Source: a virus | Length of the DNA stretch: 61,473 nucleotides | Reading direction: 5' to 3' (one strand) | Virus record (IMG/VR): IMGVR_UViG_3300035534_000060 | Part shown: in pieces, positions 1-61,473 of the stretch | Numbering within the stretch: the stretch's first letter is position 1 | How the letters are laid out: each line of letters opens with the position of its first letter | Made by a program: the position numbers and the translations under genes | The notes under the pieces: model-generated | Databases searched by the model: none | What the model saw: the letters and a program-made list of their open reading frames with translations, nothing else | What the model was told of the DNA's origin: nothing

Positions 1-294
1 GCCAATGAAAAAGTATAGTGATGAAGATTTGATCGATATTATGGCACAGGTAGCCATAGAATTGGGAAGAACACCAAGGATGCAGGATATGCTAAATAGG
101 AAAGGTGGGCCATATCCATCACTTTAGCTACTAACAGCACTGGTTAACGTCTGGAAATTTAGAAAAGTTGCCGGACAATGCACTGAATGCGCATTTTTTG
201 ATAGTGCAAAGGGTGTGTGTATATATTACGATGATGGAGAATGTAAAGAAGATTGTGATAATTTCAAAATGTTAAAACGAGGAGGAGAAAATTA
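1..294 (+). repeat. Duplicated terminal mosaic: 1-127 copies 300-426; 128-294 is a slightly diverged copy of 61245-61411
   Basis: Direct comparison by eye; the second part differs at about 5 positions yet keeps an open frame (F->V, I->V, Y->D relative to the 61127..61411 protein). Confidence 0.85.
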
Positions 295-660
295 ATGCCG
301 CCAATGAAAAAGTATAGTGATGAAGATTTGATCGATATTATGGCACAGGTAGCCATAGAATTGGGAAGAACACCAAGGATGCAGGATATGCTAAATAGGA
401 AAGGTGGGCCATATCCATCACTTTATCAGAAGCGTTTTGCATCTAAGAAAGGTGTTGAGGATGGATGGAACAATGCAGTCAAACTTGCTGGATTGGATTA
501 CAACAGGAAAAAACCTGATCAAGAAGGTGAATGTGGTGATTGTGGAGTAAACGGATACACTACAAATGGTCGCCTCATTAGATGGAGAGGTGGAAAAGAA
601 ATAGTGTGTTTAGCATGTTATGCTAAACGATATTATCGACAGTTTAGAAAAGATACATAA
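295..660 (+). CDS. Protein with HNH/homing-endonuclease-associated HTH-like repeat and C-terminal Cys-rich zinc ribbon
   Basis: GGAGG SD upstream; motif DLIDIMAQVAIELGRTPRMQDM...YQKRFAS; C-terminal CGDCG...CLAC; paralog of 1644..1949. Confidence 0.5.
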   Translation: MPPMKKYSDEDLIDIMAQVAIELGRTPRMQDMLNRKGGPYPSLYQKRFASKKGVEDGWNNAVKLAGLDYNRKKPDQEGECGDCGVNGYTTNGRLIRWRGGKEIVCLACYAKRYYRQFRKDT

Positions 661-682
661 AGTATTTTTTTTATACCCATTC

Positions 683-702
683 AAAATAGTAACCTTTATA
701 TA
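683..702 (+). promoter_or_regulatory. Archaeal BRE/TATA promoter (AAAATAGTAACCTTTATATA) for 748..1182
   Basis: A-rich BRE-like stretch followed by TTTATATA about 45 nt upstream of SD+ATG; part of an 85-bp cassette repeated at 2806 and 50612. Confidence 0.55.
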
Positions 703-747
703 ATATAGGTGTGTACTAAGAGTATCAAGTAAATAAGGAGGAATAAT

Positions 748-1182
748 ATGGATTTACAAGAAAATGTGTACAGAGCAAGACATATAGTGGCAGATTGTAT
801 CACTGATGCCATCAATATTAGAATGACTGATAAACCATTCACTATTGATTTTGATGAGTTGAAGATGCACATCAATGATAGAGTGCCTGAATATCGTATC
901 TATGTTGCATTGGGCGCACTCGAAAGAATTGGTGTGATAGAATTTGATGAAGAGAATTTACTTATCAGAGTTAATTACAATTTCATCTATGGGTATAGAG
1001 ATAGTGTTAAAAGGCGCTGGTATGATGAATATGAAGGAAAACCGATAATGGAGAAACTTGATGATATAAAATCGGTACAAGATAAAAATGATTTCAATGT
1101 AATGGATGATTTCACCTGCCAACAATACATGTATATTATAGGCAGGCTTGATCAACAATTATTTTCGGCGGGGTATCTATGA
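748..1182 (+). CDS. Hypothetical protein
   Basis: 144-aa ORF with AAGGAGG SD and upstream promoter cassette; no recognisable motif. Confidence 0.5.
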   Translation: MDLQENVYRARHIVADCITDAINIRMTDKPFTIDFDELKMHINDRVPEYRIYVALGALERIGVIEFDEENLLIRVNYNFIYGYRDSVKRRWYDEYEGKPIMEKLDDIKSVQDKNDFNVMDDFTCQQYMYIIGRLDQQLFSAGYL

Positions 1183-1457
1183 AACAGAGAAATTTGGAAT
1201 TTATGAAAATGTGTAATGCCGCAGATGAATTGAAAGATGACCTTGGGGCTGGCCCATGGTCATTTGATGAAATGGAATTGTATGCATCTACAAAAGGATT
1301 TAATAGATGTCATTTAGAGAACCTTTTGTTCAACATGCAAACTCTTTTGGGGCAGACATACCCAGAGATTAATACGGGGCGCAAATTGCTTCTATGTTTT
1401 ATCATGAAAGAGCAGTATGGAAAAACATGGAATGGCCATATGTGGATACAGGAGTAA
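1179..1457 (+). CDS. Hypothetical protein
   Basis: 92-aa ORF overlapping the previous stop by 4 nt (ATGA). Confidence 0.4.
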   Translation: MKQRNLEFMKMCNAADELKDDLGAGPWSFDEMELYASTKGFNRCHLENLLFNMQTLLGQTYPEINTGRKLLLCFIMKEQYGKTWNGHMWIQE

Positions 1458-1462
1458 AAATA

Positions 1463-1618
1463 ATGGCATGGTATGAAGCGAAATATGAATTAACTGCTAC
1501 ATTTGAATCTGAGTCTATGGATGACGCACTCGAATATGCAGATGATATACCCATACCTTTAGATGGTGAATATACTGTACAAGAAATGACATTAGTACAT
1601 GTATTAGAAATGGATTAA
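1463..1618 (+). CDS. Small acidic hypothetical protein
   Basis: ATG at 1463 just after the previous stop; the track ORF 1394..1618 uses an internal overlapping start. Confidence 0.3.
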   Translation: MAWYEAKYELTATFESESMDDALEYADDIPIPLDGEYTVQEMTLVHVLEMD

Positions 1619-1643
1619 TCCAATAAATAAAAGGAGTGATTAT

Positions 1644-1949
1644 ATGATTAATGATTATACATATACTGATAGAGAACTGATCGATGCTATGGTAGAGTTT
1701 AGGAATGAAAATGGGAGATGGCCAAAACTCAGGGATATGAGAGGCCCCGAATGGCCCGGGCGTACAACATATGCTACCAGATTTGCCACTGAGGAAGGTA
1801 AACAGGATGGATTTGGTGTTGCCCTGACATTGGCACAAAGTGTCTATGAAATGGAGCAGCGTATTGCTGAGGCTGAACAGATGCGTAAAGAAAGTAAACT
1901 TCTTTATCGTGCTGTAAAATTTGTAAAGAAGATTTTTGGGGTGGCATAA
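1644..1949 (+). CDS. HNH-associated HTH-like repeat protein (paralog of 295..660)
   Basis: AAGGAG SD; motif ELIDAMVEFRNENGRWPKLRDM...YATRFATEEG parallels 295..660. Confidence 0.5.
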   Translation: MINDYTYTDRELIDAMVEFRNENGRWPKLRDMRGPEWPGRTTYATRFATEEGKQDGFGVALTLAQSVYEMEQRIAEAEQMRKESKLLYRAVKFVKKIFGVA

Positions 1950-2158
1950 TGCTGCCCATTTATTCTTGCGCTATATGCGGCATCCCAGTGAAAAGTGGTA
2001 AAGTAATTGATTACTATAATAAAAATCTTGAATCTGTGAAAGGTACAGCATATGTTCACTATGATTGTATGAGTAGATTTGAAGATTATATGACCGGGAT
2101 GGGTATGATACCAGAAAATATTGCAGATTTTAACTCCATTTATAATAAGGGGGTATGA
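1949..2158 (+). CDS. Small Cys/His-containing protein
   Basis: 69-aa ORF overlapping the previous stop; CAICG...HYDC possible metal-binding pairs. Confidence 0.35.
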   Translation: MLPIYSCAICGIPVKSGKVIDYYNKNLESVKGTAYVHYDCMSRFEDYMTGMGMIPENIADFNSIYNKGV

Positions 2159-2219
2159 TTCAAACATACAACCAAAAAATATAATACACATTAAATAAAT
2201 ATTAGAGAGTGGTGAGAAT

Positions 2220-2786
2220 ATGGGCTATAAACGTACCCGTGATGATTTTATCGCAGAATTGGACATTATACATAACCAAAGAAGGCATGAAGTGCCGCCC
2301 CTTAGATTTGTAGAGGGTAATGAAGGGCTCGATGTAGAAATTCTTAGGAATGATATATGGAATGCATGGCTTGAAAAAATTCCGGTGAGGCAAATTGCTA
2401 ATGCAGCAGAAGTAGAACCATCCACAGTAAATAGGCATCTTAATAAATGTAAGAAGATGTATGATAAATGGGTCACTGAAAATGGGCTTGATCTTCATGG
2501 CGACCCTGCAAATAGGCTTGAGGATGCCATATCAGACATTCAGAAAGAGATGGATGAATTGGAAGAGCAAGCACAGGAATGTAAAGCAGAAGGCGATGTC
2601 CGAGGCTACAAGGAATTAAAAAAACTTAAACATGAATTGCGTAAGGAAATGACCAAGTTTATGGGTGTAGAACCTGAGAAGAAACTTAATGTAGAAGTCA
2701 CTAGTGCCGAGGAAACCAGAAGGAAGATGGCTGAATTATTCCCATCGGATGAAGTAATTGACCCGGAGGAAGAAGATGAGGGCTAA
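2220..2786 (+). CDS. Putative HTH DNA-binding protein with acidic coiled-coil C-terminus
   Basis: VRQIANAAEVEPSTVNRHLNK helix-turn-helix-like segment; charged heptad-like C-terminal half. Confidence 0.45.
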   Translation: MGYKRTRDDFIAELDIIHNQRRHEVPPLRFVEGNEGLDVEILRNDIWNAWLEKIPVRQIANAAEVEPSTVNRHLNKCKKMYDKWVTENGLDLHGDPANRLEDAISDIQKEMDELEEQAQECKAEGDVRGYKELKKLKHELRKEMTKFMGVEPEKKLNVEVTSAEETRRKMAELFPSDEVIDPEEEDEG

Positions 2787-2823
2787 ACGTAGAGGTGGCC
2801 CTTAATTTTTTTTACCCTAATTC

Positions 2824-2843
2824 AAAATAGAAACGTATATATA
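2824..2843 (+). promoter_or_regulatory. Archaeal BRE/TATA promoter (AAAATAGAAACGTATATATA)
   Basis: Second copy of the T-tract/promoter/leader cassette, ending in AATAAGGAGGAATATT-ATG at 2879. Confidence 0.5.
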
Positions 2844-3065
2844 AGATGCCTGCATAGTAGGTGTATCGAATAAATAAGGAGGAATATTATGATAGGAAGA
2901 AAAATAAGAATAGTATTGGTTCACATTAGAATGGCATTACACCCAAGTTGGGTGAGTTATGGTATTGAAGATGTCGCATATATTGAAGGTTATGTAACAT
3001 TCTTGCAATGGCTGGGTTTGAGGTGATTATGTGAGGATGTGGAATATTAATCGGAGGGAGATTAA

Positions 3066-3308
3066 ATGAATAAGAAAAATGTAATTATGGATTCAATACC
3101 ATTGGAGTTTATTAAGGATTTTAATTTCCTTACTCCGACACAAGCAATAATCGTATACTTGCATGATGAGCAGGATCTAGATTTTAATGATATTGCAAGT
3201 GTGCTAGGTAGGTATGGTCATAATATAAGAGCACAATATGATATAGCATCGGATAAGATCGATAGTCAGTTTAAAGAATTAGTTAAGGAATTAGAAGGTA
3301 AAGTGTAA
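3066..3308 (+). CDS. Small HTH protein (sigma-70 region-4-like)
   Basis: GGAGGGAG SD; LTPTQAIIVYLHDEQDLDFNDIASVLG resembles region-4 HTH. Confidence 0.4.
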   Translation: MNKKNVIMDSIPLEFIKDFNFLTPTQAIIVYLHDEQDLDFNDIASVLGRYGHNIRAQYDIASDKIDSQFKELVKELEGKV

Positions 3309-3432
3309 ATAGTATTAACACATATACTATATTGAGGTATGAAGTATGCATTTTAACTCAACAGGCGAGAAGTAATCCCAAAGAAGAATGGTATTCTATA
3401 GAGGGTAAAATGAAACATTATTGTAAAAATGG

Positions 3433-3639
3433 GTGTGGGAAGGTGAAGTGGAAATGAGGATGTGGAATATCAATCCAAGGTACATGTGCCGTAAGCATCT
3501 GTTGGGCGAGCATGTTGAAACACATATGCTTGTCGGCAGCCTAAGAAAAGAAAAAAGTGTGCAAGGTATCAATGAAGTGGAGGAATGGTTTGATTCGCTG
3601 GATGAAGATGAGAAGGTAGAAGTTGTTGAATATGCGTAG
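3433..3639 (+). CDS. T4 endonuclease V-like (pyrimidine-dimer DNA glycosylase family) N-terminal region, apparently truncated; ends in TAG
   Basis: MRMWNINPRYMCRKHLLGEHVE matches the MRLWSLHPKYL...LW.E N-terminal pattern of this family as recalled; only about 61 aa; one of two TAG-terminated ORFs. Confidence 0.35.
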   Translation: MWEGEVEMRMWNINPRYMCRKHLLGEHVETHMLVGSLRKEKSVQGINEVEEWFDSLDEDEKVEVVEYA

Positions 3640-3812
3640 AATATGAAACCATTTATAGAAATGATAATAAAGAAACATAAGGAGGAAATTGAATGAAAGG
3701 ACAAAAATTTTATCTGTTAAAGCAGAAGACTCCTTCCGTAAGGGAGGAGATGAATGCGTCAATGGGTGTTTAACACAATGTTTAAATAGTATTAAAACTA
3801 ATATATTTTCTG

Positions 3813-4925
3813 ATGTTAAAGGCTTACAAGTATAGAATGTATCCTGATGAAAAACAAATTGAAATGTTCCATAAACATTTTGGGGCATGTAGATACATCT
3901 ATAATTGGGCGTTGGAAAATAAAATTAAATCTTATGAACAAGAAGGCAAATCGATTTCAAGATTTGAATTAAATGGGAAAATTCGGATGTTGAAAATGGA
4001 GTTCGAATGGTTGAAAGAAATTAATTCTCAATCATTGCAAGGTGCTACTCTTAATCTGGATAATGCTTTTACCAAGTTTTTCCGTGAGAAAAAGGGTTTT
4101 CCTAAATTTAAATCAAAGAAAAATCCGGTACAATCATTTTCTGTTCCACAACATTATGAGGTGGATTTTGATGGTAACAAAGTGAAACTTCCCAAAATTG
4201 GTTGGATTAAGACAAAGTTACATAGACGTTTTGAAGGTAATTTGAAAACTGCAACAATATCAAAAACACCATCTGGTAAATATTTCATTAGTATTCTTGT
4301 AGATGACGAAAAAGATTTGCCTGCCAAACAAAAGTTTAATGAAAACAATACGGTTGGTATTGATGTGGGAATTAAGGATTTTGCCATTACTTCTAATGGT
4401 GAAAAAATAGATAATCCCAAGCATCTTAATAATTCAATAAAACGTTTGAAAGTATTGCAAAAGCGTCTCTCACGAAAACAAAAAGGTTCAAAAAACAGAG
4501 AAAAAGCAAGACAGGAGATAGCAAAACTTCATGAGAAAATCGCAAATCAGAGAAATGATTTCCAGCACAAGTTGACAAGTCGACTCATAAGCGAAAACCA
4601 AGCGATTGCACTGGAAACATTAAACATATCTGGAATGTTGAAAAATCATTGTCTTGCACAATCCATTAATGATGTATCATGGAGTTCTTTTGTAACCAAA
4701 TTGGAATATAAAGCAGAATGGTACGGAAAAACAATTCTCCGTATCGGACAGTTCGAGCCATCTACTAAAATATGCAATATCTGTGGGTATCATAACAAAA
4801 AGATTACACTTGCAGACCGTAAATGGCAATGTCCTGATTGTGGTGAAACTCATGACAGAGATGTCAATGCTGCAATTAACATTAAGAAGTTTGCCTTAAA
4901 TAAACAGAATTTGATAGGTATTTGA
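3813..4925 (+). CDS. tnpB: TnpB (OrfB) RNA-guided endonuclease-like protein
   Basis: N-terminal LKAYKYRMYPDEKQ; RuvC-like GIDVGIKD, ALETLN, HDRDVNAA; zinc finger CNICGYH...CPDCGETH. Confidence 0.85.
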   Translation: MLKAYKYRMYPDEKQIEMFHKHFGACRYIYNWALENKIKSYEQEGKSISRFELNGKIRMLKMEFEWLKEINSQSLQGATLNLDNAFTKFFREKKGFPKFKSKKNPVQSFSVPQHYEVDFDGNKVKLPKIGWIKTKLHRRFEGNLKTATISKTPSGKYFISILVDDEKDLPAKQKFNENNTVGIDVGIKDFAITSNGEKIDNPKHLNNSIKRLKVLQKRLSRKQKGSKNREKARQEIAKLHEKIANQRNDFQHKLTSRLISENQAIALETLNISGMLKNHCLAQSINDVSWSSFVTKLEYKAEWYGKTILRIGQFEPSTKICNICGYHNKKITLADRKWQCPDCGETHDRDVNAAINIKKFALNKQNLIGI

Positions 4926-5045
4926 AGCACCGTAGGAACTACGGGGAGAGCCTGTGGACTTGTTTCCGTTGGGAAAAGGAATGAAGCAGGAAGCACCATG
5001 CGTAAGCGTGGTGTAGTTCACGGGAAGGGTACAGTAGCACATGTG
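4926..5045 (+). ncRNA. Candidate TnpB guide (omega/right-end) RNA scaffold
   Basis: Locally GC-rich, hairpin-prone stretch (e.g. CCGTAGGAACTACGG) directly 3' of tnpB in an AT-rich genome; exact ends unknown. Confidence 0.3.
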
Positions 5046-5293
5046 CAAGATGCTATGTCAAGTTATGTAGTAGATGCATTCATAGATAATCCTGAAAAGG
5101 ATTGTGTAGTGACTGATATATGTAAAAGGCTGCCCATAGGCACAAAAGTTAGCATTACTGTAGAGGTACTGGAATGAATTATGACCCGAATGCTGCCGTT
5201 TGGGGATTAATTGTAGGTGCTGTATATATTGGAGTAAATGTATTTGCAGCAAAATTGGCCGAAAGGAAAAAGAATAAAGATAGGAGTGATTGA

Positions 5294-5638
5294 ATGAGAG
5301 AACTTAAATTCCGTATATGGTGCGAAGAATGGAATAAATTTTTGTATTGGGGATATGTAGATGATATGCTTGTACCTGCCCAATTGCCTGATCATTCTTT
5401 GTTATATATTGAAGAGCATTCTGAGCAACGTCTCAACATATTTGATATAAATGGGTATGCGCCATATGAGAAAGATATAATTAGGAATTATAGGCCAGAT
5501 GGTACTTACACAGTTGAAGTAATTCATGATATGGAAGAATGGCTTCAAAATTTTGGGTATGCTGAAGAAGAATTTGCCGAATATGATGAAATTGAAATTA
5601 TTGGTAATATTCATGAGCACCCAAAACTAATACCTTAA
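5294..5638 (+). CDS. YopX-family protein
   Basis: N-terminal MRELKFRIW and C-terminal IIGNIHEHPKL match YopX hallmarks. Confidence 0.6.
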   Translation: MRELKFRIWCEEWNKFLYWGYVDDMLVPAQLPDHSLLYIEEHSEQRLNIFDINGYAPYEKDIIRNYRPDGTYTVEVIHDMEEWLQNFGYAEEEFAEYDEIEIIGNIHEHPKLIP

Positions 5639-6170
5639 TTTTTTTTATTCTTTTTAATAAAGTAAAGTTGTTTTGTAGTTCATATTATCGGATTTCTGTT
5701 TACTTTAATATTATAGTATATTACTATTATTTACCTATGTGAAACTATTTGTTCACCTATATAAATGTAATTATACTCTGATGTATATATTAAATTTCGA
5801 TAGGTGGGCTGATAGTATTTAATATAAAAACTTGCATCAAAATTTTGAAAAATTATTTTTTTTCTGTGTACTTTAATATTATAGTAATAAGTATTCTATA
5901 TTGTATTATGATATATCACATGTAATAATAATTTATACTGTAAATACAAGGGGCCCAATTTTTCAACCGAAAAAGGGCCAATTTTTTAGGCCCCTTGACT
6001 TAAAGTACACAGAAATAAAGTAGTACATGTCCTAATAATTAAAAACTAATAACAAAAAACATTATCAGGAGAACGATTAGGAAATAAAAACCTTTAATCG
6101 TTATAGGTTTAAACGTTTAAGGTTTTTCATTTATTTTCCCATTAATGTTGAAACCAAACCTATTTATAGA

Positions 6171-6416
6171 ATGGGTGTGTATTTAGAATCGGTGATTAAT
6201 GTGAATATAGAAAGAAATGTAACATTTGATTTGAATGGCCTAAGTATGGAAGAACTGAGCATCCTCAGAGATTCCTTGGAAGAGTCTATTGAAAAATTGG
6301 ATGAATTGTATCAGGATGTCTATAATTTTGAGGCACAACAGAAAAGAGATCGCTATAGTAAAGTCTATAATGTGATTACTGGCGCAATAGATGCTGAATG
6401 GGAAATGTCGAGGTGA
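6171..6416 (+). CDS. Hypothetical protein
   Basis: 81-aa ORF starting about 25 nt after an AAACCTATTTATA promoter (leaderless-like). Confidence 0.4.
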   Translation: MGVYLESVINVNIERNVTFDLNGLSMEELSILRDSLEESIEKLDELYQDVYNFEAQQKRDRYSKVYNVITGAIDAEWEMSR

Positions 6417-6420
6417 TGAT

Positions 6421-6585
6421 ATGGAAGAAATAATTGAAGGGTTCGCTGTAATCATAGTAGCATTTGTGGTGATTATGATACAAGCGGCCATATATGCTCT
6501 ATTAATTTATGGTGTGCTATGGTTCTTAGGCTTGCTATTGGGTGTAGATGTGACTGATGTGATTGTAAATTATATGCAGAGGTGA
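6421..6585 (+). CDS. Small membrane protein
   Basis: Hydrophobic core AVIIVAFVVIMIQAAIYALLIYGVLWFLGLLLG; start context AGGTGATGAT-ATGGAAGAAAT repeated at 6590. Confidence 0.4.
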   Translation: MEEIIEGFAVIIVAFVVIMIQAAIYALLIYGVLWFLGLLLGVDVTDVIVNYMQR

Positions 6586-6589
6586 TGAT

Positions 6590-6931
6590 ATGGAAGAAAT
6601 GACTGAAAAATTTGCGGAAGAGATGGAAGAGTATTTGGCCGATAGAGATATTTCCCTTGATGGTGTTAGTGATCGTTATTTGAAATATACTTTGCAGAAG
6701 ATGCTCAAGGAAGAGGCTGACCCTGCTGAAATGGCGGGCATATGCCTGTTGATGTATCAGCGTAAGAATAATGAAATAGAAAAGTTGGCCAAATTCTTGT
6801 ATATGGATGCCAATGAAGGTAGTTCATGGAATAATATCGATCATTTTGTTAAAGTTGCGTGGAGAATGGAGGCGCAATCTATGCTTAGAAAAGTCGCTCT
6901 ATATGAAAAATTTAAGGAGTCGTGCAAATGA
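6590..6931 (+). CDS. Hypothetical protein
   Basis: 113-aa ORF with the same 22-nt start context as the 6421 ORF. Confidence 0.45.
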   Translation: MEEMTEKFAEEMEEYLADRDISLDGVSDRYLKYTLQKMLKEEADPAEMAGICLLMYQRKNNEIEKLAKFLYMDANEGSSWNNIDHFVKVAWRMEAQSMLRKVALYEKFKESCK

Positions 6932-7092
6932 ATAAGGAAGATGTGCGCATATTTGGGTACGCCTGCATCCTTGTGGGTGTGCCCTATGGCTTCCTTGTGT
7001 GGGCTGATGCCATTAATTATAGTTTGATGGGGCCTGCGTATGCCATTGGAATAACTTTGGGCGGCCTGTTGATTGCGCTGTTGGCGAGGTGA
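6928..7092 (+). CDS. Small membrane protein
   Basis: 54-aa hydrophobic ORF overlapping the previous stop (ATGA). Confidence 0.3.
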   Translation: MNKEDVRIFGYACILVGVPYGFLVWADAINYSLMGPAYAIGITLGGLLIALLAR

Positions 7093-7096
7093 CCCA

Positions 7097-7353
7097 TGGG
7101 GGTAATTGGTCTATAATTATATTTTCTATTTTTAAGGGGTCTTCGGATGGGGGTATCTTTTTTATACTGGTCGGCTGATTGCGATTTTATTTTTGGGCTG
7201 ACCGAAAATTTTTTGTAGGATGACAAATTGCATATGTAACCGATTTGTTACGCATTGGCTGATAGCGATTTTGACCAGTGGGGGTAAAATGCCAATGGGG
7301 GTATTTTTGTGGAAAGGGGTATTTTGAATGGGGGTCAAATTTGAGATGGGGTA
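7097..7353 (+). repeat. Array of about 7 TGGGGGTA-type motifs plus two GGCTGAT(T/A)GCGATTTT repeats
   Basis: Motif copies at about 7097, 7148, 7279, 7296, 7315, 7329, 7347; direct repeats at 7173-7188 and 7257-7272. Confidence 0.7.
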
Positions 7354-7684
7354 TAATGTGGATAAATTTGCCGTTTTTTGGCCTTCAGATTATATCCAGA
7401 TAAGCCTGAGAACGAACAGAGATAGCCATGACAAGCATTTTGACCCTCTACACGACCTATGACCCTCGTAGAGAATTTAAACGCCACACAGACGCTCTCA
7501 CAGCCCCAAAATAGGCCATTCTATCGCCCGCTATCGAAAGCAATATCACAAATATTATTGATGCCCACTGATTTTCGCTATCGGTAGGCACATTTCCTCG
7601 GCCTAATGCCACAAAATTCACTCAATTTTATAACAATTCATACGATCACAATTAAATTCGGACATAAAAATAAAAACTTAATTT

Positions 7685-7813
7685 AAAAATCGTGACAATT
7701 TTGGGCAAAACAATTACTATCAAATAAATTTTTAAAAATCGTGACAAACATTTTAAAAATCGTGATAAAGTTTAAAAATCGTGATTAAAAATCGTGATTA
7801 AAAATCGTGACAA
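7685..7813 (+). repeat. Iteron array: 6 copies of AAAAATCGTGA(C/T)(A/T), last three tandem with 14-bp period
   Basis: Copies at about 7685, 7734, 7755, 7774, 7787, 7800 in an ORF-free region. Confidence 0.8.
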
Positions 7814-7841
7814 AGGTTGGGCCCTTTTAGACTGTAACGGC

Positions 7842-8100
7842 GTTAACATTCGAAAAAATTTTTGAATGTACACATCTGTACATTGATGTACATATCTGTA
7901 CATTGGTGTACACATATGTACAATAGAAGGTTTTTTAGATTGTTAGCCCCGTTAACATTGGCCGATTCTTTTAACTGTAACACTGTTAACAATTTATAGA
8001 GTTAACGGCGTAACGGCCAAATTTAATTTAGGTTGTTCATACTGTTAACTTTATAAATTATTAACGGCGTTAACATCATAAAAAAGCCCCGATTGTTAAC
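7842..8100 (+). repeat. Cluster of 7 GTTAAC palindromes, several within TTAACGGCGTTAAC
   Basis: GTTAAC at 7842, 7951, 7985, 8001, 8044, 8069, 8095. Confidence 0.7.
7867..7922 (+). repeat. Six tandem 10-bp repeats, each beginning with palindromic TGTACA
   Basis: TGTACA at 7867, 7877, 7887, 7897, 7907, 7917 (one helical turn spacing). Confidence 0.8.
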
Positions 8101-8313
8101 GGCATGAACTGTTATAGCGTGTGCCGGCTCTCTCACCTGTCCGGCCTATAGGGCGCCCCGGATACCCTGTGTCTAATTTACTACATGCTTTAAACCTATA
8201 TAAAGGTTTTTATTTATTACAAATAGAAACCTATATATACCATTAGCCCCTATAGAATGTTGCCCTTAGGGGCGGGATGTATGAATGGATGCAATTGAAG
8301 AATTGTATGGTAT

Positions 8314-8390
8314 AAATAGAAACCTATATATACCATTAGCACCTATAGTAGATTGTGGCCAGGGGCGGCCCTAATAAGCCTCAATAATAA
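8314..8390 (+). promoter_or_regulatory. Promoter-leader cassette (AAATAGAAACCTATATATA ... GTGGCCAGGGGCGGCCCTAATAAGCCTCAATAA) for 8407..8595
   Basis: Near-identical 75-bp copy at 8972-9050; partial copy at 8221-8275. Confidence 0.55.
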
Positions 8391-8406
8391 ACAGGAGTTG
8401 TAAGAA

Positions 8407-8595
8407 ATGAGCACAGTATTTTCCGAAGAGAACGGTTACACAAACGGATACTGTCCGGCTTGTGGGTACAATCCGGTAGAACCAGAATTCCCAATCTTCC
8501 AATTATTTGGAGATGGGGAGTATATAAGGGGGCATCAAATATGCCCTAATTGTAGGGAACTGCACCCAATTAATGAAAATATGGACGCAATCTAA
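8407..8595 (+). CDS. Small zinc-ribbon protein
   Basis: CPACG...CPNC pairs; driven by repeated promoter-leader cassette. Confidence 0.45.
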   Translation: MSTVFSEENGYTNGYCPACGYNPVEPEFPIFQLFGDGEYIRGHQICPNCRELHPINENMDAI

Positions 8596-8622
8596 TTCTT
8601 TTTTTTTTGGAGGTTAAGGCAA

Positions 8623-8871
8623 ATGGAATTTGATATTAACGAAAAAATAGCAACGATTCAAGAATGGCCTATAATAATAGAAATCTATTCCATTGATCAT
8701 GGAATAGATGAGAAGATTACATTTAAAAGCTTCGATATTAACGGGCGGCCTATGTCAGCCCGTAAATGCACAAATACAATATACACCAGCCCTAGAGACG
8801 GACGGGCCTATTTCAAACATTTTGGGGCCCGTTACTATCTAGATAAAGCTATTATGGCGGGGGCGGTTTAA
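8623..8871 (+). CDS. Hypothetical protein
   Basis: 82-aa ORF with GGAGG SD. Confidence 0.4.
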   Translation: MEFDINEKIATIQEWPIIIEIYSIDHGIDEKITFKSFDINGRPMSARKCTNTIYTSPRDGRAYFKHFGARYYLDKAIMAGAV

Positions 8872-8971
8872 ATGGATGCTGCAATGATAGGCCTAATAGG
8901 CCTAATCCTTTTAATGGTATTGGGCCTATTCTTAGGCTGTTTGGTTATGATCAAATACTGGATGAGGACAT

Positions 8972-9050
8972 AAAAATAGAAACCTATTTATAGGATAAGC
9001 ACCTATTACTAATTGTGGCCCGGGGCGGCCCTAATAAGCCTCAATAAAAT
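8972..9050 (+). promoter_or_regulatory. Second copy of promoter-leader cassette, for 9068..9622
   Basis: AAAAATAGAAACCTATTTATA plus the same GGCC-rich leader as 8314-8390. Confidence 0.55.
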
Positions 9051-9067
9051 AGAAGGAATGAATAAAC

Positions 9068-9622
9068 ATGAATAAATGTGAAAATAGGATAGATGAAGAG
9101 TACAATAAAACAATTGAAGCCTTCAATAATATGGAGATAGGCAGCGAGGAATTTAACGAATATGGCCTCGATTTTAGCCTAGTCGAGGCGGGCACGTTCG
9201 ATGATCAGCCCGAACCTTATTATAGGTACCAGTTGTCATGGGGCGGCCCTTCGGAGGAAATAAGAATTTTCGAAGGCGGCCGGGCTGAATATTGGTTTAT
9301 GGACTGGTTTGACGGGGCTAGCCGTGAATGCAGCGATGAACCAATTATTAAAGAAATAATAAACTTTTTTGATGAAGTCGGCCTTATAGATTGGACCGCC
9401 CTCATCCCAGAGCGCTGCGAGAATTGCAGCGAGATTATAAGCCCCGAGACAGGCCTATATTGCAATGAATGCCGCCCGTATAACGTGGAAATATCCTTAA
9501 ATGACTTATCACGGGATGAAGTTATAGAGGCCCTCGAAGGAATTATAGAGGCCGTTAAGGATGAATCTGAAAATTTGATAAATGTAGATGATGATTATAC
9601 ATTCATAGAGGAGGCTGAATAA
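9068..9622 (+). CDS. Highly acidic hypothetical protein
   Basis: 184-aa ORF rich in D/E with scattered Cys pairs (CENCSE...CNEC). Confidence 0.45.
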   Translation: MNKCENRIDEEYNKTIEAFNNMEIGSEEFNEYGLDFSLVEAGTFDDQPEPYYRYQLSWGGPSEEIRIFEGGRAEYWFMDWFDGASRECSDEPIIKEIINFFDEVGLIDWTALIPERCENCSEIISPETGLYCNECRPYNVEISLNDLSRDEVIEALEGIIEAVKDESENLINVDDDYTFIEEAE

Positions 9623-9783
9623 ATGCATAACTATAAAGGCATCAAATACTATATTAAAAGGGGCATGAGCGGCCCCCTTTTAATTATTCCGGCGTTTAAT
9701 GTATGCGCCCCGGTCAGTGACGAATTCAAAAAAGAAGACATAATAAAATATGTATGATAAAGTATGTATAAGGAGGAATAAAT

Positions 9784-9930
9784 ATGTTTAATCCGTGCGA
9801 TGATTGTAAGATCAATCCGAAGAACGGCGGGGACGGATGGGCCCTATTCGATGATCTGCCCTGTTATTATAGATGTGCGCCCCGGGATGAGTATCTTAAT
9901 ATGAAAGGTGAAGAGTATCACAAAAAATAA
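9784..9930 (+). CDS. Small Cys-rich protein (48 aa)
   Basis: AAGGAGG SD; CDDC...CYYRC; below the ORF-track size cut-off. Confidence 0.3.
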   Translation: MFNPCDDCKINPKNGGDGWALFDDLPCYYRCAPRDEYLNMKGEEYHKK

Positions 9931-10001
9931 TACTAAAAGATTTTTAAAGCAGGCACTAAAAACTTTAGTCACTGGTAAAAAGAAGAGAGGTCCTAAATTT
10001 A

Positions 10002-10051
10002 AAAGGGGCGGGGCCTCATAAAATACGCCCCTTTATTTTTTACTCTTTTTT
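10002..10051 (+). terminator. Hairpin plus T-tract terminator
   Basis: AAAGGGGCG ... CGCCCCTTT 9-bp stem followed by ATTTTTTACTCTTTTTT. Confidence 0.5.
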
Positions 10052-10256
10052 GCATCACCAATACAATATAGACATATGCTTATTAGGGCATTGAATGGGG
10101 TATATTAAAGACTTTATGCCAAATAGGTACTATGACATAGGTAGAATATTTTAAAGCCTTATATGGGCTTGTATGGATTAATCTATCAAAAACAAAAACC
10201 TTATATATTTTGGGCGCATATAGAGTGTTGCCCCTAATGGGTAGGATTGATAAAAC

Positions 10257-10502
10257 ATGATTGATAAAAAAGAACTATATATAAACGATGATCGGGATGA
10301 GAAATTTATTTCTATATGGGTGAATGAATACCCTATTCATAGCATCAATGGAGATAAAATAAAGATCACTGCAACCTATATACATTTGTATAAGTCCGGC
10401 GAGATTATAACATCATTCCCCCGCCCGGACTATGATGATATATATTATAGTAATATAGAGGCCGGGCTTATAATGGATGCAGTACCTACGGAGGGCCAAT
10501 AA
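10257..10502 (+). CDS. Hypothetical protein
   Basis: 81-aa ORF downstream of an AAAAACCTTATATA promoter. Confidence 0.4.
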   Translation: MIDKKELYINDDRDEKFISIWVNEYPIHSINGDKIKITATYIHLYKSGEIITSFPRPDYDDIYYSNIEAGLIMDAVPTEGQ

Positions 10503-10687
10503 TGGCCCGTTTAACTCTTCAGTATGTGCCCGGGACTAATGGCCCGGGGTTTTATACTATCACTCGTGATGAGGCCACATTCCAATTATTAGAGGATGAT
10601 GATGAGCACCCACATATAAACATATGTGCCCGGATATATATTATAATTAAGGCTATATGTTTAGGCCCATTAAGAAAATTCTTATAA
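10502..10687 (+). CDS. Hypothetical protein
   Basis: 61-aa ORF whose start overlaps the previous stop. Confidence 0.3.
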   Translation: MARLTLQYVPGTNGPGFYTITRDEATFQLLEDDDEHPHINICARIYIIIKAICLGPLRKFL

Positions 10688-10769
10688 ATAAAAACCTTTA
10701 TATAGGATAAACACCTTCTAGTATATGGGGCGAGATAAGCCCCTTAAACAGTAAGGAGAATAAGAAAAT

Positions 10770-10949
10770 ATGCAGAAAAGATATAACAATATGATAAGTA
10801 GGAATGTGGCTATTAAAGCATTGAGCGCCCATTTTGCGCCCGATGTAGGCTATGAGGTAGCTCATGAAATAGTATGTAATATGCGCCCGTGGATTAGGGA
10901 TATGCTTTATTTACAACACATTATGGTACATTGCGAGGAATGTAAATAA
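10770..10949 (+). CDS. Small hypothetical protein (59 aa)
   Basis: AAGGAG SD; followed by GAGGAATG...CATTCCTC hairpin plus TTTT. Confidence 0.3.
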   Translation: MQKRYNNMISRNVAIKALSAHFAPDVGYEVAHEIVCNMRPWIRDMLYLQHIMVHCEECK

Positions 10950-11051
10950 ACATTCCTCTTTTATAAGGGGGCCCATATACAATAACGGGTTTGTGTATAT
11001 GGGGGGTATTTATTATATGTGGGATATTAAATTAAAACTGGAGTTTTATAA

Positions 11052-11270
11052 ATGAGGATTAATATAAGTGGCCCAATATTAAAAGGCCCGGCCGATGATC
11101 AAATAATAGAACTGTTTAAAGAATATGGGTTAACTATTAAAGATGCTGATGATTATTATAAATTAGGTGGCCCTAATTTTTGCAGTCCATATAAATTTAT
11201 AGATTTAAGAAAAAAGTTTACTATCAATGAAATCTATAACATGAAGAATAAATTTTATGTAAAGTATTAA
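11052..11270 (+). CDS. Hypothetical protein
   Basis: 72-aa ORF. Confidence 0.35.
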   Translation: MRINISGPILKGPADDQIIELFKEYGLTIKDADDYYKLGGPNFCSPYKFIDLRKKFTINEIYNMKNKFYVKY

Positions 11271-11777
11271 GAGTTTTTTAACTGTTTAATTCCTTTATAT
11301 TTTTTATATTTTATATAAATTACTAGTATAGGTACTGACCCCCACAGGCTAAAAAAGTTTAGGGGGTGGGGGGATATTTTTTCTGCGGGATACCCCAAAT
11401 ATAATATGAAATAAAATTTTTCAAAGTAATTGGTTTTAATTTTTAATACCCCAAAATTATAATTATATCAAAAATTAAAAAGTAAAAGGTTTTTAATTTT
11501 AAAACTACCCCATCACTTCACCCAATCAGAAATCCTTTTCTCACTCTCAGGCCTCTCCCTTTCCCAAGGCCTAACCCTACACACAGGCAAATATTCCTAA
11601 ACCGCATCACGCCTCTCCTCAGCATCTTCCCACGCATCCTCAATATTATCCTTCTCAACCACCAAATCCTCAATCTCATCCACAATTTCCTCAGTCCGAT
11701 GCTTATAATAGCGAATCTGATCGGCCAATTCCTCATACTCGCCACGCAACTCCCTAAGTTTCCTTCGATTCATATAA

Positions 11778-12035
11778 TCACCTCATAAAGCAGCGTTCCC
11801 AAATATCTTTCGGCAGACAATGCAGCACACCATACATACTAAATATGACATCTCCCTCCCGCACATGATCATTATACACTTCACCATTCGGGTTTTTCAG
11901 CATCAAGCAACCCAATGTATCAATTTCATCAACAACCCTATAGTCGCCAATCGTAAATTCATATGGCACATCTTCATTAAAATTTACATACCAATAAGGA
12001 ATTTCTGTAATAGGAAAATTAATTTTCCTTATCAT
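11778..12035 (-). CDS. Hypothetical protein (minus-strand island)
   Basis: 85-aa ORF, stop TGA; 4-nt overlap with the upstream gene. Confidence 0.4.
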   Translation of the reverse strand: MIRKINFPITEIPYWYVNFNEDVPYEFTIGDYRVVDEIDTLGCLMLKNPNGEVYNDHVREGDVIFSMYGVLHCLPKDIWERCFMR

Positions 12036-12292
12036 AATCCCGCCTCCTCTAAAATATCAGCGAGGTCTTCTATTGTCATAATACCTGTACTACATCTCCA
12101 TATAGGAATGCTACTCTTAAGTTTAAGAGCATCGAAACATTTATCGGACTCAATCATGAGAAACTTTTTTCTCTCCCTACCTTCCATAATCTTATCATTG
12201 AGCGCATTCAATATATCTATTTCAGTATCAGTGAGCGATTCTCTAATTTCATCTCTGTCCAGAACCATATATTTATTCCTCATATTCAACAC
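12032..12292 (-). CDS. Hypothetical protein (minus-strand island)
   Basis: 86-aa ORF chained by overlaps to its neighbours. Confidence 0.4.
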   Translation of the reverse strand: MLNMRNKYMVLDRDEIRESLTDTEIDILNALNDKIMEGRERKKFLMIESDKCFDALKLKSSIPIWRCSTGIMTIEDLADILEEAGL

Positions 12293-12651
12293 TCCTTTTC
12301 TTCAAATTCAACGCCAAATGTGGGCAGCAATTCGCTCATAGACATGTCAATATGCCTATGTTGATCTCTCATATCGTCCAAATTCTTAGCATTCGTCCAC
12401 TCAATCACCTTCTCAATGGCATCCTGCAAATCTTTCAGAACCACATGCGGCTCATCCATATACCCAGCCCGCACAGAAATATCATACACGCCATTCGAAG
12501 TACACAATATCAGCGATCTATACCAACTTTCAAAAGATTCTTCAAATGCCCCATCTTGTTCAACCAGCCGGGCATCCCTTATCAGCACATATGGGCAGCA
12601 AAACCGCCCATTCTCTTCATCATAGCCACACTTATAATATTCTATTTTCAT
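12286..12651 (-). CDS. Hypothetical Cys-containing protein (minus-strand island)
   Basis: 121-aa ORF; N-terminal CGYDEENGRFCC. Confidence 0.4.
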   Translation of the reverse strand: MKIEYYKCGYDEENGRFCCPYVLIRDARLVEQDGAFEESFESWYRSLILCTSNGVYDISVRAGYMDEPHVVLKDLQDAIEKVIEWTNAKNLDDMRDQHRHIDMSMSELLPTFGVEFEEKEC

Positions 12652-12663
12652 TCTGTCAACACC

Positions 12664-13260
12664 TCACATTACCGCCATAAGATAACCCAAACCAGCACCA
12701 CATAAGAAGAATACAATCATAACCAATATGACCATTCTATTATCTTCACACTCATCGAGTTGTATCCTAAATTCACGATTCGCATCCTTTAGGCGGCTAA
12801 TTTCATTCTCATATGATTCTTTCTTATAGTCACAAAAGACCAATTCTCTCCTAAGACGATTATTAATATCCCGCTCTTTGTGCAAATCGTGCATCAACTT
12901 GTTATCACTCTGCTTTTCCTTCTCAATAGTTTCCCGCATAGTGCATTCAATGCCATGTACCTTATTCTCAAGTTCTTCAATCCGATCTTTTTTATTTTCA
13001 GCAGTGAAGTTTTTATACAAATCTTCCATTGCTTCATCTATAGTATCTCCAAATCCAGCCACAGACTCTTGCAGATTTTTGAAATCTGGCAACTTCACAC
13101 AAAAACTGTCACCATCTTTTTCAAGTTTCACATTTTTAAATCCATACTTTTCAACAAGGTCATCATCCAGTTCTATTATACCACAAACTATTCTCTCTAT
13201 CATATTATCCTCTCGATTAAATTTATCCAGTAAATCTTCCAATGCTTCCACCCTCCTCAT
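12664..13260 (-). CDS. HicB/UPF0150-like domain protein with coiled coil and C-terminal transmembrane anchor
   Basis: LEKDGDSFCVKLPDF...GDTIDEAMEDL resembles the HicB antitoxin fold motif; C-terminal MVILVMIVFFLCGAGLGYLMAVM. Confidence 0.4.
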   Translation of the reverse strand: MRRVEALEDLLDKFNREDNMIERIVCGIIELDDDLVEKYGFKNVKLEKDGDSFCVKLPDFKNLQESVAGFGDTIDEAMEDLYKNFTAENKKDRIEELENKVHGIECTMRETIEKEKQSDNKLMHDLHKERDINNRLRRELVFCDYKKESYENEISRLKDANREFRIQLDECEDNRMVILVMIVFFLCGAGLGYLMAVM

Positions 13261-13404
13261 TTACTTATCCCAGACTTCTTAATCAGCCTATTCTTTAGGC
13301 GTTTTTCTTTACCTCGTTGTTCAGATTCTTTCAACATTTTACCTACATTCATAGTATTTACCTCCTACTCTGAATAGGAGGCAAACCTATATAAATCTGC
13401 TGGT

Positions 13405-14133
13405 TTAAATTTTTAATTTGTCCACAGCAATCTCATATGGCACTTTAAAACTATGTGCGCTCCATGTATATTCACCATCATCACATTCAAAAACAAGGTA
13501 GCCGCAGTCATTTCCATAGGTGACTTTGCCTTTCCTCATAAATCCATCTTTCCATTTCCATGCAGGCGCAATAACACCAAGCATATCTTCCCAGCCAATG
13601 AAATGCAAATAATGTGCGTGACCCCTCAGAGCAACATCTACATTACCATATGTTTCAGGATACATCTTCATGGCCTCAAGATCGCCATTCAGACTCGTTC
13701 CACGGCCTTTCAGCGTTGAACTAGTGCCCACAGCATGCTTCAAATGGAAATCTACACCATCGACCTCAACATGTTTATCAATGTCAAATGTACCGCCGAT
13801 TAAATCCATAACATTTCTATCGGCACTACCATTTGACCCAACATGATAATCAGAACCTTGAACACCAACAAACACATCAGCATCAATCATGCGCAACATA
13901 CCCGCAGCATGCTCTATTTGCAAATCAATATCATTAGTCCAATTGCCAACTCCATCAGATTTTTTATTCTTACCATTAACTGAATCGCCAAGAACAAAAA
14001 CCACATCATAATGCTCGTTACACATATTACGCCATTGTTCCCAGAACATTTTCTGCACTTTATTTTGTCCAACAGCGCAACCATACATATTAGCCCAACT
14101 CGGCATGACAGATGCCATGCAGCCAACATGCAT
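13405..14133 (-). CDS. Calcineurin-like metallophosphoesterase (start uncertain)
   Basis: Motifs SDMHVG (read through the annotated Met), VFVLGDSVNG, RGHAHY; no canonical start between the upstream stop and the ATG. Confidence 0.55.
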   Translation of the reverse strand: MHVGCMASVMPSWANMYGCAVGQNKVQKMFWEQWRNMCNEHYDVVFVLGDSVNGKNKKSDGVGNWTNDIDLQIEHAAGMLRMIDADVFVGVQGSDYHVGSNGSADRNVMDLIGGTFDIDKHVEVDGVDFHLKHAVGTSSTLKGRGTSLNGDLEAMKMYPETYGNVDVALRGHAHYLHFIGWEDMLGVIAPAWKWKDGFMRKGKVTYGNDCGYLVFECDDGEYTWSAHSFKVPYEIAVDKLKI

Positions 14134-14337
14134 ATCAGAAACTACTAAAACTTTCTTCAGACTTTCACTCTCCTTATTGACATACGGTGTTCGTACTTCT
14201 TCAAACCTTTACGGCGCTTAAAAAATTCTAAAATTTTTGACAGCATCATAAATAAATAAAACCCAAAAGGATAAAAGGTTATTGGTATAGCAAAACTTAA
14301 ATAATTTAAGAACCATTATATAAGTGGTGATAATAAC

Positions 14338-15000
14338 ATGCATGTTATACCTAAAGAAAATTATACACTCGATGCCACGGCAGGCACAATAACTTTGTCG
14401 TCTCCATATGATGACCTTGATTTAGAACAGTTTATCACTGTTGTTGATTTGGATACAAACGATGTTATTTATGATGTACACCTTAAACGTGATGGTGTAA
14501 CATTTGCAAACGGCGTACTCACATACACGGCAGATAACAACATAACCAATGATGATGATGATATACGAATAGTAATAAATGATACATCAGGAACTACGCA
14601 GGCAATTGGTGGGTATAGCACTACACTGGATGCACTTAAAATAGTGGAACAAGCGCCAGTAGACCAGCAAGGACTTGATGAGAAAGTTTTGAATGCTGTA
14701 ACAGCAGCAGGTGCAAGCACTGCTGTGAATGTATTAGATAAATCACGTATCATATTCATAGTAGATGCTACCAATGTGACCACTGGGTTTGATATATCAA
14801 TCGAAGGTAGTCCAAATGGTGACGATTGGGGAGAAGTTGGTATTGAAGATAAACAGGGTGTAGAAGCAGGTAGTATCAACATAAATTCAAATGGTATATA
14901 TCTATATAGAGTAGTTGATGCACCTAAATACATACGTGCAAATATAACCAGTTATACTGATGGAACAGCATCAGCATGGATTCAGGGTGGGGCTATCTAA
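14338..15000 (+). CDS. Hypothetical virion-associated protein
   Basis: 220-aa ORF, Thr/Asp-rich, first plus-strand gene after the island. Confidence 0.4.
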   Translation: MHVIPKENYTLDATAGTITLSSPYDDLDLEQFITVVDLDTNDVIYDVHLKRDGVTFANGVLTYTADNNITNDDDDIRIVINDTSGTTQAIGGYSTTLDALKIVEQAPVDQQGLDEKVLNAVTAAGASTAVNVLDKSRIIFIVDATNVTTGFDISIEGSPNGDDWGEVGIEDKQGVEAGSININSNGIYLYRVVDAPKYIRANITSYTDGTASAWIQGGAI

Positions 15001-15380
15001 TGACATTAGACATAATTAAACCAAAACCAGTCGAAGAACAGAACGATTTGAGTAACGTAGATCTACCAGCAATTGTTGCAGCCGGAATTAATCAGGGCGA
15101 TATTGTAGATTTACATTCATGCGTAGAATTTGTAAATACGCAGATTGAACCTGATATTTCAGGTGATGATGTTGAAGGTACATTCAAATCAATCGTGAAA
15201 GAAGCCAAGCGTATGAGTTCAGATGCCGATAAACTTGCAAGAGAAGGTAAATCTGTTACTGAAATTGAAGCAGAACTTACCGGTAACAACTTCACGTATT
15301 CCGATATTGAAGCAATGAAAATTGAAGTTTATGGAACTGTAACTGAATGGAAGAATGCAATGACAGCAGATGAGGTATGA
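14976..15380 (+). CDS. Hypothetical protein
   Basis: 134-aa ORF. Confidence 0.4.
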   Translation: MDSGWGYLMTLDIIKPKPVEEQNDLSNVDLPAIVAAGINQGDIVDLHSCVEFVNTQIEPDISGDDVEGTFKSIVKEAKRMSSDADKLAREGKSVTEIEAELTGNNFTYSDIEAMKIEVYGTVTEWKNAMTADEV

Positions 15381-15386
15381 TATTCC

Positions 15387-15815
15387 ATGCCTCGTCTTAC
15401 GCTTCCAAGTGAAAGTTGTTGTTTTAGATTAGATTCAGACTACGGCTATCGGCAGCAGTTTCCGATGACGTTCAATGATGTTGGATTAAGTGATGATGGG
15501 TTTGAGACTGGAAGTGTGACTGCACCATTCTTTGAAGAACCTGTTTTCATGTATATTGAATATGATGATACTTATCTGGCTGAAGAATACCCGGATTCAC
15601 AAAGTATTGTGACATATACAGATGGTGAAATTACTATTGATTGTTCTGTAAATGTTATTAAGTGTGTGGATATTTACAGTAGGATACTTACTGCTCACGA
15701 AATTGCTGATAGAAATAATAATGTGACTTTCCAGTTTTTGAATGATGTGCCTACTCCTACACAGCAGAAATATTTGGATTGGCAGAATAGTAGAGTAATC
15801 GGGAGGTCACGATAA
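15387..15815 (+). CDS. Hypothetical protein
   Basis: 142-aa ORF. Confidence 0.4.
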   Translation: MPRLTLPSESCCFRLDSDYGYRQQFPMTFNDVGLSDDGFETGSVTAPFFEEPVFMYIEYDDTYLAEEYPDSQSIVTYTDGEITIDCSVNVIKCVDIYSRILTAHEIADRNNNVTFQFLNDVPTPTQQKYLDWQNSRVIGRSR

Positions 15816-17518
15816 TGACACGGACACTTGAAGAATTACGAGAATATCTTGTTGGCGAATGGCTCTTCGATAATGACTTCCTTGATACATCTGGAAATGG
15901 CAATCATGGTACTCCTACTGATATAGAATGGAAACCTACTGCAAGAGGACTGAAACCGTATTTTAATGGTAGTAGTTCTTATATTGATTGTCAAAACCAA
16001 TTAACAGAATCAAATAATATCACTGTTTCTGCATGGGTATATCCAAACATAAATGAAGATGGGGATAAAACGATATTGTCTCAATTTTCAGATGATATAT
16101 ACTCGGGTGCATATACACTTCGGTATAGAGCCAAAAAAAACGGTTATCACTTTTCAGTATGGACTGATGATATATATGTAGATGCTCCAATAGCATCTGG
16201 ATTTTTAAACGGTCAATGGATTCATTTTGTCGGTACTTATGATGGCTCATATATAAAATTATATCAAAATGGTGAATTAGTTGCATCTGATACACTTACT
16301 GGAAACATAAATTATGATGATGATGATGGTGATAGATTCGTGATTGGTGCTAGGGAATATAATTTCCCAGGTACTACTTGGGATGGTAACATTGGCGAAA
16401 TTGGTGTATATTCAACCGCACTCACCGATGATGAAGTCCTTGCACTCTACGAAAGCACCAAACATGCATATGGGGTTGTTCCAGCAGAACGTTCGTTTAC
16501 CCACCGATTACAACCGGAAGTCGATGCAAATACTGTCGCTGCTTTCGATATGAGTACCAAGAACAGCGATGGTACACTCATGGATTTGTCAGGAAATAGT
16601 AATCATGGTGATATACAGGGGGCTGTCAGAGCGGGTGGATATTTCACCGATGGGATGATGTCAGGTTATGGTAATCATAATATAATACAATTCAATCATA
16701 ATAATGATATTGATTTCAGTAAAGAATTATATTTAGAACTCATTATAACTATACCTGATTGGACAAAGGTTGGTAGTTACACACCTGTAATACAAAAGAC
16801 AAATGAACCAAATAATCTAAAAAATGGGTTTAATTTGCGTAAAAATTCTGATAATAATAAATTAACATTTTCGATTGGCAATAGTACAAACACTTCATAT
16901 GAACAAACCAATGTGTTATCTGAAAATAGAAAATATTTAATACAATGTTATTATGAATCAGGTGTTGGTGGAGAAATTTGGTGTGATGGGGAATATTTAA
17001 ATTCACTATCATCTATTGGAGATATTGATCTTAATACAGAACCTATAAACATTTTTAATCGTTCTGATAGGTTGAGCGATGGTCAATATATAATTCAATA
17101 TGCTAAAATAATGAATGTAGTACCAACTGATTCACAAATAAAATCCAGATTCAACTCACTTGCTAACTTACCGCTCTACACCTTCGATGCTTCCAAGTAT
17201 CCCACAAGTAGCGGTTGGACTGCAAATGTACCATACAGCAGCATGTCGATAAGTTCCGGTGAATTCTCATTCACTGATGATGGACAATTACAATGTGATA
17301 GTGCAGGTTCATTTTCACTTCGGAATTCCCATCCCTTCGATGCTGATGAATACATCAAATTGACAATCAATGGTGTCGAATATGCAGGTACAGGTAGTGT
17401 AACTGAAGGTACTGTCACTGTATCCCTGACACAAGGCAGCAATAAGATTAGTGTCAATATGGGTACTGGTGATGTAATAGACGGTATCGATATACAGTTC
17501 AGAGAACCTGTTGAGTAA
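15815..17518 (+). CDS. LamG/concanavalin-A-like lectin domain protein (putative receptor-binding protein)
   Basis: Two LamG-like units: SGNGNHGT...ITVSAWVYP...WIHFVGTYDG...KLYQNGELV...GEIGVYSTALTDDEV and a second GNSNHGD unit. Confidence 0.55.
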   Translation: MTRTLEELREYLVGEWLFDNDFLDTSGNGNHGTPTDIEWKPTARGLKPYFNGSSSYIDCQNQLTESNNITVSAWVYPNINEDGDKTILSQFSDDIYSGAYTLRYRAKKNGYHFSVWTDDIYVDAPIASGFLNGQWIHFVGTYDGSYIKLYQNGELVASDTLTGNINYDDDDGDRFVIGAREYNFPGTTWDGNIGEIGVYSTALTDDEVLALYESTKHAYGVVPAERSFTHRLQPEVDANTVAAFDMSTKNSDGTLMDLSGNSNHGDIQGAVRAGGYFTDGMMSGYGNHNIIQFNHNNDIDFSKELYLELIITIPDWTKVGSYTPVIQKTNEPNNLKNGFNLRKNSDNNKLTFSIGNSTNTSYEQTNVLSENRKYLIQCYYESGVGGEIWCDGEYLNSLSSIGDIDLNTEPINIFNRSDRLSDGQYIIQYAKIMNVVPTDSQIKSRFNSLANLPLYTFDASKYPTSSGWTANVPYSSMSISSGEFSFTDDGQLQCDSAGSFSLRNSHPFDADEYIKLTINGVEYAGTGSVTEGTVTVSLTQGSNKISVNMGTGDVIDGIDIQFREPVE

Positions 17519-17558
17519 TCGACAGGTTTTTCATATTTTTAATACTTTTTAATATGAG

Positions 17559-17753
17559 GTGAAAACTATGGAAGATTTGATAGGTACATTTATAGGCGGA
17601 GTTATCACAGGCGCAGGAATTTTGTATGGGTATTGGAAATCTATACCAAAAAAGAAAAAAGAAGCCGCATTTGAGGAATTAATAAAATCTATGGAAGATG
17701 GAGAAATTTCTGTCTCAGAAGGTATGAATGCAGCAAAAAAGTTAATTTTTTAA
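17559..17753 (+). CDS. Small membrane protein
   Basis: GxxxG-rich hydrophobic N-terminus followed by KKKKE. Confidence 0.4.
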   Translation: MKTMEDLIGTFIGGVITGAGILYGYWKSIPKKKKEAAFEELIKSMEDGEISVSEGMNAAKKLIF

Positions 17754-17789
17754 GAAAATCTTAAATATTTAAAGCACATATTCCTATAT

Positions 17790-19292
17790 ATGAATTTAGA
17801 TCAGATAAATGAATATATGGAGGAGCAAGATTATGACAAACGCCAAAGAAATTATGTCAACTTGCTCTGTAATACTTTTAACATGAAAAATGCTAAAGGT
17901 GAATTATTTCCTTATAGGCCTGAAAAATATCAAATAAATTATCACGCTCATTGTATGCTTGCCATGAAAGACTATCCTCACCGTATTTGGCGTAAAGCAA
18001 GGGGTGTCGGGGCAACTGCTACTACAATGATGGATGCTTTGATGGTTTCACACAGATTCAGAAAACAAACAATACCAGTAGCATCTATAACAGGCGAACA
18101 GGCATCTGTACCAATAGATTGGTCAATTGAATTGGCTGATAATACACAAATAGACGGCTTTTTTAATAGGCGGCAAGATGTGACTACTCGATGTGTATTA
18201 GATAATGGAAGTACAATTTTTGTAGTTCCGGGGCAAAAACCTGACTCTTTACGTAGTTACCGTTCTGTATTTGTTGTATATGATGAATTTGCTTTCCATG
18301 AATATCCACGCAAAATAAAGATTGCTGGTGATAGATGTGTTTCTGAAGGCGGCCAATTAAATATTCTTTCAACTGTTAATGGTACAGAAAACGAGTTTTG
18401 GAGACTTCTTGAAAATGCTGAAGATTTTGGTTATAAGGAATTTTCAGTACCTATGTTTGATCCAGAAAAGTTTGATATAAAGAAGCCTATACCGTATCAA
18501 ATTGAGCAAGGTTGGATTAAACCTATCGCCCCATGGATGAATATAGATATGCTTGAACGGGATAGAAAGAGTGACCCGATAGCGTTTATGCAAGAAACCC
18601 AATGTAATCCAGAAGACGGCGCTACATCATTCATGCCTACTGCACTTCTTTACAGAGCATCTAGAGAGCCATATATGATAGAGCAGGATGCCAGAGAAGG
18701 ATTCGGCATATATGTATGTGGTATTGACTTTGCTACTGAAAAAGATATGTCTGCATTTGAAATTTTTGAAAAAGTGCCACAAGGTTGGATACATCGCAAA
18801 AGAGTTGCTGTACAAAAGCATGATACGCCTCAGCAAGTTCAACTATTAAAAAGTTTGCATAGAGCATTTAATTTCAAATATGTGACTATAGATATGACAG
18901 GCCCGGGTACAGGATTTTACCATTATGCTAAAGAGCAGCTGCAAACTGAAGTGATTGGAATAAATTTCTCTACAAGGCACATCATTGAACCAGATAATCA
19001 ATATTTATATAGAAAAGCAGATAAAAATGTTAGAAAGGATGGAAAAATTTCCATACCAATTAAAAGAGCAATGGCTACTCATATGAAGAAAGAGGCTGAT
19101 GAAGGTCGATTGCTATTTCTTAATTATCCAGAATATATTAAAGATTTGCATTCAGTACCATATGATTCGCTTGATGCAAAGCGCAATAAAAATCATCATG
19201 GTGATGAGTTCTGGGGCAGCGCATTGGCATTATGGGGATACCAGATGCATGAGAATAGAATATCCATACCGCCAGTTTCATTGAGGTATTAA
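17790..19292 (+). CDS. Terminase large subunit (putative)
   Basis: 500 aa directly upstream of portal-sized gene; RGVGATAT P-loop-like, VFVVYDEFAF Walker-B-like, acidic C-terminal nuclease-like half. Confidence 0.6.
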   Translation: MNLDQINEYMEEQDYDKRQRNYVNLLCNTFNMKNAKGELFPYRPEKYQINYHAHCMLAMKDYPHRIWRKARGVGATATTMMDALMVSHRFRKQTIPVASITGEQASVPIDWSIELADNTQIDGFFNRRQDVTTRCVLDNGSTIFVVPGQKPDSLRSYRSVFVVYDEFAFHEYPRKIKIAGDRCVSEGGQLNILSTVNGTENEFWRLLENAEDFGYKEFSVPMFDPEKFDIKKPIPYQIEQGWIKPIAPWMNIDMLERDRKSDPIAFMQETQCNPEDGATSFMPTALLYRASREPYMIEQDAREGFGIYVCGIDFATEKDMSAFEIFEKVPQGWIHRKRVAVQKHDTPQQVQLLKSLHRAFNFKYVTIDMTGPGTGFYHYAKEQLQTEVIGINFSTRHIIEPDNQYLYRKADKNVRKDGKISIPIKRAMATHMKKEADEGRLLFLNYPEYIKDLHSVPYDSLDAKRNKNHHGDEFWGSALALWGYQMHENRISIPPVSLRY

Positions 19293-19293
19293 T

Positions 19294-20877
19294 ATGACAA
19301 ATGATGATAATGAATCTAAAGAACCAGTTATGGTCACTGCCGGAGTGCGTGACCTTGTACAAGAATTTGATGATTTCTTAACTATTCCGAGCCGTGAAAA
19401 GTTTACAAATAGAAGTCATGATGTGCGCAATAAATACGACACATATCGCACTATGACTGATTTTGATAGCGAAATTTCTTCAGCACTTACAAGAATTTCA
19501 GCAGTAGTTGCTAAAGCATATGATCAGCCTGCAATTACAAAGAGCGGAAATGAAGAACTTCTTGAAGATGTTAAAGATGTACTTGGTGAGATAGGGTTTG
19601 AACACATTTTACCAAACATCGTACATGATTTATCCAGAGATGGCGATGTTGTTCAAGTACCAGCAAAATTGTACAAAAGGGCAAGCACATCTTTAAAAAA
19701 TCTTGATGAAGTCTATCCTGTACCAATAAACATTCTGACAATAATAGATAGCGGCGTACAGAAAGGAATGGTAAGCAATTATGTTATTAGAAGTAGAGAT
19801 AAATATTTGCTAAATGAATCATATACAAGACCGGGTGTGACTGAAACACAATCATACCCCGGCGATATTGTATGGCATATTTCTCTTAATAATAGAGGCA
19901 ATTGGTCAAAAGATATTATGGGGCGCAATACATTTGGTGTATGGGGCACTAGCCCATTAGAATCATTAAAGAATATGGTTCGATGGAAATATCAATCAAT
20001 TAGGGATGATATAGCATGGAGACATGAAAATGTTCCTCGTACAGACCATTCAGTACCACTTGATGCTGTATTAGACATTAATCAATACTCAGGCACAATG
20101 GAAGAGCGCATTAACGCAGCCCGTAGGAATGCTGAAGGTATTCTGGAAGACTATAGGAATGGATTAGTCAATCTCAACAAGGATGATACGTCTATTGACG
20201 TAACTCAGGGATATGTACATGATGCAAATACTAAGATTGCACAGGTTGGCGGTCAAAATACCTATGCAGATTGTATGAACATTGTGAAAAAAGTAGATAT
20301 GTCTATTGCTACAAGGTTGGGCATTCCTTTATCAGCATTAGGCTATGAGTCCAGTTCATCATATGCTATTGGTAAAGTCACTGTAACATTCATGAATACT
20401 TTTGGACTACAATTGCTATCAGCAATACAAATCGGCACTTTCGATTTTGTTAAACGTGTCCTTGAGGCAAGAGGCAAGAAGTACAGCAAAAAAGATTGGA
20501 ATGAAATTTTCCTGAATTATAATGTTACTGACTTTGCTGAACTAAAAGAACTTATTGAGGCATGGACTACAGCATATAAACATGGTCTTGCTAGACTTGG
20601 TGAAGGGCGTGAAGGCATAGGACTTAATCCAATAGCACCTGAAGATGACCCTGCTGACCCAAATAATCAGTATTATCCAAATCTTTTTCAGCAAAGCCCA
20701 TTCACTGATAAAAATGGTGATGGTGAACAGACTGATGAAAGAGGCTTGACCAAGGAAGAGGCGCAAAAAATGTCAGATGAGGGTGGTGACCCTGCCCTTT
20801 ATTCTAAAATACCTATTGAACAAAAAGTAGCAATACTTTCACAGAGAATTGGGGAACTTGAGGATGATAAACGTTAA
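19294..20877 (+). CDS. Portal protein (putative)
   Basis: 527-aa ORF adjacent to terminase; assigned by size and position. Confidence 0.5.
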   Translation: MTNDDNESKEPVMVTAGVRDLVQEFDDFLTIPSREKFTNRSHDVRNKYDTYRTMTDFDSEISSALTRISAVVAKAYDQPAITKSGNEELLEDVKDVLGEIGFEHILPNIVHDLSRDGDVVQVPAKLYKRASTSLKNLDEVYPVPINILTIIDSGVQKGMVSNYVIRSRDKYLLNESYTRPGVTETQSYPGDIVWHISLNNRGNWSKDIMGRNTFGVWGTSPLESLKNMVRWKYQSIRDDIAWRHENVPRTDHSVPLDAVLDINQYSGTMEERINAARRNAEGILEDYRNGLVNLNKDDTSIDVTQGYVHDANTKIAQVGGQNTYADCMNIVKKVDMSIATRLGIPLSALGYESSSSYAIGKVTVTFMNTFGLQLLSAIQIGTFDFVKRVLEARGKKYSKKDWNEIFLNYNVTDFAELKELIEAWTTAYKHGLARLGEGREGIGLNPIAPEDDPADPNNQYYPNLFQQSPFTDKNGDGEQTDERGLTKEEAQKMSDEGGDPALYSKIPIEQKVAILSQRIGELEDDKR

Positions 20878-21301
20878 ATTTTCAGGTACAAAGGCATTTT
20901 CTAAATTAGCCAAAACTACTGCAAGTTTAAAATTAGGAGAAGAGTTTGCAAAAGAAATGGCTGGTAAAAAATTGAAAGCAGAGATGAAACGCACTATAGA
21001 TAAAGAAATGGTTAATTGGCCTGCATTAAGTCCAGTCACCGTATCTAGAAAAGGGAATGATAAAATATTGGTTGAGACTAGTGAAATGCGTGATTCAATT
21101 GATTTTAAAGATCATGGCAAATATATAACTATAGGTGTGCATGAGGATGCTCCTAATAATAGGTCATTAATAGCACTAATTCATGAACATGGTGCGCCAG
21201 ATGCTAATATTCCTGCTCGCCCATTCATGCAACCTACATGGGATAGGGAAAAAAGAGAAACAATTAAAGTGTTTGATAGATCGCTGAAGAAGTTCTTATA
21301 A
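20849..21301 (+). CDS. Minor head or morphogenesis protein (putative)
   Basis: 150 aa overlapping portal end; HEHGAPDANIPARPFM resembles a conserved morphogenesis-protein motif. Confidence 0.3.
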   Translation: MGNLRMINVKFSGTKAFSKLAKTTASLKLGEEFAKEMAGKKLKAEMKRTIDKEMVNWPALSPVTVSRKGNDKILVETSEMRDSIDFKDHGKYITIGVHEDAPNNRSLIALIHEHGAPDANIPARPFMQPTWDREKRETIKVFDRSLKKFL

Positions 21302-21333
21302 CTCTCAGTTATATTTTCTTCTTTTTTTATTAC

Positions 21334-21390
21334 ACCCTATGCTTAAAGTACACAGAAATAAAATAATTCTGTTTACTTTAATATATAGAG
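21334..21390 (+). repeat. 57-bp element with internal imperfect palindrome AAAGTACACAGAA/TTCTGTTTACTTT
   Basis: Exact reverse complement of 44190-44246; partial copies at 5861-5876 and 5999-6015. Confidence 0.85.
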
Positions 21391-21480
21391 AATAAGGTCA
21401 ATATTAAATACAAACCTATAAAAGTTTACATAAAATAGAAAGATTAATATAGGGTTAGTTATATAAAGGGATATAGGACT

Positions 21481-22803
21481 ATGCCATTTGCAGGATACGA
21501 TAACTTTAAAAATTGTGTGAAGCAGAATCAGGATAAAGAAGACCCAGAGGCATACTGTGCTGAAATACAGGAACAGGTAGAAGGGAGTGATGATATAACT
21601 GAAGATAATAATGTGGGTAGTGTTACATCAACCATACCTATAAAAATTATCGCTACTGAAGATGAAAATATTTTTACAATAGCAGCAGCAAAGGTTGGAA
21701 GTAAATCTTTTGGTGCATCTGGTAAAAAATATGTTTTTACAGAAGAAGCACTTAAAACATATGCTGAATCATGGAATGATGGGATTATTACTCTCAATCA
21801 TAGAAGATTGGATGATGGTGTCATTGTATCTTCATGGTATGATGAAGAAACGCAAATGGTTATGATGAATATTAAAGCAGATAATGAAGAAACTGCTAAA
21901 CGTATTCGTGACGGTGAACCAACCGGTGTTTCCATTGAAGCAAATGTACTTGACAGTGATGATGATGGAAATATTCTCTCTTTTGATGGTACTGGAGTTG
22001 GGATAATTTTTTACCCTGAACAGCCAGCATGTCCAGCAAAAGATGGATGCGGTATTCTTGCCAAAGAACAGTTTGATGAAAAGATTGTTACCGCAAGCGA
22101 AAAGAGGCAAGAAAAGATCAAATCATCTGAGTACGATTTAGCCCGAACAAATGATGCAGGCGACACAATAAAAATTGCTGAAGTAGTCATTTGGGATGAT
22201 ATGGGTGAATTTGAAAAAGATGTTGAATGGCAAATTATCAATTACGTTACTTATTACGGCGAAGGCAGTTATGAACTACTTGAATATTCCGATACGAAAG
22301 TTGGGGATACTGTATCTGGTACACCAGAATATACCGTAAATATTAGCGTAAATAAATCTACTACTAATGGAGAAATCTCTATGGCAAATGATAGCGAACC
22401 CGAAGTAATTGCGAAGGCTGATTATGAAGCCCTCGAAGCAAAGATGAAAAGTCTTGAAGATACACATAAGGATGAGATTGAGGCAAAAGATTCTGAAATC
22501 AAAGAACTTAAGGATGAAATCAATAGGCGTGACAGTGAGATTGCTGCATCACTTGTTGAGGAAATTAAGGCTTGGGATACAGAATTTGAACCTGAAGAAG
22601 GAATGCCACTCTCTACTATTCAGACTATTCATGCATCTGTGAAACGTGCCATTGCTGTACAGGAAGAGGCAAAGGCAAGCGAACAGGAAGAAGAGCCTGA
22701 AGAGGAAATTGAGGCAAGTGAATTTACTGCACCTGAGGCAGGAAAGAAATCTGATGGCTTTACCATTGGCGGAATTGTCAACGGCAAATGGGTCAGCAAA
22801 TAA
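21481..22803 (+). CDS. Putative scaffolding and/or prohead-maturation protein
   Basis: 440 aa between portal and capsid; acidic coiled-coil C-terminal third. Confidence 0.35.
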   Translation: MPFAGYDNFKNCVKQNQDKEDPEAYCAEIQEQVEGSDDITEDNNVGSVTSTIPIKIIATEDENIFTIAAAKVGSKSFGASGKKYVFTEEALKTYAESWNDGIITLNHRRLDDGVIVSSWYDEETQMVMMNIKADNEETAKRIRDGEPTGVSIEANVLDSDDDGNILSFDGTGVGIIFYPEQPACPAKDGCGILAKEQFDEKIVTASEKRQEKIKSSEYDLARTNDAGDTIKIAEVVIWDDMGEFEKDVEWQIINYVTYYGEGSYELLEYSDTKVGDTVSGTPEYTVNISVNKSTTNGEISMANDSEPEVIAKADYEALEAKMKSLEDTHKDEIEAKDSEIKELKDEINRRDSEIAASLVEEIKAWDTEFEPEEGMPLSTIQTIHASVKRAIAVQEEAKASEQEEEPEEEIEASEFTAPEAGKKSDGFTIGGIVNGKWVSK

Positions 22804-22822
22804 TTACTCGGAGGAATAAATT

Positions 22823-23269
22823 ATGGGAAATTTTGTAAATCCAATTAATAAAGTTGTTGCTAGTGGTACACCTAATATTCAGGTTCTCACTGTAACTGGA
22901 ACTGTAACCGAATGTAAGCCCGGCAGACTGGTAAAAGCAGGTACAGCCGATGACGAATGTGCTATTGGTACTGCTGCTGGAGATGCTGTTGGATGGCTCG
23001 GATTCGAACAGACTTATGCAACTTACAAGCCCACAGATATTGATACAGCATACGCATTGGGAGACCTTGCCACTGTAATAAATGGCCCCGGCATTCATGT
23101 TATAGCAACTGCTGCTGGAGCAGTAGATAAAGGTGCTCGTGTAGCAGCCGCAGCAGACGGAAAAGTTGTTGCATTCGATGACGCCACTATGACACCTGAC
23201 ATGATTGTAGGTGTGGCTGAGGAGACAATTTCTTCAGCAGGCAAAATTAGAATAAGGAGTATGATTTAA
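22823..23269 (+). CDS. Putative head decoration or capsid accessory protein
   Basis: 148 aa Gly/Ala-rich ORF directly before the capsid gene. Confidence 0.3.
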   Translation: MGNFVNPINKVVASGTPNIQVLTVTGTVTECKPGRLVKAGTADDECAIGTAAGDAVGWLGFEQTYATYKPTDIDTAYALGDLATVINGPGIHVIATAAGAVDKGARVAAAADGKVVAFDDATMTPDMIVGVAEETISSAGKIRIRSMI

Positions 23270-24148
23270 ATGGCAGGACATCCACTTACTGAACAACAGT
23301 ACACAATGTATGATGACGTTGTAACAAACGTTATCAGGAAAAAGATTATAGGTCGTAATCTAATCGCTATTGCCCCGGGCTCTCCATTTGGAATCGGTGT
23401 ACAGCAGATTGATTACAACAAACTGAACGATATGTCTGAAGCTGCACTCAGTATGAAACTTACTGAGAATCAGGACAGTGTAGGATATACGAATTCCAAG
23501 ATCGACATTCCAATCATTCACAAGGAATTTGAAATTGACAGCCGTGACCTTGCATCCTCACGTAGGACTGGTCAGCCTTTGGACACATCTAATGCTGAGG
23601 CAGCCGCAGCCAAAGTTGCCGAACTTGAAGATGAACTTATCATAACTGGTAAGGGAGACTATAACGGGCTATACGATGGCGCTGGTAACGACTACAGTAC
23701 TACCATGGACTTTGGTACGGCAGGCAATGCAATCGCTGCTGTGAAGGGTGCTATGCAACTCCTCATGGCTGATAAAATCTACCCACCATACAACCTCGTA
23801 CTCAACGAAGAACAGTACAATGAGATTGTAGGGCCAAGGGCAACTACCTCTGACAAATCTGAACTTGATATTGTCCGTGAAATGATTAGAGGTGGTGCTG
23901 GTGACGGTACACCCGGTGAAGTAGGTGTTGGTGGTGGGAATGTATATGTTACCCCAACCATGACTGCTGGTACTGGACTGCTTTGTGCTACACCTGATAC
24001 TCAGTATGCTGATCTCGCAATCGCACAGGATGTAACCATGACCATGGAAACACTTGAGAAATCTGGAAATGTGTTTGGCCGTGTAATGGAAGCACTTGTG
24101 CCCCGTATCAGAAATGATGTGGCATTCTGTAAACTTTCCGACATTTAA
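23270..24148 (+). CDS. Major capsid protein, HK97-fold (encapsulin-like)
   Basis: N-terminal LTEQQYTMYDDVVTNVIRKKIIGRNL and IPIIHKEFEIDSRDL resemble encapsulin-like shell proteins; followed by strong terminator. Confidence 0.55.
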   Translation: MAGHPLTEQQYTMYDDVVTNVIRKKIIGRNLIAIAPGSPFGIGVQQIDYNKLNDMSEAALSMKLTENQDSVGYTNSKIDIPIIHKEFEIDSRDLASSRRTGQPLDTSNAEAAAAKVAELEDELIITGKGDYNGLYDGAGNDYSTTMDFGTAGNAIAAVKGAMQLLMADKIYPPYNLVLNEEQYNEIVGPRATTSDKSELDIVREMIRGGAGDGTPGEVGVGGGNVYVTPTMTAGTGLLCATPDTQYADLAIAQDVTMTMETLEKSGNVFGRVMEALVPRIRNDVAFCKLSDI

Positions 24149-24149
24149 G

Positions 24150-24180
24150 TTGCCTGCAAAGGCAACCTTTTTATATTTTT
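24150..24180 (+). terminator. Hairpin plus T-tract terminator after capsid gene
   Basis: GTTGCC-TGCAAA-GGCAAC stem-loop then CTTTTTATATTTTT. Confidence 0.55.
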
Positions 24181-24221
24181 AAATCAATTTTAAATCAATC
24201 TATAGTCGGAGGTATAATCAA

Positions 24222-24596
24222 ATGGTTAAATTTTTGAAATGCGTAGTAACTGCCAAAAAAATTATGATCGAAGAGTTTGACAAAAAGACTGGTAAACCAG
24301 TTGTCGAAACTAAGACTGATATGTATGGCAATAAATATGAAGAGACTAAACAGAAGATTTATAGAAGGGGCGAAGAAGTATCTTTCCCAGAAAAGGTTGT
24401 AAAGAAACTTAAATCATCTGTTGAAATTGTGACTGCTCCGGTATTTGAACAGCCAGTAGCCGAAGAACCTGAAAAACCTAAAGAAGGCGAAATAAAGGAT
24501 AACGATAAAGGCGAAACTGTTGCTGATATGATACCAAAGGAAGAATCTAAAACAAAATCTACAACCAAGAAGTCCACTACATCTACGAAGAAGTGA
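24222..24596 (+). CDS. Lys/Glu-rich hypothetical protein
   Basis: 124-aa ORF ending in a low-complexity K/T/S tail. Confidence 0.4.
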   Translation: MVKFLKCVVTAKKIMIEEFDKKTGKPVVETKTDMYGNKYEETKQKIYRRGEEVSFPEKVVKKLKSSVEIVTAPVFEQPVAEEPEKPKEGEIKDNDKGETVADMIPKEESKTKSTTKKSTTSTKK

Positions 24597-24600
24597 TTAA

Positions 24601-25035
24601 ATGACTGTAACAGTAGCAGATATTCGTATTTATCCGCTCAATGACATCCCTGAATCTGATATGAGTGATAATGCTATTCAGGGTGCTATTGAGCAGGCTA
24701 CTGCATACATTTCTTATATTAAACGTAGTGATGTAACTGATTCTGAAACCGAATCAGCCATTCGTGCATTAGGAGGCTATCTTGCATATCTTGCATTTTT
24801 AGATAGACCTATTCAAGATGTTGCGGGCACAATGGCTGATGGCTATTTTACTCCCGCTACTGGAACTGAAGGGATACCACAAATTCGTTCTACATCCGAT
24901 GCTAGGGCAAAGGAAAGAGCACTTTATGAAACTGCTAAAACTTTTATAAATATGGTTTCTAAAGGAAATATGGAAAGTGGTAAACTTGAAAGCCAGTATA
25001 TTCCTTTTATTGGCCTGAGTTCTAGTAAAACTTAA
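24601..25035 (+). CDS. Head-tail connector (gp6-like) protein (putative)
   Basis: Position after capsid; N-terminal VTVADIR...AIQGAIEQATAYISYI pattern. Confidence 0.4.
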   Translation: MTVTVADIRIYPLNDIPESDMSDNAIQGAIEQATAYISYIKRSDVTDSETESAIRALGGYLAYLAFLDRPIQDVAGTMADGYFTPATGTEGIPQIRSTSDARAKERALYETAKTFINMVSKGNMESGKLESQYIPFIGLSSSKT

Positions 25036-25062
25036 ATAATATCAAGTCGTATATTACTTTGA

Positions 25063-25608
25063 GTGAAGGACTCACTCAAAATTTTATTCGCTCCCATCAA
25101 GAAGGACTTGATACACATGTATATGACAGAATCTCAGAAAAAGGCTATCTATGATATAATACCTAAGACTTTTACAATTAATTCTGAAACTGTTAGTGTA
25201 TCTTGTTTTTATGAAAATCAGATGATTCCTGATGGGCGTGACTCTGAACCTTTTTATAGTAATGCTACTTATCCATTGATTACATTAAAGTATGATGATA
25301 CTGATGAGTTCATTTTGGATATGGGTCAAGTAGTTATGAAAACGGCTAGATTAAATATTAATGTGTTTTCTACTAATATCGATAATCGGGGTAGTGGTGG
25401 AAATTATATTAATGGTAAGGTCGCATTAGATTACATGACTAGAAGTATTTTAGAAACTATAGAGAATTCGTATGAATCTCTTTATAGTTCTGGTATTTTC
25501 ATAAATGATAGAATAATGGGAACTAAAGTTATGGATTTATCAACAATTGCTACTAGAAAACATGTATATAGAAACAAATTTAGACTTAATATAACCTATG
25601 AGGTGTAA
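25063..25608 (+). CDS. Hypothetical structural protein
   Basis: 181-aa ORF in morphogenesis module. Confidence 0.4.
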   Translation: MKDSLKILFAPIKKDLIHMYMTESQKKAIYDIIPKTFTINSETVSVSCFYENQMIPDGRDSEPFYSNATYPLITLKYDDTDEFILDMGQVVMKTARLNINVFSTNIDNRGSGGNYINGKVALDYMTRSILETIENSYESLYSSGIFINDRIMGTKVMDLSTIATRKHVYRNKFRLNITYEV

Positions 25609-25611
25609 TAA

Positions 25612-26514
25612 ATGACTTACGATGGTTCAACAAAGAAAGTTGTAGAGTTTGTCGAAGAATCAAGTTTTGGTACTATTCCAGCCGACCCAACTTTCGAAAA
25701 TTTTGGTGCATATATAAACAATGCATCGGTAAAGAAAACTATGGTTCCGGTCAAGATTCCATATCTAAAGGATGATAGTGAGGCTGATAGATTACAATCT
25801 ACAAAAACTCAGAAAGTATCTGAAGCATTTGCTTCTACTATAACTATGAATCCTACAGATTGGTCAATTCTGCCATATATTCTTTGTGCCCCAGATTCTA
25901 CTACCTATGAAATAGGTGACAACATTTTTGATCTTGGATTAGGCATCATTGTTGATGACCAATATGAACTACTTGGTGGGGGATGTTGGAATAAATATGA
26001 ATGCACAATTGCTTCAGAATCAGTGGCAGAAGCAACACTAGAAGGAATGTATGCTAAATCTACGGGTATTAGTGGAACTGATTATGTAACAGGGACAGGT
26101 ACACATGCATCTACTCCATCAGGTGATGCTATCAAATTCGGCGATCTTTCAAGTGTGCAGTATGATTCTGCTGATACTACTACCAATGGTATAACAATTG
26201 ATAGTATAACATTTGGTGTTGAATATTCAACTAATCCAGTAAAGGATGTAGGTTCTTCACTTGAAAGTAATACTGCTGCTTGGTCATTTGGACAGCGTAA
26301 CATTAGTCTATCACTTAATATGACTCTAGATGATATGACTGTTGCTCCAGATATTCTCGATGGTGCAGGACATGACTTTGAATTTGCTGTAGGTGGAAAG
26401 ACTCTTGCATTCTCTAACATCTTTTGGGAAGGAGATTGGGATGAAGCACTTGACCCAGATGACCTTATAGCAATGCCGCTCAGTGCCACAAATGTGGATT
26501 TGACTATAACATAA
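25612..26514 (+). CDS. Putative major tail protein
   Basis: 300-aa ORF directly upstream of chaperone-like gene; positional. Confidence 0.3.
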   Translation: MTYDGSTKKVVEFVEESSFGTIPADPTFENFGAYINNASVKKTMVPVKIPYLKDDSEADRLQSTKTQKVSEAFASTITMNPTDWSILPYILCAPDSTTYEIGDNIFDLGLGIIVDDQYELLGGGCWNKYECTIASESVAEATLEGMYAKSTGISGTDYVTGTGTHASTPSGDAIKFGDLSSVQYDSADTTTNGITIDSITFGVEYSTNPVKDVGSSLESNTAAWSFGQRNISLSLNMTLDDMTVAPDILDGAGHDFEFAVGGKTLAFSNIFWEGDWDEALDPDDLIAMPLSATNVDLTIT

Positions 26515-26534
26515 AAAATTAATGGAGGATAATT

Positions 26535-26954
26535 ATGAAACCAATGAATATAAATGGATTCGAAATAACTTTTACCGAAAGACCTAAACATAAATCTGTG
26601 GTTGCAGCAAAAGGAATCATGACTACAGAACTTCTTAATATGATGGATTTGTCAGAAGTCGACCCAACCAAAGGTATATCCGATTTCCTAAAAGATAAAA
26701 TATCTGAAGACCCAGACATGATTGTCAAACTATCAAATCTTAAATCGGATTTGTCTATTGATCAGACAATTATTCTAGCTACAGGATTAGAATATAGTAC
26801 ACTTCAGGAAATTAAAGAAGATATGTATGCGGATGAATTTATTGATCTCTTTGAAAAATCCAAAGAATCTCTAGGAGGAAAAACGGCTGAAGATTTTTTC
26901 GCTATCTATCCTACAAGTATGACCTCAAAGGAAGAGGGGCTTCTGGGACTTTAA
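26535..26954 (+). CDS. Tail assembly chaperone (G-like)
   Basis: Acidic 139-aa ORF with downstream -1 frame extension and slippery heptamer. Confidence 0.5.
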   Translation: MKPMNINGFEITFTERPKHKSVVAAKGIMTTELLNMMDLSEVDPTKGISDFLKDKISEDPDMIVKLSNLKSDLSIDQTIILATGLEYSTLQEIKEDMYADEFIDLFEKSKESLGGKTAEDFFAIYPTSMTSKEEGLLGL

Positions 26955-27190
26955 GTGACAATGATGGACTGACAATAAGCAATTTATGCCCTTCAGCAAA
27001 GGATTTTGTAAAAAGTATAAATTTAGCAATCGGTGGCAAACAGGTTACAGATAGTCGAATTGGCGAATATACTTTTTGCAAAAATCAAAAAATATCTAAG
27101 CCAGAGATGGATAGAATGGATGAAGAAGATGTATTAGCGTTTAGTTGGGTCATGCGAAGAGAGTCGAAGTATAATAATAATGATGGGTGA
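26891..27190 (+). other. -1 frame extension (T-like) of the tail assembly chaperone; slippery heptamer TTTTTTC at 26894-26900
   Basis: -1 frame is open for 100 codons without a plausible start; T TTT TTC fits X XXY YYZ in the zero frame. Confidence 0.45.
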
Positions 27191-28089
27191 ATAAAATGGG
27201 TATGTTTATAGGAGATGTATGGATTCCATATGTCTCTAATTTTAATGTTGATAATGGTGATCGCAAAGTAGAGATAGTTAGACATATTGACCATACAGTG
27301 CCTCCACATTTTGCAGAATTTCCCAACCCGATAACTTCGGCTGAAATTTCAGGCACAGTCATCAGAACATCTAATTCTCCAAAATCTGCTAATGATTACG
27401 CAGACGATATTGAATCTTTAACAGGCAAAGAATCTGCTTTCAATTATATTCATAATTATCAAAATAATAGCGGATGGCTTTCTATAACAAGAGTATCTGT
27501 TCCAAATGATGCAGATATGCCTTTATCAAGAGATTATTCTATTTCTGGATATTTTTTATCAAATAAAAAATATAAGCCAAGACTTACTACCAGTGCCAGT
27601 GTTATGACTAATGATTATAGTATAACTTTAGGTATAGATGGTGCTGATAATTATATCCCACTACCAATTGGCGCATCTTATAGTACATCCCTTACAACTA
27701 TTTCACGTTCTGCTTTAGATGGCACTATGACACTTGTTAAAAGTAATGATAATAGTGCAGTAGAATTTGATATAGATAGTGTAGAAAGTGATGTAGGTGA
27801 ATGCAAGATTTATGATACTATGACCCAAGGGGAAACAGATGAAACTTTGTGGGAACGTGTGTATAATACTACACACTCGTTTGATGGTGATGTTGTAATA
27901 GAAAACGGTATAATAAGAGCAAAATTTATTGAAAATTCAAATTATCCTGAATTTTCTTATTGGAATAATGATATTTCTGATTGGGTTACAATATCCAAAA
28001 ATTATAATATCTCTACATATGTGGGATGGGATTTTGATAATGTGTGGATTTCAGGGAATGATGACGAATATCCAAAGTTGCGTAATTAA
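27187..28089 (+). CDS. Tail or fibre-associated protein with C-terminal WDFDNVW...YPKL motif
   Basis: GTG start; C-terminal motif shared with 28355..31219 and the continuation at 37781. Confidence 0.45.
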   Translation: MNKMGMFIGDVWIPYVSNFNVDNGDRKVEIVRHIDHTVPPHFAEFPNPITSAEISGTVIRTSNSPKSANDYADDIESLTGKESAFNYIHNYQNNSGWLSITRVSVPNDADMPLSRDYSISGYFLSNKKYKPRLTTSASVMTNDYSITLGIDGADNYIPLPIGASYSTSLTTISRSALDGTMTLVKSNDNSAVEFDIDSVESDVGECKIYDTMTQGETDETLWERVYNTTHSFDGDVVIENGIIRAKFIENSNYPEFSYWNNDISDWVTISKNYNISTYVGWDFDNVWISGNDDEYPKLRN

Positions 28090-28100
28090 ATGGTGATAAT

Positions 28101-28355
28101 ATGACAATTGAAGACGAAATTTATGAGATTGATAATAACCCTACCAAAGTAGTGAATGATAAAATTGATGAATTAATTTTAGCATGTTCAAAAATTCCTA
28201 ATAGTGCTCCTAAAAAATCTGGTAATAAAACTATGTATCAGCATTTACAAGACATGAAAAGGCATCTTGAGACTGACCCTACTGATTGGCTTGCAGACGA
28301 GAAAGCAAGGTTAGAACAGGCATTGATTGATAGAGATAATGAGGTGCTTGTATAA
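28101..28355 (+). CDS. Hypothetical protein
   Basis: 84-aa ORF. Confidence 0.4.
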   Translation: MTIEDEIYEIDNNPTKVVNDKIDELILACSKIPNSAPKKSGNKTMYQHLQDMKRHLETDPTDWLADEKARLEQALIDRDNEVLV

Positions 28356-31219
28356 TGGTAGCAATTGAGATAAGTACATTAGCAGAACTTGATGCAGTTC
28401 GGAATGACCTTACTGCTGATTATGTGCTTGTGAATGATATAGATGCTTCTGATACAAGTACATGGAATAGTGGTGCAGGATTTGAGCCGATGGGCAATTT
28501 CACAGGAACATTCGATGGAAACGGACACACAATCTCAAATCTTTATATTAATAGATCAATAGAAAACTCATCTGGGTTATTTAGAGTAGTAGAAGGAACA
28601 CTATCAAACACACAAATAATCGGTGCAAATATTACTCGTGGAAAGTATGTCGGGATTCTTGCAGGTACAGTAAGAAGTGGTGGACAGGTATATCAATGTT
28701 CATCATCTGGAACTATCGGTGGCAGTCGTATTGGTGGTTTGATAGGCTATGTTTTGAATGGTTCAATTGTACGTAATTGTTCATCGAGTGCTACTGTTAT
28801 AGGAACTGGTGATTATGTAGGTGGACTTATTGGTTGGTTAGACTATCCCAATACAATTCTTGAAAATTGTTATTCAGTTGGCGAAGTATCACATACAGGT
28901 ACACCCGATTTTATAGGTGGATTAATAGGTCATACTCGTGATAACCCAATTATTATAAATTCCTACTATGATACAGAAACCTCTGGACAATCTGATACGG
29001 GTAAAGGAGAACCACGTACAACAGCAGAAATGCAGACTCAGGAAACCTTTGCTGATTGGGATTTTGATACAGTTTGGACAATGGATGGTTATCCAGCACT
29101 AAGAGTATTCTATCCAGATTTGGAGACAGATGACGAAGGTGTAATAGAGATAGGTACATTGTCTGAACTCAATGCAATCAGATATGATTTGACTGCAAGT
29201 TACAAACTTACTGCCGACATTGACGCAAGTATAACACAGGAATGGAATCTGTATGCAATGGTAGACAAAGTCAATGATGCTACCGAATGGGATTCAGGCA
29301 CAAAGACAAATACCATAGTTAATGCAGAAGATAACTTGACATTAGATACAGGACAGACATCAGGTACATGGTTACAGAAATGGAATCTTACAGACATTAG
29401 GGATTTAGCAAACAGTAAAATAAGTTTTGATGCTATCACACCTACAGATACTTCCGTAACTGTTGAAGCAGGATTAGGTGACGAAACAACCGAACCAGCA
29501 AGTTATACAGCCGTTACTTCCGGTGACAGTATTCCCGGAACTGCCGTTAATGACGACTTGAGTGCAAATTATCTGTACATTAAGGTATCATTGGGTACAA
29601 CTGGTGCAGAGATGCCGGAAGTCATACAGGTATATACAGAAGTATATAGTAACGAATACGCAGGATTTGACCCAATTTATATTTTCACAGGAACATTCGA
29701 TGGAAACGGACACACAATCTCAAATTTGTATATTAATAGACCAACAGAAGACTGGGTTGGGTTATTTAAAAGACTACGTGGAACTCTACAGAACGTAACA
29801 ATGACTGGACTAGATATTACAGCATTATCACGAGTAGGAATGGTGGGGGAAACTATCGCACAAGGATTAATAAAAAATTGTCATGTATCCGGCACAATTA
29901 CTGGATTACAAAGATATTCTGGGTTAATTTCAGGTGCTGTAAATGATAGTATAGTGGAACAATGTAGTAGTACCGGAAGTGTGAGTGGTAATAGTTCGGG
30001 TTTTACTGGTGGCGGATTAATAGGATATATGTTGGATGGTGCTGTTTTAAAAAATTCGCATTCAGATGCAGACGTTACCATGACAGATAGGGCAGGGGGT
30101 GCAGTCGGACTGGTGGAAAGAGTAGATACAACAATTCAAAATTGTTACTCTATAGGTACTGTATCTGCATCAAGTGACGTAGGTGGGTTGGTCGGACGCT
30201 TTGATGGATTAGGAACAATATCAAACTCCTATTATGATACAGAAACCTCTGGACAATCTGATACGGGTAAAGGAGAACCACGTACAACAGCAGAATTGAA
30301 ACAAAGTTACCCTATAAGTAAACCTATTATAGAATCTTTTGATTTAGATAAGATTATAGTAAGAAATAATAATCTATATGATGCTGTGTTGACTATGAAA
30401 CGGGGTAACCCACTTATAAAGAATGATTATTCAGGAGTCAATAATTTATATAGTAGTATTAATAGTCGATTTAAATACATACCTGATAATACTACACCAT
30501 TTATAGATAGCCAAATGGATGGTACAGGAAATATTTCACAAACTTTCGATAATGATAATTATGCTATTTACATCGGTGGTAATGAGACTACAGGCATAAG
30601 GTTATCTGTTTCACCTAAACAATTGACAGTCACATCTAATTTAGATGACAATGTATTATATTCCGAAGATTATAATACTACTGACACAACAGTATTTTCT
30701 GGCGGTATAGCACTCGATAATTCCAACATTTATATTGAATGTGAGGATATGACTACTGCTAATGGTGCATCATTATATTCTGGTAGTGATGCTAGCGGTG
30801 GCAGTGCTGTTAAATTCGATGCGCAGGATGAAATGTGTTACAATTATTTTGGTTTAGGTACTGATTTACCATTGGGTACATATAAATTAGTAGTTAGGGC
30901 TAAACAGGATAGTGCTGTGACTGATGACCTTACTATGAATATTAGGAATAAAACTGAAGCAAGTATTTTTGCTACAGAAAATAAAACTTTATCATTGGGA
31001 TGGGAATATTATATATTTGATGTTACATTTACAGAAGCAGTTGAAGGTGACGTATTAAGCCTTGAACTTCTTAAAAATACTACAACTTCAAATAACATTT
31101 ATGTTGACTATGTGGTGTGGTTACCAATTTCATCTCCAAATAAGAATTTCCCAAAAGATTTGGCACATCAAGCATTAGTCGAATCTAATTCATCCAGAGA
31201 ATTAATTGGGAGATTATAA
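28355..31219 (+). CDS. GLUG-motif repeat protein (putative tail fibre or adhesin) with internal module duplication
   Basis: Repeated GGLIG/GLFG units; two copies of FTGTFDGNGHTISNLYINR and SYYDTETSGQSDTGKGEPRTTAE with long identical nucleotide stretches. Confidence 0.6.
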   Translation: MVAIEISTLAELDAVRNDLTADYVLVNDIDASDTSTWNSGAGFEPMGNFTGTFDGNGHTISNLYINRSIENSSGLFRVVEGTLSNTQIIGANITRGKYVGILAGTVRSGGQVYQCSSSGTIGGSRIGGLIGYVLNGSIVRNCSSSATVIGTGDYVGGLIGWLDYPNTILENCYSVGEVSHTGTPDFIGGLIGHTRDNPIIINSYYDTETSGQSDTGKGEPRTTAEMQTQETFADWDFDTVWTMDGYPALRVFYPDLETDDEGVIEIGTLSELNAIRYDLTASYKLTADIDASITQEWNLYAMVDKVNDATEWDSGTKTNTIVNAEDNLTLDTGQTSGTWLQKWNLTDIRDLANSKISFDAITPTDTSVTVEAGLGDETTEPASYTAVTSGDSIPGTAVNDDLSANYLYIKVSLGTTGAEMPEVIQVYTEVYSNEYAGFDPIYIFTGTFDGNGHTISNLYINRPTEDWVGLFKRLRGTLQNVTMTGLDITALSRVGMVGETIAQGLIKNCHVSGTITGLQRYSGLISGAVNDSIVEQCSSTGSVSGNSSGFTGGGLIGYMLDGAVLKNSHSDADVTMTDRAGGAVGLVERVDTTIQNCYSIGTVSASSDVGGLVGRFDGLGTISNSYYDTETSGQSDTGKGEPRTTAELKQSYPISKPIIESFDLDKIIVRNNNLYDAVLTMKRGNPLIKNDYSGVNNLYSSINSRFKYIPDNTTPFIDSQMDGTGNISQTFDNDNYAIYIGGNETTGIRLSVSPKQLTVTSNLDDNVLYSEDYNTTDTTVFSGGIALDNSNIYIECEDMTTANGASLYSGSDASGGSAVKFDAQDEMCYNYFGLGTDLPLGTYKLVVRAKQDSAVTDDLTMNIRNKTEASIFATENKTLSLGWEYYIFDVTFTEAVEGDVLSLELLKNTTTSNNIYVDYVVWLPISSPNKNFPKDLAHQALVESNSSRELIGRL

Positions 31220-31221
31220 TC

Positions 31222-34092
31222 ATGGTTGGCGAAGATGCAGTAATTAAAATTGGTGCTGATATTAAAAGAGCCATTGCGGGTATAGCAGCAGTTGAGGCTG
31301 GTTTAACTACTTTAAGTGCTAAAGTTATGACAACTGCTGCTGCTGTAAGGCGTGGAAGTATGTTAATGGTGGGTGCATTTGCTACGGTAGGCTCTGCGGC
31401 TGCTGGTGTTGCTACTCTAGGGCTTGCAACATCTATAAAAACATTTCAAGAATATGAGCAAGAGGTAGCCAATGCTGCATCTGTCACAGGGACTATGGGT
31501 CAAGCTTTTGAAGATACCAAAGGTAACATTGTAGAAATTTCAAAAACGCTAGGTGCAACAACTGTATTCTCTGCTCAAGAGGCTGCTAGTGCTCTTTATG
31601 ATGTTGCGTCTATGGGTTATAATGTAACTGATATGGCGGCTGATGACCTTGAACCAATTCTTAATCTCGCTGCTGCCACACAGGAAGATTTGACTCGAAC
31701 AACAGAACATGTAACTGCCTCATTGGGCCAGTTTAGTTTAGAAATGAGTGATAGTTTAAGAGTTGCCAATGTATTTGCCGCAACTATTAGTAATTCTAAA
31801 GCAACTCTTGAAAAGATTGGTCTTTCGATGAAATACACTGGTACTATCGCTGACCAGTTTGGAGAAGATATAGAAACTGTATCTGCTGCTCTTGGTATCA
31901 TGTATAATAATGGTCTTCGTGGAGAACAGGCAGGCCGTTCTCTTCGTATGTCATTGGGTCGTCTCTCTGCCCCTACCAGAAAATCTAGAGATGTTATTGA
32001 GGAAATGGGGCTTACTGTTGGCGATTTAAATCCTGAATTAAATTCGATGACAGAAATTTTCCATAATTTAGCAGATGCCAATATTACAACAACTCAAGCA
32101 ATGGTTCTGTTTGGTAAAGAAGCAGCCCCGGGTATGATGGCAGTATTAAAGAGCATCCCTAAATTTGAAGAACTCGAAGAAAAGATAAGAGATTCTGGCG
32201 GCGCTGCTAAGGATATGGCAGAAAAGCAACTAGATACTTTACATGGTTCTTCAATTCTATTAAAATCTGCTATTGAAAATCTTAAAATTGAAATAGGAGA
32301 AAAATTTGAACCAACTTTAATAGATGTAAATATGTATCTTAGGGATATAGTTTTGACTATCAGTGATAAACTAGACCCTACATTTGCAAAAATGAACAAT
32401 GCATTGAATTATTTAATACCATCATATAAATCTTTAATATCTATCATCGGTAGTTTAAAGGGTATATTTAACGATATATTAGATATACTTCCTGATGGTG
32501 TCTCTTCATTTAGAGGATTTGCTAATAGTATAAATACTGTAACTGATGCTATGGCAGGATTTTTTGGATGGATAGATCAGCATCCAGAATTTACCAAATT
32601 CGTAGCAGTAATAATGTCTGCTGTAACAGCGTTCTCATTTTTAATTGCGGCCATAAATCCCGTTATAATGGCATTGGGTGCTTTATTAATAGCGGGAAAA
32701 TATTTTGAAGATGAGTGGGGTAGTATAAATGATAAGATAATGTCTATAACTGATAAGGTAATGGAACACATTATTGAACAATATCACAATTTAATTCCTA
32801 CTTTATTGGAAATAAGAGATGTTATCAAAGATGAAGTCATACCCTATATGATCGATTTATTTGAACAGGTAAAGCCTGCCATAGGTGATTTGATAAGCAG
32901 TATTGGGCCAGTATTAAATAAAATCAAAAATATAATTTCAGATTTGTATCCAAGTTTTGATAATCTAAAAACTATTATCGGGAGTATAGTTGGTATATTT
33001 ACAGATGTTATAGATGTATTTTCAAGTGGTGAAATAAAATCGCAAGCATTTACAGATGCTATAAATAAAACTACTGAAATAGTAGCAGAGTTTTTAAAAT
33101 TTATAGATGAACATCCAGAAATAACTAAATTCGTTGCAGTAATTGCATCTGCTGCTGCCATATTTACAACCCTTGCACCATTGATAAATCCAGTCACAGT
33201 AGCGATAGGCGCATTAGTGCTTGCAGGTAAATATGTAATGGAAAATTGGGAAGAGATTAACTCTACTATTACACCATTAGTTTCCGAAATAACTGAATTT
33301 TTAATATCCCAATTTGATAAAATAACTGAATGGTGGGATGAGAATGGAACTCTCATTATGGAAGCCGTAACAGTTATTTTTGATCATATGTGGGACAACA
33401 TGCAAAGACTTATAGGCATATTTGAATGGGTATGGCCTTATGCCGAGGAGATTATATCTAGCAGTATAAATATAATACTAGATACAATTAAACTTGCAGC
33501 ACAAATCATCACTGGTGATTGGAAAGGAGCATTTGACACTTTAATAGATATAGGTGAAAATGCTTCAAATATAATGAAACAATCTATTAAAGTGTTTGCT
33601 GATAAAATCATTGAGATATTTGTCCATATCAAAGATAGAATTATAGAAAATCTGACCCAAGCAGCAAATGATGCTAAAGAGTGGGGTGAAAATCTTATAG
33701 ATAATTTCATCGATGGAATTAAATCCAAATACAACGATTTAAAAACTAGTGTTGCTGATGCAGCATCCATTGTGAGTGATTATATAGGTTTCCAAAGCCC
33801 TACTGAAGAAGGCCCGGGTAGATATGTAATGGATTGGGGGCCAAATCTAGTTGAATCATTTGCTGATGGCATATATGACAGTATGGATATGATTAATGGG
33901 GCATTTAAAAATATGTCTGACCCTGCCGTATTAAATAAAGATAAAGGTGGCAATGGTAGTGGTTATACAAGTCAAGATGTCTATAATATCATTGTTAAGG
34001 AAAATGTTGTCAGAGATGATGCAGATATAGATAAAATTATTTCTGGCGTAGAATTCAGTATTGCTAAAAAGAGTAGGGATGTGAGACTTTAA
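31222..34092 (+). CDS. Tail tape measure protein
   Basis: 956 aa; Ala/Gly-rich N-terminus, LRGEQAGRSLR motif, duplicated hydrophobic hairpin segments. Confidence 0.75.
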   Translation: MVGEDAVIKIGADIKRAIAGIAAVEAGLTTLSAKVMTTAAAVRRGSMLMVGAFATVGSAAAGVATLGLATSIKTFQEYEQEVANAASVTGTMGQAFEDTKGNIVEISKTLGATTVFSAQEAASALYDVASMGYNVTDMAADDLEPILNLAAATQEDLTRTTEHVTASLGQFSLEMSDSLRVANVFAATISNSKATLEKIGLSMKYTGTIADQFGEDIETVSAALGIMYNNGLRGEQAGRSLRMSLGRLSAPTRKSRDVIEEMGLTVGDLNPELNSMTEIFHNLADANITTTQAMVLFGKEAAPGMMAVLKSIPKFEELEEKIRDSGGAAKDMAEKQLDTLHGSSILLKSAIENLKIEIGEKFEPTLIDVNMYLRDIVLTISDKLDPTFAKMNNALNYLIPSYKSLISIIGSLKGIFNDILDILPDGVSSFRGFANSINTVTDAMAGFFGWIDQHPEFTKFVAVIMSAVTAFSFLIAAINPVIMALGALLIAGKYFEDEWGSINDKIMSITDKVMEHIIEQYHNLIPTLLEIRDVIKDEVIPYMIDLFEQVKPAIGDLISSIGPVLNKIKNIISDLYPSFDNLKTIIGSIVGIFTDVIDVFSSGEIKSQAFTDAINKTTEIVAEFLKFIDEHPEITKFVAVIASAAAIFTTLAPLINPVTVAIGALVLAGKYVMENWEEINSTITPLVSEITEFLISQFDKITEWWDENGTLIMEAVTVIFDHMWDNMQRLIGIFEWVWPYAEEIISSSINIILDTIKLAAQIITGDWKGAFDTLIDIGENASNIMKQSIKVFADKIIEIFVHIKDRIIENLTQAANDAKEWGENLIDNFIDGIKSKYNDLKTSVADAASIVSDYIGFQSPTEEGPGRYVMDWGPNLVESFADGIYDSMDMINGAFKNMSDPAVLNKDKGGNGSGYTSQDVYNIIVKENVVRDDADIDKIISGVEFSIAKKSRDVRL

Positions 34093-35732
34093 TGCATTAT
34101 CAAGCATATTTGGGCACAGAAAAATTAGGGCTAGTTGATATAACATTCTCAAAAGAATTAAATCAGGTAACACAATTTAATGCTGTGTTTTCTAATACAG
34201 TTCAAAATAGAAATATAATTAGTGATAATATTGACAGTATTCTTTATATTTATAGGAATGATATAAAAATATTTGAAGGAAAAATAAATTATGGTAAAAT
34301 ACGCTATAATATAACCACTATAGAGATAGATGGTTATTCTAAATATATTGAACTTCATTATCAATTTTTTAGCAGAGACCAAGACCAATACGATATAAGA
34401 AGAGTCCAATTCGATAATATTGCTGCTAATACTATTTTAGGATATGTTCTAGATGGTACTAGTTATACTATTGCAGAATGCCCATCCACTCTTATTTCTT
34501 TAAGAGGGGAATATGAAACAAAACTACAATGGATTTCTGCAATAGCAAAGGCATGTAAATATACTGTTAATGAAAAGACATATTCTAATGATTTCTGGAT
34601 TGACATCTCTGATGGTGTTCATATTGCACAACAGAGAGGTAGTGATAAAGGAGTATTGAATTTTACTGAAGAGGTCGAGAGAGAAATAGATTATAGCGAG
34701 ATTCAGAACACTGCATATGGGCTAGGTTATGGTGATGGGATAAATCAAACATCATCCATAAAAACAAATGCAGATAGTGTTACTACTTATGGTGAAAGAG
34801 AAATAGTAGTAATAGATAGAAAGTTTCAGGAACAAACAGCATTAGATGATGAGATGCAAGAATATGCTGATGCTCATGCTGAACCTATCGAAGAAATCCC
34901 ATGCAAAATATCTACATGGGAATGGTATAATCTAGATTTAGAAATTGGTGACAGTGTAACACTTTACAATGAAAACACAGGTATAAATGGTTCTTATAGA
35001 ATTAAAAAATCCACTATTGGAACAATCTACACAACTTTAGATATAACTAATACAATACCTAGGTTATCAACAGAACTTCAAAATATTCGCAGAGATTTAA
35101 AAGTCAATGGTGGTTATATGCAAGGGCAAACAGTGCCCTTGAATTTCTCCAATATGGATAATGTGCAAAATGGCTTCCCATTGAAAATGAATATAGCCAT
35201 ACCCGCAAAAACCAAGGCAATAAATGCTTTCTATATCAGTTTCGATTTAGAAAGATACAGAGCATTTGTTGCTACGACCAGTGGAGAATCTAGCCACAAT
35301 CATAATGTTACTATACCCGGGCATGAACACAATCTGACTATATTTACTCCATGGGATGATACCAATAATGTGTATTTAATGGGGACTACAATTAAAGGAA
35401 GTGGACAATTAGAAGCGTTTGGTGGCGCTGGTGGTACTGCAACGAGTACTAAAGATGAAGATATAGTAGCATCTGCTTCAGGTAGTTTTCACGATCATGA
35501 GGCTGAGTTTGGTATAATGGAGGATTCTGATAATAGTCCTTCCATATCTATTGAAATCGATAGTGTAGATAAAACTGCTGAACTCGGTGGCCCTTGGACA
35601 ACTGATCAATTAGAAATAGATATAACCCCACATATCCAAACAACTGGTAAACATGTTATACAATTATTAAGTGATCAACCTGCAAGGCTTCAGGCTAATG
35701 TTTGGGGTCAAGTATTTATACAATCTGACTAA
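34092..35732 (+). CDS. Tail tip or baseplate protein (putative)
   Basis: 546-aa ORF immediately after tape measure gene; positional. Confidence 0.35.
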   Translation: MHYQAYLGTEKLGLVDITFSKELNQVTQFNAVFSNTVQNRNIISDNIDSILYIYRNDIKIFEGKINYGKIRYNITTIEIDGYSKYIELHYQFFSRDQDQYDIRRVQFDNIAANTILGYVLDGTSYTIAECPSTLISLRGEYETKLQWISAIAKACKYTVNEKTYSNDFWIDISDGVHIAQQRGSDKGVLNFTEEVEREIDYSEIQNTAYGLGYGDGINQTSSIKTNADSVTTYGEREIVVIDRKFQEQTALDDEMQEYADAHAEPIEEIPCKISTWEWYNLDLEIGDSVTLYNENTGINGSYRIKKSTIGTIYTTLDITNTIPRLSTELQNIRRDLKVNGGYMQGQTVPLNFSNMDNVQNGFPLKMNIAIPAKTKAINAFYISFDLERYRAFVATTSGESSHNHNVTIPGHEHNLTIFTPWDDTNNVYLMGTTIKGSGQLEAFGGAGGTATSTKDEDIVASASGSFHDHEAEFGIMEDSDNSPSISIEIDSVDKTAELGGPWTTDQLEIDITPHIQTTGKHVIQLLSDQPARLQANVWGQVFIQSD

Positions 35733-35752
35733 TATATGAGGTAGGTGATTAA

Positions 35753-36244
35753 ATGACGGATATAGTATTTCCAGATGGTTCAACATTACAAGATATATAT
35801 GATGCTATAAATAGCGGTAGTGGCGGTGTCACTGTTTGTACTTCTACTACTAAACCTACATCACCGTCAGAAGGTGATCTAATTTATGTCACAGATAATG
35901 CGGCAGGTAAAGAACTTGAACATTATGATGGGTCATCATGGCAAACAGTAAATGACAAAACGATCACCACGACGCTCGACATGGATGGGTATGACATTGA
36001 CAATATCGACATAGCAATGTTTGGTACAGGTGCTACCTACGGTAAGATTACTTGGAGTGATACAGACGAAAGGTTCCACGTCCTCGAACACCTCGACGGT
36101 GGTGCAGATAATCCATATTGGGGCGACATCGAAGTCAATAAGATATATTTCGGTCACGACAACTGTAGCATAGATAAGGACACCAACAACAACTTGGTGC
36201 TGACTGTTCCGACCGATGGATCGATCATTCTCAGGACGGTGTGA
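35753..36244 (+). CDS. Hypothetical tail protein
   Basis: 163-aa ORF; same frame as the next two ORFs. Confidence 0.4.
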   Translation: MTDIVFPDGSTLQDIYDAINSGSGGVTVCTSTTKPTSPSEGDLIYVTDNAAGKELEHYDGSSWQTVNDKTITTTLDMDGYDIDNIDIAMFGTGATYGKITWSDTDERFHVLEHLDGGADNPYWGDIEVNKIYFGHDNCSIDKDTNNNLVLTVPTDGSIILRTV

Positions 36245-36247
36245 TCG

Positions 36248-46497: not shown

Positions 46498-47406
46498 ATG
46501 TCTGATGATCTATTTGATGATGAGCAAGATATACTAGATATTGATGAAATGCTGAAACCTAAAAAATCTGATGATTTAAGTTCATCGATTTGTGCTATGC
46601 TAGTAGGTCAAGAAGATTCTTTAAAATCTGGGATTGCTATTGATTGTCGCAGTAAAGAACAGATTGAGAATGGGGAAGTAGTATTTGTAGTTGATCTTGA
46701 TAATGCAAATACACCCATATGGAAAGACCATTGGGATGCTTCAGAGAATATACGCCTAGTCAATCCTGCTGTAATGAAGTCTGTAACTCAGGATGACGGT
46801 TCAGAGAAACTTGAAATTGATTATGATAGAACCATTCAAAGAATAAACCAATTTATTTTCAAGGTGTCTGAAGCAGAAAAATCTGGAAGTATCAAACTTG
46901 CAGGTTTTGTATTTGATGGTGTAGATAAATTGCTTAAATCATCTGAATACACAATGCGCACACAAAAGGAACTGGATATTGATGATGGTGTATCATATCA
47001 ATACTGGAACATTAGAAATAAATTGTTCAGTGATGTAATATTCTCTGTAAAATCTCTCAAATGCCCGAAATACTTTATAACTCATACCAAAACTTATCAG
47101 AAAAAGAAAACTGATAAGAATGGGAAAGAAAAAGTTGTAAAGGAATGGGAAGACGGTATATGGGAAAAAAGCACTTTAAACGAAATGCATCAAGTCATAG
47201 ACACTCGTAAAGAAATGGGTATAGATGGTGTTACGACATATTATGCTAAAGTGCGAGAGTTTAAAGGGCGACCAGAAATAGTGGGTAAGGAATTTAAAAC
47301 AATGGTGATAGATTCTAATGACAACACACACACTTACTATGGTCTTCCACAATTGAGAGATAAGAAAAATGTCGAAGAGCCTGATTATGATGGTGAGTTA
47401 TTTTAA
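46498..47406 (+). CDS. Hypothetical protein
   Basis: 302-aa ORF with acidic N-terminus. Confidence 0.4.
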   Translation: MSDDLFDDEQDILDIDEMLKPKKSDDLSSSICAMLVGQEDSLKSGIAIDCRSKEQIENGEVVFVVDLDNANTPIWKDHWDASENIRLVNPAVMKSVTQDDGSEKLEIDYDRTIQRINQFIFKVSEAEKSGSIKLAGFVFDGVDKLLKSSEYTMRTQKELDIDDGVSYQYWNIRNKLFSDVIFSVKSLKCPKYFITHTKTYQKKKTDKNGKEKVVKEWEDGIWEKSTLNEMHQVIDTRKEMGIDGVTTYYAKVREFKGRPEIVGKEFKTMVIDSNDNTHTYYGLPQLRDKKNVEEPDYDGELF

Positions 47407-47420
47407 CTCACTTATTATAG

Positions 47421-47984
47421 GTGATACATATGCAAAAAACATGCACTCAATGTAATGATGAATTGATTATAGATGTGAATTGGACTGAAGCATTTAAGAG
47501 AAAAAGGATGTTTAAATGTAAAAGTTGCCATGCCAAAAATACTATGGAATGGAAACATCGTAATGGTACAAAATCAATGTCAGAAAATGACAAATGTTCA
47601 TCGTTCTTAGGTGTATATATCGCAGAGAGAGTTTTATCTAAAGTATTTAAAGATGTTAAAACTATGCCATATGGGCATTCTGGATATGATTTTGTGTGTA
47701 ATAAGGGTAAGAAGATTGATGTGAAAAGCGCATGTATGAAACATAGATATGATTGGAGTCCTTCATATTCATTCGTTTTAAGAAATAATCAAATTGCTGA
47801 TTATTTTCTATGCATTGCATTCGATAATAGAGAAGATTTGAACCCTCTACATTTGTGGTTATTACCAGCAGATATATTTAATCATCTGAATACTTTAAGT
47901 ATATCTGAATCTACATTAAATAAATGGGATGAATATAAATTAGATATTTCACCCACAGTAAAGCAATGTGAACAATTAAAATAA
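47421..47984 (+). CDS. Zinc-ribbon plus PD-(D/E)xK nuclease-like protein (paralog A)
   Basis: CTQC...CKSC; GYDFVCNKGKKIDVKSA fits D...DxK; long nucleotide identity with 48490..49110. Confidence 0.5.
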   Translation: MIHMQKTCTQCNDELIIDVNWTEAFKRKRMFKCKSCHAKNTMEWKHRNGTKSMSENDKCSSFLGVYIAERVLSKVFKDVKTMPYGHSGYDFVCNKGKKIDVKSACMKHRYDWSPSYSFVLRNNQIADYFLCIAFDNREDLNPLHLWLLPADIFNHLNTLSISESTLNKWDEYKLDISPTVKQCEQLK

Positions 47985-47995
47985 GGAGGTACAAT

Positions 47996-48490
47996 ATGAT
48001 AATATCAGGAAAGGAAGTAGCCGAGGCTATGATCGAAGGTGTTATAGACGAAAATGTACAGGTACAAGTCAATGGATATGATATGACTCTTAAAAAGGTC
48101 GAAGGGTATCATACAGATAGTAAGGGAATTCTAGACTTTGATAACAGTCAAAGGGAAAAGCCAAATGTTTCAGTAATACCATTTAACTTCAGAGACAGTG
48201 TATTCCTACGCAAGGGCAATTATCTTATCACACTTGACCCTAAGATGGATATACCACTTGATTGTATTGGGCGATTACTACCACGATCATCACTAGTGCG
48301 CATGGGCTGTACAATAGATGCTGGTGTGTTTGATGCCGGATTTTATGGTCGTGGGCAGGTTATGCTTACAGTACATAATTTGGCAGGCATAAAACTTTAC
48401 AAGAATGCCCGGGTTGCCCAAATGGTTTTCGATAGAATTGAAGGCGGCGAACTAGAAGAAGGGTACAACGGTATATATAATGAGGCTTAA
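47996..48490 (+). CDS. dUTPase/dCTP-deaminase-family protein
   Basis: GCTIDAGVFDAGFYGRGQV resembles the conserved dUTPase-fold motif. Confidence 0.5.
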   Translation: MIISGKEVAEAMIEGVIDENVQVQVNGYDMTLKKVEGYHTDSKGILDFDNSQREKPNVSVIPFNFRDSVFLRKGNYLITLDPKMDIPLDCIGRLLPRSSLVRMGCTIDAGVFDAGFYGRGQVMLTVHNLAGIKLYKNARVAQMVFDRIEGGELEEGYNGIYNEA

Positions 48491-49110
48491 TGATGTCTCA
48501 TTTTAAATTTTGTATTAAATGTGGTTGTGATCTAATACCATACAAAACATGGAGTCCATCATATGTGAGGAAAGGTGTCTATAAATGTAAAAAATGTGAT
48601 TATAAACACACATTAGAATGGCAGAAAAATAACAAAGAAAAGCACTTGGAACGAGCAAGAAATTATAATTATATGCGTGGTGGAAAACCCATGTCAGAAA
48701 ACAAAGAATGTTCGTCATTTCTTGGTTGTTATGTTGCTGAACGGGTGTTATCTAAGGTCTTCAAAGATGTTGAAGTAATGCCAAACAACAATCCGGGATA
48801 TGATTTTGTGTGTAATAAGGGTAAGAAGATTGATGTGAAGAGTTCGTGTGTGAGGAATATGGGTAAGAAATCTCCTATGTGGCATTTTAGTATAAGGAAA
48901 AATCTCATACCTGATTATTTTTTATGTCTGGCATTCGATAATAGAGAAGATTTGAACCCACTATATGCATGGTTATTACCTTCATATAAAATTAATTTTA
49001 AAACATTGGTAGGTATATCTGAATCTACGATTAATAAATGGGATAAATACAAGTTAGATATAGGAAAAGTAGAATTATATTGTAAGAATATGAAGGAGGA
49101 GTCACAATAA
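48490..49110 (+). CDS. Zinc-ribbon plus PD-(D/E)xK nuclease-like protein (paralog B)
   Basis: CIKCG...CKKC; same core as paralog A with near-identical nucleotide blocks (e.g. 48798-48842 vs 47688-47732). Confidence 0.5.
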   Translation: MMSHFKFCIKCGCDLIPYKTWSPSYVRKGVYKCKKCDYKHTLEWQKNNKEKHLERARNYNYMRGGKPMSENKECSSFLGCYVAERVLSKVFKDVEVMPNNNPGYDFVCNKGKKIDVKSSCVRNMGKKSPMWHFSIRKNLIPDYFLCLAFDNREDLNPLYAWLLPSYKINFKTLVGISESTINKWDKYKLDIGKVELYCKNMKEESQ

Positions 49111-49853
49111 TGGAATTTCTGGGTGCTAGGATAGTTGGCGGTCATAGATTCTATGACTTTATGTATAATGATAATAATGTAAGTTATCCATCAGTAACAA
49201 CTATGCTGAAGGTACTCCCAGAACCAGATGGCCTCAAATGGTTTAAAAATAATTATCCTGACGCAGAAAAATATACGGCTCGTAGGGCAATGATTGGCAC
49301 TACTTGTCATTATTTTTTTGAATGCCAGTGCGCATATCATTTGCCTGATCATACGCCCGAAATGGAAGAAGTAGCATTTGCAGAACATTTAGATGAAGAA
49401 GCACTGGAATCAATAGGGAATATCAATAGGAAAATAAAAAGTATCATGAGACAACATGATTTTAAACCCATTTCCCTTGAGGATACAGTGTGGTCAGATG
49501 TTCTAAAAGTGGCAGGGCGTGTTGATTATCGAGGCATGTTAAATGGTAAGAAAGTAATCTTAGATTTGAAAACTGCAAAGGCGTTTCATGATGAAACTAA
49601 GACAGAATATTTAAATCGTCTAGATTATATGCAGGATAATGATGGTAAAGCGCCACCCGGGTTTTTCAGTAAATTTGCACTACAATTAAGCACATACAAA
49701 CAGTGCTATAAAGAAAGATTTGGATGGGAAGCCGAGGAACTCTGGATTCTAAGAGTAAATGAGAATAATAAGCCAGAATTGAGACTTCAACCGGATGTAT
49801 TAGAAGATGTAAAAGATGTAAGGGAGATGTACTATGAAACATATGGAGTCTGA
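49110..49853 (+). CDS. PD-(D/E)xK-family nuclease (putative)
   Basis: GRVDYRG...KVILDLKTAK fits D...DxK. Confidence 0.35.
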   Translation: MEFLGARIVGGHRFYDFMYNDNNVSYPSVTTMLKVLPEPDGLKWFKNNYPDAEKYTARRAMIGTTCHYFFECQCAYHLPDHTPEMEEVAFAEHLDEEALESIGNINRKIKSIMRQHDFKPISLEDTVWSDVLKVAGRVDYRGMLNGKKVILDLKTAKAFHDETKTEYLNRLDYMQDNDGKAPPGFFSKFALQLSTYKQCYKERFGWEAEELWILRVNENNKPELRLQPDVLEDVKDVREMYYETYGV

Positions 49854-50610
49854 AATAACGCCAATGTATAATTTCTCAGGGGATGATATAGATCAACTCT
49901 ATAGAGATATAACAAGAACGATAGTAAGAGATGGGAAAGATATTGTTTTTGGACATGAAAAGAAGAAAGCCCGGGAAATACATGCTACAGTACAAATTTA
50001 TGGTAAAGGTATTAAGCGCCTTATGAATGGCAGTGTGCCCAGAAAATTCCCATTCCAAGGAGATAAACTTAAAGAATTTAGGAAGTTGGCAATCGCAGAT
50101 GATGTTAACCCATATGGGAATGATTATACATACCAAGAATTGATGAGAAAATTCCCAACAAATATTAATCAGTTGAATCAGATGGGGCTTATAGTTAAGG
50201 ATAGACAATCTACAGGCATGACAGATAACGGTATTGTAGGTGTATTGTATCATCCCAACATGTGGAAATGGGAAAATAAACCATGCTGGAATTGGCTACA
50301 GTTGAGATATTTGGGAAATAATGAGTATTCGTTGCGATTGCTCTTTAGATCGCATGATTATGGTATGGCTATGTGGGCAAATATGTCATTCATACTTTAC
50401 ATGATAAATTATTTTGTTATGAAGCCAAATGAATGTAAGATAACTGAAATAATTCTTACATCAACTAGCGCACACATCTATGAGAATGACCAAGACAGCG
50501 CTGTAGATGTTGGGGGGATACATTGGTCTAGGGAAGAGGATAAATCTTTACTACATCAATCTCTGGGCTTTCTCAGGGGTATATATGATTATGTTAAGGG
50601 TCAAAATTGA
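49834..50610 (+). CDS. Thymidylate-synthase-fold enzyme with variant active-site residues
   Basis: KPCWNWLQL (vs PCH), LLFRSHDYGMAMWANMSFIL (vs QRSxD...PFNIAS), TSAHIY (vs GDTHLY). Confidence 0.55.
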   Translation: MKHMESEITPMYNFSGDDIDQLYRDITRTIVRDGKDIVFGHEKKKAREIHATVQIYGKGIKRLMNGSVPRKFPFQGDKLKEFRKLAIADDVNPYGNDYTYQELMRKFPTNINQLNQMGLIVKDRQSTGMTDNGIVGVLYHPNMWKWENKPCWNWLQLRYLGNNEYSLRLLFRSHDYGMAMWANMSFILYMINYFVMKPNECKITEIILTSTSAHIYENDQDSAVDVGGIHWSREEDKSLLHQSLGFLRGIYDYVKGQN

Positions 50611-50611
50611 C

Positions 50612-50696
50612 CCATTTTTTATCTACCCATTCAAAATAACAACCTTTAAATAGAATAGAGTCATAGTAAGGTTATCGGAAAATAAGGAGGAATATT
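50612..50696 (+). promoter_or_regulatory. Third copy of the T-tract/promoter/leader cassette
   Basis: CCCATTTTTTATCTACCCATTCAAAATAACAACCTTTAAATA ... AATAAGGAGGAATATT-ATG. Confidence 0.5.
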
Positions 50697-51593
50697 ATGG
50701 AAAATTGGACAAAAGAATATGCGCCTAAAACTTTGGAAGAATATGTACAGGATGATGAAATAAAAGAAACTATCCAGAAGTACATCGATAACGATATGCG
50801 TACACCAATGATTTTTGAAGGCCCAGCAGGCACAGGCAAAACTACACTTGCCCGTATAATTGGTAATGAAATGAATGCCAATGTCTATGAACTAAATGCA
50901 TCTACTGATAATGGTGTTGATGTGGTACGTGAAAAAATTGTCACATGGGCAAGAAGTAAGCCATTTAGCGATAAAAGAACTGATGGACTTAACTTAATTT
51001 TTTGTGATGAATCTGAAAGATTTACTCCACAGGCACAAGATGCTCTCAAGCGCACAATTGATGATTATGGCAAACACACAATTTTTATTTTCTGCACAAA
51101 TAATATTCATAAGATTATTAAGCCTATTCAAAGTCGTGCTGGAAAATATTGTTTACATATTGGATATGTAGATGAATTTAGTATCAAGGATTTGATTGTG
51201 CAAACCGCAGAAAAAGCACAAATAACTATCGGAATGAGCGATATTGACAAGATAGTGGATAAGGCGGATGGTGAACCAAGGGCAGCAGTCAATATGCTAC
51301 AGTCGTATGCTATTGGAGATTTCAATGAGAGTGGTAGTAAACGTGATGACTTTAGATCATTCATGATGATGGCGCTACATGATGAAAAACCATTGGATGC
51401 AATTACCCGTGTCAGTGAAAATGATTTGCAGGAATTTGGGAGATATATAATTTCAACAGAGAAGCAACCCATTGAATTACGCAAGGAACTGTTAAAAATT
51501 ATTGCTGATACCGATAAAGCGATTCAAAACAGTGTAAATAAAGATATACATTTGCTTGATATGTATATCAAAATTGTGGAGGCGCTCAAATGA
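50697..51593 (+). CDS. Replication factor C small-subunit-like clamp loader
   Basis: FEGPAGTGKTT, ELNASTDNGVDVVREK, LIFCDESERFT, KIIKPIQSRA, GEPRAAVNMLQ parallel archaeal RFC motifs. Confidence 0.8.
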   Translation: MENWTKEYAPKTLEEYVQDDEIKETIQKYIDNDMRTPMIFEGPAGTGKTTLARIIGNEMNANVYELNASTDNGVDVVREKIVTWARSKPFSDKRTDGLNLIFCDESERFTPQAQDALKRTIDDYGKHTIFIFCTNNIHKIIKPIQSRAGKYCLHIGYVDEFSIKDLIVQTAEKAQITIGMSDIDKIVDKADGEPRAAVNMLQSYAIGDFNESGSKRDDFRSFMMMALHDEKPLDAITRVSENDLQEFGRYIISTEKQPIELRKELLKIIADTDKAIQNSVNKDIHLLDMYIKIVEALK

Positions 51594-52315
51594 ATGCAGC
51601 AACTATGAAGAAAGCCATTGAAAAAGCCATATTTGCCGAAGGTATTGATGAAATTGTTATTAAGTCTGATGGCGAGACTGGTGTAATTCCTTCCATGGGT
51701 ATAGGCAAAGATAGATTGGCATATGTGACATTCCCATTTAATTTGGAAGGTGAATGGGGTATTACTGACCCAGAGAGACTTATTAAAAGTCTCAATAAAA
51801 TTAAGGGCGACCTAAAAATTAAACATGAAAAGAATAAATTCATACTTTCAGGCGGTGGTAAGCGATATAAGTTCCCAATTGTAAACGAGGTATGTGATAT
51901 TAGGACTGTTTTGCCCTTTACCCCTACCCGTAATGAGTCAGAAATAGTGTTCAACGGACAGCATGCCGCAGATATAGAGATTGAGTTTAAGCCAAATATG
52001 AAAGAAATTAAGGCTGCCCTAAAAAGTGAGAAAGTTTACGAAAATAGGGCAAATATTTTGTTCAAAGATGAAATTATGGATATATCTGGTAAAGATGACA
52101 CAGAGTTTGAAGCCGGAGATTCTATCAATGGTGAGGTGAAAAATTCTACAAAGTCTGAAGTTCGCACTATGATCACTGGACTGCAAGAGGTAATGAAAGT
52201 GGCAAATGATTTAACTATATTCACAGCAAATAATAATATGCTGTATATGGAAGATATAGATGAAGATATACATACAGTATTTGCAATAATGCCGCACTTG
52301 GAGGAACGATGCTAA
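51590..52315 (+). CDS. PCNA-like sliding clamp (putative)
   Basis: 241 aa directly after clamp loader; C-terminal AIMPHLEE resembles archaeal PCNA ends. Confidence 0.45.
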   Translation: MNAATMKKAIEKAIFAEGIDEIVIKSDGETGVIPSMGIGKDRLAYVTFPFNLEGEWGITDPERLIKSLNKIKGDLKIKHEKNKFILSGGGKRYKFPIVNEVCDIRTVLPFTPTRNESEIVFNGQHAADIEIEFKPNMKEIKAALKSEKVYENRANILFKDEIMDISGKDDTEFEAGDSINGEVKNSTKSEVRTMITGLQEVMKVANDLTIFTANNNMLYMEDIDEDIHTVFAIMPHLEERC

Positions 52316-52896
52316 GATTTAGATTTTTGGAAGAACTTTGGACAAATGAAGTATCATCACATTTACAATCAAATGGAAATGAAAAGGTTAATCATTGTGT
52401 GGCAATAAGTCTCACAGATATGGGTGGATACCCTATCTATGATTTTCTGGCCATGGAACTTGATCATATGTTGATAGCCCTTGATGAGATGGATGTTATA
52501 GCCAATTCATCTATTATTCCGGGTCACGCATATCTATATAACAAATTGAAATATAGTGTTTTAGCCGCAACTCAAAAATCTTTAACAACAAATGTTAGCA
52601 TTGATGGAATGCTGATAAAAAATGTTCAAGTTATGGATACATATAAAGATATAAACTTTATATTTACTGTATCATATCTTGAAATGTTTCAAGGCTATCC
52701 GATAACATTGTTGGGAATATTAAGAGTTATTGAGGAGGTGTGCGAGACTCATAATGTAGCAGACGATAAGCATATAAACCTGTACATCAATATAGGGTAT
52801 TCATTCATAAACCAACGATTTAAGAATAAAGCAGAAGAATTTGTAAAAATAAAAAGGGAGGAATTTAATGGAACAACTCAAGAAACAGACATATAA
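52309..52896 (+). CDS. Hypothetical protein
   Basis: 195-aa ORF. Confidence 0.4.
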   Translation: MLRFRFLEELWTNEVSSHLQSNGNEKVNHCVAISLTDMGGYPIYDFLAMELDHMLIALDEMDVIANSSIIPGHAYLYNKLKYSVLAATQKSLTTNVSIDGMLIKNVQVMDTYKDINFIFTVSYLEMFQGYPITLLGILRVIEEVCETHNVADDKHINLYINIGYSFINQRFKNKAEEFVKIKREEFNGTTQETDI

Positions 52897-53635
52897 ATCA
52901 CCTTTAAGATACCCCGGAGGAAAAACTAGAGCAATCAAATATATTTATCCATATATCCCTGCTAATGTGACCGAATTATGCTCACCTTTTTTAGGTGGAG
53001 CATCTTTTGAACTATTTTTATCTAGTAAAGGCATAAAAATATATGGTTATGACTTATTTGAACCATTAACTAATTTTTGGAATGTTTTATTAAATAATTC
53101 ATTTCAATTATATGAAACGGTTAAAAAAATGCATCCTATAAGTAAAGAATATTTTTATAAATTGAGAAATGAATATGATAAATATAATAATATAAATAAA
53201 GCCGCAATATTTTATATGTTGAATAGATCATCATTTTCAGGTGCAACATTTTCAGGAGGTATGAGTAAAGGACATCCAAGGTTTACAGAATCTTCTATAA
53301 ACAAATTATATAATTTTAAAAATAATTTAATATCGGTAGAAAATGCTGATTTTGAAATTGCTATAAATAATCATCCTACAAGTTTTCTATATTTAGACCC
53401 ACCATATCTTATTAATGATAATCTTTATGGTGATAAGGGGAATATGCATAAATATTTTGACCATAAAAGATTATATAACATTTTATCTAAAAGAGATGAT
53501 TGGATATTATCATATAATGATTGTAAATTTATACGAGAATTATATTCTGATTATAATATAGTAGATTTGGATTGGAAATATGGTATGTCAAAAAATAAAA
53601 AGAGTAGCGAAATTTTAATAATAAACAAGGAGTGA
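52868..53635 (+). CDS. DNA N6-adenine methyltransferase (Dam-like)
   Basis: N-terminal RYPGGK and FLGGAS; DPPY catalytic motif (YLDPPYL). Confidence 0.75.
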   Translation: MEQLKKQTYKSPLRYPGGKTRAIKYIYPYIPANVTELCSPFLGGASFELFLSSKGIKIYGYDLFEPLTNFWNVLLNNSFQLYETVKKMHPISKEYFYKLRNEYDKYNNINKAAIFYMLNRSSFSGATFSGGMSKGHPRFTESSINKLYNFKNNLISVENADFEIAINNHPTSFLYLDPPYLINDNLYGDKGNMHKYFDHKRLYNILSKRDDWILSYNDCKFIRELYSDYNIVDLDWKYGMSKNKKSSEILIINKE

Positions 53636-53639
53636 TAAT

Positions 53640-55523
53640 ATGGATACTAAAACGCAGAAAATTTTGGATGAGGCTAAAGTTCTTATCCTAGACATTGAGG
53701 CAACCAGTCTTGATATAGATACAGCAGTTACTCGTGTGGTTGGTGTAAAGACTAATCAGAGTTCTAAAATTCATTGTATATGGGCAAAGGATTTTGATAA
53801 ACTTAGAAAAGCGATTAAGAAATCAGATTTTATTGTCACATATAATGGCAATAATTATGATATTCCAGTATTACTCAATGATTATAATAAATTATTCAAA
53901 TATGAAACATCATTGACTGGTAAACATATAGATTTATATGATGTTGTTACATCAAGAGAGGCAACTTTTGGCACAAATTTCTTGGATGGGTATTCTCTTG
54001 ATGCTGTTTGTAAGACTCTCGGACTTTCGAGAAAAGTTCAGGATTTTGATTATAATCTTCTAAAGAACGAATATGAGGATATGACTCAAGATGAGATTGA
54101 AGAAATTGAGTATTATCTAAGGCAGGATATAGAAATCACTAATGAACTGTATGAATTTATTGAAGAAATGTATCAGCCATTGGCATTGTTTTTGCCCAAA
54201 AATGATGTGCGCAAAAAGAATTACATAAAATCTTCTATGGGCGCAATAACATACAAAGTAATTTGCCATATGTCAGGGCTTCAACCTACTTATGATGGCG
54301 CATATGTCGATGATGGGTCAGATACCTACAAAGGCGGCCATGTATTTGAGCCTACAAAGGAAAAAGCCGTAGGTAATATTAAATGTGTAGATTATACATC
54401 TGCATATCCTCATGCGTATATGCAGGCTAATCTGTACACTAAATGTAAGCACTGTACTGAAGGAGAATGCCAATATAGGTACACTGGCGGCACTACACCT
54501 GATGGGCATACATTAGAATTACAGGGCGAGTATTGTACTCGTGGTGGCATGGGTGTACGTGAGAGAGTGATACAAAAATTATTCTTATTAAGATTAGATG
54601 CTAAGAATAAAATTAAATCTTATCAAAAACGTAAGAATAATGGTGAAATTTTATCTGAAGATGAAAAGGAAAATTTAAATTATCTAAATAAATTTCAACA
54701 GGGTCTAAAGATAATTATTAATACAATTTATGGTATTTCAGGGTCGCCCAAATTCTTGCAGACATATGATGCTGATACGGCGGCAGATTGTACAAAAATT
54801 TGTAGATTTAATTTACTTTATCTTCATCATAAATTAATTGAGTTTGAAAATGAACATCTTTATGGAGATACCGATAGTGAGTATATTATATGCCCAGATG
54901 ATCTGACTGATGATGAACTTCAAGAACAATTAAACGAAATTATCACAAATCTCAAAAGTATTTATCCATTTCCTCAAGACACATTTAAGATTGATATTGA
55001 GGATAGCATGAAGTTTATGGGATTTTTTAGTGATGGTCATGGCGAATTTAAGAAGAAGAAATACATCATGGTCATGGATGATGATAAAGTTAAAGTCAAA
55101 GGACTTTCTATAGTGCGCCGAGACAGTTCATTTCTTGCCCGTAAAATATGGAATGAAAATATTAAAGAATATATTAGCACAAATCTGTCTCATAAAATTC
55201 CATTGTCATATATAGATGGTTGGATTTCAGATGCTATTGAAACTGATATTGAAAATGCGGCAATTGAATTTAAAGTTAAGCCATTAGAAATGTATAATAG
55301 TACCACAAGCATACAGTCAAAAATTTCTGAAGAGTTAGGTGAAGGCAAGCACAAACTAATTAAGAATAGACGTGGTATAGGTATAGGCAAAGGTGTGTCA
55401 TATGCTACTCTCGATCAGGCAAAAAATTTCACTATTGCTGATATTGATTTGAGTAGAGTTTACTCAGATTTATCTGATGTAACTGATGACGCACAGAAAA
55501 CATTTACACGATTCATGGTGTAA
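53640..55523 (+). CDS. Family B DNA polymerase with 3'-5' exonuclease domain
   Basis: Exo I LILDIEA, Exo II YNGNNYDIPVL, Exo III YYLRQD; motif A VDYTSAYP, B KIIINTIYG, C YGDTDS. Confidence 0.8.
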   Translation: MDTKTQKILDEAKVLILDIEATSLDIDTAVTRVVGVKTNQSSKIHCIWAKDFDKLRKAIKKSDFIVTYNGNNYDIPVLLNDYNKLFKYETSLTGKHIDLYDVVTSREATFGTNFLDGYSLDAVCKTLGLSRKVQDFDYNLLKNEYEDMTQDEIEEIEYYLRQDIEITNELYEFIEEMYQPLALFLPKNDVRKKNYIKSSMGAITYKVICHMSGLQPTYDGAYVDDGSDTYKGGHVFEPTKEKAVGNIKCVDYTSAYPHAYMQANLYTKCKHCTEGECQYRYTGGTTPDGHTLELQGEYCTRGGMGVRERVIQKLFLLRLDAKNKIKSYQKRKNNGEILSEDEKENLNYLNKFQQGLKIIINTIYGISGSPKFLQTYDADTAADCTKICRFNLLYLHHKLIEFENEHLYGDTDSEYIICPDDLTDDELQEQLNEIITNLKSIYPFPQDTFKIDIEDSMKFMGFFSDGHGEFKKKKYIMVMDDDKVKVKGLSIVRRDSSFLARKIWNENIKEYISTNLSHKIPLSYIDGWISDAIETDIENAAIEFKVKPLEMYNSTTSIQSKISEELGEGKHKLIKNRRGIGIGKGVSYATLDQAKNFTIADIDLSRVYSDLSDVTDDAQKTFTRFMV

Positions 55524-55546
55524 ATAGAAACCTATATATAGGTTTA
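55523..55546 (+). promoter_or_regulatory. BRE/TATA promoter containing perfect palindrome AAACCTATATATAGGTTT
   Basis: AAATAGAAACCTATATATAGGTTT about 30 nt upstream of SD+ATG of 55575. Confidence 0.5.
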
Positions 55547-55574
55547 AACTATATTAGATGTAGGAGGTATAATT

Positions 55575-56072
55575 ATGTGGATTTGTTCACAAAATTTTGA
55601 AATATTGAAAGGATTTAGAAATGGGCAAACAACATTTGGAGTAGATGCTGCCGATGATGTTGAAATTAAAGTAGCATTTAATGATTTGACTGCTGCACAA
55701 AAGAAAGCCTTGCCGGACATTGATGTTGATTTTAAATTGTATGTCCATAAAGGTAAAGTGAGCCCGAAGTTGAAAGATAAAGTAGTCAAGGAAACACTAT
55801 TTGAAAAAGATGATATTGTATCATTGACTAAAAAAATAGTGAAAGATGATGACCGCAAAGATGTAATTGAAGCGATACTTGCCACAGAAATTCCACCAGT
55901 AGTCATTCAGCAATGGCTTATGCAGGGCGCATTAAATGATACAAAGGCATGGAATACTGTAGTTCTTGCTGAGTCATATACAGGTAATAAAGAGGCATAT
56001 GCATATCTAGTAGGTGGATATGAAATGCTTGGAGCGAAATTTAAATTTCCGAAGAAAATAAGAGGTGAATAA
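55575..56072 (+). CDS. Hypothetical protein
   Basis: 165-aa ORF. Confidence 0.4.
   Translation: MWICSQNFEILKGFRNGQTTFGVDAADDVEIKVAFNDLTAAQKKALPDIDVDFKLYVHKGKVSPKLKDKVVKETLFEKDDIVSLTKKIVKDDDRKDVIEAILATEIPPVVIQQWLMQGALNDTKAWNTVVLAESYTGNKEAYAYLVGGYEMLGAKFKFPKKIRGE

Positions 56073-61473: not shown

What the first reader, a model, noticed from the sequence alone, without database searches (positions are those of the whole stretch)
11597..14211. Minus-strand accessory island in an otherwise plus-strand genome half
Between AT-rich non-coding flanks, five to six minus-strand genes interrupt the plus-strand organisation: a metallophosphoesterase, a HicB-like coiled-coil protein with a membrane anchor, and three or four small proteins without recognisable motifs. 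Opposite-strand islands between the early region and the structural genes are where viruses commonly keep host-interaction or defence-related cargo. A metal-dependent phosphoesterase could hydrolyse nucleotide second messengers or dephosphorylate host proteins.
Basis: inference. Interest (0 to 1): 0.55.

Follow-up and report, generated by a model that had tools for sequence, protein, structure and literature searches.

The report
Opposite-strand operon led by DP1-like phosphoesterase
The minus-strand block is a real, tightly packed operon of an archaeal tailed virus: its first gene is a conserved, apparently active enzyme most like the proofreading nuclease subunit of archaeal DNA polymerase D, and the small genes behind it are lineage-specific and of unknown function, so this is a modest, largely ordinary finding.

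Summary
Observation confirmed. Window 11597-14160 (perhaps to 14249) holds seven, possibly eight, back-to-back minus-strand genes. AT-rich spacers flank them (29-31% GC against 39%) and GC skew flips sign. It is the only minus-strand block in the first 39 kb.

The window is an archaeal-type tailed virus: its terminase is closest to Methanofastidiosa viruses and haloviruses, and it carries an AEP primase, PolB, an RFC-like ATPase and RNR.

The lead gene is a 251-aa metallophosphoesterase.
- It must start at a CTG codon (14160). The annotated ATG would remove the motif I aspartate.
- It belongs to a large unnamed family of stand-alone proteins of about 255 aa (1483 clusters).
- It is present in every relative found and under strong purifying selection (21 synonymous against 1 non-synonymous change). 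It is core, not variable cargo.

The six downstream genes have no homologues in relatives whose phosphoesterase is 55-57% identical. The 198-aa coiled-coil, tail-anchored membrane protein shows strain-level domain deletions, and its 'HicB-like' label found no support.

The hypervariable locus is the neighbouring plus-strand LamG cluster.

Best guess for the enzyme is a DNA nuclease (about 50%). An anti-defence phosphodiesterase role is not excluded.

The parts
14161..14337 (.). AT-rich divergent spacer between the island and the plus-strand gene starting at 14338. It is the presumed promoter region. A palindromic TATA-like TTATATAA sits at about 14316-14323. The possible g0 ORF lies within this spacer.
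   Evidence: 28.8% GC. Sequence read. No convincing sigma-70 promoter, which fits an archaeal host. Promoter assignment is inference.
14157..14249 (-). g0: possible 30-aa basic leader ORF. Its TGA stop overlaps the CTG start of g1 (CTGA).
   Evidence: Relatives L004 and L007 also have an unrelated small ORF whose stop overlaps the phosphoesterase ATG (ATGA). It is identical in L003. Whether it is translated is unproven.
13405..14160 (-). g1: stand-alone DP1-like metallophosphoesterase, 251 aa, starting at CTG 14160. Conserved residues: D9/H11, G58/D59, G102..Y105/H106, H142, H181/H183.
13257..13352 (-). g2: 31-aa basic peptide (pI 10.8). In strain L003 it is fused in frame to the C-terminal part of g3.
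   Evidence: AGGAGG lies 8 nt upstream.
12664..13260 (-). g3: 198-aa acidic protein with an N-terminal globular domain (~1-90), a coiled coil (~90-175) and a C-terminal transmembrane tail anchor (177-198).
   Evidence: Hydropathy. Only coiled-coil-type sub-threshold Pfam hits. Strain variants lack the N-domain (L003, L029), lack the distal coiled coil (P0006), or carry a different N-terminal extension (P0004).
12896..13274 (-). 379-bp segment (end of g2 plus g3 codons 1-113) that is present in the window, L002 and L028 and absent in L003/L027 and L029.
   Evidence: blastn break points. The 101-aa fusion ORF in L003 is shown.
12286..12651 (-). g4: 121-aa acidic protein with 5 Cys and no recognisable domain.
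   Evidence: 95% identical in L003.
12032..12292 (-). g5: 86-aa protein (likely 83 aa from the ATG at 12283). Its N-terminal 40 residues match phage families of unknown function.
   Evidence: phrog_5992 E 3.4e-5 and phrog_11427 E 3.2e-4. No Pfam hit.
11778..12035 (-). g6: 85-aa protein with no recognisable domain, under purifying selection.
   Evidence: 5 synonymous against 1 non-synonymous change versus L003. No family hits.
11597..11773 (-). g7: 58-aa highly acidic protein, predicted helical or coiled coil.
   Evidence: Only sub-threshold coiled-coil-type hits (WXG100, TolA_bind_tri, SMC-related).
11271..11596 (.). AT-rich convergent spacer between the end of the plus-strand early genes (11270) and the end of the island. 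Presumed terminator region with T-runs.
   Evidence: 31.0% GC. Sequence. No bacterial-type terminator found.

Best explanation
**What it is.** The block is one divergently transcribed operon of an archaeal tailed virus.

**Lead gene (shown).** It encodes a stand-alone metallophosphoesterase that keeps four of the five metal-site motifs and has an invariant variant of the third. It is a specific relative of the phosphodiesterase domain of DP1, the 3'-5' proofreading exonuclease subunit of archaeal DNA polymerase D.

**Lead gene (inferred).** It most likely acts as a metal-dependent DNA exonuclease or end-processing nuclease in viral genome replication, recombination or maturation.

**Evolution (shown).** It is a conserved core gene of this virus clade. 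It sits on the strand opposite the structural genes in all three lineages examined, next to the terminase/LamG region where the flanks are known, and is under strong purifying selection.

**Translation start.** Translation must begin at a CTG that overlaps the stop of a short upstream ORF. This probably works by translational coupling (inferred).

**Downstream genes.** The genes behind it are lineage-specific passengers of unknown function that use the same transcript. They are a 31-aa basic peptide, a coiled-coil tail-anchored membrane protein and four small acidic proteins. The membrane protein is modular and gains or loses domains between strains.
For: **Operon anatomy and strand switch:**

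**Archaeal virus.** The terminase is closest to Methanofastidiosa viruses and haloarchaeal tailed viruses. The genome carries an AEP primase, XPD-like helicase, PolB, RNR, an RFC-like AAA protein and a Dam methylase.

**The enzyme.**
- Pfam Metallophos is above threshold.
- The exhaustive profile search gives 1483 clusters at E<=1e-3, and the 150 best are nearly all about 240-300 aa.
- Eight columns are invariant in 106 sequences (G58, G63, Q81, H106, H142, H181, H183, G220), and D9, H11, D59, G102 and Y105 are conserved in at least 90%.
- The PDB profile search finds DP1 first (E 8e-6 to 4e-5); the next best hits are at E>=0.05.
- hhalign against a DP1-family protein gives 96% probability, with shared SDLHVGSN and GD..EG...Q...LL.MI signatures.
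- The AF2 model has pLDDT 89.1 and pTM 0.90.
- Foldseek: the best query-normalised TM-score is to PolD DP1 (0.66-0.67), against about 0.5 for Vps29, Rv0805 and GpdQ.
- 31 of 106 family members hit phrog_284 'exonuclease' and 8 hit 'DNA repair exonuclease'.
- The best viral fold matches include several phage proteins annotated 'DNA polymerase II small subunit'.

**Conservation.** The gene is present in L003 (99%), L004 (57%), L007 (55%) and vir555 (28%). Against L003 there are 21 synonymous and 1 non-synonymous changes.

**Context elsewhere.** Distant members lie next to SF2 helicases, a primase-helicase and DNA methyltransferases.

**Precedent.** Group C magroviruses carry a homologue of the PolD exonuclease subunit inserted in the structural module (PMC5434244).

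**Downstream genes are accessory.** No match in L004 or L007. Indel variants are shown.
Against: - No biochemical data exist for any member of this family. Fold similarity does not fix the substrate.
- Motif III is not the canonical GNH(D/E). It is G-[ST]-x-Y-H, so the chemistry may differ from DP1 or Mre11.
- The protein lacks DP1's OB-fold and N-terminal domains.
- No DP2 was seen among the window proteins scanned, and the viral PolB has no Cys-rich C-terminal domain for a B-subunit to bind.
- No Rad50/SbcC partner was seen.
- The viral PolB already has its own exonuclease domain, so a proofreading role would be redundant.
- The non-canonical CTG start is unverified. If the ATG at 14133 is used, the protein lacks the motif I aspartate.
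- Genomic contexts of family members are heterogeneous. Some lie next to glycosyltransferases.
Confidence: 0.5

Rival explanations
1. Anti-defence phosphodiesterase. The enzyme would hydrolyse host immune second messengers, such as cyclic oligoadenylates from type III CRISPR or CBASS/Pycsar-type nucleotides. The small downstream genes would be further anti-defence cargo.
For: - The operon lies in a divergent, AT-flanked position, with variable small ORFans behind a conserved lead gene.
- Family members often sit in arrays of small early genes next to DNA methyltransferases.
- Motif III is atypical.
Against: - The specific sequence and fold affinity is to the DP1 exonuclease, not to cNMP phosphodiesterases.
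- No island protein makes a credible PADLOC match, though that library covers defence systems rather than anti-defence genes.
- The gene is core and slowly evolving in the clade, unlike typical fast-turnover anti-defence genes.
- No metallophosphoesterase-fold viral ring nuclease is known to me (own knowledge).
Confidence: 0.17
2. Membrane or lipid-directed phosphodiesterase that helps egress or envelope remodelling. It would work with the co-operonic tail-anchored membrane protein g3.
For: - A membrane-anchored protein is encoded in the same operon.
- A similar idea was raised for a phosphoesterase near holins in a Poseidoniales virus (PMC11706807).
Against: - g3 is absent from relatives that keep the enzyme (L004, L007), and its domains are dispensable between strains.
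- The enzyme has no hydrophobic segment (max hydropathy 1.2).
- DP1 is the better match.
Confidence: 0.07
3. Ser/Thr/Tyr protein phosphatase, as in lambda phage phosphatase, that reprograms host proteins.
Against: - The PPP-family signatures GDxVDRG and GNHE are absent (GDSVNG and GSDYH instead).
Confidence: 0.04
4. Non-catalytic B-subunit-like accessory factor of the viral family-B DNA polymerase, analogous to eukaryotic polymerase B-subunits, which derive from DP1.
Against: - All candidate metal-ligand residues are invariant or nearly so across 106 family members, which argues for catalysis.
- The viral PolB lacks the Cys-rich C-terminal domain that binds B-subunits.
- The OB domain is absent.
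- vir555 carries the enzyme, but no PolB is annotated in the 16.8-kb stretch of it examined.
Confidence: 0.04

Closest known systems
DP1, small subunit of archaeal DNA polymerase D (3'-5' proofreading exonuclease; PDB 5ihe, 6hms, 8ppt; Pfam PF04042 + PF00149)
   Same: - Best match by sequence profile (E 8e-6).
- Shared local signatures: SDLHVGSN, GD..EG...Q...LL.MI, GH.H, C/AW[KQ].
   Different: - Only the phosphodiesterase domain is present (251 aa against about 450-620 aa). There is no OB fold and no N-terminal domain.
- No PF04042 hit.
- Motif III is G[ST]xYH instead of GGNHD.
- No DP2 partner was seen.
PolD-exonuclease homologue inserted in the structural module of group C magroviruses (Philosof et al. 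2017, PMC5434244)
   Same: An archaeal tailed virus with its own PolB-based replication module and a DP1-like nuclease gene placed beside or inside the structural and packaging genes. In relative L004 the gene lies between the LamG cluster and an HNH endonuclease plus terminase.
   Different: - No sequence comparison with the magrovirus protein was possible here.
- Neither the window's terminase hits nor the PolB search (no hit at all) pointed to magroviruses in the phage collection.
- The function of the magrovirus gene is also unknown.
Phage metallophosphoesterases annotated 'exonuclease' (phrog_284, phrog_7339) or 'DNA polymerase II small subunit' (about 400 aa; e.g. Lactobacillus phage 3-521, Bacillus phage BSP38)
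   Same: Same fold (Foldseek E 1e-12 to 1e-9, TM about 0.6). 31 of 106 family members hit phrog_284.
   Different: - The window protein itself does not reach any PHROG at E<=0.001.
- The phage proteins are about 150 aa longer.
- Among 50,697 GenBank phage records, tblastn with three family members (the window protein, P0160, P0170) matched only two, vir555 and MW202647, both weakly.
Mre11/SbcD nucleases
   Different: No capping domain. No Rad50/SbcC partner was seen among the window proteins scanned. Lower structural score than DP1.
HicB antitoxin family
   Same: Only a short resemblance to the pattern '..P.f....G.G.T..EA...l' at residues 55-85 (read from the sequence).
   Different: No HicB Pfam hit even at E<=10. 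No PDB sequence hit. No HicA partner. The fold was not tested.

Membership tests
Calcineurin-like metallophosphoesterase superfamily (PF00149) | Pfam model score above the gathering threshold | tested here: met
   25.3 bits against a cut-off of 21.5, N-terminal part only. 75 of 106 family members hit Metallophos.
Calcineurin-like metallophosphoesterase superfamily (PF00149) | Motifs I (DxH), II (GD), IV (H) and V (GHxH) with metal ligands present | tested here: met
   H142, H181 and H183 are invariant, and D9, H11 and D59 are conserved in at least 90% of 106 sequences.
Calcineurin-like metallophosphoesterase superfamily (PF00149) | Motif III GNH(D/E), with the Asn as a metal ligand | tested here: not met
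   The family has G102-[ST]-x-Y105-H106 and no Asn. The His is kept. What this does to the chemistry is unknown.
Calcineurin-like metallophosphoesterase superfamily (PF00149) | Beta-sandwich metallophosphoesterase fold | tested here: met
PolD DP1 / polymerase B-subunit family (PF04042) | Phosphodiesterase domain specifically related to DP1 | tested here: met
PolD DP1 / polymerase B-subunit family (PF04042) | OB-fold domain preceding the phosphodiesterase domain, and a PF04042 match | tested here: not met
   The protein is 251 aa and motif I starts at residue 9. No PF04042 hit for it or for 106 relatives.
PolD DP1 / polymerase B-subunit family (PF04042) | Partner catalytic subunit with a Cys-rich C-terminal domain (DP2 or a CTD-bearing PolB) | tested here: not met
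   The viral PolB C-terminus has no Cys motifs. No DP2-like protein among the window proteins scanned. Not every window ORF was scanned.
Mre11/SbcD | Capping domain and a Rad50/SbcC ATPase partner | tested here: not met
HicB antitoxin (g3) | HicB-type domain detectable by profile | tested here: not met
   No HicB family at E<=10. No PDB sequence match.
Known anti-phage defence system components (PADLOC) | Match to a defence-protein model | tested here: not met
   Seven of the eight island proteins have no hit. g3 has only weak coiled-coil-type hits (E 1e-3 to 8e-3).
Variable accessory island (strain- or lineage-variable cargo locus) | Content differs between related genomes while the flanks are conserved | tested here: inconclusive
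   - g1 is conserved in all relatives.
- g2-g7 are kept at 87-99% identity in the close relative L003 but are absent from L004 and L007.
- g3 carries indels.
- The adjacent plus-strand block is the part that is swapped between close strains.

The most novel reading that the evidence does not exclude
The enzyme represents a large, unnamed, almost purely metagenomic family of virus-borne stand-alone DP1-like phosphoesterases. The family has 1483 clusters at 50% identity and only weak matches in two GenBank phage records. Its altered metal site (G-[ST]-x-Y-H in place of GNH) might give it an activity not yet described for viral metallophosphoesterases. One example would be degrading host immune nucleotide signals, or a specialised nucleic-acid end chemistry. 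On this reading the enzyme would anchor a slot where lineage-specific counter-defence genes accumulate.
Probability: 0.15. Interest if true: 0.6.

Novelty: new member of a known kind. Interest (0 to 1): 0.3.

Why it matters
- The finding puts a name and a testable activity on the one recognisable gene of the island. It shows that a DP1-like nuclease domain circulates as a stand-alone gene in many uncultured viruses, extending the single earlier remark about group C magroviruses.
- It corrects the gene model. The CTG start is needed to keep the catalytic aspartate.
- It moves the variable 'host-interaction hot spot' from the island to the neighbouring LamG-domain cluster.
- The practical consequence is modest. 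There is no evidence for a new mechanism, and the small genes remain of unknown function.

Tried and rejected
- **Nucleotide search.** blastn of the region against GenBank phages found no match.
- **First structure attempt.** The AF2 run with a 3-sequence alignment failed (pLDDT 41.9). It was repeated with 19 sequences.
- **Tool failures.** The afdb50 fold library was unavailable.
- **HicB-like reading of g3.** No support from Pfam, even at E<=10, or from PDB sequences.
- **Defence or anti-defence labels.** PADLOC and NCBIfam gave nothing usable.
- **RNA genes.** No Rfam family and no tRNA in the window.
- **Bacterial signals.** The sigma-70 promoter and intrinsic terminator scans were at background level.
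- **B-subunit idea.** The PolB C-terminus has no Zn-finger motifs.
- **Repeated promoter element.** The island's flanks share no repeat with other intergenic regions.
- **Homologues of neighbours' genes.** Genes next to the L007 and L004 phosphoesterases were searched in the window. The L007 operon genes and the small ORF upstream of the L004 enzyme had no match. The L004 genes on the structural side matched the window's LamG cluster and the 187/206-aa paralogues.
- **Guilt by association in distant family members.** Contexts were mixed: helicase, primase, methyltransferase, glycosyltransferase. This is suggestive only.
- **A recent preprint on viral metallophosphatases** (10.64898/2026.07.21.739742) deals with Mre11-Rad50 fusions, not this family.
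Full report
**1. The observation**

The ORF map and the sequence show an uninterrupted run of minus-strand genes between 11597 and 14160:
- g1: 251 aa
- g2: 31 aa
- g3: 198 aa
- g4: 121 aa
- g5: 86 aa (probably 83 aa)
- g6: 85 aa
- g7: 58 aa
- a possible 30-aa ORF g0 (14157-14249), whose stop overlaps the start of g1

Genes g2 to g7 abut or overlap: ATGA overlaps at g2/g3 and g5/g6, and gaps of 2-12 nt at g3/g4, g4/g5 and g6/g7. A 52-nt spacer separates g1 from g2. Each of g1-g7 is preceded by a GGAGG/GAGGTG-like motif.

GC skew is negative (-0.25 to -0.42) only here within the first 39 kb. The two flanking spacers are 28.8% and 31.0% GC, against 38.8% inside the block.

A second minus-strand block exists at 39060-44145 (AEP primase, XPD-like helicase).

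**2. What the genome is**

The large terminase is most similar to tailed viruses of Methanofastidiosa and of haloarchaea. The window also encodes:
- an HK97-type capsid protein, an AEP primase, an XPD-like helicase, a family-B polymerase with its own exonuclease domain, and a ribonucleotide reductase;
- an RFC-like ATPase, a thymidylate-synthase-like protein, a Dam methylase and a LamG-domain protein;
- a TnpB element.

There is no sigma-70 signal above background, no tRNA and no Rfam family. This is an archaeal-type tailed virus with an autonomous replication module. The host was not identified.

**3. The lead gene**

*Gene model.* Pfam calls g1 a calcineurin-like phosphoesterase just above threshold (25.3 against 21.5 bits). 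All homologues begin MKKVLVV-[SG]-D-x-H. The only way to encode this in the window is to start at CTG 14160, 9-10 nt after AAGGAG. The ATG at 14133, used in the database gene call P0001, would remove the β1 strand and the motif I aspartate. The CTG is also present in the close relative L003. In L004 and L007 the corresponding ATG overlaps the stop of an unrelated short upstream ORF. Translational coupling is therefore a reasonable inference for the CTG.

*Family size.* The word-indexed search found only three close homologues. The exhaustive profile search found 1483 clusters at E<=1e-3 and 755 at E<=1e-10, and the 150 best listed are nearly all about 240-300 aa.

*Conserved residues.* Eight columns are invariant in 106 sequences (G58, G63, Q81, H106, H142, H181, H183, G220). 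D9, H11, D59, G102 and Y105 are conserved in at least 90%. Four of the five metallophosphoesterase motifs are intact. Motif III is G-[ST]-x-Y-H rather than GNH(D/E).

*Closest relatives.*
- A profile search of PDB sequences returns the PolD small subunit DP1 first (E 8e-6 to 4e-5), far ahead of anything else.
- hhalign against a DP1-family protein gives 96% probability.
- That DP1 shares the SDLHVGSN and GD..EG...Q...LL.MI signatures.
- With a 19-sequence alignment AlphaFold gives pLDDT 89.1 and pTM 0.90.
- Foldseek gives its best query-normalised TM-score to PolD DP1 chains (0.66-0.67).
- Among viral models, the best matches include several phage proteins auto-annotated 'DNA polymerase II small subunit'.
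- 31 of 106 family members hit phrog_284 'exonuclease'.

*What it is not.* The protein is only the phosphodiesterase domain. It has no OB fold and no PF04042 match. No DP2 was seen, and the viral PolB has no Cys-rich C-terminal domain for a B-subunit. It is therefore DP1-like, not a DP1.

**4. Is it variable cargo?**

Related genomes were recovered through IMG/VR, metagenome and assembly look-ups. L002 is the same virus as the window (100% identity). L003/L027 is a close strain (94-98%). L004 and L007 are more distant, with phosphoesterase identities of 57% and 55%. vir555, a Methanomicrobiales virus, is remote (28%).

The phosphoesterase is present in all of them. Between the window and L003 it shows 21 synonymous and 1 non-synonymous differences (pN/pS 0.01). 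In the window, L004 and L007 it lies on the strand opposite the genes it faces. In the window and L004, where both flanks are known, those are the LamG cluster and the terminase-side structural genes, but the exact slot differs. In the window it is upstream of the LamG cluster. In L004 it is alone, with a 54-aa upstream ORF, between that cluster and the HNH endonuclease and terminase genes.

By contrast g2-g7 have no tblastn match in L004 or L007. L007 has five different small genes behind its phosphoesterase, and L004 has none.

Within the close strains, g3 is polymorphic:
- A 379-bp segment (12896-13274) is missing in L003 and L029. This fuses g2 in frame to the C-terminal coiled coil and anchor.
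- Another variant (P0006) keeps the N-domain and the anchor but lacks the distal coiled coil.
- P0004 has a different N-terminal extension.

So the lead gene is core, and the genes riding behind it are lineage-specific.

**5. The other island proteins**

g3 has an N-terminal globular part, a long coiled coil and a hydrophobic tail at the extreme C-terminus (hydropathy 2.53 at residues 177-195). That is a tail-anchored topology. The 'HicB-like' reading is not supported: no HicB profile hit even at E<=10 and no PDB sequence match. A fold test could not be run.

g4, g6 and g7 have no hits above noise. g5 shares its first 40 residues with phage families of unknown function (phrog_5992, E 3.4e-5). 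No island protein makes a credible match to PADLOC. Only g3 gave weak, coiled-coil-type hits there.

**6. Mechanism**

*Shown.* This is a compact operon. Its first gene is a conserved, constraint-bearing, DP1-related metallophosphoesterase that keeps four of the five metal-site motifs and has an invariant variant of the third.

*Inferred.* The enzyme is a metal-dependent DNA exonuclease or end-processing nuclease that serves replication, recombination or genome maturation. Four points support this:
- the specific DP1 affinity;
- the PHROG 'exonuclease' relatives;
- neighbours in distant members: SF2 helicases, an NrS-1/D5-type primase-helicase and DNA methyltransferases;
- the precedent of a PolD-exonuclease homologue placed in the structural module of group C magroviruses (PMC5434244).

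I put this at about 0.5.

*Caveats.* Motif III is altered. The viral PolB already has an exonuclease domain. Some distant members have other neighbours, such as glycosyltransferases. No member of the family has been characterised.

Lipid phosphodiesterase, protein phosphatase and non-catalytic B-subunit roles are each unlikely.

**7. Novelty and score**

The island is real but ordinary in kind: a divergent early or middle operon with one recognisable enzyme and several genes with no known relatives. DP1-like nucleases in archaeal tailed viruses have been noted before.

What is new is the size of the stand-alone family, its non-canonical motif III, the CTG start, and the near-absence of the family from GenBank phage records (weak matches in two records when three members were searched). 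I rate it a new member of a known kind, interest 0.3.

The most novel reading that the evidence leaves open is a new enzymatic activity or an anti-defence anchor. I give that a probability of about 0.15.

Noticed in passing
window 14312-17567 (plus-strand genes of 220, 134, 142 and 567 aa; the last carries a LamG domain): This block, directly upstream of the island, is the part that is swapped between close strains.
- In L003 it is replaced by unrelated DNA with a 430-aa gene.
- In L028 it has diverged to 77% identity and has an extra inserted paralogue.
- L029 is chimeric: the first ~385 nt of the 220-aa gene, then L003-type sequence.
- In the more distant L004 the cluster is conserved in order (36-67% identity).

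It looks like a host-recognition cassette.
   Followed up: partly
window 3709-5023 (TnpB gene 3813-4925); L003 7925-8163; L029 52-138: The window carries an IS200/605-type TnpB element. In L003 the sequences flanking the window's TnpB gene (3709-3795 and 4919-5023) lie 48 bp apart with no TnpB between them. This miniature derivative lies next to the terminase-side junction of the swapped LamG-replacement module.
   Followed up: partly
window 14157-14160: The phosphoesterase needs a CTG start that overlaps the TGA of a 30-aa upstream ORF (CTGA). Relatives have ATGA at the same junction. Public gene calls for this protein (P0001, 242 aa) start at the downstream ATG and cut off the catalytic Asp.
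   Followed up: yes
window 21327-21397 and 44183-44253 (shorter copies at 5851-5876 and 5999-6022): A 71-bp inverted repeat (98.6% identity) contains a small hairpin (ACAGAA...TTCTGT). One copy lies upstream of the plus-strand gene at 21481 and the other upstream of the minus-strand helicase operon starting at 44145. It is also conserved in L003 and L004. It is possibly a shared promoter or regulatory element.
   Followed up: partly
window 8218-8275, 8311-8387, 8971-9047: Direct repeats of about 60-78 bp (84-88% identity) lie in the early small-gene region. A weaker copy is near 55515-55559.
   Followed up: no
window 47421-47984 and 48490-49110; L004 15916-17267, 18289-18852, 4819-5505; L028 2715-3102: A paralogous gene family (187 and 206 aa; weak DUF6998 hit) has two copies in the window and four in L004. 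In strain L028 one copy is inserted between the phosphoesterase promoter and the LamG cluster.
   Followed up: no
L003 11124-11234; L029 3751-3859: Strains with the short g3 also carry an extra insert of about 105 bp, encoding a 36-aa acidic ORF, between g3 and g4. The window lacks it.
   Followed up: no
L004 3525-4832 and 18845-19693: The relative L004 encodes a CCA-adding/poly(A)-polymerase-like protein with an HD domain and an ATP-dependent ligase. This hints at nucleic-acid repair functions in this virus clade. No counterpart turned up in the window, but not every window ORF was scanned.
   Followed up: no

Follow-up and report, generated by a model that had tools for sequence, protein, structure and literature searches.

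A 198-residue protein encoded by an archaeal-type tailed virus raises the question of what a small domain reminiscent of the HicB/UPF0150 antitoxin fold would do in front of a long coiled coil and a hydrophobic C-terminal tail. Is the protein an antitoxin, and if not, what kind of protein is it? We analysed the whole 61,473-nucleotide stretch of viral DNA that carries the gene (referred to as the window), the protein itself, its close relatives and the family to which its N-terminal domain belongs.

The ORF and its surroundings

The main ORF and its neighbours (Table 1) are read from the minus strand. GC skew is −0.27 at 12–15 kb as compared with +0.03 to +0.29 in the plus-strand-coding stretches. 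As it is negative only at minus-strand genes, the minus strand is the coding one here and the overlapping plus-strand ORFs are not genes. The ATG of the main ORF overlaps the stop codon (TGA) of a 31-codon ORF as ATGA, suggesting that the two are translationally coupled. Pfam and PHROG scans gave no match for the 31-residue product, in line with an earlier sequence-only reading in which it had been judged not to be HicA-like. Five other neighbouring ORFs were also without Pfam match. A TATA-like box upstream of the 31-codon ORF is a candidate promoter for a small operon that includes this ORF and the main gene. It stays a candidate only, because the motif is not significantly enriched across the window (18 seen versus 12.4 expected); with these counts, TATA-box enrichment was dropped as additional support for an archaeal host.

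The main gene is part of a divergently oriented cluster of small genes and does not adjoin the tail region or any putative lysis region. The DNA of the region has no match in the phage collection, and a search with the full-length protein revealed only three close homologues (P0001–P0003). Around the homologue of the upstream 242-aa ORF in virus vir555, no equivalent anchored gene was found. Scans of the protein and its neighbours against Pfam, PHROGs, NCBIfam and PADLOC returned sub-threshold noise only (DUF6348, E 6e-4 to 1.4e-3; PtuB, E 1e-3; coiled-coil families). The best Pfam match of the protein itself, to DUF6348 (E 1.4e-3), is below threshold.

Table 1. Features of the locus in the window and length forms of the protein in near-identical viruses.
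Feature	Position	Strand	Remarks
Downstream co-oriented 121-aa ORF	12286..12651	(-)	Syntenic in all relatives; no family match
Main ORF	12664..13260	(-)	198 aa and stop codon; from N- to C-terminus a lead, the small domain, the coiled coil and the anchor
Predicted transmembrane tail anchor, residues 176–198 (MVILVMIVFFLCGAGLGYLMAVM)	12667..12735	(-)	Ends at the stop codon
Heptad coiled-coil stalk, residues 89–175	12736..12996	(-)	About 87 residues, unbroken
Predicted beta-beta-beta-alpha domain, residues 42–88	12997..13137	(-)	'DGxWCA-NLQES-AGFGDT' family, remotely HicB-N-like
N-terminal lead, residues 1–41	13138..13260	(-)	Acidic, variable; start uncertain
Upstream basic ORF, 31 codons (MNVGKMLKESEQRGKEKRLKNRLIKKSGISK)	13257..13352	(-)	Stop overlaps start of main ORF
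Candidate archaeal TATA box (box A) TTTATATA	13388..13395	(-)	36 nt before the ATG that starts the 31-aa ORF
Upstream co-oriented 242-aa ORF	13405..14133	(-)	Sole phage-collection homologue in a Methanomicrobiales virus
249 aa form, L001 (P0001)			150-nt indel; 51 more N-terminal residues than in the window
198 aa form, window and L092 (100% identical)			Reference
145 aa form, L095 (P0003)			Clean 150-nt in-frame loss of residues ~125–174, plus 9-nt insertion
101 aa form, L093			In-frame junction between codon 26 (31-aa ORF) and codon 124 (main gene); whole domain gone

The virus and its probable host

Among the products encoded in the window are TerL, a major capsid and a tape measure protein, PolB and an archaeo-eukaryotic primase, as well as an XPD-like helicase, an RFC-like ATPase, a Holliday-junction resolvase and an RNR. 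A tRNA scan of the window found none. In the phage collection, TerL is closest to its counterparts in vir521 and vir520, two methanogen viruses with Methanofastidiosa as host, and in about 50 tailed viruses of Halorubrum and Haloarcula, and PolB matches only Halorubrum tailed virus 25. Judged by this gene content, the window belongs to an archaeal tailed virus. An IS200/IS605-type TnpB-like transposase (3813–4925) shares 84–88% protein identity with copies in Methanohalophilus euhalobius and Methanohalophilus sp. RSK, and 66–79% with copies in Methanolobus, Methanococcoides and Methanosarcina. Together, the relatives of the viral genes and of the transposase indicate that the host is probably a salt-loving methanogenic archaeon of the Methanosarcinaceae, most likely a Methanohalophilus.

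The N-terminal domain and its family

The peptide for which a HicB-like fold had been proposed (EKDGDSFCVKLPDF...GDTIDEAMEDL) corresponds to residues 47–81. A phmmer search with residues 1–94 against 1.84 billion representative proteins gave 146 matches at E ≤ 1e-3, nearly all of which cover residues ~42–88 with 45–66% identity. The family is characterized by the signature [KM]DG[DN]xWCAxxxDFxNLQESxAGFGDTxxEAxxDL, and its near-invariant residues are all present in the query (D49, G50, C54, F60, N62, L63, S66, G69, F70, G71, T73, A77 and L81). Against a profile of 59 other members, residues 42–86 score 83.3 bits; since the query was excluded from this profile, its place in the family is secure. 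Searching 5.8 billion clusters with a profile brought in another 118 members of 38–86 residues (E down to 6e-20), all devoid of Pfam domains and either unnamed or called 'hypothetical', which raises the number of recovered members to more than 240. On these comparisons the family is a distinct one, for which neither Pfam nor NCBIfam has a model and PHROGs has no annotated one. Literature searches on the AGFGDT motif, on Methanohalophilus viruses, on HicB-like anti-defence proteins of phages and on tail-anchored archaeal or viral proteins yielded nothing relevant.

When AF2 was run on the full-length protein with a 4-sequence alignment, the N-terminal domain was left unfolded (pLDDT <50). Only with an alignment of 75 sequences was a fold modelled, three beta strands followed by a helix. 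The structure prediction proposed earlier for this domain thus provided a fold and no known relative: Foldseek comparison with PDB and BFVD gave no match at E ≤ 1e-3, the best PDB match having an E of 0.8 and the best BFVD matches being uncharacterised small Caudovirales proteins. The lead in front of the domain is modelled as helix, short strand and helix at low confidence (pLDDT 51–64, residues 1–30). Its true start may be the ATG at 13260, a TTG at codon 7 or an ATG at codon 20, and the relative P0003 was called from codon 7.

Stand-alone members of the family are 40–90 residues long. In longer ones, the domain is fused at either end to zinc fingers of the DnaJ/anti-TRAP type, to coiled coils or to other regions. 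In the lambdoid phage CL707 and in Lederbergvirus phiv205-1, it forms the C-terminal part of a 147-aa ORF located directly after N in the pL operon. Paraglaciecola virus JLT2 has a 58-aa member (gp61) near the replicative helicase, Xanthomonas phage JUN5 carries the domain in a 148-aa ORF adjoining recombinase, exonuclease and SSB genes, and the member in Burkholderia phage phiE131 (gp049) is in the early region. Metagenomic members on long contigs are found within arrays of short genes without Pfam matches, as is typical of phage early regions; the neighbours include ParA, methyltransferases, HNH, DUF551 and AAA_24 proteins, and never HicA. From this distribution, the domain appears to behave as a portable binding module of early and accessory genes.

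Relationship to HicB

An HMM search for HicB/UPF0150 had been suggested as the decisive check of the HicB assignment, and it gave no significant match: the protein does not hit the Pfam models PF15919 and PF15970 even at E ≤ 10, and none of 75 family members matches HicB Pfam models at E ≤ 0.01. Comparison of the single protein with PDB sequences gave nothing meaningful, and the family profile had no match at E ≤ 10 among PDB chains, a library which includes HicB structures. The query scores 8.0 bits with a locally built HicB-N HMM, and the best cross-match between the family and the HicB sets is a HicB protein (P0301) at 13.5 bits.

A signal that is genuine, though below threshold, was obtained by profile–profile comparison. 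With hhalign, the family profile aligned to a profile of 27 diverse HicB N-domains from proteins carrying PF15919/PF15970 over 25 columns (score 24.5, P 2.4e-4, probability 43%). The alignment pairs sFCVKLPDF..AGFGDTIDEAMED with gYmVsFPDIPEAlTQGdT.eEAl, that is the stretch from beta2 through the loop to alpha1. In the controls, 200 column shuffles of the HicB alignment scored 8.4 on average (sd 2.4, maximum 15) and the reversed alignment scored 10. The 27-sequence profile is needed, as the comparison with the single E. coli HicB was uninformative (probability 2.4%). Scores about as high as that of HicB were seen for HPF/YfiA, for fragments of YcaO, for many dsRBDs and for Acb4, an anti-CBASS protein. 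Of the HicB resemblance, a faint likeness above the shuffled controls is retained, while the label itself fails for lack of any match to a curated profile. The domain constitutes a separate family, one that is plausibly related at a distance to the N-domain of HicB, and this remote relationship provides a protein-binding precedent for it.

The other attributes of a HicB antitoxin fail as well. Pfam detects no RHH or HTH DNA-binding domain, and residues 89–198 are occupied by the coiled coil and the TM segment. The absence of a HicA partner, already noted from the sequence, is borne out by the lack of Pfam matches among the neighbours and by a phmmer search with E. coli HicA against six-frame fragments of the whole window, in which the best E was 0.7. 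In about 12 contexts of family members, no HicA was annotated or detected by Pfam next to the member. As profile match, DNA-binding domain and HicA partner all fail, the protein is not a HicB antitoxin and not a toxin–antitoxin module.

Coiled-coil stalk and predicted tail anchor

Sequence and AF2 model agree on the proposed order of parts, from the small domain at the N-terminus through a long coiled coil to the anchor at the C-terminus. AF2 predicts a single helix over residues 87–197 (pLDDT 75–87), and the hydrophobic signal at heptad positions a and d has a mean of 0.47 over residues 87–175, compared with 0.27±0.055 after shuffling, and 0 of 500 shuffles reach the observed mean. If fully helical, the stalk would be about 13 nm long. 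The hydrophobic tail described before is evident in 23 residues devoid of charge with a 19-residue Kyte-Doolittle mean of 2.4. A second hydrophobic segment is absent from the protein, and the N-terminus is highly charged, without a signal segment; residues 1–175 contain 46 acidic and 32 basic residues. By its sequence, the protein is predicted to be tail-anchored with its bulk in the cytoplasm. The architecture had been called unusual, and among 247 retrieved proteins a C-terminal TM segment was indeed restricted to the query and its three close relatives. With this restriction to the query lineage, the fusion to a tether could have arisen recently and may be neutral.

In an archaeal host, the anchor becomes a question of how archaea insert tail-anchored proteins, which was still called open in 2017 (PMC5868721). 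Several known types of anchored protein were considered. An archaeosortase substrate of the PGF-CTERM/PEF-CTERM kind was rejected, as PGF/PEF motif, basic tail and signal peptide are absent and NCBIfam CTERM domains gave no match at E ≤ 1. Weak NCBIfam noise matches were to anchored coiled-coil proteins (SH3_and_anchor, LysB/Rz-like), the LysB match having an E of 0.032 and 14.5 bits as compared with a cut-off of 92.75. With this score far below cut-off, a C-terminal TM segment and an archaeal host, which removes spanin-type readings, a spanin was rejected. Pfam models for DUF883/ElaB and SNARE/synaptobrevin had no match at E ≤ 10, and the SNARE reading was rejected in view of the archaeal host, the viral origin and the lack of profile match and supporting motif.

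Length variants in near-identical viruses

In near-identical viruses, the protein occurs in four lengths (Table 1), while the flanking 242-aa and 121-aa genes are conserved. Three independent indels are found among the relatives, two of which are shown to be in frame, and two independent deletions share a junction at codons 124/125 (12886–12891). The anchor is the same in all four forms except for residues 177–178 in P0003. These length variants in otherwise near-identical viruses indicate that the gene is modular and at least partly dispensable, with the anchor as its constant part. The pN/pS ratio is 0.35 versus L095 (15 differences) and about 1.1 versus L001 (9 differences), and substitutions between relatives are too few to demonstrate purifying selection. 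For L093, the comparison is unreliable because of its fused N-terminus.

A proposed tail-anchored adaptor and alternative explanations

We tentatively prefer, at a little short of even chances, the explanation that the protein is a dispensable, cytoplasm-facing, tail-anchored coiled-coil adaptor which captures a partner at the membrane of the host of this archaeal virus. The uncharged C-terminal 23 residues would insert post-translationally into the cytoplasmic membrane of the host, and the entire hydrophilic part would face the cytoplasm. The 87-residue heptad region would form a parallel coiled coil, most likely a dimer, of about 13 nm, with the beta-beta-beta-alpha domain at its tip as a ligand-binding module. 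The small operon would co-express the adaptor and the coupled 31-aa basic peptide. Early in infection a partner, be it a protein of the host or of the virus or a nucleic acid, would be caught or enriched on the inner side of the membrane, where the fusion of the domain to a membrane tether should hold it. From the architecture, the family context and the HicB precedent we infer the topology and the oligomeric state as well as expression early in infection, the binding of a partner and its sequestration at the membrane, and with them the functional steps of the model. L093 argues against the model: it is devoid of the N-terminal domain and keeps half of the stalk and the anchor, so that the anchor region may be the part under selection.

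The same length variants would also suit a protein whose functional core is the anchor with the membrane-proximal coil, acting in holin-like lysis timing, superinfection exclusion or membrane remodelling, and to which the N-terminal domain is a dispensable regulatory appendage. Residues 176–198 are near-constant in all four variants while N-terminus, domain and half of the stalk vary, both internal deletions hold the frame into the anchor, L093 fuses the upstream ORF in frame, and the NCBIfam noise matches are to anchored coiled-coil proteins. To our knowledge, few of the genes by which tailed viruses of archaea bring about lysis and exclusion have been recognised, which makes a yet unrecognised type plausible. 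Typical holins have extracytoplasmic residues, a charged C-terminal tail and a dual-start motif, whereas this protein has a single TM segment without any of these, and a holin was rejected on the position of the TM segment and the missing motifs and profile matches. Moreover, the gene is not next to the tail region or any putative lysis region and is part of the divergent cluster of small genes, PHROG matches to lysis or exclusion proteins are absent, and two or three in-frame events are weak statistics (about 0.04–0.11 under neutrality). We consider a membrane-active core unlikely. It is very improbable that the gene is a decaying or neutral mosaic remnant without a function of its own. Extreme length variation among near-identical genomes, the pN/pS ratio versus L001 and the lack of homologues of the full architecture beyond the query lineage would fit such a remnant. 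Yet all variants are open to the same stop codon, the family signature is intact at 83 bits, the heptad register is unbroken over 87 residues and pN/pS versus L095 is 0.35.

Other explanations differ from the adaptor in what the N-terminal domain would bind. As a dsRBD-like nucleic-acid binder, it could tether viral DNA or RNA, and with it replication or packaging, to the membrane, similar to p16.7 of phi29 with the parts reversed. Nucleic-acid binding is unfavourable because the N-terminal region is strongly acidic (24 Asp/Glu versus 14 Lys/Arg in residues 1–92) and the NLQES-AGFGDT loop is acidic or neutral; the structural scores are all weak, and the 'RNA-binding' label is an untested annotation by the depositor. 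We rate this as rather improbable. The protein could also be a true antitoxin of the HicB type, or an orphan mimic of one, and neutralise a toxin of the HicA type, which would be consistent with the likeness to the HicA-binding HicB N-domain at the levels of motif and fold. HicAB cassettes are common in archaea, and phage antitoxin mimics that defeat host toxins, such as Dmd of T4, are known. This explanation has against it the missing match to a curated HicB profile, the missing RHH/HTH domain and the absence of a HicA-like ORF next to the gene, in the window and beside the family members in about 12 contexts, and we regard it as highly improbable. We very much doubt a more specific reading, by which the domain would be a widespread and as yet unrecognised counter-defence module of tailed viruses that arose from the toxin-binding N-domain of HicB, binds and neutralises a conserved host effector (for instance a HicA-type RNase or another dsRBD-like protein) and is here turned into a membrane-tethered trap which takes the effector out of the cytoplasm.

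Implications

If our assignment is correct, the family represents a conserved domain of ~45 residues carried by hundreds of early tailed-phage genes, among them the ORF that follows N in lambdoid coliphages. Being conserved and yet devoid of a Pfam, NCBIfam or annotated PHROG model, it may be an easily testable candidate for a host-takeover or counter-defence module. Its presence in a methanogen virus would point to exchange of accessory domains, or common ancestry, across viruses of both prokaryotic domains. The protein could also serve as a simple natural substrate for studying the insertion of tail-anchored proteins in archaea, and the four lengths found in nature (249, 198, 145 and 101 aa) form a deletion series that lends itself to structure–function analysis. 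Tail-anchored viral proteins in archaea are, as far as we know, essentially unstudied. Should the counter-defence trap be real, it would be the first sequestration device of the antitoxin-mimic kind to be described from a virus of archaea, based on a domain shared by bacterial and archaeal viruses.

Comparison with known systems

In this archaeal virus, a widespread but unannotated phage domain, weakly linked to HicB-N, occurs in a new architecture; we regard the protein as moderately interesting rather than surprising. Its family membership is seen in the profile score of 83 bits and in 45–66% identity across some 40 residues. All other members are soluble and either consist of the domain by itself or combine it with zinc fingers or other regions, and those identified are from bacterial phages.

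In architecture only, the protein resembles p16.7 of Bacillus phage phi29, which has one TM segment, a dimerising coiled coil and a small terminal cytoplasmic binding domain. p16.7 is an early, non-essential membrane organiser of phage DNA replication. It differs by an N-terminal TM segment, a C-terminal DNA-binding domain of another fold and a bacterial host, and the two proteins are not similar in sequence. A helical or coiled-coil part in the cytoplasm that leads into one C-terminal TM segment is also found in ElaB, YqjD and YgaM of E. coli, which are prokaryotic tail-anchored proteins, and in eukaryotic and Asgard SNARE-type proteins, whose layout of N-domain, heptad motif and tail anchor is the same in outline. 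The i-spanins Rz/LysB of Gram-negative phages likewise combine a single TM segment with a long coiled coil. There, however, the TM segment is N-terminal, the coiled coil is periplasmic, the partner is an o-spanin lipoprotein and the target is the outer membrane, whereas in the protein described here the TM segment is C-terminal, the coil would be cytoplasmic and the archaeal host has no outer membrane.

Another close known system is the N-domain of HicB (PF15919 HicB_lk_antitox/PF15970; structures 6g1c and 6u0i/6hpb, and the related TTHA0281, 2dsy). Compared with it, the loop of the family (NLQES-AGFG) is 3–4 residues longer and highly conserved, and there is a near-invariant Cys. The HicB N-domain has a partial RNase H-like fold of the order beta-beta-beta-alpha-beta, while the family domain as modelled has no strand after the helix. 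Finally, coiled coil and TM segment take up the C-terminus in the query, which is without the RHH/HTH domain and the HicA partner of HicB.

The virus and its probable host

The window as a whole is an archaeal tailed virus. For its TerL, the closest relatives in the phage collection were methanogen (Methanofastidiosa) and haloarchaeal tailed viruses, and the only match to its PolB in that collection was Halorubrum tailed virus 25. At the DNA level, no match to the window was found in the phage collection, and a scan of the window for tRNA genes found none.

The viral genome carries a TnpB-like transposase of the IS200/IS605 type. At the protein level, the multiple copies found in Methanohalophilus euhalobius and Methanohalophilus sp. 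RSK are 84–88% identical to this transposase, as against 66–79% for copies in Methanolobus, Methanococcoides and Methanosarcina. These similarities provide a strong clue to the probable host and are evidence of IS movement between virus and host.

For the primase domain of the 920-residue protein, the best-matching model was PF22548 (E 3e-10), the one for the AEP of the 'TOTE conflict system'. A PHROG domain of unknown function, phrog_30905, is shared by the tail-module protein preceding the tape-measure protein and a 510-residue protein further downstream.

Features of the window and of the compared loci
Feature	Position	Strand	Remark
TnpB-like transposase, IS200/IS605 type	3813-4925	+	within viral genome
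Main gene, codons 124/125	12886-12891		compared locus
Main-gene locus, L093	9959-10264		near-identical virus
Main-gene locus, L095	1107-1544		near-identical virus
Main-gene locus, L001	273-1022		near-identical virus
Candidate box A, TTTATATA	13388-13395	-	perfect methanogen box-A-like match
242-aa ORF	13405-14133	-	neighbour of main ORF
TerL	17790-19292		used for relatedness
Protein of ~955 aa	28355-31219	+	tail module; phrog_30905
Tape-measure protein, ~955 aa	31222-34092	+	tail module; adjoins preceding gene
510-aa protein	36248-37780	+	phrog_30905
920-aa AEP primase protein	39677-42439	-	N-terminal archaeo-eukaryotic primase domain
XPD/Rad3-like helicase	42454-44145	-	next to primase gene
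PolB	53640-55523		used for relatedness
147-aa ORF, phage CL707 (L007)	2782-3225		ends in the domain
147-aa ORF, Escherichia phage phiv205-1 (L008)	2818-3261		ends in the domain

Variation and neighbourhood of the main gene

Across near-identical viruses the main ORF is a hot spot for indels. Two independent deletions have the same junction, ...GATGCACG/ATTTG at codons 124/125: one, in contig L093, joins the upstream 31-residue ORF in frame to the main gene, and the other, in contig L095, removes exactly 150 nt.

Further upstream, the 242-residue ORF had a Methanomicrobiales virus as its sole match in the phage collection and no match in Pfam, PHROG, NCBIfam or the PDB sequences. Its motifs VFVLGDSVNGKN ... 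GHAHYLH are, by eye, reminiscent of calcineurin-like metallophosphoesterases. The candidate box A lies in the 52-nt gap between this gene and the 31-residue ORF; across the window, the motif is statistically not enriched.

The domain in lambdoid coliphages

In lambdoid coliphages, the domain closes an uncharacterized ORF of 147 residues, the one that comes directly after N within the pL operon. The N-terminal half of this ORF contains a second recurrent motif, GWYYLHxNGDLIYK, which is also present in P0138, a metagenomic member of the domain family. The coliphage ORF offers a handy genetic system for finding the function of the domain.

What the first reader, a model, noticed from the sequence alone, without database searches (positions are those of the whole stretch)
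21334..21390. 57-bp palindrome-containing element present in exact inverted copies at two module boundaries, with split partial copies at a third
21334-21390 (ACCCTATGCTTAAAGTACACAGAAATAAAATAATTCTGTTTACTTTAATATATAGAG) is the exact reverse complement of 44190-44246. Each copy contains an imperfect 13-bp inverted repeat. Partial arms TTTCTGTGTACTTTAA (5861-5876; variant at 5694) and TTAAAGTACACAGAAA (5999-6015) flank a 122-bp segment with a GGGGCC...GGCCCC hairpin. A short direct repeat ACTCTCAGTTATA accompanies both full copies (21301 and 44271). All copies lie in intergenic regions at module boundaries, including the divergent promoter region at 44.2 kb, which suggests a regulator-binding site or a recombination or mobile-element scar.
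Basis: seen in the sequence. Interest (0 to 1): 0.5.

Follow-up and report, generated by a model that had tools for sequence, protein, structure and literature searches.

The report
Duplicated two-way promoter cassette, archaeal virus
The repeated 57-bp palindrome is most likely a two-way promoter/operator cassette that a tailed virus of methane-producing archaea uses at two gene-module boundaries, with single-arm copies at a third; this is a known kind of viral control element, found here in an uncharacterised virus lineage.

Summary
21334-21390 is the exact reverse complement of 44190-44246, and identity runs to 71 nt with one mismatch. A 15-mer core, TTCTGTKTACTTTAA ("M"), occurs seven times exactly, against 0.7 expected by chance. 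The window is a complete ~61-kb tailed virus, probably of a Methanohalophilus-like methanogen, so its promoters should be archaeal BRE/TATA promoters. Each cassette carries two outward-facing TATA-like boxes (CTTTAAT, CTTTAAG) around a dyad-symmetric centre. At 44.2 kb it lies between the divergent helicase-primase operon and the rightward operon. At 21.3 kb it follows a T-run and precedes the head genes. Diverged relatives carry cassettes at the same two positions. Their outer blocks are invariant, and their inner arms differ by lineage but stay symmetric. The unit is not in host genomes, is not a terminator or a MITE, and recurs in independent assemblies. Best reading: a duplicated bidirectional promoter/operator cassette, analogous to the halovirus HF2 intergenic promoter repeats. 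The regulator, the start sites and the exact TATA geometry remain inferred. Interest is low to moderate.

The parts
21327..21397 (.). Cassette copy B: the 71-nt inverted-repeat arm, core 57-mer at 21334-21390. It lies between the terminase/portal/150-aa gene block and the 440-aa/scaffold-like/major-capsid genes.
   Evidence: (I1). Flanking genes.
44183..44253 (.). Cassette copy C, the reverse complement of copy B. It lies in the 203-bp divergent region between the Rad3-type helicase/AEP-primase/RecU operon (- strand) and the rightward operon that starts at 44349.
   Evidence: Genes.
21367..21381 (+). M(T) core TTCTGTTTACTTTAA. Its 3' end plus the flank forms the TATA-like box TTTAATATATAG (21377-21388), which faces the head genes.
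21343..21357 (-). M(G) core TTCTGTGTACTTTAA. Its 3' end plus the flank forms TTTAAGCATAGGGT, which faces leftward, antisense to the 150-aa gene.
21358..21366 (.). 9-bp all-A/T spacer ATAAAATAA at the dyad centre. With the inner arm ends it reads AGAAAT-AAAATAA-TTCT, a possible shared BRE-TATA-BRE core under the alternative geometry.
   Evidence: Geometry compared.
44199..44213 (-). M(T) core facing the helicase start codon at 44145. The TATA-like box is at 44203-44190.
44223..44237 (+). M(G) core facing the rightward operon. The TATA-like TTTAAGCATAGGGT is at 44233-44246.
5684..5718 (+). Single unit A1: ATTATCGGAT-TTCTGTTTACTTTAA-TATTATAGTA. No ORF follows it.
   Evidence: (D14).
5852..5886 (+). 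Single unit A2: ATTATTTTTT-TTCTGTGTACTTTAA-TATTATAGTA. It matches the cassette's M(G) half, including the spacer, at 96% over 26 nt.
   Evidence: (D14, I5).
5992..6022 (-). Single unit A3, with M at 6000-6014 on the - strand. It converges on A2 across 123 nt.
   Evidence: (I3, I13).
5947..5997 (.). GC-rich hairpin CAAGGGGCC...GGCCCCTTG between units A2 and A3. On the - strand it is followed by UUGUAUUU. It may be the body of a short non-coding transcript.
   Evidence: the - strand of 5890-6025 folds at -36.1 kcal/mol, z -4.3..
21297..21313 (.). P2 palindrome TATAACT-CTC-AGTTATA. It overlaps the stop codon of the 150-aa gene.
   Evidence: The 14-15-nt spacing to the cassette is fixed across five cassettes.
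44266..44284 (.). P2 palindrome ATATTACT-CTC-AGTTATAT on the M(G) side of copy C.
21314..21332 (+). T-run TTTTCTTCTTTTTTTATTA directly upstream of copy B. It is archaeal-terminator-like and would end the terminase/portal transcription unit.
   Evidence: That oligo-T acts as the archaeal termination signal is from general knowledge.
21435..21452 (+). Canonical-type BRE/TATA motif ATAGAAAGATTAATATAG, 29 nt upstream of the 440-aa gene. It is conserved in relatives and is a second promoter downstream of the cassette.
44289..44308 (+). Canonical-type BRE/TATA motif CCAAACCTATATGTATAAGG, upstream of the gene starting at 44349.

Best explanation
The element is a dyad-symmetric, bidirectional promoter/operator cassette of an archaeal tailed virus. 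It is present as two full inverted copies and three single-arm units.

Each full cassette has two outward-facing TATA-like boxes. One is CTTTAATATATAG on the M(T) side. The other is CTTTAAGCATAGGG on the M(G) side. They flank a lineage-specific palindromic centre made of the inner arms plus a 9-bp A/T spacer.

At 44.2 kb the M(T) side would start the helicase-primase-RecU operon and the M(G) side the rightward operon. At 21.3 kb the same cassette sits just after a T-run terminator. Its M(T) side faces the head genes (440-aa protein, scaffold/decoration-like protein, major capsid protein). Its M(G) side would give a leftward antisense or short transcript through the P2 hairpin.

The invariant 15-mer M, which lacks the A-rich BRE of the virus's ordinary promoters, would mark these promoters as a separate class. 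That class would be read or controlled by a dimeric virus- or host-encoded regulator bound to the dyad, so replication and head genes would share one switch.

The three units at 5.7-6.0 kb precede no ORF. They would drive short non-coding RNAs or act as extra regulator sites.

Shown: the sequence facts, the positions, the conservation pattern and the symmetry.

Inferred: the archaeal host, promoter activity, which A/T block is the TATA box, and the existence and identity of the regulator.
For: 1. Host and promoter grammar.
- The window's TnpB is 92% identical to that of Methanohalophilus sp. DAL1 and 77-84% identical to those of other Methanosarcinaceae.
- The replication genes are an AEP primase, a Rad3/XPD-type helicase whose nearest named cellular homologues are archaeal (Nitrososphaeria), a family B polymerase and an RFC-like ATPase.
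- Fourteen intergenic sites carry AAATAGAAACC-TTTATATA, a BRE+TATA-like motif, 35-79 nt upstream of start codons. This fits Methanolobus promoter and 5'UTR statistics.

2. Position. The cassettes lie exactly where promoters are needed: in a divergent intergenic region (C), and after a T-run and before the head genes (B). No canonical motif lies on the helicase side of site C.

3. Sharp conservation. M is identical in 5 independent copies apart from one T/G position, while identity drops to about 3/5 immediately outside it.

4. Relatives.
- Genomes with helicases 50-78% identical and 440-aa proteins 42-57% identical carry cassettes at site C or site B.
- In the 8-sequence alignment the outer blocks TTATTAnACnCTATnCTTAnA and CTTTAA are invariant, while the centre differs by lineage.
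- Dyad symmetry is kept: 85% of cells pair in the 15-bp arms, 6 pairs change on both sides, 0 of 500 shuffles reach the covariation score, and slid controls give 24-48%.
- In L127 each 38-nt arm is a full unit ending in ATAGT.
- In L130 the unit GAAAAAAATAATT-TTCTCTTTACTTTAA-TATTA matches window unit A2.

5. Precedent.
- Halovirus HF2 has 58-bp intergenic repeats with an upstream motif, a TATA-containing motif TCTTTAAGTC and a TSS motif. They were shown to be promoters and are positionally conserved in the genus.
- Archaeal promoters can fire both ways from symmetric BRE-TATA-BRE cores, with TSSs about 49-50 bp apart.

6. The unit is not generic. M+ATAG gives only 29 scattered singletons in 185,579 genomes, none in Methanosarcinales.
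Against: - There are no transcription data, so promoter activity and start sites are predictions.
- The segment immediately upstream of the outer TATA-like boxes (GTKTAC) does not resemble a canonical purine-rich BRE.
- A second geometry, with the central A/T spacer as a shared TATA and ATAG at the TSSs 45-51 bp apart, fits the window and L127 equally well. It fails in L276 and L134, whose centres are not TATA-like.
- No DNA-binding protein could be assigned. Pfam, PHROGs and PDB searches of small ORFs gave only weak HTH hints for 2220-2786 and 3066-3308. The conserved 64-aa neighbour folds as a plain two-helix hairpin.
- Some relatives have the cassette at only one site or at neither (L129, L282, L314), so the pairing of replication and head genes is not universal.
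- Exactness of the 71-nt copies could reflect recent duplication or gene conversion rather than selection.
- The covariation sample is about 5 independent lineages.
Confidence: 0.6

Rival explanations
1. The units are ordinary constitutive promoters copied by descent. They are promoters, but M and the dyad have no regulator. Their exactness reflects recent duplication or gene conversion, and the palindrome is just two promoters back to back.
For: - Copies B and C are 70/71 identical, and in UViG_3300028034 the similarity extends to 104 nt including P2. This looks like a duplicated block.
- No regulator was found.
- Archaeal TATA/TBP symmetry alone gives bidirectional firing.
Against: - M stays exact in the three site-A units while their flanks have diverged.
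- Inner arms differ between lineages yet remain symmetric, with changes on both sides.
- M-like units persist at 50-56% helicase identity.
Confidence: 0.15
2. The elements are replication origins. Inverted M repeats would act like origin-recognition boxes flanking A/T-rich DNA next to the helicase/primase genes, with site A (inverted M copies flanking a 123-nt A/T-rich stretch) as a further origin.
For: - Copy C abuts the helicase-primase operon.
- The palindromes have an all-A/T centre.
- Site A has inverted M copies around an A/T-rich segment.
- L127 has a 38-nt-arm perfect palindrome with an A/T-rich 35-nt centre.
Against: - The 9-bp spacer is too short to be an unwinding element.
- The same cassette sits in the middle of the structural genes.
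- Relatives have it at site B only (L283 with L129).
- M does not resemble the archaeal ORB consensus with its G-string (recalled from memory, not scored here). No Orc1/Cdc6 or MCM domain turned up among the ORFs scanned.
- A much better origin candidate exists at 6930-8200, with four iteron families.
Confidence: 0.1
3. The element is a recombination substrate or scar. The 71-bp inverted repeats would mediate inversion of the 22.8-kb segment between them, or serve as linker sequences for module exchange. Alternatively they are remnants of a miniature inverted-repeat element.
For: - Long inverted repeats at module boundaries.
- Near-identical cassettes in L275 (site C) and L284 (site B), from different samples.
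- Terminal inverted arms of 23 nt at 5854-6022 (I13).
Against: - The window and its relatives are collinear across both cassettes, at 94.8% through site B and 96% through site C, with no breakpoint. The gene order terminase-to-tail/RecU-primase-helicase is the same in all relatives examined.
- No invertase or integrase domain was found in the ORFs scanned.
- There is no target-site duplication at 5854/6022. The interior of the putative MITE occurs only at the orthologous locus of one close relative.
- The real mobile element in this genome is an unrelated TnpB IS.
Confidence: 0.07
4. The element is a transcribed RNA hairpin that acts as a terminator, processing site or stabiliser.
For: The 71-mer folds well as RNA: -14.6 and -20.6 kcal/mol, z -4.1 and -5.3.
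Against: - No T-run follows the stem on either strand, and the terminator scan found nothing at the sites.
- At site C the element lies between divergent genes, where no upstream unit reads through it.
- A palindrome folds well by construction.
- There is no Rfam match.
Confidence: 0.05

Closest known systems
Intergenic repeat promoters of halovirus HF2 and other haloferacalesviruses (class I, 58 bp; PMC8707807)
   Same: - Both are repeated ~57-58-bp intergenic elements in a tailed archaeal virus, placed at the heads of transcription units.
- Each contains a TATA-type motif: HF2 beta TCTTTAAGTC, against ACTTTAAG/ACTTTAAT here.
- Conserved motifs lie upstream and downstream of the TATA motif.
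- Positions are conserved among related viruses.
- Some HF2 repeats are active in both orientations.
   Different: - HF2 repeats are single, directional units in 7+2 copies. Here two copies are fused head to head into a palindrome, and that palindrome is duplicated in inverted orientation.
- There is no sequence homology beyond the short TATA-like motif.
- The hosts differ: haloarchaea versus a probable methanogen.
- HF2 activity and start sites were measured. Nothing is measured here.
Bidirectional BRE-TATA-BRE core promoters of Archaea (Pyrococcus furiosus; PMC6640164)
   Same: - A symmetric A/T core is flanked by inverted purine-rich elements: AGAAAT-AAAATAA-(A)TTTCT.
- Under this geometry the two ATAG motifs lie 45-51 bp apart, matching the ~49-50 bp TSS spacing reported.
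   Different: - In P. furiosus these are mostly by-products that give non-functional antisense RNA. Here both directions face genes at site C, and the whole unit is conserved and duplicated.
- The central-TATA reading fails in two related lineages.
Palindromic operators of dimeric archaeal and viral transcription regulators at or next to BRE/TATA (for example SSV1 F55 sites, TrmB/Lrp-type operators; from general knowledge)
   Same: - Dyad symmetry is kept through compensatory change.
- The site lies directly against the TATA-like boxes.
- Several sites in one genome would form a small regulon.
   Different: - No cognate protein has been identified.
- Half-sites of 15 bp with 24-bp centre spacing are long for a simple dimer.
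Origin palindromes between divergent replication genes (for example herpes simplex oriL/oriS; from general knowledge)
   Same: An A/T-centred palindrome lies between divergently transcribed genes, one side encoding replication proteins, and it is present in more than one copy in inverted orientation.
   Different: - There is no initiator protein and no unwinding element.
- One copy lies inside the structural module.
- A separate iteron-rich region (6930-8200) is the better origin candidate.

Membership tests
Archaeal BRE/TATA core promoter | An A/T-rich TATA box of about 8 bp, placed so that a start about 26 nt downstream lies upstream of a gene on the same strand | tested here: met
   TTTAATAT lies at 44203-44196 (-), 51 nt from the helicase ATG. 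TTTAATAT lies at 21377-21384 (+), upstream of 21481. TTTAAGCA lies at 44233-44240 (+), upstream of 44349. The outer CTTTAA is invariant in 8 cassettes.
Archaeal BRE/TATA core promoter | A purine-rich BRE immediately upstream of the TATA box | tested here: inconclusive
   Upstream of the outer boxes is GTKTAC, unlike the AGAAAC of the genome's 14 canonical motifs. Under the central-TATA geometry AGAAAT fits, but that geometry fails in L276 and L134.
Archaeal BRE/TATA core promoter | Transcription initiates at the predicted site | not testable with these tools
   No transcriptome data are available for this virus.
Virus intergenic promoter repeats (HF2 type) | A repeated motif confined to intergenic regions and absent elsewhere in the genome | tested here: met
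   There are 7 exact M copies, all intergenic, and none at 1-2 mismatches.
Virus intergenic promoter repeats (HF2 type) | Position and orientation conserved among related viruses | tested here: met
   Cassettes lie upstream of the helicase (L275, L276, L127, L130, L134) and upstream of the 440-aa gene (L283, L284, L281). They are not present in every relative (L129, L282, L314).
Virus intergenic promoter repeats (HF2 type) | Sequence homology to the HF2 repeats | tested here: not met
   Only the short TATA-like CTTTAAG is shared. There are no nucleotide matches to GenBank phages or archaeal viruses. This is an analogue, not a homologue.
Bidirectional BRE-TATA-BRE promoter | One symmetric TATA flanked by inverted BREs, with two TSSs about 50 bp apart | tested here: inconclusive
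   The window core ACAGAA-ATAAAATAA-TTCTGT fits, with the ATAG motifs 45-51 bp apart. The centres of L276 and L134 are not TATA-like. The TSSs are unknown.
Miniature inverted-repeat transposable element (5854-6022) | Terminal inverted repeats | tested here: met
   23-nt arms, 91% complementary (I13).
Miniature inverted-repeat transposable element (5854-6022) | A target-site duplication and multiple dispersed copies of the whole unit | tested here: not met
   The flanks GAAAAAT and GTACATG do not match. The interior is found only at the orthologous site of one near-identical relative among 2.9 million viral contigs, and not elsewhere in the window.
Intrinsic terminator | A stem-loop followed by a T-run (bacterial type) or an oligo-T tract (archaeal type) at the end of a transcription unit | tested here: not met
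   No T-run follows the stem on either strand, and the scan finds no terminator at the three sites. The T-run at 21314-21332 lies upstream of the cassette, not within it.
Archaeal ORB-type replication origin | ORB or mini-ORB repeats with a G-string flanking an A/T-rich unwinding element next to an initiator gene | tested here: inconclusive
   I did not score M against an ORB model; the lack of resemblance to the ORB consensus is judged from memory. The spacer is 9 bp. No Orc1/Cdc6 or MCM domain appears in the ORFs scanned. GGGGGTA iterons lie elsewhere, at 7098-7345. Replication itself is not testable here.
Invertible segment (Gin/Hin/Cin type) | Inverted crossover sites with an adjacent serine invertase gene, and both orientations observed | tested here: not met
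   No recombinase domain was found in the ORFs scanned. All relatives have the same orientation of the 22.8-kb segment.

The most novel reading that the evidence does not exclude
The cassette is the operator of a so far unrecognised regulator, viral or host, whose specificity co-evolves with the lineage-specific inner arms. That regulator would couple expression of the replication operon, the head-gene block and a pair of convergent small RNAs at 5.7-6.0 kb. This would be a compact temporal switch in a family of methanogen viruses for which no gene regulation is known.
Probability: 0.25. Interest if true: 0.5.

Novelty: new member of a known kind. Interest (0 to 1): 0.3.

Why it matters
Viruses of methanogens are poorly known, and nothing is known about how this lineage times its genes.

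If the cassette is a shared promoter/operator, it gives three things:
- a ready-made regulon: helicase-primase-RecU, the head genes, and the non-coding units at 5.7-6.0 kb;
- short defined DNA probes for fishing out the regulator;
- compact bidirectional promoter parts for Methanosarcinaceae genetics.

It also shows that repeated promoter cassettes, so far documented experimentally in haloviruses, occur in an unrelated archaeal virus group.

On its own it is an ordinary kind of element. The surprise value is small.

Tried and rejected
- **Bacterial sigma-70 reading.** The scans gave no more promoter-like sites than shuffles and no consistent -35/-10 spacing around M. I dropped this once the host looked archaeal.
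- **Terminator.** No T-run follows the stem.
- **Known RNA families and tRNAs.** None were found. The miRNA-model hits at 7831-7959 reflect the TGTACA repeats.
- **Generic or host element.** The 15-mer alone gives many chance hits in IMG/VR. M+ATAG in 185,579 genomes gives 29 unrelated singletons.
- **MITE.** No target-site duplication and no dispersed copies.
- **Mosaic breakpoint or inversion.** Relatives are collinear across the cassettes.
- **Both sites sharing a different cassette version in a second lineage.** I could not get both sites from one genome. L275 (site C) and L284 (site B) share a nearly identical variant but come from different short contigs. A scan for that variant in IMG/VR found nothing, and the conserved left block found only the close relatives.
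- **Finding the regulator.** Pfam, PHROGs and PDB sequence searches of about 50 ORFs gave only weak HTH hints, for 2220-2786 and 3066-3308. The AF2 model of the conserved 64-aa neighbour is a two-helix hairpin, which is uninformative.
- **The metagenome scan with the helicase profile.** It was swamped by distant homologues.
- **ATAG as a fixed initiator.** It lies 19-22 nt from the TATA start in 7 of 14 canonical promoters, but at other distances in M units under either geometry. It does not settle which A/T block is the TATA box.
Full report
**1. Observation**

The 57-mer at 21334-21390 is the exact reverse complement of 44190-44246. The inverted identity extends to 71 nt, 21327-21397 versus 44183-44253, with one mismatch at 21333.

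Inside each copy, two 15-bp arms differ at one position (T/G) and are separated by the 9-bp spacer ATAAAATAA. The arms are TTAAAGTACACAGAA and TTCTGTTTACTTTAA. Weaker outer arms, CCCTAT and ATAGAG, make the whole 57-mer a quasi-palindrome.

The 15-mer core M = TTCTGTKTACTTTAA occurs seven times with no mismatch: 5694+, 5862+, 6000-, 21343-, 21367+, 44199-, 44223+. No further copies appear at 1-2 mismatches. Chance expectation is 0.72, and 0 of 100 shuffles reach 7.

The accompanying ACTCTCAGTTATA belongs to a separate small palindrome, which I call P2: TATAACT-CTC-AGTTATA at 21297-21313 and 44266-44284.

The repeat is not an assembly artefact. IMG/VR contigs from three other samples carry the same cassettes. 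One 60.5-kb genome has both copies, which differ from each other by one or two bases.

**2. What the window is**

The window is a complete viral genome with a 357-bp terminal redundancy, giving a unit length of 61,116 bp (D1/D8). Its GC content is 35%.

Genes identified by domain searches:
- terminase large subunit, a portal-like protein, an HK97/encapsulin-type major capsid protein and a tape-measure-like minor tail protein;
- a Rad3/XPD-type helicase, a 920-aa AEP primase and RecU;
- a family B DNA polymerase and an RFC-like ATPase;
- ribonucleotide reductase, thymidylate synthase, dCTP deaminase and a Dam-type methyltransferase.

Nothing in GenBank phages is close. There was no blastn hit, and the capsid and helicase proteins are below 30% identity to anything there.

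The best host clue is an IS200/IS605 TnpB gene at 3813-4925. It is 92% identical to TnpB of Methanohalophilus sp. DAL1 and 77-84% identical to those of M. mahii, Methanolobus and Methanosalsum. The nearest named cellular helicase homologues are also archaeal. I therefore treat the virus as a tailed archaeal virus of a Methanosarcinaceae host. This is an inference.

Consistent with it, 14 intergenic sites carry AAATAGAAACC-TTTATATA 35-79 nt upstream of start codons. From general knowledge this is the BRE+TATA pattern of methanogen promoters. The distances fit the promoter and 5'UTR statistics of Methanolobus psychrophilus.

Transcription units, read from gene orientation:
- + strand, 295 to 11270
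- - strand, 14133 to 11518
- + strand, 14338 to 39045
- - strand, 44145 to 39060
- + strand, 44349 to the end

**3. Where the element sits**

- **Copy C** lies in the 203-bp divergent region between the helicase-primase-RecU operon and the rightward operon. There is no canonical BRE/TATA motif on the helicase side.
- **Copy B** lies in the 179-bp gap after the terminase/portal/150-aa genes. It is directly preceded by P2 and the T-run TTTTCTTCTTTTTTT, which looks like an archaeal terminator. It is followed by two canonical-type promoter motifs and the 440-aa, scaffold/decoration-like and capsid genes.
- **Site A** (5640-6170) is non-coding. It holds two direct units and one inverted unit, with a GC-rich hairpin between the converging pair. 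No ORF follows any of the three.

**4. Anatomy of a unit**

Aligning the five independent copies shows M fully conserved apart from the T/G position. Identity falls to about 3/5 immediately downstream and is partial upstream, where ATTATTTT persists.

The 3' end of M plus its flank forms a TATA-like box:
- TTTAATATATAG on the M(T) sides of B and C;
- TTTAATATTATAG at units A1 and A2;
- TTTAAGCATAGGG on the M(G) sides of B and C;
- TTTAAGTC at unit A3.

In halovirus HF2, the experimentally defined TATA-containing motif of the class I intergenic repeat promoters is TCTTTAAGTC.

**5. Relatives**

Helicase homologues at 50-78% identity and homologues of the 440-aa protein at 39-78% identity gave contigs with conserved synteny. 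Cassettes at the two positions are as follows.

| Relative | Site | What is there |
|---|---|---|
| L275 | C | Cassette with different arms |
| L276 | C | Cassette with different arms |
| L127 | C | 38-nt perfect arms, each AAAAATTAATAATTTTA-TGTGCTGTTTTAGTAT-ATAGT |
| L130 | C | Left half is 17/18 identical to the window |
| L134 | C | Perfect 11-bp arms TTAAAGTAAAG / CTTTACTTTAA |
| L283 | B | TGTTTACTTTAATA is exact at 42% protein identity |
| L284 | B | Cassette with different arms |
| L281 | B | Partial cassette at a contig end |

Some genomes have a cassette at only one position (L283 at site B with L129 lacking it at site C; L127 at site C with L282 lacking it at site B). L314 has none at its site B, and that genome's site C (L278) shows only a degenerate, A/T-rich version.

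In the 8-cassette alignment the outer blocks are invariant: TTATTAnACnCTATnCTTAnA on the left and CTTTAA on the right. The inner arms and spacer differ by lineage.

Dyad symmetry is nevertheless maintained:
- 85% of cells pair in the 15-bp arm helix.
- Six pairs show changes on both sides.
- 0 of 500 shuffles reach the observed covariation score.
- Slid controls give 24-48% pairing.

The sample is only about five independent lineages, so this is moderate evidence.

P2 keeps a fixed 14-15-nt distance from the left block in five cassettes, while its loop flips between CTC and GAG/GAC. In UViG_3300028034 the similarity between copies B and C runs for 104 nt and includes P2. The duplicated block is therefore larger than 71 nt.

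**6. Mechanism**

The simplest account is a bidirectional promoter/operator cassette.

I prefer the outer-TATA geometry. In it, two back-to-back promoters use the invariant CTTTAAT and CTTTAAG boxes, and the variable symmetric centre lies just upstream of both. The elements that host TBP would read are then the invariant ones, and the lineage-specific part is where a regulator would bind.

Predicted starts lie about 26-30 nt outside the boxes. That gives a 5'UTR of about 30 nt for the helicase.

The non-canonical segment in the BRE position, GTKTAC versus AGAAAC, suggests these promoters are weak on their own. They may depend on, or be gated by, a dimeric factor bound to the dyad.

An alternative geometry treats the A/T spacer and inner arm ends, AGAAAT-AAAATAA-(A)TTTCT, as one shared BRE-TATA-BRE core. 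The ATAG motifs, 45-51 bp apart, would then be the two start sites. This matches the approximately 49-50 bp spacing shown for Pyrococcus bidirectional promoters and the 38-nt arms of L127. It fails for L276 and L134, whose centres are not TATA-like.

Either way, the same switch would serve the replication operon, the head-gene block and the non-coding units at site A. All of this is inferred. No transcript or binding data exist.

**7. Rivals**

- **Replication origin.** Adjacency to the helicase and primase genes and the A/T centre argue for it. The region 6930-8200 is the better origin candidate. It has four iteron families: ATGGGGGTA, TTTAAAAATCGTGAYAAA x6, TGTACA every 10 bp x6, and GTTAACGGCGTTAAC-like.
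- **Recombination or inversion.** Relatives are collinear at about 95-96% across both cassettes, gene order is constant, and no recombinase was found.
- **MITE.** There is no target-site duplication and there are no dispersed copies.
- **RNA hairpin or terminator.** No T-run follows the stem, and copy C lies between divergent genes.
- **Generic or host element.** M+ATAG yields 29 unrelated singletons in 185,579 genomes, roughly what I estimate chance would give, and none is in Methanosarcinales.
- **Neutral recent duplication.** This is plausible for the exactness of the 71-nt copies. It does not explain exact M in the diverged site-A units or the maintained symmetry across lineages.

**8. Comparison with what is known, and verdict**

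The closest analogue is the set of HF2 halovirus intergenic repeats. These are 58-bp units with upstream, TATA and TSS motifs, proven promoter activity and positional conservation. The present element works like these but is not homologous to them. It differs in being fused into a palindrome and duplicated in inverted orientation.

It is a new member of a known kind of element.

Interest is low to moderate (0.3). The main value is as an entry point to gene regulation in an uncharacterised methanogen-virus lineage.

Noticed in passing
window 3709-5023 (tnpB 3813-4925); L033 4293-4415; L121 5678-5916: The window carries an IS200/IS605-type TnpB element whose protein is 92% identical to that of Methanohalophilus sp. 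DAL1. The close relative UViG_3300028034 lacks it at this site. Instead it carries a ~240-bp mini-element made of the two IS ends at a different place, next to the equivalent of window 17568. The element therefore appears to be mobile within this virus lineage.
   Followed up: partly
window 689, 2830, 6155, 8226, 8319, 8979, 10194, 10691, 44290, 44712, 45089, 50639, 55527, 60073 (+ strand): A second, larger repeat family, AAATAGAAACC-TTTATATA, looks like canonical archaeal BRE+TATA promoters. It occurs almost only in the non-structural parts of the genome. ATAG lies 19-22 nt downstream of the TATA start in 7 of the 14 copies.
   Followed up: partly
window 8255-8290, 8350-8375, 9010-9035, 10225-10245, 44745-44765, 45120-45140: Many of the canonical promoters are followed, at about the predicted 5' end of the transcript, by a short GC-rich hairpin such as GTGGCCAGGGGCGGCC or GTTGTCGTCAAGGCGAC. 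This may be a conserved leader structure (D7).
   Followed up: no
window 6930-8200: A 1.3-kb non-coding region holds four iteron families: ATGGGGGTA about 7 times (7098-7345), TTTAAAAATCGTGAYAAA 6 times (7682-7814), TGTACA phased every 10 bp 6 times (7866-7925), and GTTAACGGCGTTAAC-like repeats (7838-8110). It is a likely origin, partition or packaging region. The weak Rfam miRNA-model hits there reflect the TGTACA palindromes.
   Followed up: partly
window 1-357 and 61243-61473: A 357-bp terminal redundancy is 98% identical between its two copies. It is either a direct terminal repeat or a circular-assembly overlap, and it implies a 61,116-bp unit genome (D1/D8).
   Followed up: no
window 47421-47984 and 48490-49110: Two paralogous Zn-ribbon proteins are 76-87% identical at the nucleotide level in blocks. 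They flank the dCTP deaminase gene. Hits to HNH or unknown PHROG families are weak (D4/D10/D17).
   Followed up: partly
window 5890-6025, - strand: The strand read from unit A3 folds into a strong hairpin (-36.1 kcal/mol, z -4.3) followed by UUGUAUUU. It converges with unit A2, so this may be a sense/antisense pair of small RNAs.
   Followed up: partly
L284 720-1000: One relative has a GC-rich non-coding insert of about 300 nt between the 146-aa gene and its site-B cassette. ARAGORN finds no tRNA in it.
   Followed up: partly
window 44512-44706; L275 1056-1250: A basic 64-aa protein with a weak DUF5771 hit is conserved right next to the cassette in a diverged relative. The single-sequence AF2 model is a two-helix hairpin with pLDDT 85. 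Its function is unknown.
   Followed up: partly
window 14311-17568 versus L121 5916-7603: The block encoding the 220-, 134-, 142- and 567-aa (Laminin_G_3) proteins is replaced by shorter, unrelated sequence in the close relative. It is a variable region at the start of the structural arm.
   Followed up: no
window 28475-28635 / 29660-29820 and 28957-29032 / 30223-30298: The 954-aa GLUG-motif tail protein gene contains internal direct repeats that are 76-96% identical (D5/D12).
   Followed up: no

What the first reader, a model, noticed from the sequence alone, without database searches (positions are those of the whole stretch)
27187..31219. Repeat-built GLUG-motif protein inserted between chaperone and tape measure genes, with near-identical internal nucleotide repeats
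The 954-aa protein is built from GLUG-type Gly-rich units and contains an internal duplication with long identical nucleotide stretches (28497-28560 vs 29686-29750; 28961-29040 vs 30229-30300). A C-terminal W-D-F-D-x-V-W...Y-P-x-L motif is shared with 27187..28089 and with the fibre continuation at 37781. Identical internal repeats are recombination substrates and may enable module shuffling for host-range variation. The gene position between chaperone and tape measure is atypical.
Basis: seen in the sequence. Interest (0 to 1): 0.5.

Follow-up and report, generated by a model that had tools for sequence, protein, structure and literature searches.

The report
Adhesin cassette splitting a viral tail-tip gene
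In a probable archaeal tailed virus, a 2.3-kb cassette with two GLUG beta-helix adhesion modules sits inside a conserved tail-tip gene and splits it; near-identical relatives lack the cassette or carry a different module core, so this is ordinary host-range mosaicism in an unusually clean and odd form.

Summary
The 954-aa protein has two GLUG beta-helix modules (residues 1-252 and 263-651). They are 55% aa / 62% nt identical overall but share two exact nucleotide runs: 43 nt (28498-28540 = 29683-29725) and 63 nt (28967-29029 = 30233-30295).

Only residues 1-651 are GLUG. Residues 652-954, together with ORF 27196-28089, are the two halves of one conserved ~590-aa protein. That protein has an N-terminal tube/Dit-like fold and a C-terminal CBM-like jelly roll. 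In every relative examined it lies as one gene between a frameshifting tail chaperone and the tape measure gene.

Contigs 96-99% identical to the window carry the unsplit gene. The window has 2460 nt (27928-30387) where they have 200 nt. The cassette holds a GLUG cap plus stop, an 84-codon gene under purifying selection, and the two modules.

Three independent contigs carry a module-2-type core in module 1, and a fourth carries a third core type. The swap boundaries fall at the repeat islands. The repeats are therefore real recombination edges, not assembly artefacts.

The "atypical position" belongs to the host gene and is conserved in the lineage. I rate this a new variant of a known kind, of moderate interest.

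The parts
26535..26954 (+). Tail assembly chaperone (G-like), 139 aa. It carries a -1 slippery heptamer T_TTT_TTC at 26894-26900.
   Evidence: It lies after a tube-like 300-aa gene (phrog_290; Phage_tube_2 on the L007 homologue). The heptamer sits in the zero frame, with FF conserved in relatives.
26897..27190 (+). T-like extension in the -1 frame, about 98 codons, ending at TGA 27188-27190. This fills the apparent gap before the next gene.
   Evidence: The -1 frame is open here, and its peptide (…RIGEYTFCKN…EMDEMDEEDVLAFSW.MRRESK) is conserved in L002, L009 and L006.
27196..28089 (+). N-terminal half of the split tail-tip gene (297 aa): tube/Dit-like fold plus a second beta domain. It ends in a foreign 25-residue GLUG cap.
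27928..30387 (+). Segment that differs from near-identical genomes carrying the unsplit gene: 2460 nt here against 200 nt there.
   Evidence: L010-L013 align at 96-98.7% up to 27927 and again from 30388. The L002 alignment also breaks at 27932 and 30451.
28012..30307 (+). The inserted cassette at protein level (2296 nt), lying between '…SKNYNI' and 'YPISKP…'.
   Evidence: Junctions were mapped against the L002 and P0002 proteins.
28012..28089 (+). GLUG-module C-terminal cap (STYVGWDFDNVWISGNDDEYPKLRN) followed by a TAA stop.
   Evidence: It aligns with the module 1 cap ETFADWDFDTVWTMDGYPALRVF. It is 100% identical in the ten related contigs that cover this segment (all carry the split allele).
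28101..28355 (+). ORF84, a small gene whose stop overlaps the ATG of the GLUG gene by 1 nt. Its function is unknown.
   Evidence: A 73%-identical homologue precedes a GLUG gene in a different context (L025). dN/dS is 0.14. There is no Pfam hit.
28355..29110 (+). GLUG module 1 (residues 1-252), complete with cap. Its central core (~28560-28956) is the swappable part.
   Evidence: Pfam hits. The module profile matches the IgA1 protease NTD beta-helix. Core variants are seen in L020, L024, L032 and L025.
29141..30307 (+). GLUG module 2 (residues 263-651). It has a ~135-aa inserted domain (~29240-29650) and no WDFD cap.
   Evidence: Module alignment. It ends …GEPRTTAELKQS and is followed directly by the ancestral YPIS….
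28498..28540 (+). Island 1: an exact 43-nt repeat, with its copy at 29683-29725.
   Evidence: The left crossover of the L032 variant lies inside it.
28967..29029 (+). Island 2: an exact 63-nt repeat, with its copy at 30233-30295.
   Evidence: The right crossover of L020 was mapped base by base inside it; the L024 and L032 alignments switch across the same island. Homology to L025 resumes at 29018.
30308..31219 (+). C-terminal half of the split gene, now fused behind the GLUG modules: middle domain, CBM-like jelly roll (~30750-31145) and a conserved C-terminal helix.
   Evidence: It is 70% identical to residues 274-595 of the L002 protein. Foldseek of the family model hits CBM4 and other jelly rolls. 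Bases 30833-31132 are 98-100% identical to L002, against ~65% in the flanks.
31222..34092 (+). Tape measure protein (956 aa).
   Evidence: PF10145 at 1e-36 and many TMP PHROGs.
34092..35732 (+). Tal-like tail-tip protein (546 aa). It follows the tape measure gene directly, with no Dit gene in between.
   Evidence: PF06605 Prophage_tail is recorded on the identical protein in L010 and L027. Sipho_Gp37 is a weak hit.
35958..38201 (+). A second variable slot. It holds a distantly related GLUG fibre gene (36248-37780), an in-frame TAG (37778-37780) and its continuation to 38173.
   Evidence: Relatives L005, L002 and L010 lose homology exactly between 35958 and 38201. GC is 0.456 against 0.358 for the whole window. 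GLUG Pfam hit. Only 28-34% aa identical to the 954-aa protein.

Best explanation
The region is a lineage-specific tail-tip adhesin gene interrupted by a portable adhesin cassette.

- Unsplit form. In relatives, one ~590-aa protein is encoded between the frameshifting tail chaperone and the tape measure gene. Its N-terminal ~125 residues have the tail-tube/distal-tail-protein (Dit) fold and presumably form a ring at the tail tip. Its C-terminal part carries a carbohydrate-binding-type jelly roll and a conserved terminal helix.
- Split form. In this virus, recombination has placed a 2.3-kb cassette exactly at the boundary between the anchor half and the arm half. The cassette consists of the last 25 residues of a GLUG module plus a stop codon, an 84-codon gene translationally coupled to what follows, and two GLUG beta-helix modules.
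- Result. There are now three polypeptides: a 297-aa Dit-like anchor ending in a GLUG cap, the 84-aa protein, and a 954-aa adhesin (GLUG x2 + ancestral middle domain + CBM).
- Function (inferred). The GLUG beta-helices add or change surface-binding specificity.
- Repeat islands. The two near-identical islands are the conserved edges of a replaceable central core. Homologous recombination at these edges swaps cores between modules and between viruses.

Shown: the anatomy, the homology of the two halves, the fold assignments at model level, the presence/absence polymorphism, and the core swaps at the islands.
Inferred: virion location, binding function, host-range effect, and how the 954-aa protein stays attached to the tail. 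I favour attachment through the ancestral middle domain and C-terminal helix.
For: - Two halves, one gene: ORF 27196-28089 matches residues 1-273 of the L002 protein (63% identity), and residues 652-954 of the 954-aa protein match residues 274-595 of the same protein (70%), with adjoining junctions.
- The unsplit form is the norm: 14 full-length family members of 582-614 aa, at 28-96% identity, cover 99-100% of the query.
- The slot is conserved: the gene lies between chaperone and tape measure in L002, L006, L007/8 (two paralogues), L009 and L010-13.
- The chaperone is real: a slippery T_TTT_TTC and a conserved -1 extension.
- No Dit gene lies between the tape measure and the Tal-like gene.
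- Polymorphism: L010-13 are 96-98.7% identical in the flanks but carry the unsplit gene. The split allele's ORF84 is on at least 23 contigs, and the exact 954-aa protein is on 6 contigs.
- Core swaps at the islands: L020, L024 and L032. The two module copies within L020 differ from each other, so the swap is not assembler mis-threading. L025 has a third core type and places ORF84 + GLUG gene behind a different, fibre-like gene.
- ORF84 has dN/dS 0.14.
- Host domain: TerL is closest to viruses of Methanofastidiosa and haloarchaea, and family homologues occur in archaeal MAGs.
Against: - No direct evidence shows that either polypeptide is in the virion or binds anything.
- The AF2 models are of moderate quality (pLDDT 67-70, pTM 0.4). 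The Dit call rests on about 125 aligned residues with high rmsd.
- The gene is upstream of the tape measure, unlike every characterised Dit, so it could be another tube-fold paralogue.
- Separating the anchor from the arm might have made the 954-aa protein a free or non-functional product. The split allele's spread (many samples, intact ORFs) argues against decay but does not prove function.
- No close donor of the cassette was found; the best GLUG hits are 38-48% identical over part of the length.
- The direction of the core swaps (which core is ancestral) is not resolved.
Confidence: 0.7

Rival explanations
1. Plug-and-socket docking. The cassette boundaries are a circular permutation of one GLUG module. 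The anchor protein ends with a module cap (WDFD…YPKL), and module 2 of the adhesin lacks exactly that cap. The cap would complement the cap-less beta-helix in trans and so re-attach the adhesin to the Dit-like ring non-covalently.
For: - Joining the right end of the cassette (…GEPRTTAELKQS) to its left end (STYVGWDFDNVW…YPKLRN*) rebuilds a complete module colinear with module 1 (…GEPRTTAEMQTQ·ETFADWDFDTVW…YPALRVF).
- The cap is part of the folded unit in a solved homologue: profile positions 1-260 match 3N6Z residues 72-362.
- The cap segment is 100% identical in all ten split-allele contigs I could compare.
- Both ORFs are intact across many samples.
Against: - No multimer modelling or experiment was possible.
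- In 120 GLUG homologues, 107 caps were found, 14 at protein C-termini and none as a free N-terminal or isolated piece, so natural split modules were not seen.
- The coincidence of breakpoints could simply reflect selection for domain boundaries, or excision of a unit-length circle by recombination between island-2 copies.
- The cap could be a hitch-hiking remnant that only supplies a stop codon.
- Zero variation in the cap gives no information about selection.
Confidence: 0.12
2. The split is a tolerated disruption. The insertion inactivated the ancestral adhesin arm, the 954-aa product is not incorporated, and the virus relies on its other fibres.
For: - The anchor and arm are now separate polypeptides in three different reading frames.
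- Close relatives do well with the unsplit gene.
- Short family members lacking the CBM exist (P0015, P0016, P0018, 386-387 aa; P0020, 449 aa, has a different insert there), so the arm is dispensable in some lineages.
Against: - All three ORFs are intact in many samples, with 1-2% background divergence.
- ORF84 and the conserved module parts show dN/dS of 0.14-0.26 against a diverged homologue.
- The CBM segment is 98-100% identical to that of a ~65%-identical relative, which indicates recent exchange and retention of this part.
- Cores are being swapped while the reading frame is kept.
Confidence: 0.12
3. The repeats and variants are assembly artefacts: collapsed or mis-threaded repeats in short-read metagenome assemblies.
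For: Four of the eight contigs shown (the Logan contigs L018, L019, L021, L022) stop 150 nt into the GLUG gene, at island 1, and L023 stops 129 nt in. So the repeats do confuse assemblers.
Against: - The same full-length gene was recovered on 6 contigs, four of them 50-200 kb, from several samples.
- The core-swapped form was recovered three times, in JGI samples 3300035039 and 3300035053 and in the Ga0209300 assembly, with different crossover points and private substitutions. The two module copies on one contig (L020) differ from each other.
Confidence: 0.04

Closest known systems
[quoted passage not shown]
   Different: The gene lies upstream of the tape measure gene rather than between tape measure and Tal. 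The CBM is a C-terminal extension after a long middle domain, not an insertion in the galectin domain. The virus is probably archaeal. Here the gene is also physically split by a cassette. There is no sequence-level Dit family hit.
GLUG / Peptidase_M26_N beta-helix domain (PF07581, PF05342), as in the N-terminal domain of Streptococcus pneumoniae IgA1 protease (PDB 6XJA, 7UVL; PMC7695701) and 3N6Z
   Same: Pfam hits are above threshold. The module profile matches the solved beta-helix domains at 1e-13 to 1e-16. In the protease, that domain is the substrate-binding part.
   Different: There is no protease domain. The modules sit in a viral tail gene in tandem, one with a 135-aa inserted domain and one without the C-terminal cap. 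The closest cellular or viral homologues are only 38-48% identical.
Mosaic tail-fibre and receptor-binding-protein genes of tailed phages, where modules are exchanged by recombination at conserved linker sequences (general knowledge of the field)
   Same: Conserved flanks surround variable cores. Closely related genomes differ by cassette. The CBM is exchanged between diverged relatives, and a second variable fibre slot lies at 35958-38201.
   Different: The exchange units here are nested: the whole cassette, the core of a module, and the CBM. One exchange has cut a structural gene into separate polypeptides with circularly permuted module boundaries.
Tail assembly chaperone G/GT with programmed -1 frameshift (phage lambda paradigm)
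   Same: A slippery X_XXY_YYZ heptamer near the end of a ~140-aa ORF after the tube gene, with a conserved -1 extension.
   Different: The tape measure gene does not follow directly. The Dit-like adhesin gene is interposed in the whole lineage.

Membership tests
GLUG-motif beta-helix module (PF07581 / PF05342) | Pfam GLUG and Peptidase_M26_N hits above the gathering score | tested here: met
   GLUG scores 67.6 bits (cutoff 20.5) and M26_N 29.6 bits (cutoff 27.7) on the 954-aa protein. GLUG scores 28.8 bits on the fibre ORF.
GLUG-motif beta-helix module (PF07581 / PF05342) | Homology to a solved beta-helix domain | tested here: met
   Profile A4 matches 7UVL, 7UVK, 6XJA and 3N6Z with E from 2.5e-16 to 9e-13. 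The beta-helix is described in PMC7695701. I did not model the viral modules themselves.
Distal tail protein (Dit) / evolved Dit | N-terminal tail-tube-like fold | tested here: met
Distal tail protein (Dit) / evolved Dit | Gene located between the tape measure and Tal genes | tested here: not met
   The gene is upstream of the tape measure gene in the window and in all relatives. The Tal-like gene follows the tape measure gene directly.
Distal tail protein (Dit) / evolved Dit | C-terminal galectin-like domain | tested here: inconclusive
Distal tail protein (Dit) / evolved Dit | Carbohydrate-binding module as insertion or extension | tested here: met
   Foldseek of the family model hits CBM4 structures 4BJ0 and 1GUI (TM-score on target 0.57-0.58) and many CBM-bearing enzymes. 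No Pfam CBM hit.
Distal tail protein (Dit) / evolved Dit | Hexameric ring at the tail tip of the virion | not testable with these tools
   This needs cryo-EM or proteomics.
Tail assembly chaperone with -1 programmed frameshift | Slippery heptamer in frame and a conserved -1 extension | tested here: met
   T_TTT_TTC lies at 26894-26900. The -1 frame is open to 27190 and conserved in L002, L009 and L006.
Diversity-generating retroelement (template/variable repeat pair) | Repeat pair differing at adenines of the template | tested here: not met
   The mismatch spectrum between the copies is not adenine-specific. I did not scan every ORF of the window for a reverse transcriptase.
Invertible shufflon / phase-variable fibre | Inverted repeats flanking the variable segment | tested here: not met
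   Only direct repeats were found. The single inverted repeat is a 23-nt palindrome at 27330-27363.

The most novel reading that the evidence does not exclude
The cassette creates a split beta-helix docking system. A 25-residue GLUG cap left on the Dit-like ring protein would complement, in trans, the cap-less second GLUG module of the 954-aa adhesin. A viral tail hub could then accept exchangeable adhesins through fragment complementation rather than a covalent fusion. A related open point is the reproducible in-frame TAG, which sits at almost the same place in the module of the second GLUG fibre gene. It might be read through or decoded (for example as pyrrolysine in a methanogen host) instead of terminating.
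Probability: 0.1. Interest if true: 0.75.

Novelty: new variant of a known kind. Interest (0 to 1): 0.45.

Why it matters
- Adhesion devices of archaeal tailed viruses are hardly characterised. This locus gives a concrete, testable picture of one: a Dit-like hub protein encoded before the tape measure gene and carrying a CBM arm.
- It also gives a natural series of alleles among near-identical genomes: unsplit, cassette-bearing, and three module cores. Such a series is well suited to linking sequence modules to host range, and to studying how recombination at short identical islands remodels receptor-binding proteins.
- The split with permuted module boundaries raises a specific structural question, cap complementation, that AlphaFold-Multimer or a pull-down experiment could settle.
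- In practice, the 43-nt and 63-nt repeats break short-read assemblies at this gene. Fragmented contigs from this virus group should be read with that in mind.

Tried and rejected
- Known phages: no nucleotide match for 24000-40000, and only two weak protein matches for the 954-aa protein.
- Donor search: residues 1-651 gave 2537 GLUG proteins from bacteria and archaea, but none closer than 38-48% identity over part of the length, so no donor or host gene can be named.
- Sequence searches against solved structures found nothing significant for the unsplit family profile (best E 0.39) or for the single 954-aa sequence. Only the module profile worked.
- Pfam on sub-segments (inserted domain of module 2, middle domain + CBM, ORF84, fibre continuation) gave nothing above threshold.
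- Viral-contig search for the second GLUG fibre found no relative.
- The annotated Methanofastidiosa virus BK063668 (closest TerL) is almost wholly "hypothetical protein" and did not help to name the tail genes.
- Literature searches for the GLUG motif returned mostly unrelated uses of the word.
- Rejected readings: diversity-generating retroelement, because mismatches are not adenine-specific; an invertible segment, because there are no inverted repeats; general TAG recoding, because only one long ORF pair is joined by TAG; and a recent duplicate of the fibre GLUG module, because identity is only 28-34% aa.
- The cassette's GC (0.382 against ~0.32 in the flanks) is too weak a signal to call it foreign, and Gly-rich repeats raise GC anyway.

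Full report
**1. Checking the observation**

ORF 28355..31219 encodes 954 aa and hits Pfam GLUG (67.6 bits) and Peptidase_M26_N (29.6 bits), both above threshold. The repeat finder reports two direct-repeat families inside it:
- 28475-28635 vs 29660-29820, 76% identical;
- 28957-29032 vs 30223-30298, 96% identical.

At fixed offsets the exact runs are 43 nt (28498-28540 = 29683-29725) and 63 nt (28967-29029 = 30233-30295).

At protein level there are two modules. Module 1 is residues 1-252. Module 2 is residues 263-651 and carries a ~135-aa inserted domain between its head and its GLUG core. Over 223 aligned codons they are 55% aa and 62% nt identical. In the two islands 15/16 and 19/19 identical residues use the same codon, against roughly half elsewhere. 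The islands are therefore recent shared DNA and not only conserved protein.

The WDFDxVW…YPxL motif occurs three times:
- at the end of ORF 27187..28089;
- at the end of module 1, not at the end of the protein;
- after an in-frame TAG in the fibre gene 36248..38173.

Module 2 lacks the motif.

**2. What the gene really is**

A syntenic 60-kb viral contig (L002) has a single 595-aa gene between the chaperone-like gene and the tape measure gene.
- Its residues 1-273 align with ORF 27187..28089 at 63% identity.
- Its residues 274-595 align with residues 652-954 of the 954-aa protein at 70% identity.
- The two alignments abut exactly.

A database search with that protein found 14 full-length relatives of 582-614 aa, down to 28% identity, all covering 99-100% of the query. 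Wherever context was available, the gene sits between a ~140-aa chaperone-like gene and the tape measure gene. In L007/8 there are two tandem paralogues. So the unsplit ~590-aa gene is the norm, and its position before the tape measure gene is a trait of this virus lineage.

The window carries an insertion of 2296 nt (28012-30307) at the boundary between the two halves. It consists of:
- a 25-residue GLUG cap plus a TAA stop;
- an 84-codon ORF whose stop overlaps the next ATG;
- the two GLUG modules.

**3. The flanking genes**

- ORF 26535..26954 has a zero-frame slippery heptamer T_TTT_TTC at 26894-26900. The -1 frame stays open to TGA 27188-27190, and its peptide is conserved in three diverged relatives. 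This is a G/GT-type tail chaperone, and it fills the apparent gap before ATG 27196.
- ORF 31222..34092 is the tape measure protein (PF10145, 1e-36).
- The next gene (34092..35732) carries a Prophage_tail (Tal-type) hit on record.
- No Dit gene lies between the tape measure and Tal-like genes.

**4. Folds**

- A model of the unsplit protein (pLDDT 67, with the C-terminal domain above 80) hit CBM4 modules and other carbohydrate-binding jelly rolls.
- A profile of GLUG modules matched the beta-helix N-terminal domain of IgA1 metalloproteases and 3N6Z (E from 1e-13 to 1e-16). In the pneumococcal enzyme this beta-helix binds the substrate's Fab (PMC7695701).

The ancestral protein is best described as a Dit-like hub protein with a CBM arm, analogous to the "evolved Dit" proteins of lactic-acid-bacteria phages (PMC10688798, PMC6669499). 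It is encoded on the other side of the tape measure gene.

**5. Population evidence**

- *Unsplit allele.* Four ENA contigs (L010-L013) are 96-98.7% identical to the window up to 27927 and again from 30388. They carry the unsplit 594-aa gene: 200 nt where the window has 2460 nt.
- *Origin of the cassette.* The breakpoints lie ~80 nt outside the protein-level junctions, and those 80-nt pieces are diverged from both L010 and L002. The cassette therefore probably arrived by homologous recombination from a third lineage that already had the split.
- *Split allele.* It is common. ORF84 (99% identical) is on at least 23 contigs, and the exact 954-aa protein is on 6 contigs. One of these is a 62-kb contig from another sample that is 99.99% identical over 8.9 kb. 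Several short-read contigs end ~150 nt into the GLUG gene, at island 1.
- *Core swaps.* Three independent contigs (L020, L024, L032) have the head and cap of module 1 but a module-2-type core. The right crossover of L020 was mapped base by base inside the 63-nt island, and the L024 and L032 alignments switch across the same island. The left crossover is inside the 43-nt island in L032 and just upstream of it in L020. On L020 the two module copies differ from each other, which rules out simple mis-threading.
- *A different context.* Contig L025 carries an ORF84 homologue (73% identical, dN/dS 0.14) followed by a GLUG gene with the same head, cap, linker and module 2 head, but a third core type. 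There the pair follows a fibre-like 136-aa gene. ORF84 plus the GLUG gene is therefore a portable pair.
- *CBM exchange.* The CBM segment 30833-31132 is 98-100% identical between the window and L002, although their flanks are ~65% identical.

**6. Mechanism and rivals**

The best-supported reading is nested cassette exchange in a tail-tip adhesin. It operates at three levels: the whole GLUG cassette, the module core and the CBM. The repeat islands are the conserved edges where homologous recombination acts. How the 954-aa protein remains on the tail after the split is not shown.

- *Docking.* The cassette is a circular permutation of a module. Its right end (…TTAELKQS) joined to its left end (STYVGWDFD…YPKLRN*) rebuilds a complete module colinear with module 1. 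This allows a docking model in which the cap on the anchor complements the cap-less module 2. I give this about 0.1. In 120 homologues I found no free cap pieces, and nothing could be tested structurally.
- *Other explanations of the permuted boundaries.* Either selection for domain boundaries, or excision of a unit-length circle by recombination between island-2 copies in a donor.
- *Tolerated disruption.* Not excluded, but it fits poorly with intact ORFs, purifying selection and continuing in-frame swaps.
- *Assembly artefact.* Excluded for practical purposes.

**7. Host**

- The large terminase is closest to viruses assigned to Methanofastidiosa and to haloarchaeal tailed viruses.
- Family homologues occur in two archaeal MAGs: Methanomicrobia JdFR-19 and Ca. 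Mnemosynella.
- A relative carries DUF2551, which I recall as a methanogen-associated domain (from memory, not checked here).
- The window encodes PolB, an AEP primase and an XPD-like helicase.

An archaeal host is likely but not proven.

**8. Verdict**

The "inserted between chaperone and tape measure" reading is replaced by [quoted passage not shown]. Mosaic receptor-binding genes are well known, so this is a new variant of a known kind. Two points go beyond the ordinary: the gene order, and the split with permuted module boundaries.

Noticed in passing
window 37778-37780 (within 36248-38173): An in-frame TAG sits inside a GLUG module of the fibre gene: …SAASG*GRTSTEIADPDNYTSDGWDLDDLW…, to be compared with …TGKGEPRTTAE…WDFDTVW. 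The identical 510-aa ORF with this stop is on 6 contigs from several samples. TAG ends only 2 of 59 ORFs tallied (a hand-picked set), and this is the only long ORF pair joined by TAG. It may be readthrough or decoding (Pyl?) or a fixed nonsense mutation. No tRNA is encoded in the window.
   Followed up: partly
window 35958-38201: A second variable slot. Relatives L005, L002 and L010 lose homology exactly here and carry other genes. GC is 0.456 against 0.358 for the whole window. The continuation after the TAG looks like the truncated start of a pectate-lyase-type beta-helix (Pel9A-like and DUF1565, both weak hits).
   Followed up: partly
window 30833-31132: The CBM-like segment is 98-100% identical to L002, whose neighbouring sequence is only ~65% identical. 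This points to recent lateral exchange of just this domain.
   Followed up: partly
window 26894-27190: The tail chaperone has a canonical -1 slippery site T_TTT_TTC and a conserved ~98-codon extension. The 230-nt 'intergenic gap' before the next gene is therefore coding.
   Followed up: yes
window 31222-34092: The tape measure protein is 956 aa, against 747 aa in L002. L002 residues 355-561 align to two places in the window protein (within the full-length 1-562 alignment, and again at 530-733). This suggests an internal ~190-aa duplication, which would lengthen the tail.
   Followed up: partly
L007/L008 6164-9809: A relative carries two tandem paralogues (610 and 602 aa) of the Dit-like adhesin gene before its tape measure gene.
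   Followed up: no
L016 10001-13273 (Ca. Mnemosynella MAG) and L015 10001-11593 (Methanomicrobia MAG): Family homologues sit in archaeal genomes after a 294-aa and a 131-146-aa gene, a provirus-like arrangement. The L016 protein is 1090 aa, with weak lectin-like hits in its extension. No tape measure-sized ORF follows in L015.
   Followed up: no
window 11778-12680: This is the other ORF ending in TAG (11820-12341). The same frame continues through two TAGs for a further ~110 codons and overlaps ORF 12352-12705 in another frame.
   Followed up: no
window 15815-17518: A 567-aa protein with a strong Laminin_G_3 / ConA-like lectin domain lies just upstream of the terminase gene. It may be another surface-binding protein.
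   Followed up: no

What the first reader, a model, noticed from the sequence alone, without database searches (positions are those of the whole stretch)
49834..50610. Thymidylate-synthase-fold enzyme with substituted catalytic-neighbourhood residues: possible DNA base hypermodification
The protein aligns to the ThyA core motifs but replaces conserved residues: PCH becomes PCW, QRSxD becomes FRSHD, and GDTHLY becomes TSAHIY, while the nucleophile Cys and the Asn of the PFNIAS-equivalent segment are kept. Thymidylate-synthase paralogs with altered active sites in viruses often act as pyrimidine hydroxymethylases. Together with the adjacent dUTPase-like gene, the NDT-like gene, the ribonucleotide reductase and a Dam-like methyltransferase, this suggests the virus may modify its DNA.
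Basis: partly seen in the sequence, partly recalled or inferred. Interest (0 to 1): 0.55.

Follow-up and report, generated by a model that had tools for sequence, protein, structure and literature searches.

The report
Archaeal-type thymidylate synthase in methanogen virus
The gene is a real thymidylate-synthase-fold enzyme, but its "odd" residues are the normal signature of the archaeal (methanogen) branch of that family, so it most likely just makes thymidylate for a virus of a methanogenic archaeon rather than an exotic DNA base.

Summary
The inference of base hypermodification is not supported.

- **Closest curated family.** This is methanogen-type ThyA (TIGR03283: 75 bits, full length, below its 174.55 cut-off).
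- **The "substitutions" are lineage signatures.** Bona fide methanogen ThyAs share FRS[HN]D, SxSAHIYExD, YTY, a hydrophobic residue after the Cys, a polar residue at E. coli L143 and the missing C-terminal lid.
- **Cellular members.** The subfamily, otherwise seen on metagenomic contigs (five of six inspected were virus-like), is also the only annotated thyA of Methanimicrococcus blatticola. Its relatives keep it in one conserved chromosomal context, after loss of the canonical thyA and DHFR.
- **Uracil-type residues.** Asn177 and Asp169 equivalents are kept. That excludes dCMP hydroxymethylase and 5-hydroxy-dCMP synthase signatures.
- **No partner genes.** The window is a complete 61.4-kb genome, probably of a Methanohalophilus virus. 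It has an archaeal dUTPase and a class II RNR, but no pathway genes recognised by Pfam or PHROGs; many ORFs have no match.
- **Site avoidance.** T-containing restriction sites are strongly avoided.

What is specific to this subfamily is the loss of three of the four phosphate-binding arginines. The chemistry of archaeal ThyA remains untested.

The parts
49834..50610 (+). Archaeal-type ThyA-family protein (258 aa). It belongs to a divergent subfamily seen on virus-like metagenomic contigs and in gut Methanosarcinaceae chromosomes, and is a presumed thymidylate synthase. Residues equivalent to E. coli positions: nucleophile C151 (C146); R172/S173/D175 (R166/S167/D169); N183 (N177); H214/Y216 (H207/Y209); Y100 (Y94).
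47996..48490 (+). Archaeal-type dUTPase of the dCTP-deaminase fold. It would supply dUMP and remove dUTP.
   Evidence: Pfam DCD 78 bits and dUTPase 47 bits. NCBIfam NF002598 dUTPase scores 132 bits against a cut-off of 130. A DCD/dUTPase gene lies upstream of the TS homolog in the syntenic contigs L001/L002 and L025.
56073..58307 (+). Ribonucleotide reductase, barrel domain plus TSCPD domain (class II-like). It supplies deoxynucleotides.
   Evidence: Pfam Ribonuc_red_lgC 297 bits and TSCPD 28 bits. Syntenic relatives carry NrdD in the same position.
49110..49853 (+). PD-(D/E)XK-type exonuclease immediately upstream, overlapping the TS start by 20 nt. It is part of the same replication module and has no inferred role in the TS reaction.
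   Evidence: PHROG 298 exonuclease, 96 bits. The order DCD - PDDEXK - TS - RFC - clamp - PolB is conserved in L025.
58552..58938 (+). NDT-like / DUF4406 protein. It is a nucleotide-metabolism accessory of unknown specificity.
   Evidence: Pfam DUF4406 55 bits; Nuc_deoxyrib_tr 28.3 bits, just below its 28.8 cut-off. PHROG 355, 99 bits.
52868..53635 (+). D12-class (Dam-like) N6-adenine DNA methyltransferase. It is a variable accessory gene and is not linked to the TS homolog.
   Evidence: Pfam MethyltransfD12 113 bits. PHROG 56, 210 bits. It is absent from the 97%-identical relative L027, where the preceding ORF abuts PolB.

Best explanation
The gene encodes a thymidylate synthase of the archaeal (methanogen-lineage) ThyA type, carried as an auxiliary nucleotide-metabolism gene by a tailed virus of a methanogenic archaeon. 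The host is probably Methanohalophilus or a close Methanosarcinaceae relative.

Inferred pathway:
1. The viral RNR makes deoxynucleotides.
2. The viral archaeal-type dUTPase converts dUTP to dUMP.
3. The ThyA homolog attacks C6 of dUMP with Cys151. It holds the uracil with Asn183 and the phosphate with Arg172/Ser173, and uses Asp175, His214, Tyr216 and Tyr100 as in other TS enzymes.
4. It transfers a one-carbon unit from a reduced methylene-pterin (methylene-H4MPT/H4SPT or folate) to give dTMP for replication of a 65% A+T genome.

Shown here: the fold, the conserved catalytic residues, the family relationships, the gene context and the cellular orthologs.

Inferred only: the product (dTMP), the C1 donor and how the phosphate is bound. 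Three of the four classical phosphate-binding arginines are missing. The subfamily-specific residues K44, R47, K149 and R168 are candidate replacements.
For: 1. **TS fold and catalytic set.**
   - Pfam, PHROG and PDB profile hits.
   - C151, R172, S173, N183, Y98 and Y100 are invariant in all 231 aligned archaeal-type sequences. D175 and H214 are kept in 218 and 216 of them. The exceptions are almost all in one divergent subclade.
2. **Closest curated family.** It is methanogen-type ThyA, TIGR03283: 75 bits, E 5e-21, model positions 6-200 of 201.
Proteins that pass the TIGR03283 cut-off carry the same motifs. These are P0173, P0182, P0189, P0194, P0196 and P0208 (Methanosphaera cuniculi ThyA).
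4. **Cellular orthologs.**
   - They share 43-47% identity with the window protein and all subfamily-invariant residues.
   - They sit in one chromosomal context (TSR3 - thyA - cobA - hemD) in Methanimicrococcus and Methanolapillus. Shorter Methanofrustulum and Methanosarcinaceae MAG contigs also carry the gene.
   - In M. blatticola this gene (MBLAb1111) is the only thyA listed. No thyX is listed. The canonical Methanosarcina thyA family and a DHFR are listed as lost (PMC9723798, supplementary file 8).
   - The authors treat it as the dTMP-forming enzyme fed by methylene-H4MPT (also PMC11362671).
5. **Context fits dTMP supply.** A dUTPase lies upstream here and in L001 and L025. A thymidylate-kinase-like gene directly abuts the homolog in L009, L026 and L028.
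6. **No partner genes.** The window is a complete genome with a 58-bp terminal overlap. Scans of its ORFs found no second TS, no dNMP kinase, no glycosyl- or other group-transferase and no DNA kinase.
7. **Restriction-site avoidance.** Observed against Markov expectation: AGCT 9 vs 123, GATC 95 vs 225, GATATC 1 vs 22, CTGCAG 0 vs 14. This implies thymine-containing sites are exposed to restriction.
8. **Precedent.** Viral thymidylate synthases are described as dTMP-boosting auxiliary genes in archaeal viruses, and one is proposed to have displaced the host gene (ANME-1 ThyX, PMC9894754).
Against: - No archaeal-type ThyA has had full dTMP-forming activity reconstituted. PMC9931769 notes that archaeal TS enzymes lack experimental characterisation. 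From my own knowledge, the Methanobacterium enzyme of Krone et al. 1994 showed only partial reactions.
- The protein scores well below the TIGR03283 equivalog cut-off (75 vs 174.55 bits).
- It lacks equivalents of E. coli R21, R126 and R127.
- The argument from cells is indirect. It assumes M. blatticola makes rather than salvages thymidylate, and that viral and cellular members (43-47% identity) share one product.
- E. coli E58, W80 and W83 have no reliably aligned equivalents.
Confidence: 0.7

Rival explanations
1. It is a dUMP hydroxymethylase. It would make 5-hydroxymethyl-dUMP that replaces, or is later elaborated on, thymine in the viral DNA.
For: - Asn at the N177 position makes uracil the substrate.
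- The L143 position is polar (N148; E/D/N/S across the family). PMC13326640 associates this with hydroxymethylation.
- There is no C-terminal lid.
- The N-terminal 30 residues resemble SPO1 gp29.
- The window clade alone has lost both R126 and R127 equivalents.
Against: - Every one of these sequence features is also present in proteins that pass the methanogen ThyA equivalog cut-off, so they do not discriminate.
- The family profile scores SPO1 gp29 no better than E. coli ThyA (34.0 vs 36.8 bits).
- Cellular members are the only thyA in M. blatticola.
- The complete genome shows no hmdUMP kinase, no dTTP/dTMP-removing enzyme, no transferase and no 5-hmU DNA kinase.
- T-containing restriction sites are strongly avoided.
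Confidence: 0.12
2. It is a TS-fold enzyme with a changed substrate or cofactor mode. With three phosphate-binding arginines gone, it may bind something other than a free 5'-monophosphate (a nucleoside, a di- or triphosphate, or a polynucleotide). Alternatively it may have a rebuilt cofactor pocket specific for methanopterin-type pterins.
For: - E. coli R21, R126 and R127 equivalents are replaced by F39-G40, N132 and G133.
- Residues invariant or nearly invariant in the subfamily are absent from canonical archaeal ThyA: F39, G40, K44, A46, W154, R168, E205.
- The segment between the second strand and the YTY motif is much shorter than in E. coli ThyA, and E58/W80/W83 do not align.
- M. blatticola lost DHFR together with its canonical thyA, yet kept Mer and Mtr, which make methylene-H4MPT.
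Against: - R172/S173 are invariant. R166 is the one arginine essential in bacterial TS (established TS mutagenesis literature, from my own knowledge).
- Most subfamily members keep the R127 equivalent (96 of 131).
- dUTPase and thymidylate-kinase neighbours fit a dUMP-to-dTMP step.
- No coordinates were available to inspect the modelled pocket.
Confidence: 0.13
3. It is a flavin-dependent pyrimidine C5-hydroxylase like RB69 gp48 or HY126 AfhB, or a cytosine-specific hydroxymethylase like T4 gp42 or MilA.
Against: - The diagnostic N177D and D169N substitutions described in PMC13326640 are both absent. N183 is invariant, and D175 is kept in the window protein and in 218 of 231 aligned relatives.
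- The family profile scores RB69 gp48 and T4 gp42 at only 10.6 and 5.3 bits.
- The inferred host is a strict anaerobe, which is incompatible with an O2-dependent monooxygenase (inference).
Confidence: 0.03

Closest known systems
Methanogen-type (archaeal) thymidylate synthase ThyA, NCBIfam TIGR03283 thy_syn_methano (for example Methanosphaera cuniculi WP_095609220.1)
   Same: - It is the best-scoring curated family, aligned end to end.
- Shared motifs: YTY, P-C-hydrophobic, F/W-R-S-H/N-D, x-A/P-N, S-x-S-A-H-I-Y-E-x-D, and a polar residue at E. coli L143.
- The length is about 210-260 aa with no C-terminal lid.
   Different: - It scores 75 bits against a cut-off of 174.55.
- The 'DER' (R21) and 'SRR' (R126/R127) motifs are replaced by 'FG' and 'DNG'.
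- It has extra subfamily-invariant residues (K44, R168, E205, W154), a longer helical insert and a C-terminal amphipathic helix.
thyA of Methanimicrococcus blatticola (MBLAb1111 / KJR02_05890) and orthologs in Methanolapillus and Methanofrustulum
   Same: - Same subfamily, at 43-47% identity.
- All subfamily-invariant residues are shared, including loss of the R21 and R126 equivalents.
- NCBI and KEGG annotate it as thymidylate synthase, and Thomas et al. 2021 treat it as the housekeeping ThyA.
   Different: - It is cellular and sits in a conserved chromosomal context.
- It has Q rather than G at the R127 position and PPCFNWY rather than KPCWNWL around the Cys.
Bacterial/eukaryotic ThyA (E. 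coli ThyA, PDB 1aob/2tsc)
   Same: Same fold. The equivalents of C146, R166, S167, D169, N177, H207, Y209, Y94 and Q151 are all kept.
   Different: - H147 is W, Q165 is F, C168 is H and D205 is S.
- R21, R126 and R127 are lost.
- There is no aligned E58/W80/W83.
- The C-terminal ~40 residues that close over the folate are absent.
SPO1 gp29 dUMP hydroxymethylase
   Same: Asn at the N177 position, a polar residue at L143 and a similar N-terminal helix ('Y-x-F-S-G...QLY-x-D-I').
   Different: - SPO1 gp29 keeps the R21 and R126 equivalents and has a 140-aa C-terminal extension.
- The profile score (34 bits) is no better than for E. coli ThyA.
- SPO1 carries companion genes for hmU DNA. This genome shows none.
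Flavin-dependent 5-hydroxy-dCMP synthases (RB69 gp48, DLP3 gp80, HY126 AfhB; PDB 9iqu/9iqc)
   Different: They carry N177D, L143E and the diagnostic D169N. The window protein has N183 and D175. Sequence similarity is negligible (10.6 bits).
Viral ThyX of ANME-1 viruses (Laso-Perez, Wu et al. 2023)
   Same: The biological role is the same. It is an archaeal-virus-borne thymidylate synthase interpreted as boosting dTMP supply, with evidence that the viral version displaced the host thyA. This parallels the gut Methanosarcinaceae case seen here.
   Different: ThyX is an unrelated fold with flavin-dependent chemistry.

Membership tests
Thymidylate synthase / dCMP hydroxymethylase superfamily (PF00303 fold) | TS alpha/beta fold | tested here: met
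Thymidylate synthase / dCMP hydroxymethylase superfamily (PF00303 fold) | Catalytic Cys in a P-C motif, plus the R-S-x-D, H-x-Y and Tyr94 equivalents | tested here: met
   C151, R172/S173/D175, H214/Y216 and Y100 are all present in the window protein. The Cys, Arg, Ser and both Tyr of the YTY motif are invariant across 231 aligned relatives. D175, H214 and Y216 are kept in 218, 216 and 205 of them.
Methanogen-type ThyA (TIGR03283) | Reaches the curated equivalog score | tested here: not met
   75.1 bits against a cut-off of 174.55. Cellular Methanolapillus members score 77 bits.
Methanogen-type ThyA (TIGR03283) | Lineage motifs (YTY, PC-hydrophobic, F/W-RS-H/N-D, SxSAHIYExD) and the short form without a C-terminal lid | tested here: met
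   Alignment with six proteins that pass the cut-off. Motif table and column counts.
Methanogen-type ThyA (TIGR03283) | Arginines equivalent to E. coli R21 ('DER') and R126/R127 ('SRR') | tested here: not met
   The window has F39-G40 and N132-G133. The R126 position is N in 127 of 131 subfamily members, and R in 51 of the 75 more distant archaeal-type relatives, which include all six proteins that pass the cut-off.
Methanogen-type ThyA (TIGR03283) | Forms dTMP from dUMP | not testable with these tools
   This is inferred only. A subfamily member is the sole annotated thyA of M. blatticola.
Bacterial/eukaryotic ThyA (TIGR03284, NF002497) | Equivalog score, four-arginine phosphate cage, C-terminal lid contacting folate | tested here: not met
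   17-23 bits against cut-offs of 108-327. Only the R166 equivalent is kept. The protein ends in a variable helix, with no counterpart of E. coli residues 225-264.
dUMP hydroxymethylase (SPO1 gp29 type) | Asn at N177 together with a polar residue at L143 | tested here: inconclusive
   Both are present (N183, N148). Both are equally present in proteins that pass the methanogen ThyA cut-off, so the rule does not discriminate in this lineage.
dUMP hydroxymethylase (SPO1 gp29 type) | Companion genes for hmU DNA (hmdUMP kinase, dTTP/dTMP exclusion, downstream transferases or a DNA kinase) | tested here: not met
   None was found in the complete 61.4-kb genome. Many small ORFs have no family match, so a novel partner cannot be excluded.
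dUMP hydroxymethylase (SPO1 gp29 type) | 5-hmU or a derivative in virion DNA | not testable with these tools
   There is only indirect evidence against it: strong avoidance of T-containing palindromes.
5-hydroxy-dCMP synthase (flavin-dependent TS homologs) | N177D and diagnostic D169N (PMC13326640) | tested here: not met
   N183 and D175 are retained.
dCMP / CMP hydroxymethylase (T4 gp42, MilA) | Asp at the N177 position, which confers cytosine specificity | tested here: not met
   N183 is invariant. The family profile scores T4 gp42 at 5.3 bits.

The most novel reading that the evidence does not exclude
In the window's clade, the only one that has lost both R126 and R127 equivalents, the enzyme may no longer be a plain thymidylate synthase. 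It could hydroxymethylate dUMP. That would give the first archaeal virus with thymine replaced by 5-hmU or a derivative.

A milder version: this virus-associated subfamily may be the methylene-tetrahydromethanopterin-specific ThyA. Virus-to-cell transfer would then have let gut Methanosarcinaceae discard their canonical thyA and DHFR.
Probability: 0.1. Interest if true: 0.7.

Novelty: new member of a known kind. Interest (0 to 1): 0.3.

Why it matters
As it stands, this is an ordinary auxiliary nucleotide-metabolism gene: a thymidylate synthase in a virus of a methanogen. The practical lesson is that bacterial ThyA residue rules do not transfer to the archaeal ThyA lineage. Applied there, the PCH, QRSxD, GDTHLY and L143 rules would wrongly flag every methanogen ThyA as a modification enzyme.

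Three side results have some value:
- There is a coherent, uncurated ThyA subfamily. It has about 130 members at 90% clustering. It is seen on virus-like metagenomic contigs and in gut Methanosarcinaceae, and it lacks three of the four classical phosphate-binding arginines.
- This subfamily appears to have displaced the canonical thyA, and a DHFR, in gut Methanosarcinaceae. This parallels the viral ThyX displacement proposed for ANME-1.
- It offers a tractable protein for the unresolved question of which C1 donor archaeal ThyA enzymes use.

Tried and rejected
- **Phage collection.** tblastn and megablast against the annotated phage collection gave no match. The virus has no close isolate.
- **AFDB50 fold library.** It was unavailable.
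- **BFVD.** It gave only distant TS-fold hits at TM about 0.6.
- **tRNA scan.** None found.
- **Cytosine-specific and hydroxylase families.** Membership of 5-hydroxy-dCMP synthases, T4-type dCMP hydroxymethylases and MilA was considered because they top the structural searches. It was rejected on the N177 and D169 signatures and on negligible profile scores.
- **The L143 rule.** The "hydrophobic means methyl, acidic means hydroxymethyl" rule was tested and found non-discriminating here. Proteins that pass the methanogen ThyA cut-off have E/D at that position.
- **E. coli E58/W80/W83.** Mapping by sequence alignment gave unstable or gapped columns. No claim is made about them.
- **Second TS in Methanimicrococcus genomes.** I relied on the published gene tables instead.
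- **The phylogeny.** The tree is neighbour-joining without support values. The virus-to-cell direction of transfer is only suggested.
Full report
**Observation**

The ORF 49834-50610 (+) encodes 258 aa. It matches Pfam Thymidylat_synt only marginally (25.9 bits, cut-off 24.3) and PHROG 160.

The relationship to TS is nevertheless solid:
- A profile of 42 metagenomic homologs hits solved thymidylate synthases at E = 3.5e-14.
- An AlphaFold model built on that alignment has pLDDT 91.7.

They align to E. coli PCH, QRSCD, PFNIAS and GDTHLY.

Against a 97%-identical relative there are 13 synonymous and 8 non-synonymous codon differences, none at invariant positions. The gene is under purifying selection.

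**What family it belongs to**

The decisive result is from NCBIfam. The best match, over the whole length, is TIGR03283 "thy_syn_methano", the methanogen-type ThyA (75 bits, E 5e-21). Bacterial ThyA models score 17-23 bits.

I recovered proteins that pass the TIGR03283 cut-off from an exhaustive HMMER search. One of them is the ThyA of Methanosphaera cuniculi.

Aligning them with the window protein, and tabulating 231 relatives, shows what the archaeal lineage shares:
- YTY in place of PVY.
- P-C followed by L/M/F/W rather than H.
- F/W-R-S-H/N/R-D.
- S-x-S-A/L-H-I-Y-E-x-D.
- A polar E/D/N/S at the E. coli L143 position.
- No counterpart of the E. coli C-terminal 40 residues.

They are not evidence of a new function.

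**What is specific to this subfamily**

- The window protein and about 130 relatives form a distinct group that scores only about 75 bits on TIGR03283, and 37-87 bits across the members tested.
- The group has its own invariant or nearly invariant residues: F39, G40, K44, A46, W154, R168 and E205.
- It lacks the arginines equivalent to E. coli R21 and R126. The R126 position is N in 127 of 131 members.
- The R127 equivalent is kept in most members, but it is G in the window's clade and Q in the cellular clade.
- Only the R166/S167 pair of the classical phosphate site remains.
- E. coli E58, W80 and W83 could not be aligned reliably.

**Cellular members**

A profile search and a scan of species-representative genomes found the subfamily in Methanimicrococcus, Methanolapillus and Methanofrustulum, which are gut Methanosarcinaceae.

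In the Methanimicrococcus and Methanolapillus loci examined, the gene sits in the same chromosomal context: TSR3 - thyA - cobA - hemD, with catalase nearby in most.

The published M. blatticola gene tables (PMC9723798, supplementary file 8) show that:
- This gene (MBLAb1111) is the only thyA, and no thyX is listed.
- It belongs to a gene family separate from the Methanosarcina thyA.
- The canonical Methanosarcina thyA family (posterior 0.99998) and a DHFR are listed as lost.

The authors assume it makes dTMP from methylene-H4MPT, supplied by the retained Mer and Mtr.

In a neighbour-joining tree the cellular clade nests among sequences of which several come from virus-like contigs. This suggests transfer from virus to cell. 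The situation parallels the viral ThyX displacement proposed for ANME-1.

**Genomic context**

The window begins and ends with the same 58 bp, so it is a complete genome of about 61.4 kb. It is a tailed virus with terminase, an HK97-like capsid protein and a tail tape-measure protein.

It has an archaeal-style replication module:
- AEP primase
- XPD-like helicase
- RecU/Hjc-like resolvase
- RFC-like clamp loader
- family B polymerase

Its TnpB is 92% identical to that of Methanohalophilus sp. DAL1 and 84% identical to that of M. mahii. This points to a Methanohalophilus-like host.

Upstream of the TS gene lies a dUTPase that passes the archaeal dUTPase equivalog cut-off (132 vs 130 bits). The order dUTPase - exonuclease - TS - RFC - clamp - PolB - RNR recurs in related contigs. 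In other members a thymidylate-kinase-like gene abuts the TS gene.

Scanning 76 ORFs of the genome found no second TS, no dNMP kinase, no glycosyl- or other transferase and no DNA kinase. The Dam-like methyltransferase is missing from a 97%-identical relative.

**An independent sequence argument**

With a second-order Markov expectation, observed against expected counts are:

| Site | Observed | Expected |
|---|---|---|
| AGCT | 9 | 123 |
| GATC | 95 | 225 |
| CGCG | 0 | 34 |
| GATATC | 1 | 22 |
| CTGCAG | 0 | 14 |

Such avoidance is expected for DNA that restriction enzymes can cut. It is a soft argument against global thymine hypermodification.

**Alternatives**

- *dCMP hydroxymethylase, CMP hydroxymethylase or flavin-dependent 5-hydroxy-dCMP synthase.* The two best structural matches, the flavin-dependent dCMP hydroxylase (9iqc/9iqu) and CMP hydroxymethylase MilA, are of this kind; T4 dCMP hydroxymethylase ranks below ThyA. 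They are excluded by the retained Asn183 and Asp175. The published signatures are N177D and D169N. Profile scores are also near zero.
- *dUMP hydroxymethylase.* This cannot be excluded by sequence. However, every feature that favours it is shared with housekeeping methanogen ThyAs. The family is no closer to SPO1 gp29 than to E. coli ThyA (34.0 vs 36.8 bits).
- *Changed substrate or cofactor mode.* This is suggested by the lost arginines, and by the co-loss of DHFR in cells that adopted this subfamily. It remains possible and is the most interesting open point.

**Caveat on the known kind itself**

Archaeal ThyA enzymes have not been properly characterised. "Thymidylate synthase" is therefore an inference from genomics, for the canonical methanogen family as well as for this one.

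**Verdict**

The fold and the nucleotide-metabolism context are right. The hypermodification reading is not supported.

The gene is best described as a virus-borne, divergent archaeal-type thymidylate synthase. It works with the viral dUTPase and RNR to supply dTMP (confidence about 0.7). I rate it a new member of a known kind, of modest interest (0.3).

The residual possibility of different chemistry has a probability of about 0.1. It would be notable if true.

Noticed in passing
window 1-58 and 61416-61473: The first 58 bp are identical to the last 58 bp. The window is therefore a complete circular, or circularly permuted, viral genome of about 61,415 bp.
   Followed up: partly
whole window: Short palindromes are extremely avoided relative to a second-order Markov expectation. 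Observed vs expected: AGCT 9 vs 123, GATC 95 vs 225, CGCG 0 vs 34, CTAG 68 vs 125, GATATC 1 vs 22, CTGCAG 0 vs 14. This looks like restriction-site avoidance. GATC is avoided even though the genome encodes a Dam-class methyltransferase.
   Followed up: partly
window 3813-4925 (+): There is an IS200/IS605 TnpB (OrfB_IS605 plus Cas12f-like TNB domain). It is 92% identical to TnpB of Methanohalophilus sp. DAL1 and 84% identical to that of M. mahii. This is the best clue to the host.
   Followed up: yes
window 47421-47984 and 48490-49110 (+): Two paralogous ORFs bracket the dUTPase gene. Each has an N-terminal zinc ribbon and a DUF6998-like C-terminal region, with a shared '...CSSFLG.Y.AERVLSKVFKDV...GYDFVCNKGKKIDVKS...' block. 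They are absent from the syntenic contig L025. They may be homing-endonuclease-like insertions.
   Followed up: no
window 52868-53635 (+); L027:3846-6288: The Dam-like methyltransferase is a recent insertion or deletion. In the relative L027, whose TS protein is 97% identical, the 196-aa ORF homologous to 52309-52896 directly abuts PolB. The 195-aa ORF 52309-52896 itself has no family match.
   Followed up: partly
L008, L010, L013, L017, L020, L021, L024 (gut Methanosarcinaceae chromosomes): The same ThyA subfamily sits in a conserved TSR3 - thyA - cobA - hemD context. It is the only annotated thyA of M. blatticola, which lost the canonical thyA and a DHFR. The cellular clade nests among sequences of which several are from virus-like contigs in an NJ tree. 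This looks like xenologous displacement, possibly of viral origin.
   Followed up: partly
P0088, P0099, P0100, P0105, P0107-P0112, P0115, P0119, P0120; L028:2562-3272: A subclade of the family keeps the Cys, Arg, Ser and Asn but changes other catalytic positions. The D169 equivalent becomes A or C (FRSHAY). H207 becomes E or Q, and Y209 becomes E or G (SAEIEY). One member still lies next to a thymidylate-kinase-like gene in an MCM-encoding archaeal element. These are better candidates for altered chemistry than the window protein.
   Followed up: partly
L004:12197-13270: A virus-like contig carrying a family member (P0039) also encodes a multihaem cytochrome c with a PGF-CTERM archaeal sorting signal, and an integrase. 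This suggests a host among cytochrome-rich Methanosarcinales or ANME-type archaea.
   Followed up: no
window 56073-58307; L001:16435-18186; L025:13437-16795: The ribonucleotide reductase class differs among otherwise syntenic relatives. It is a class II-like barrel plus TSCPD domain here. Relatives carry anaerobic NrdD, with an NrdG activase, a glutaredoxin and an intein in L025.
   Followed up: no
L001:8702-10001: In the syntenic contig L001, a small MGS-like-domain gene and a roughly 930-bp stretch with no called gene precede the TS homolog. I did not examine this stretch.
   Followed up: no
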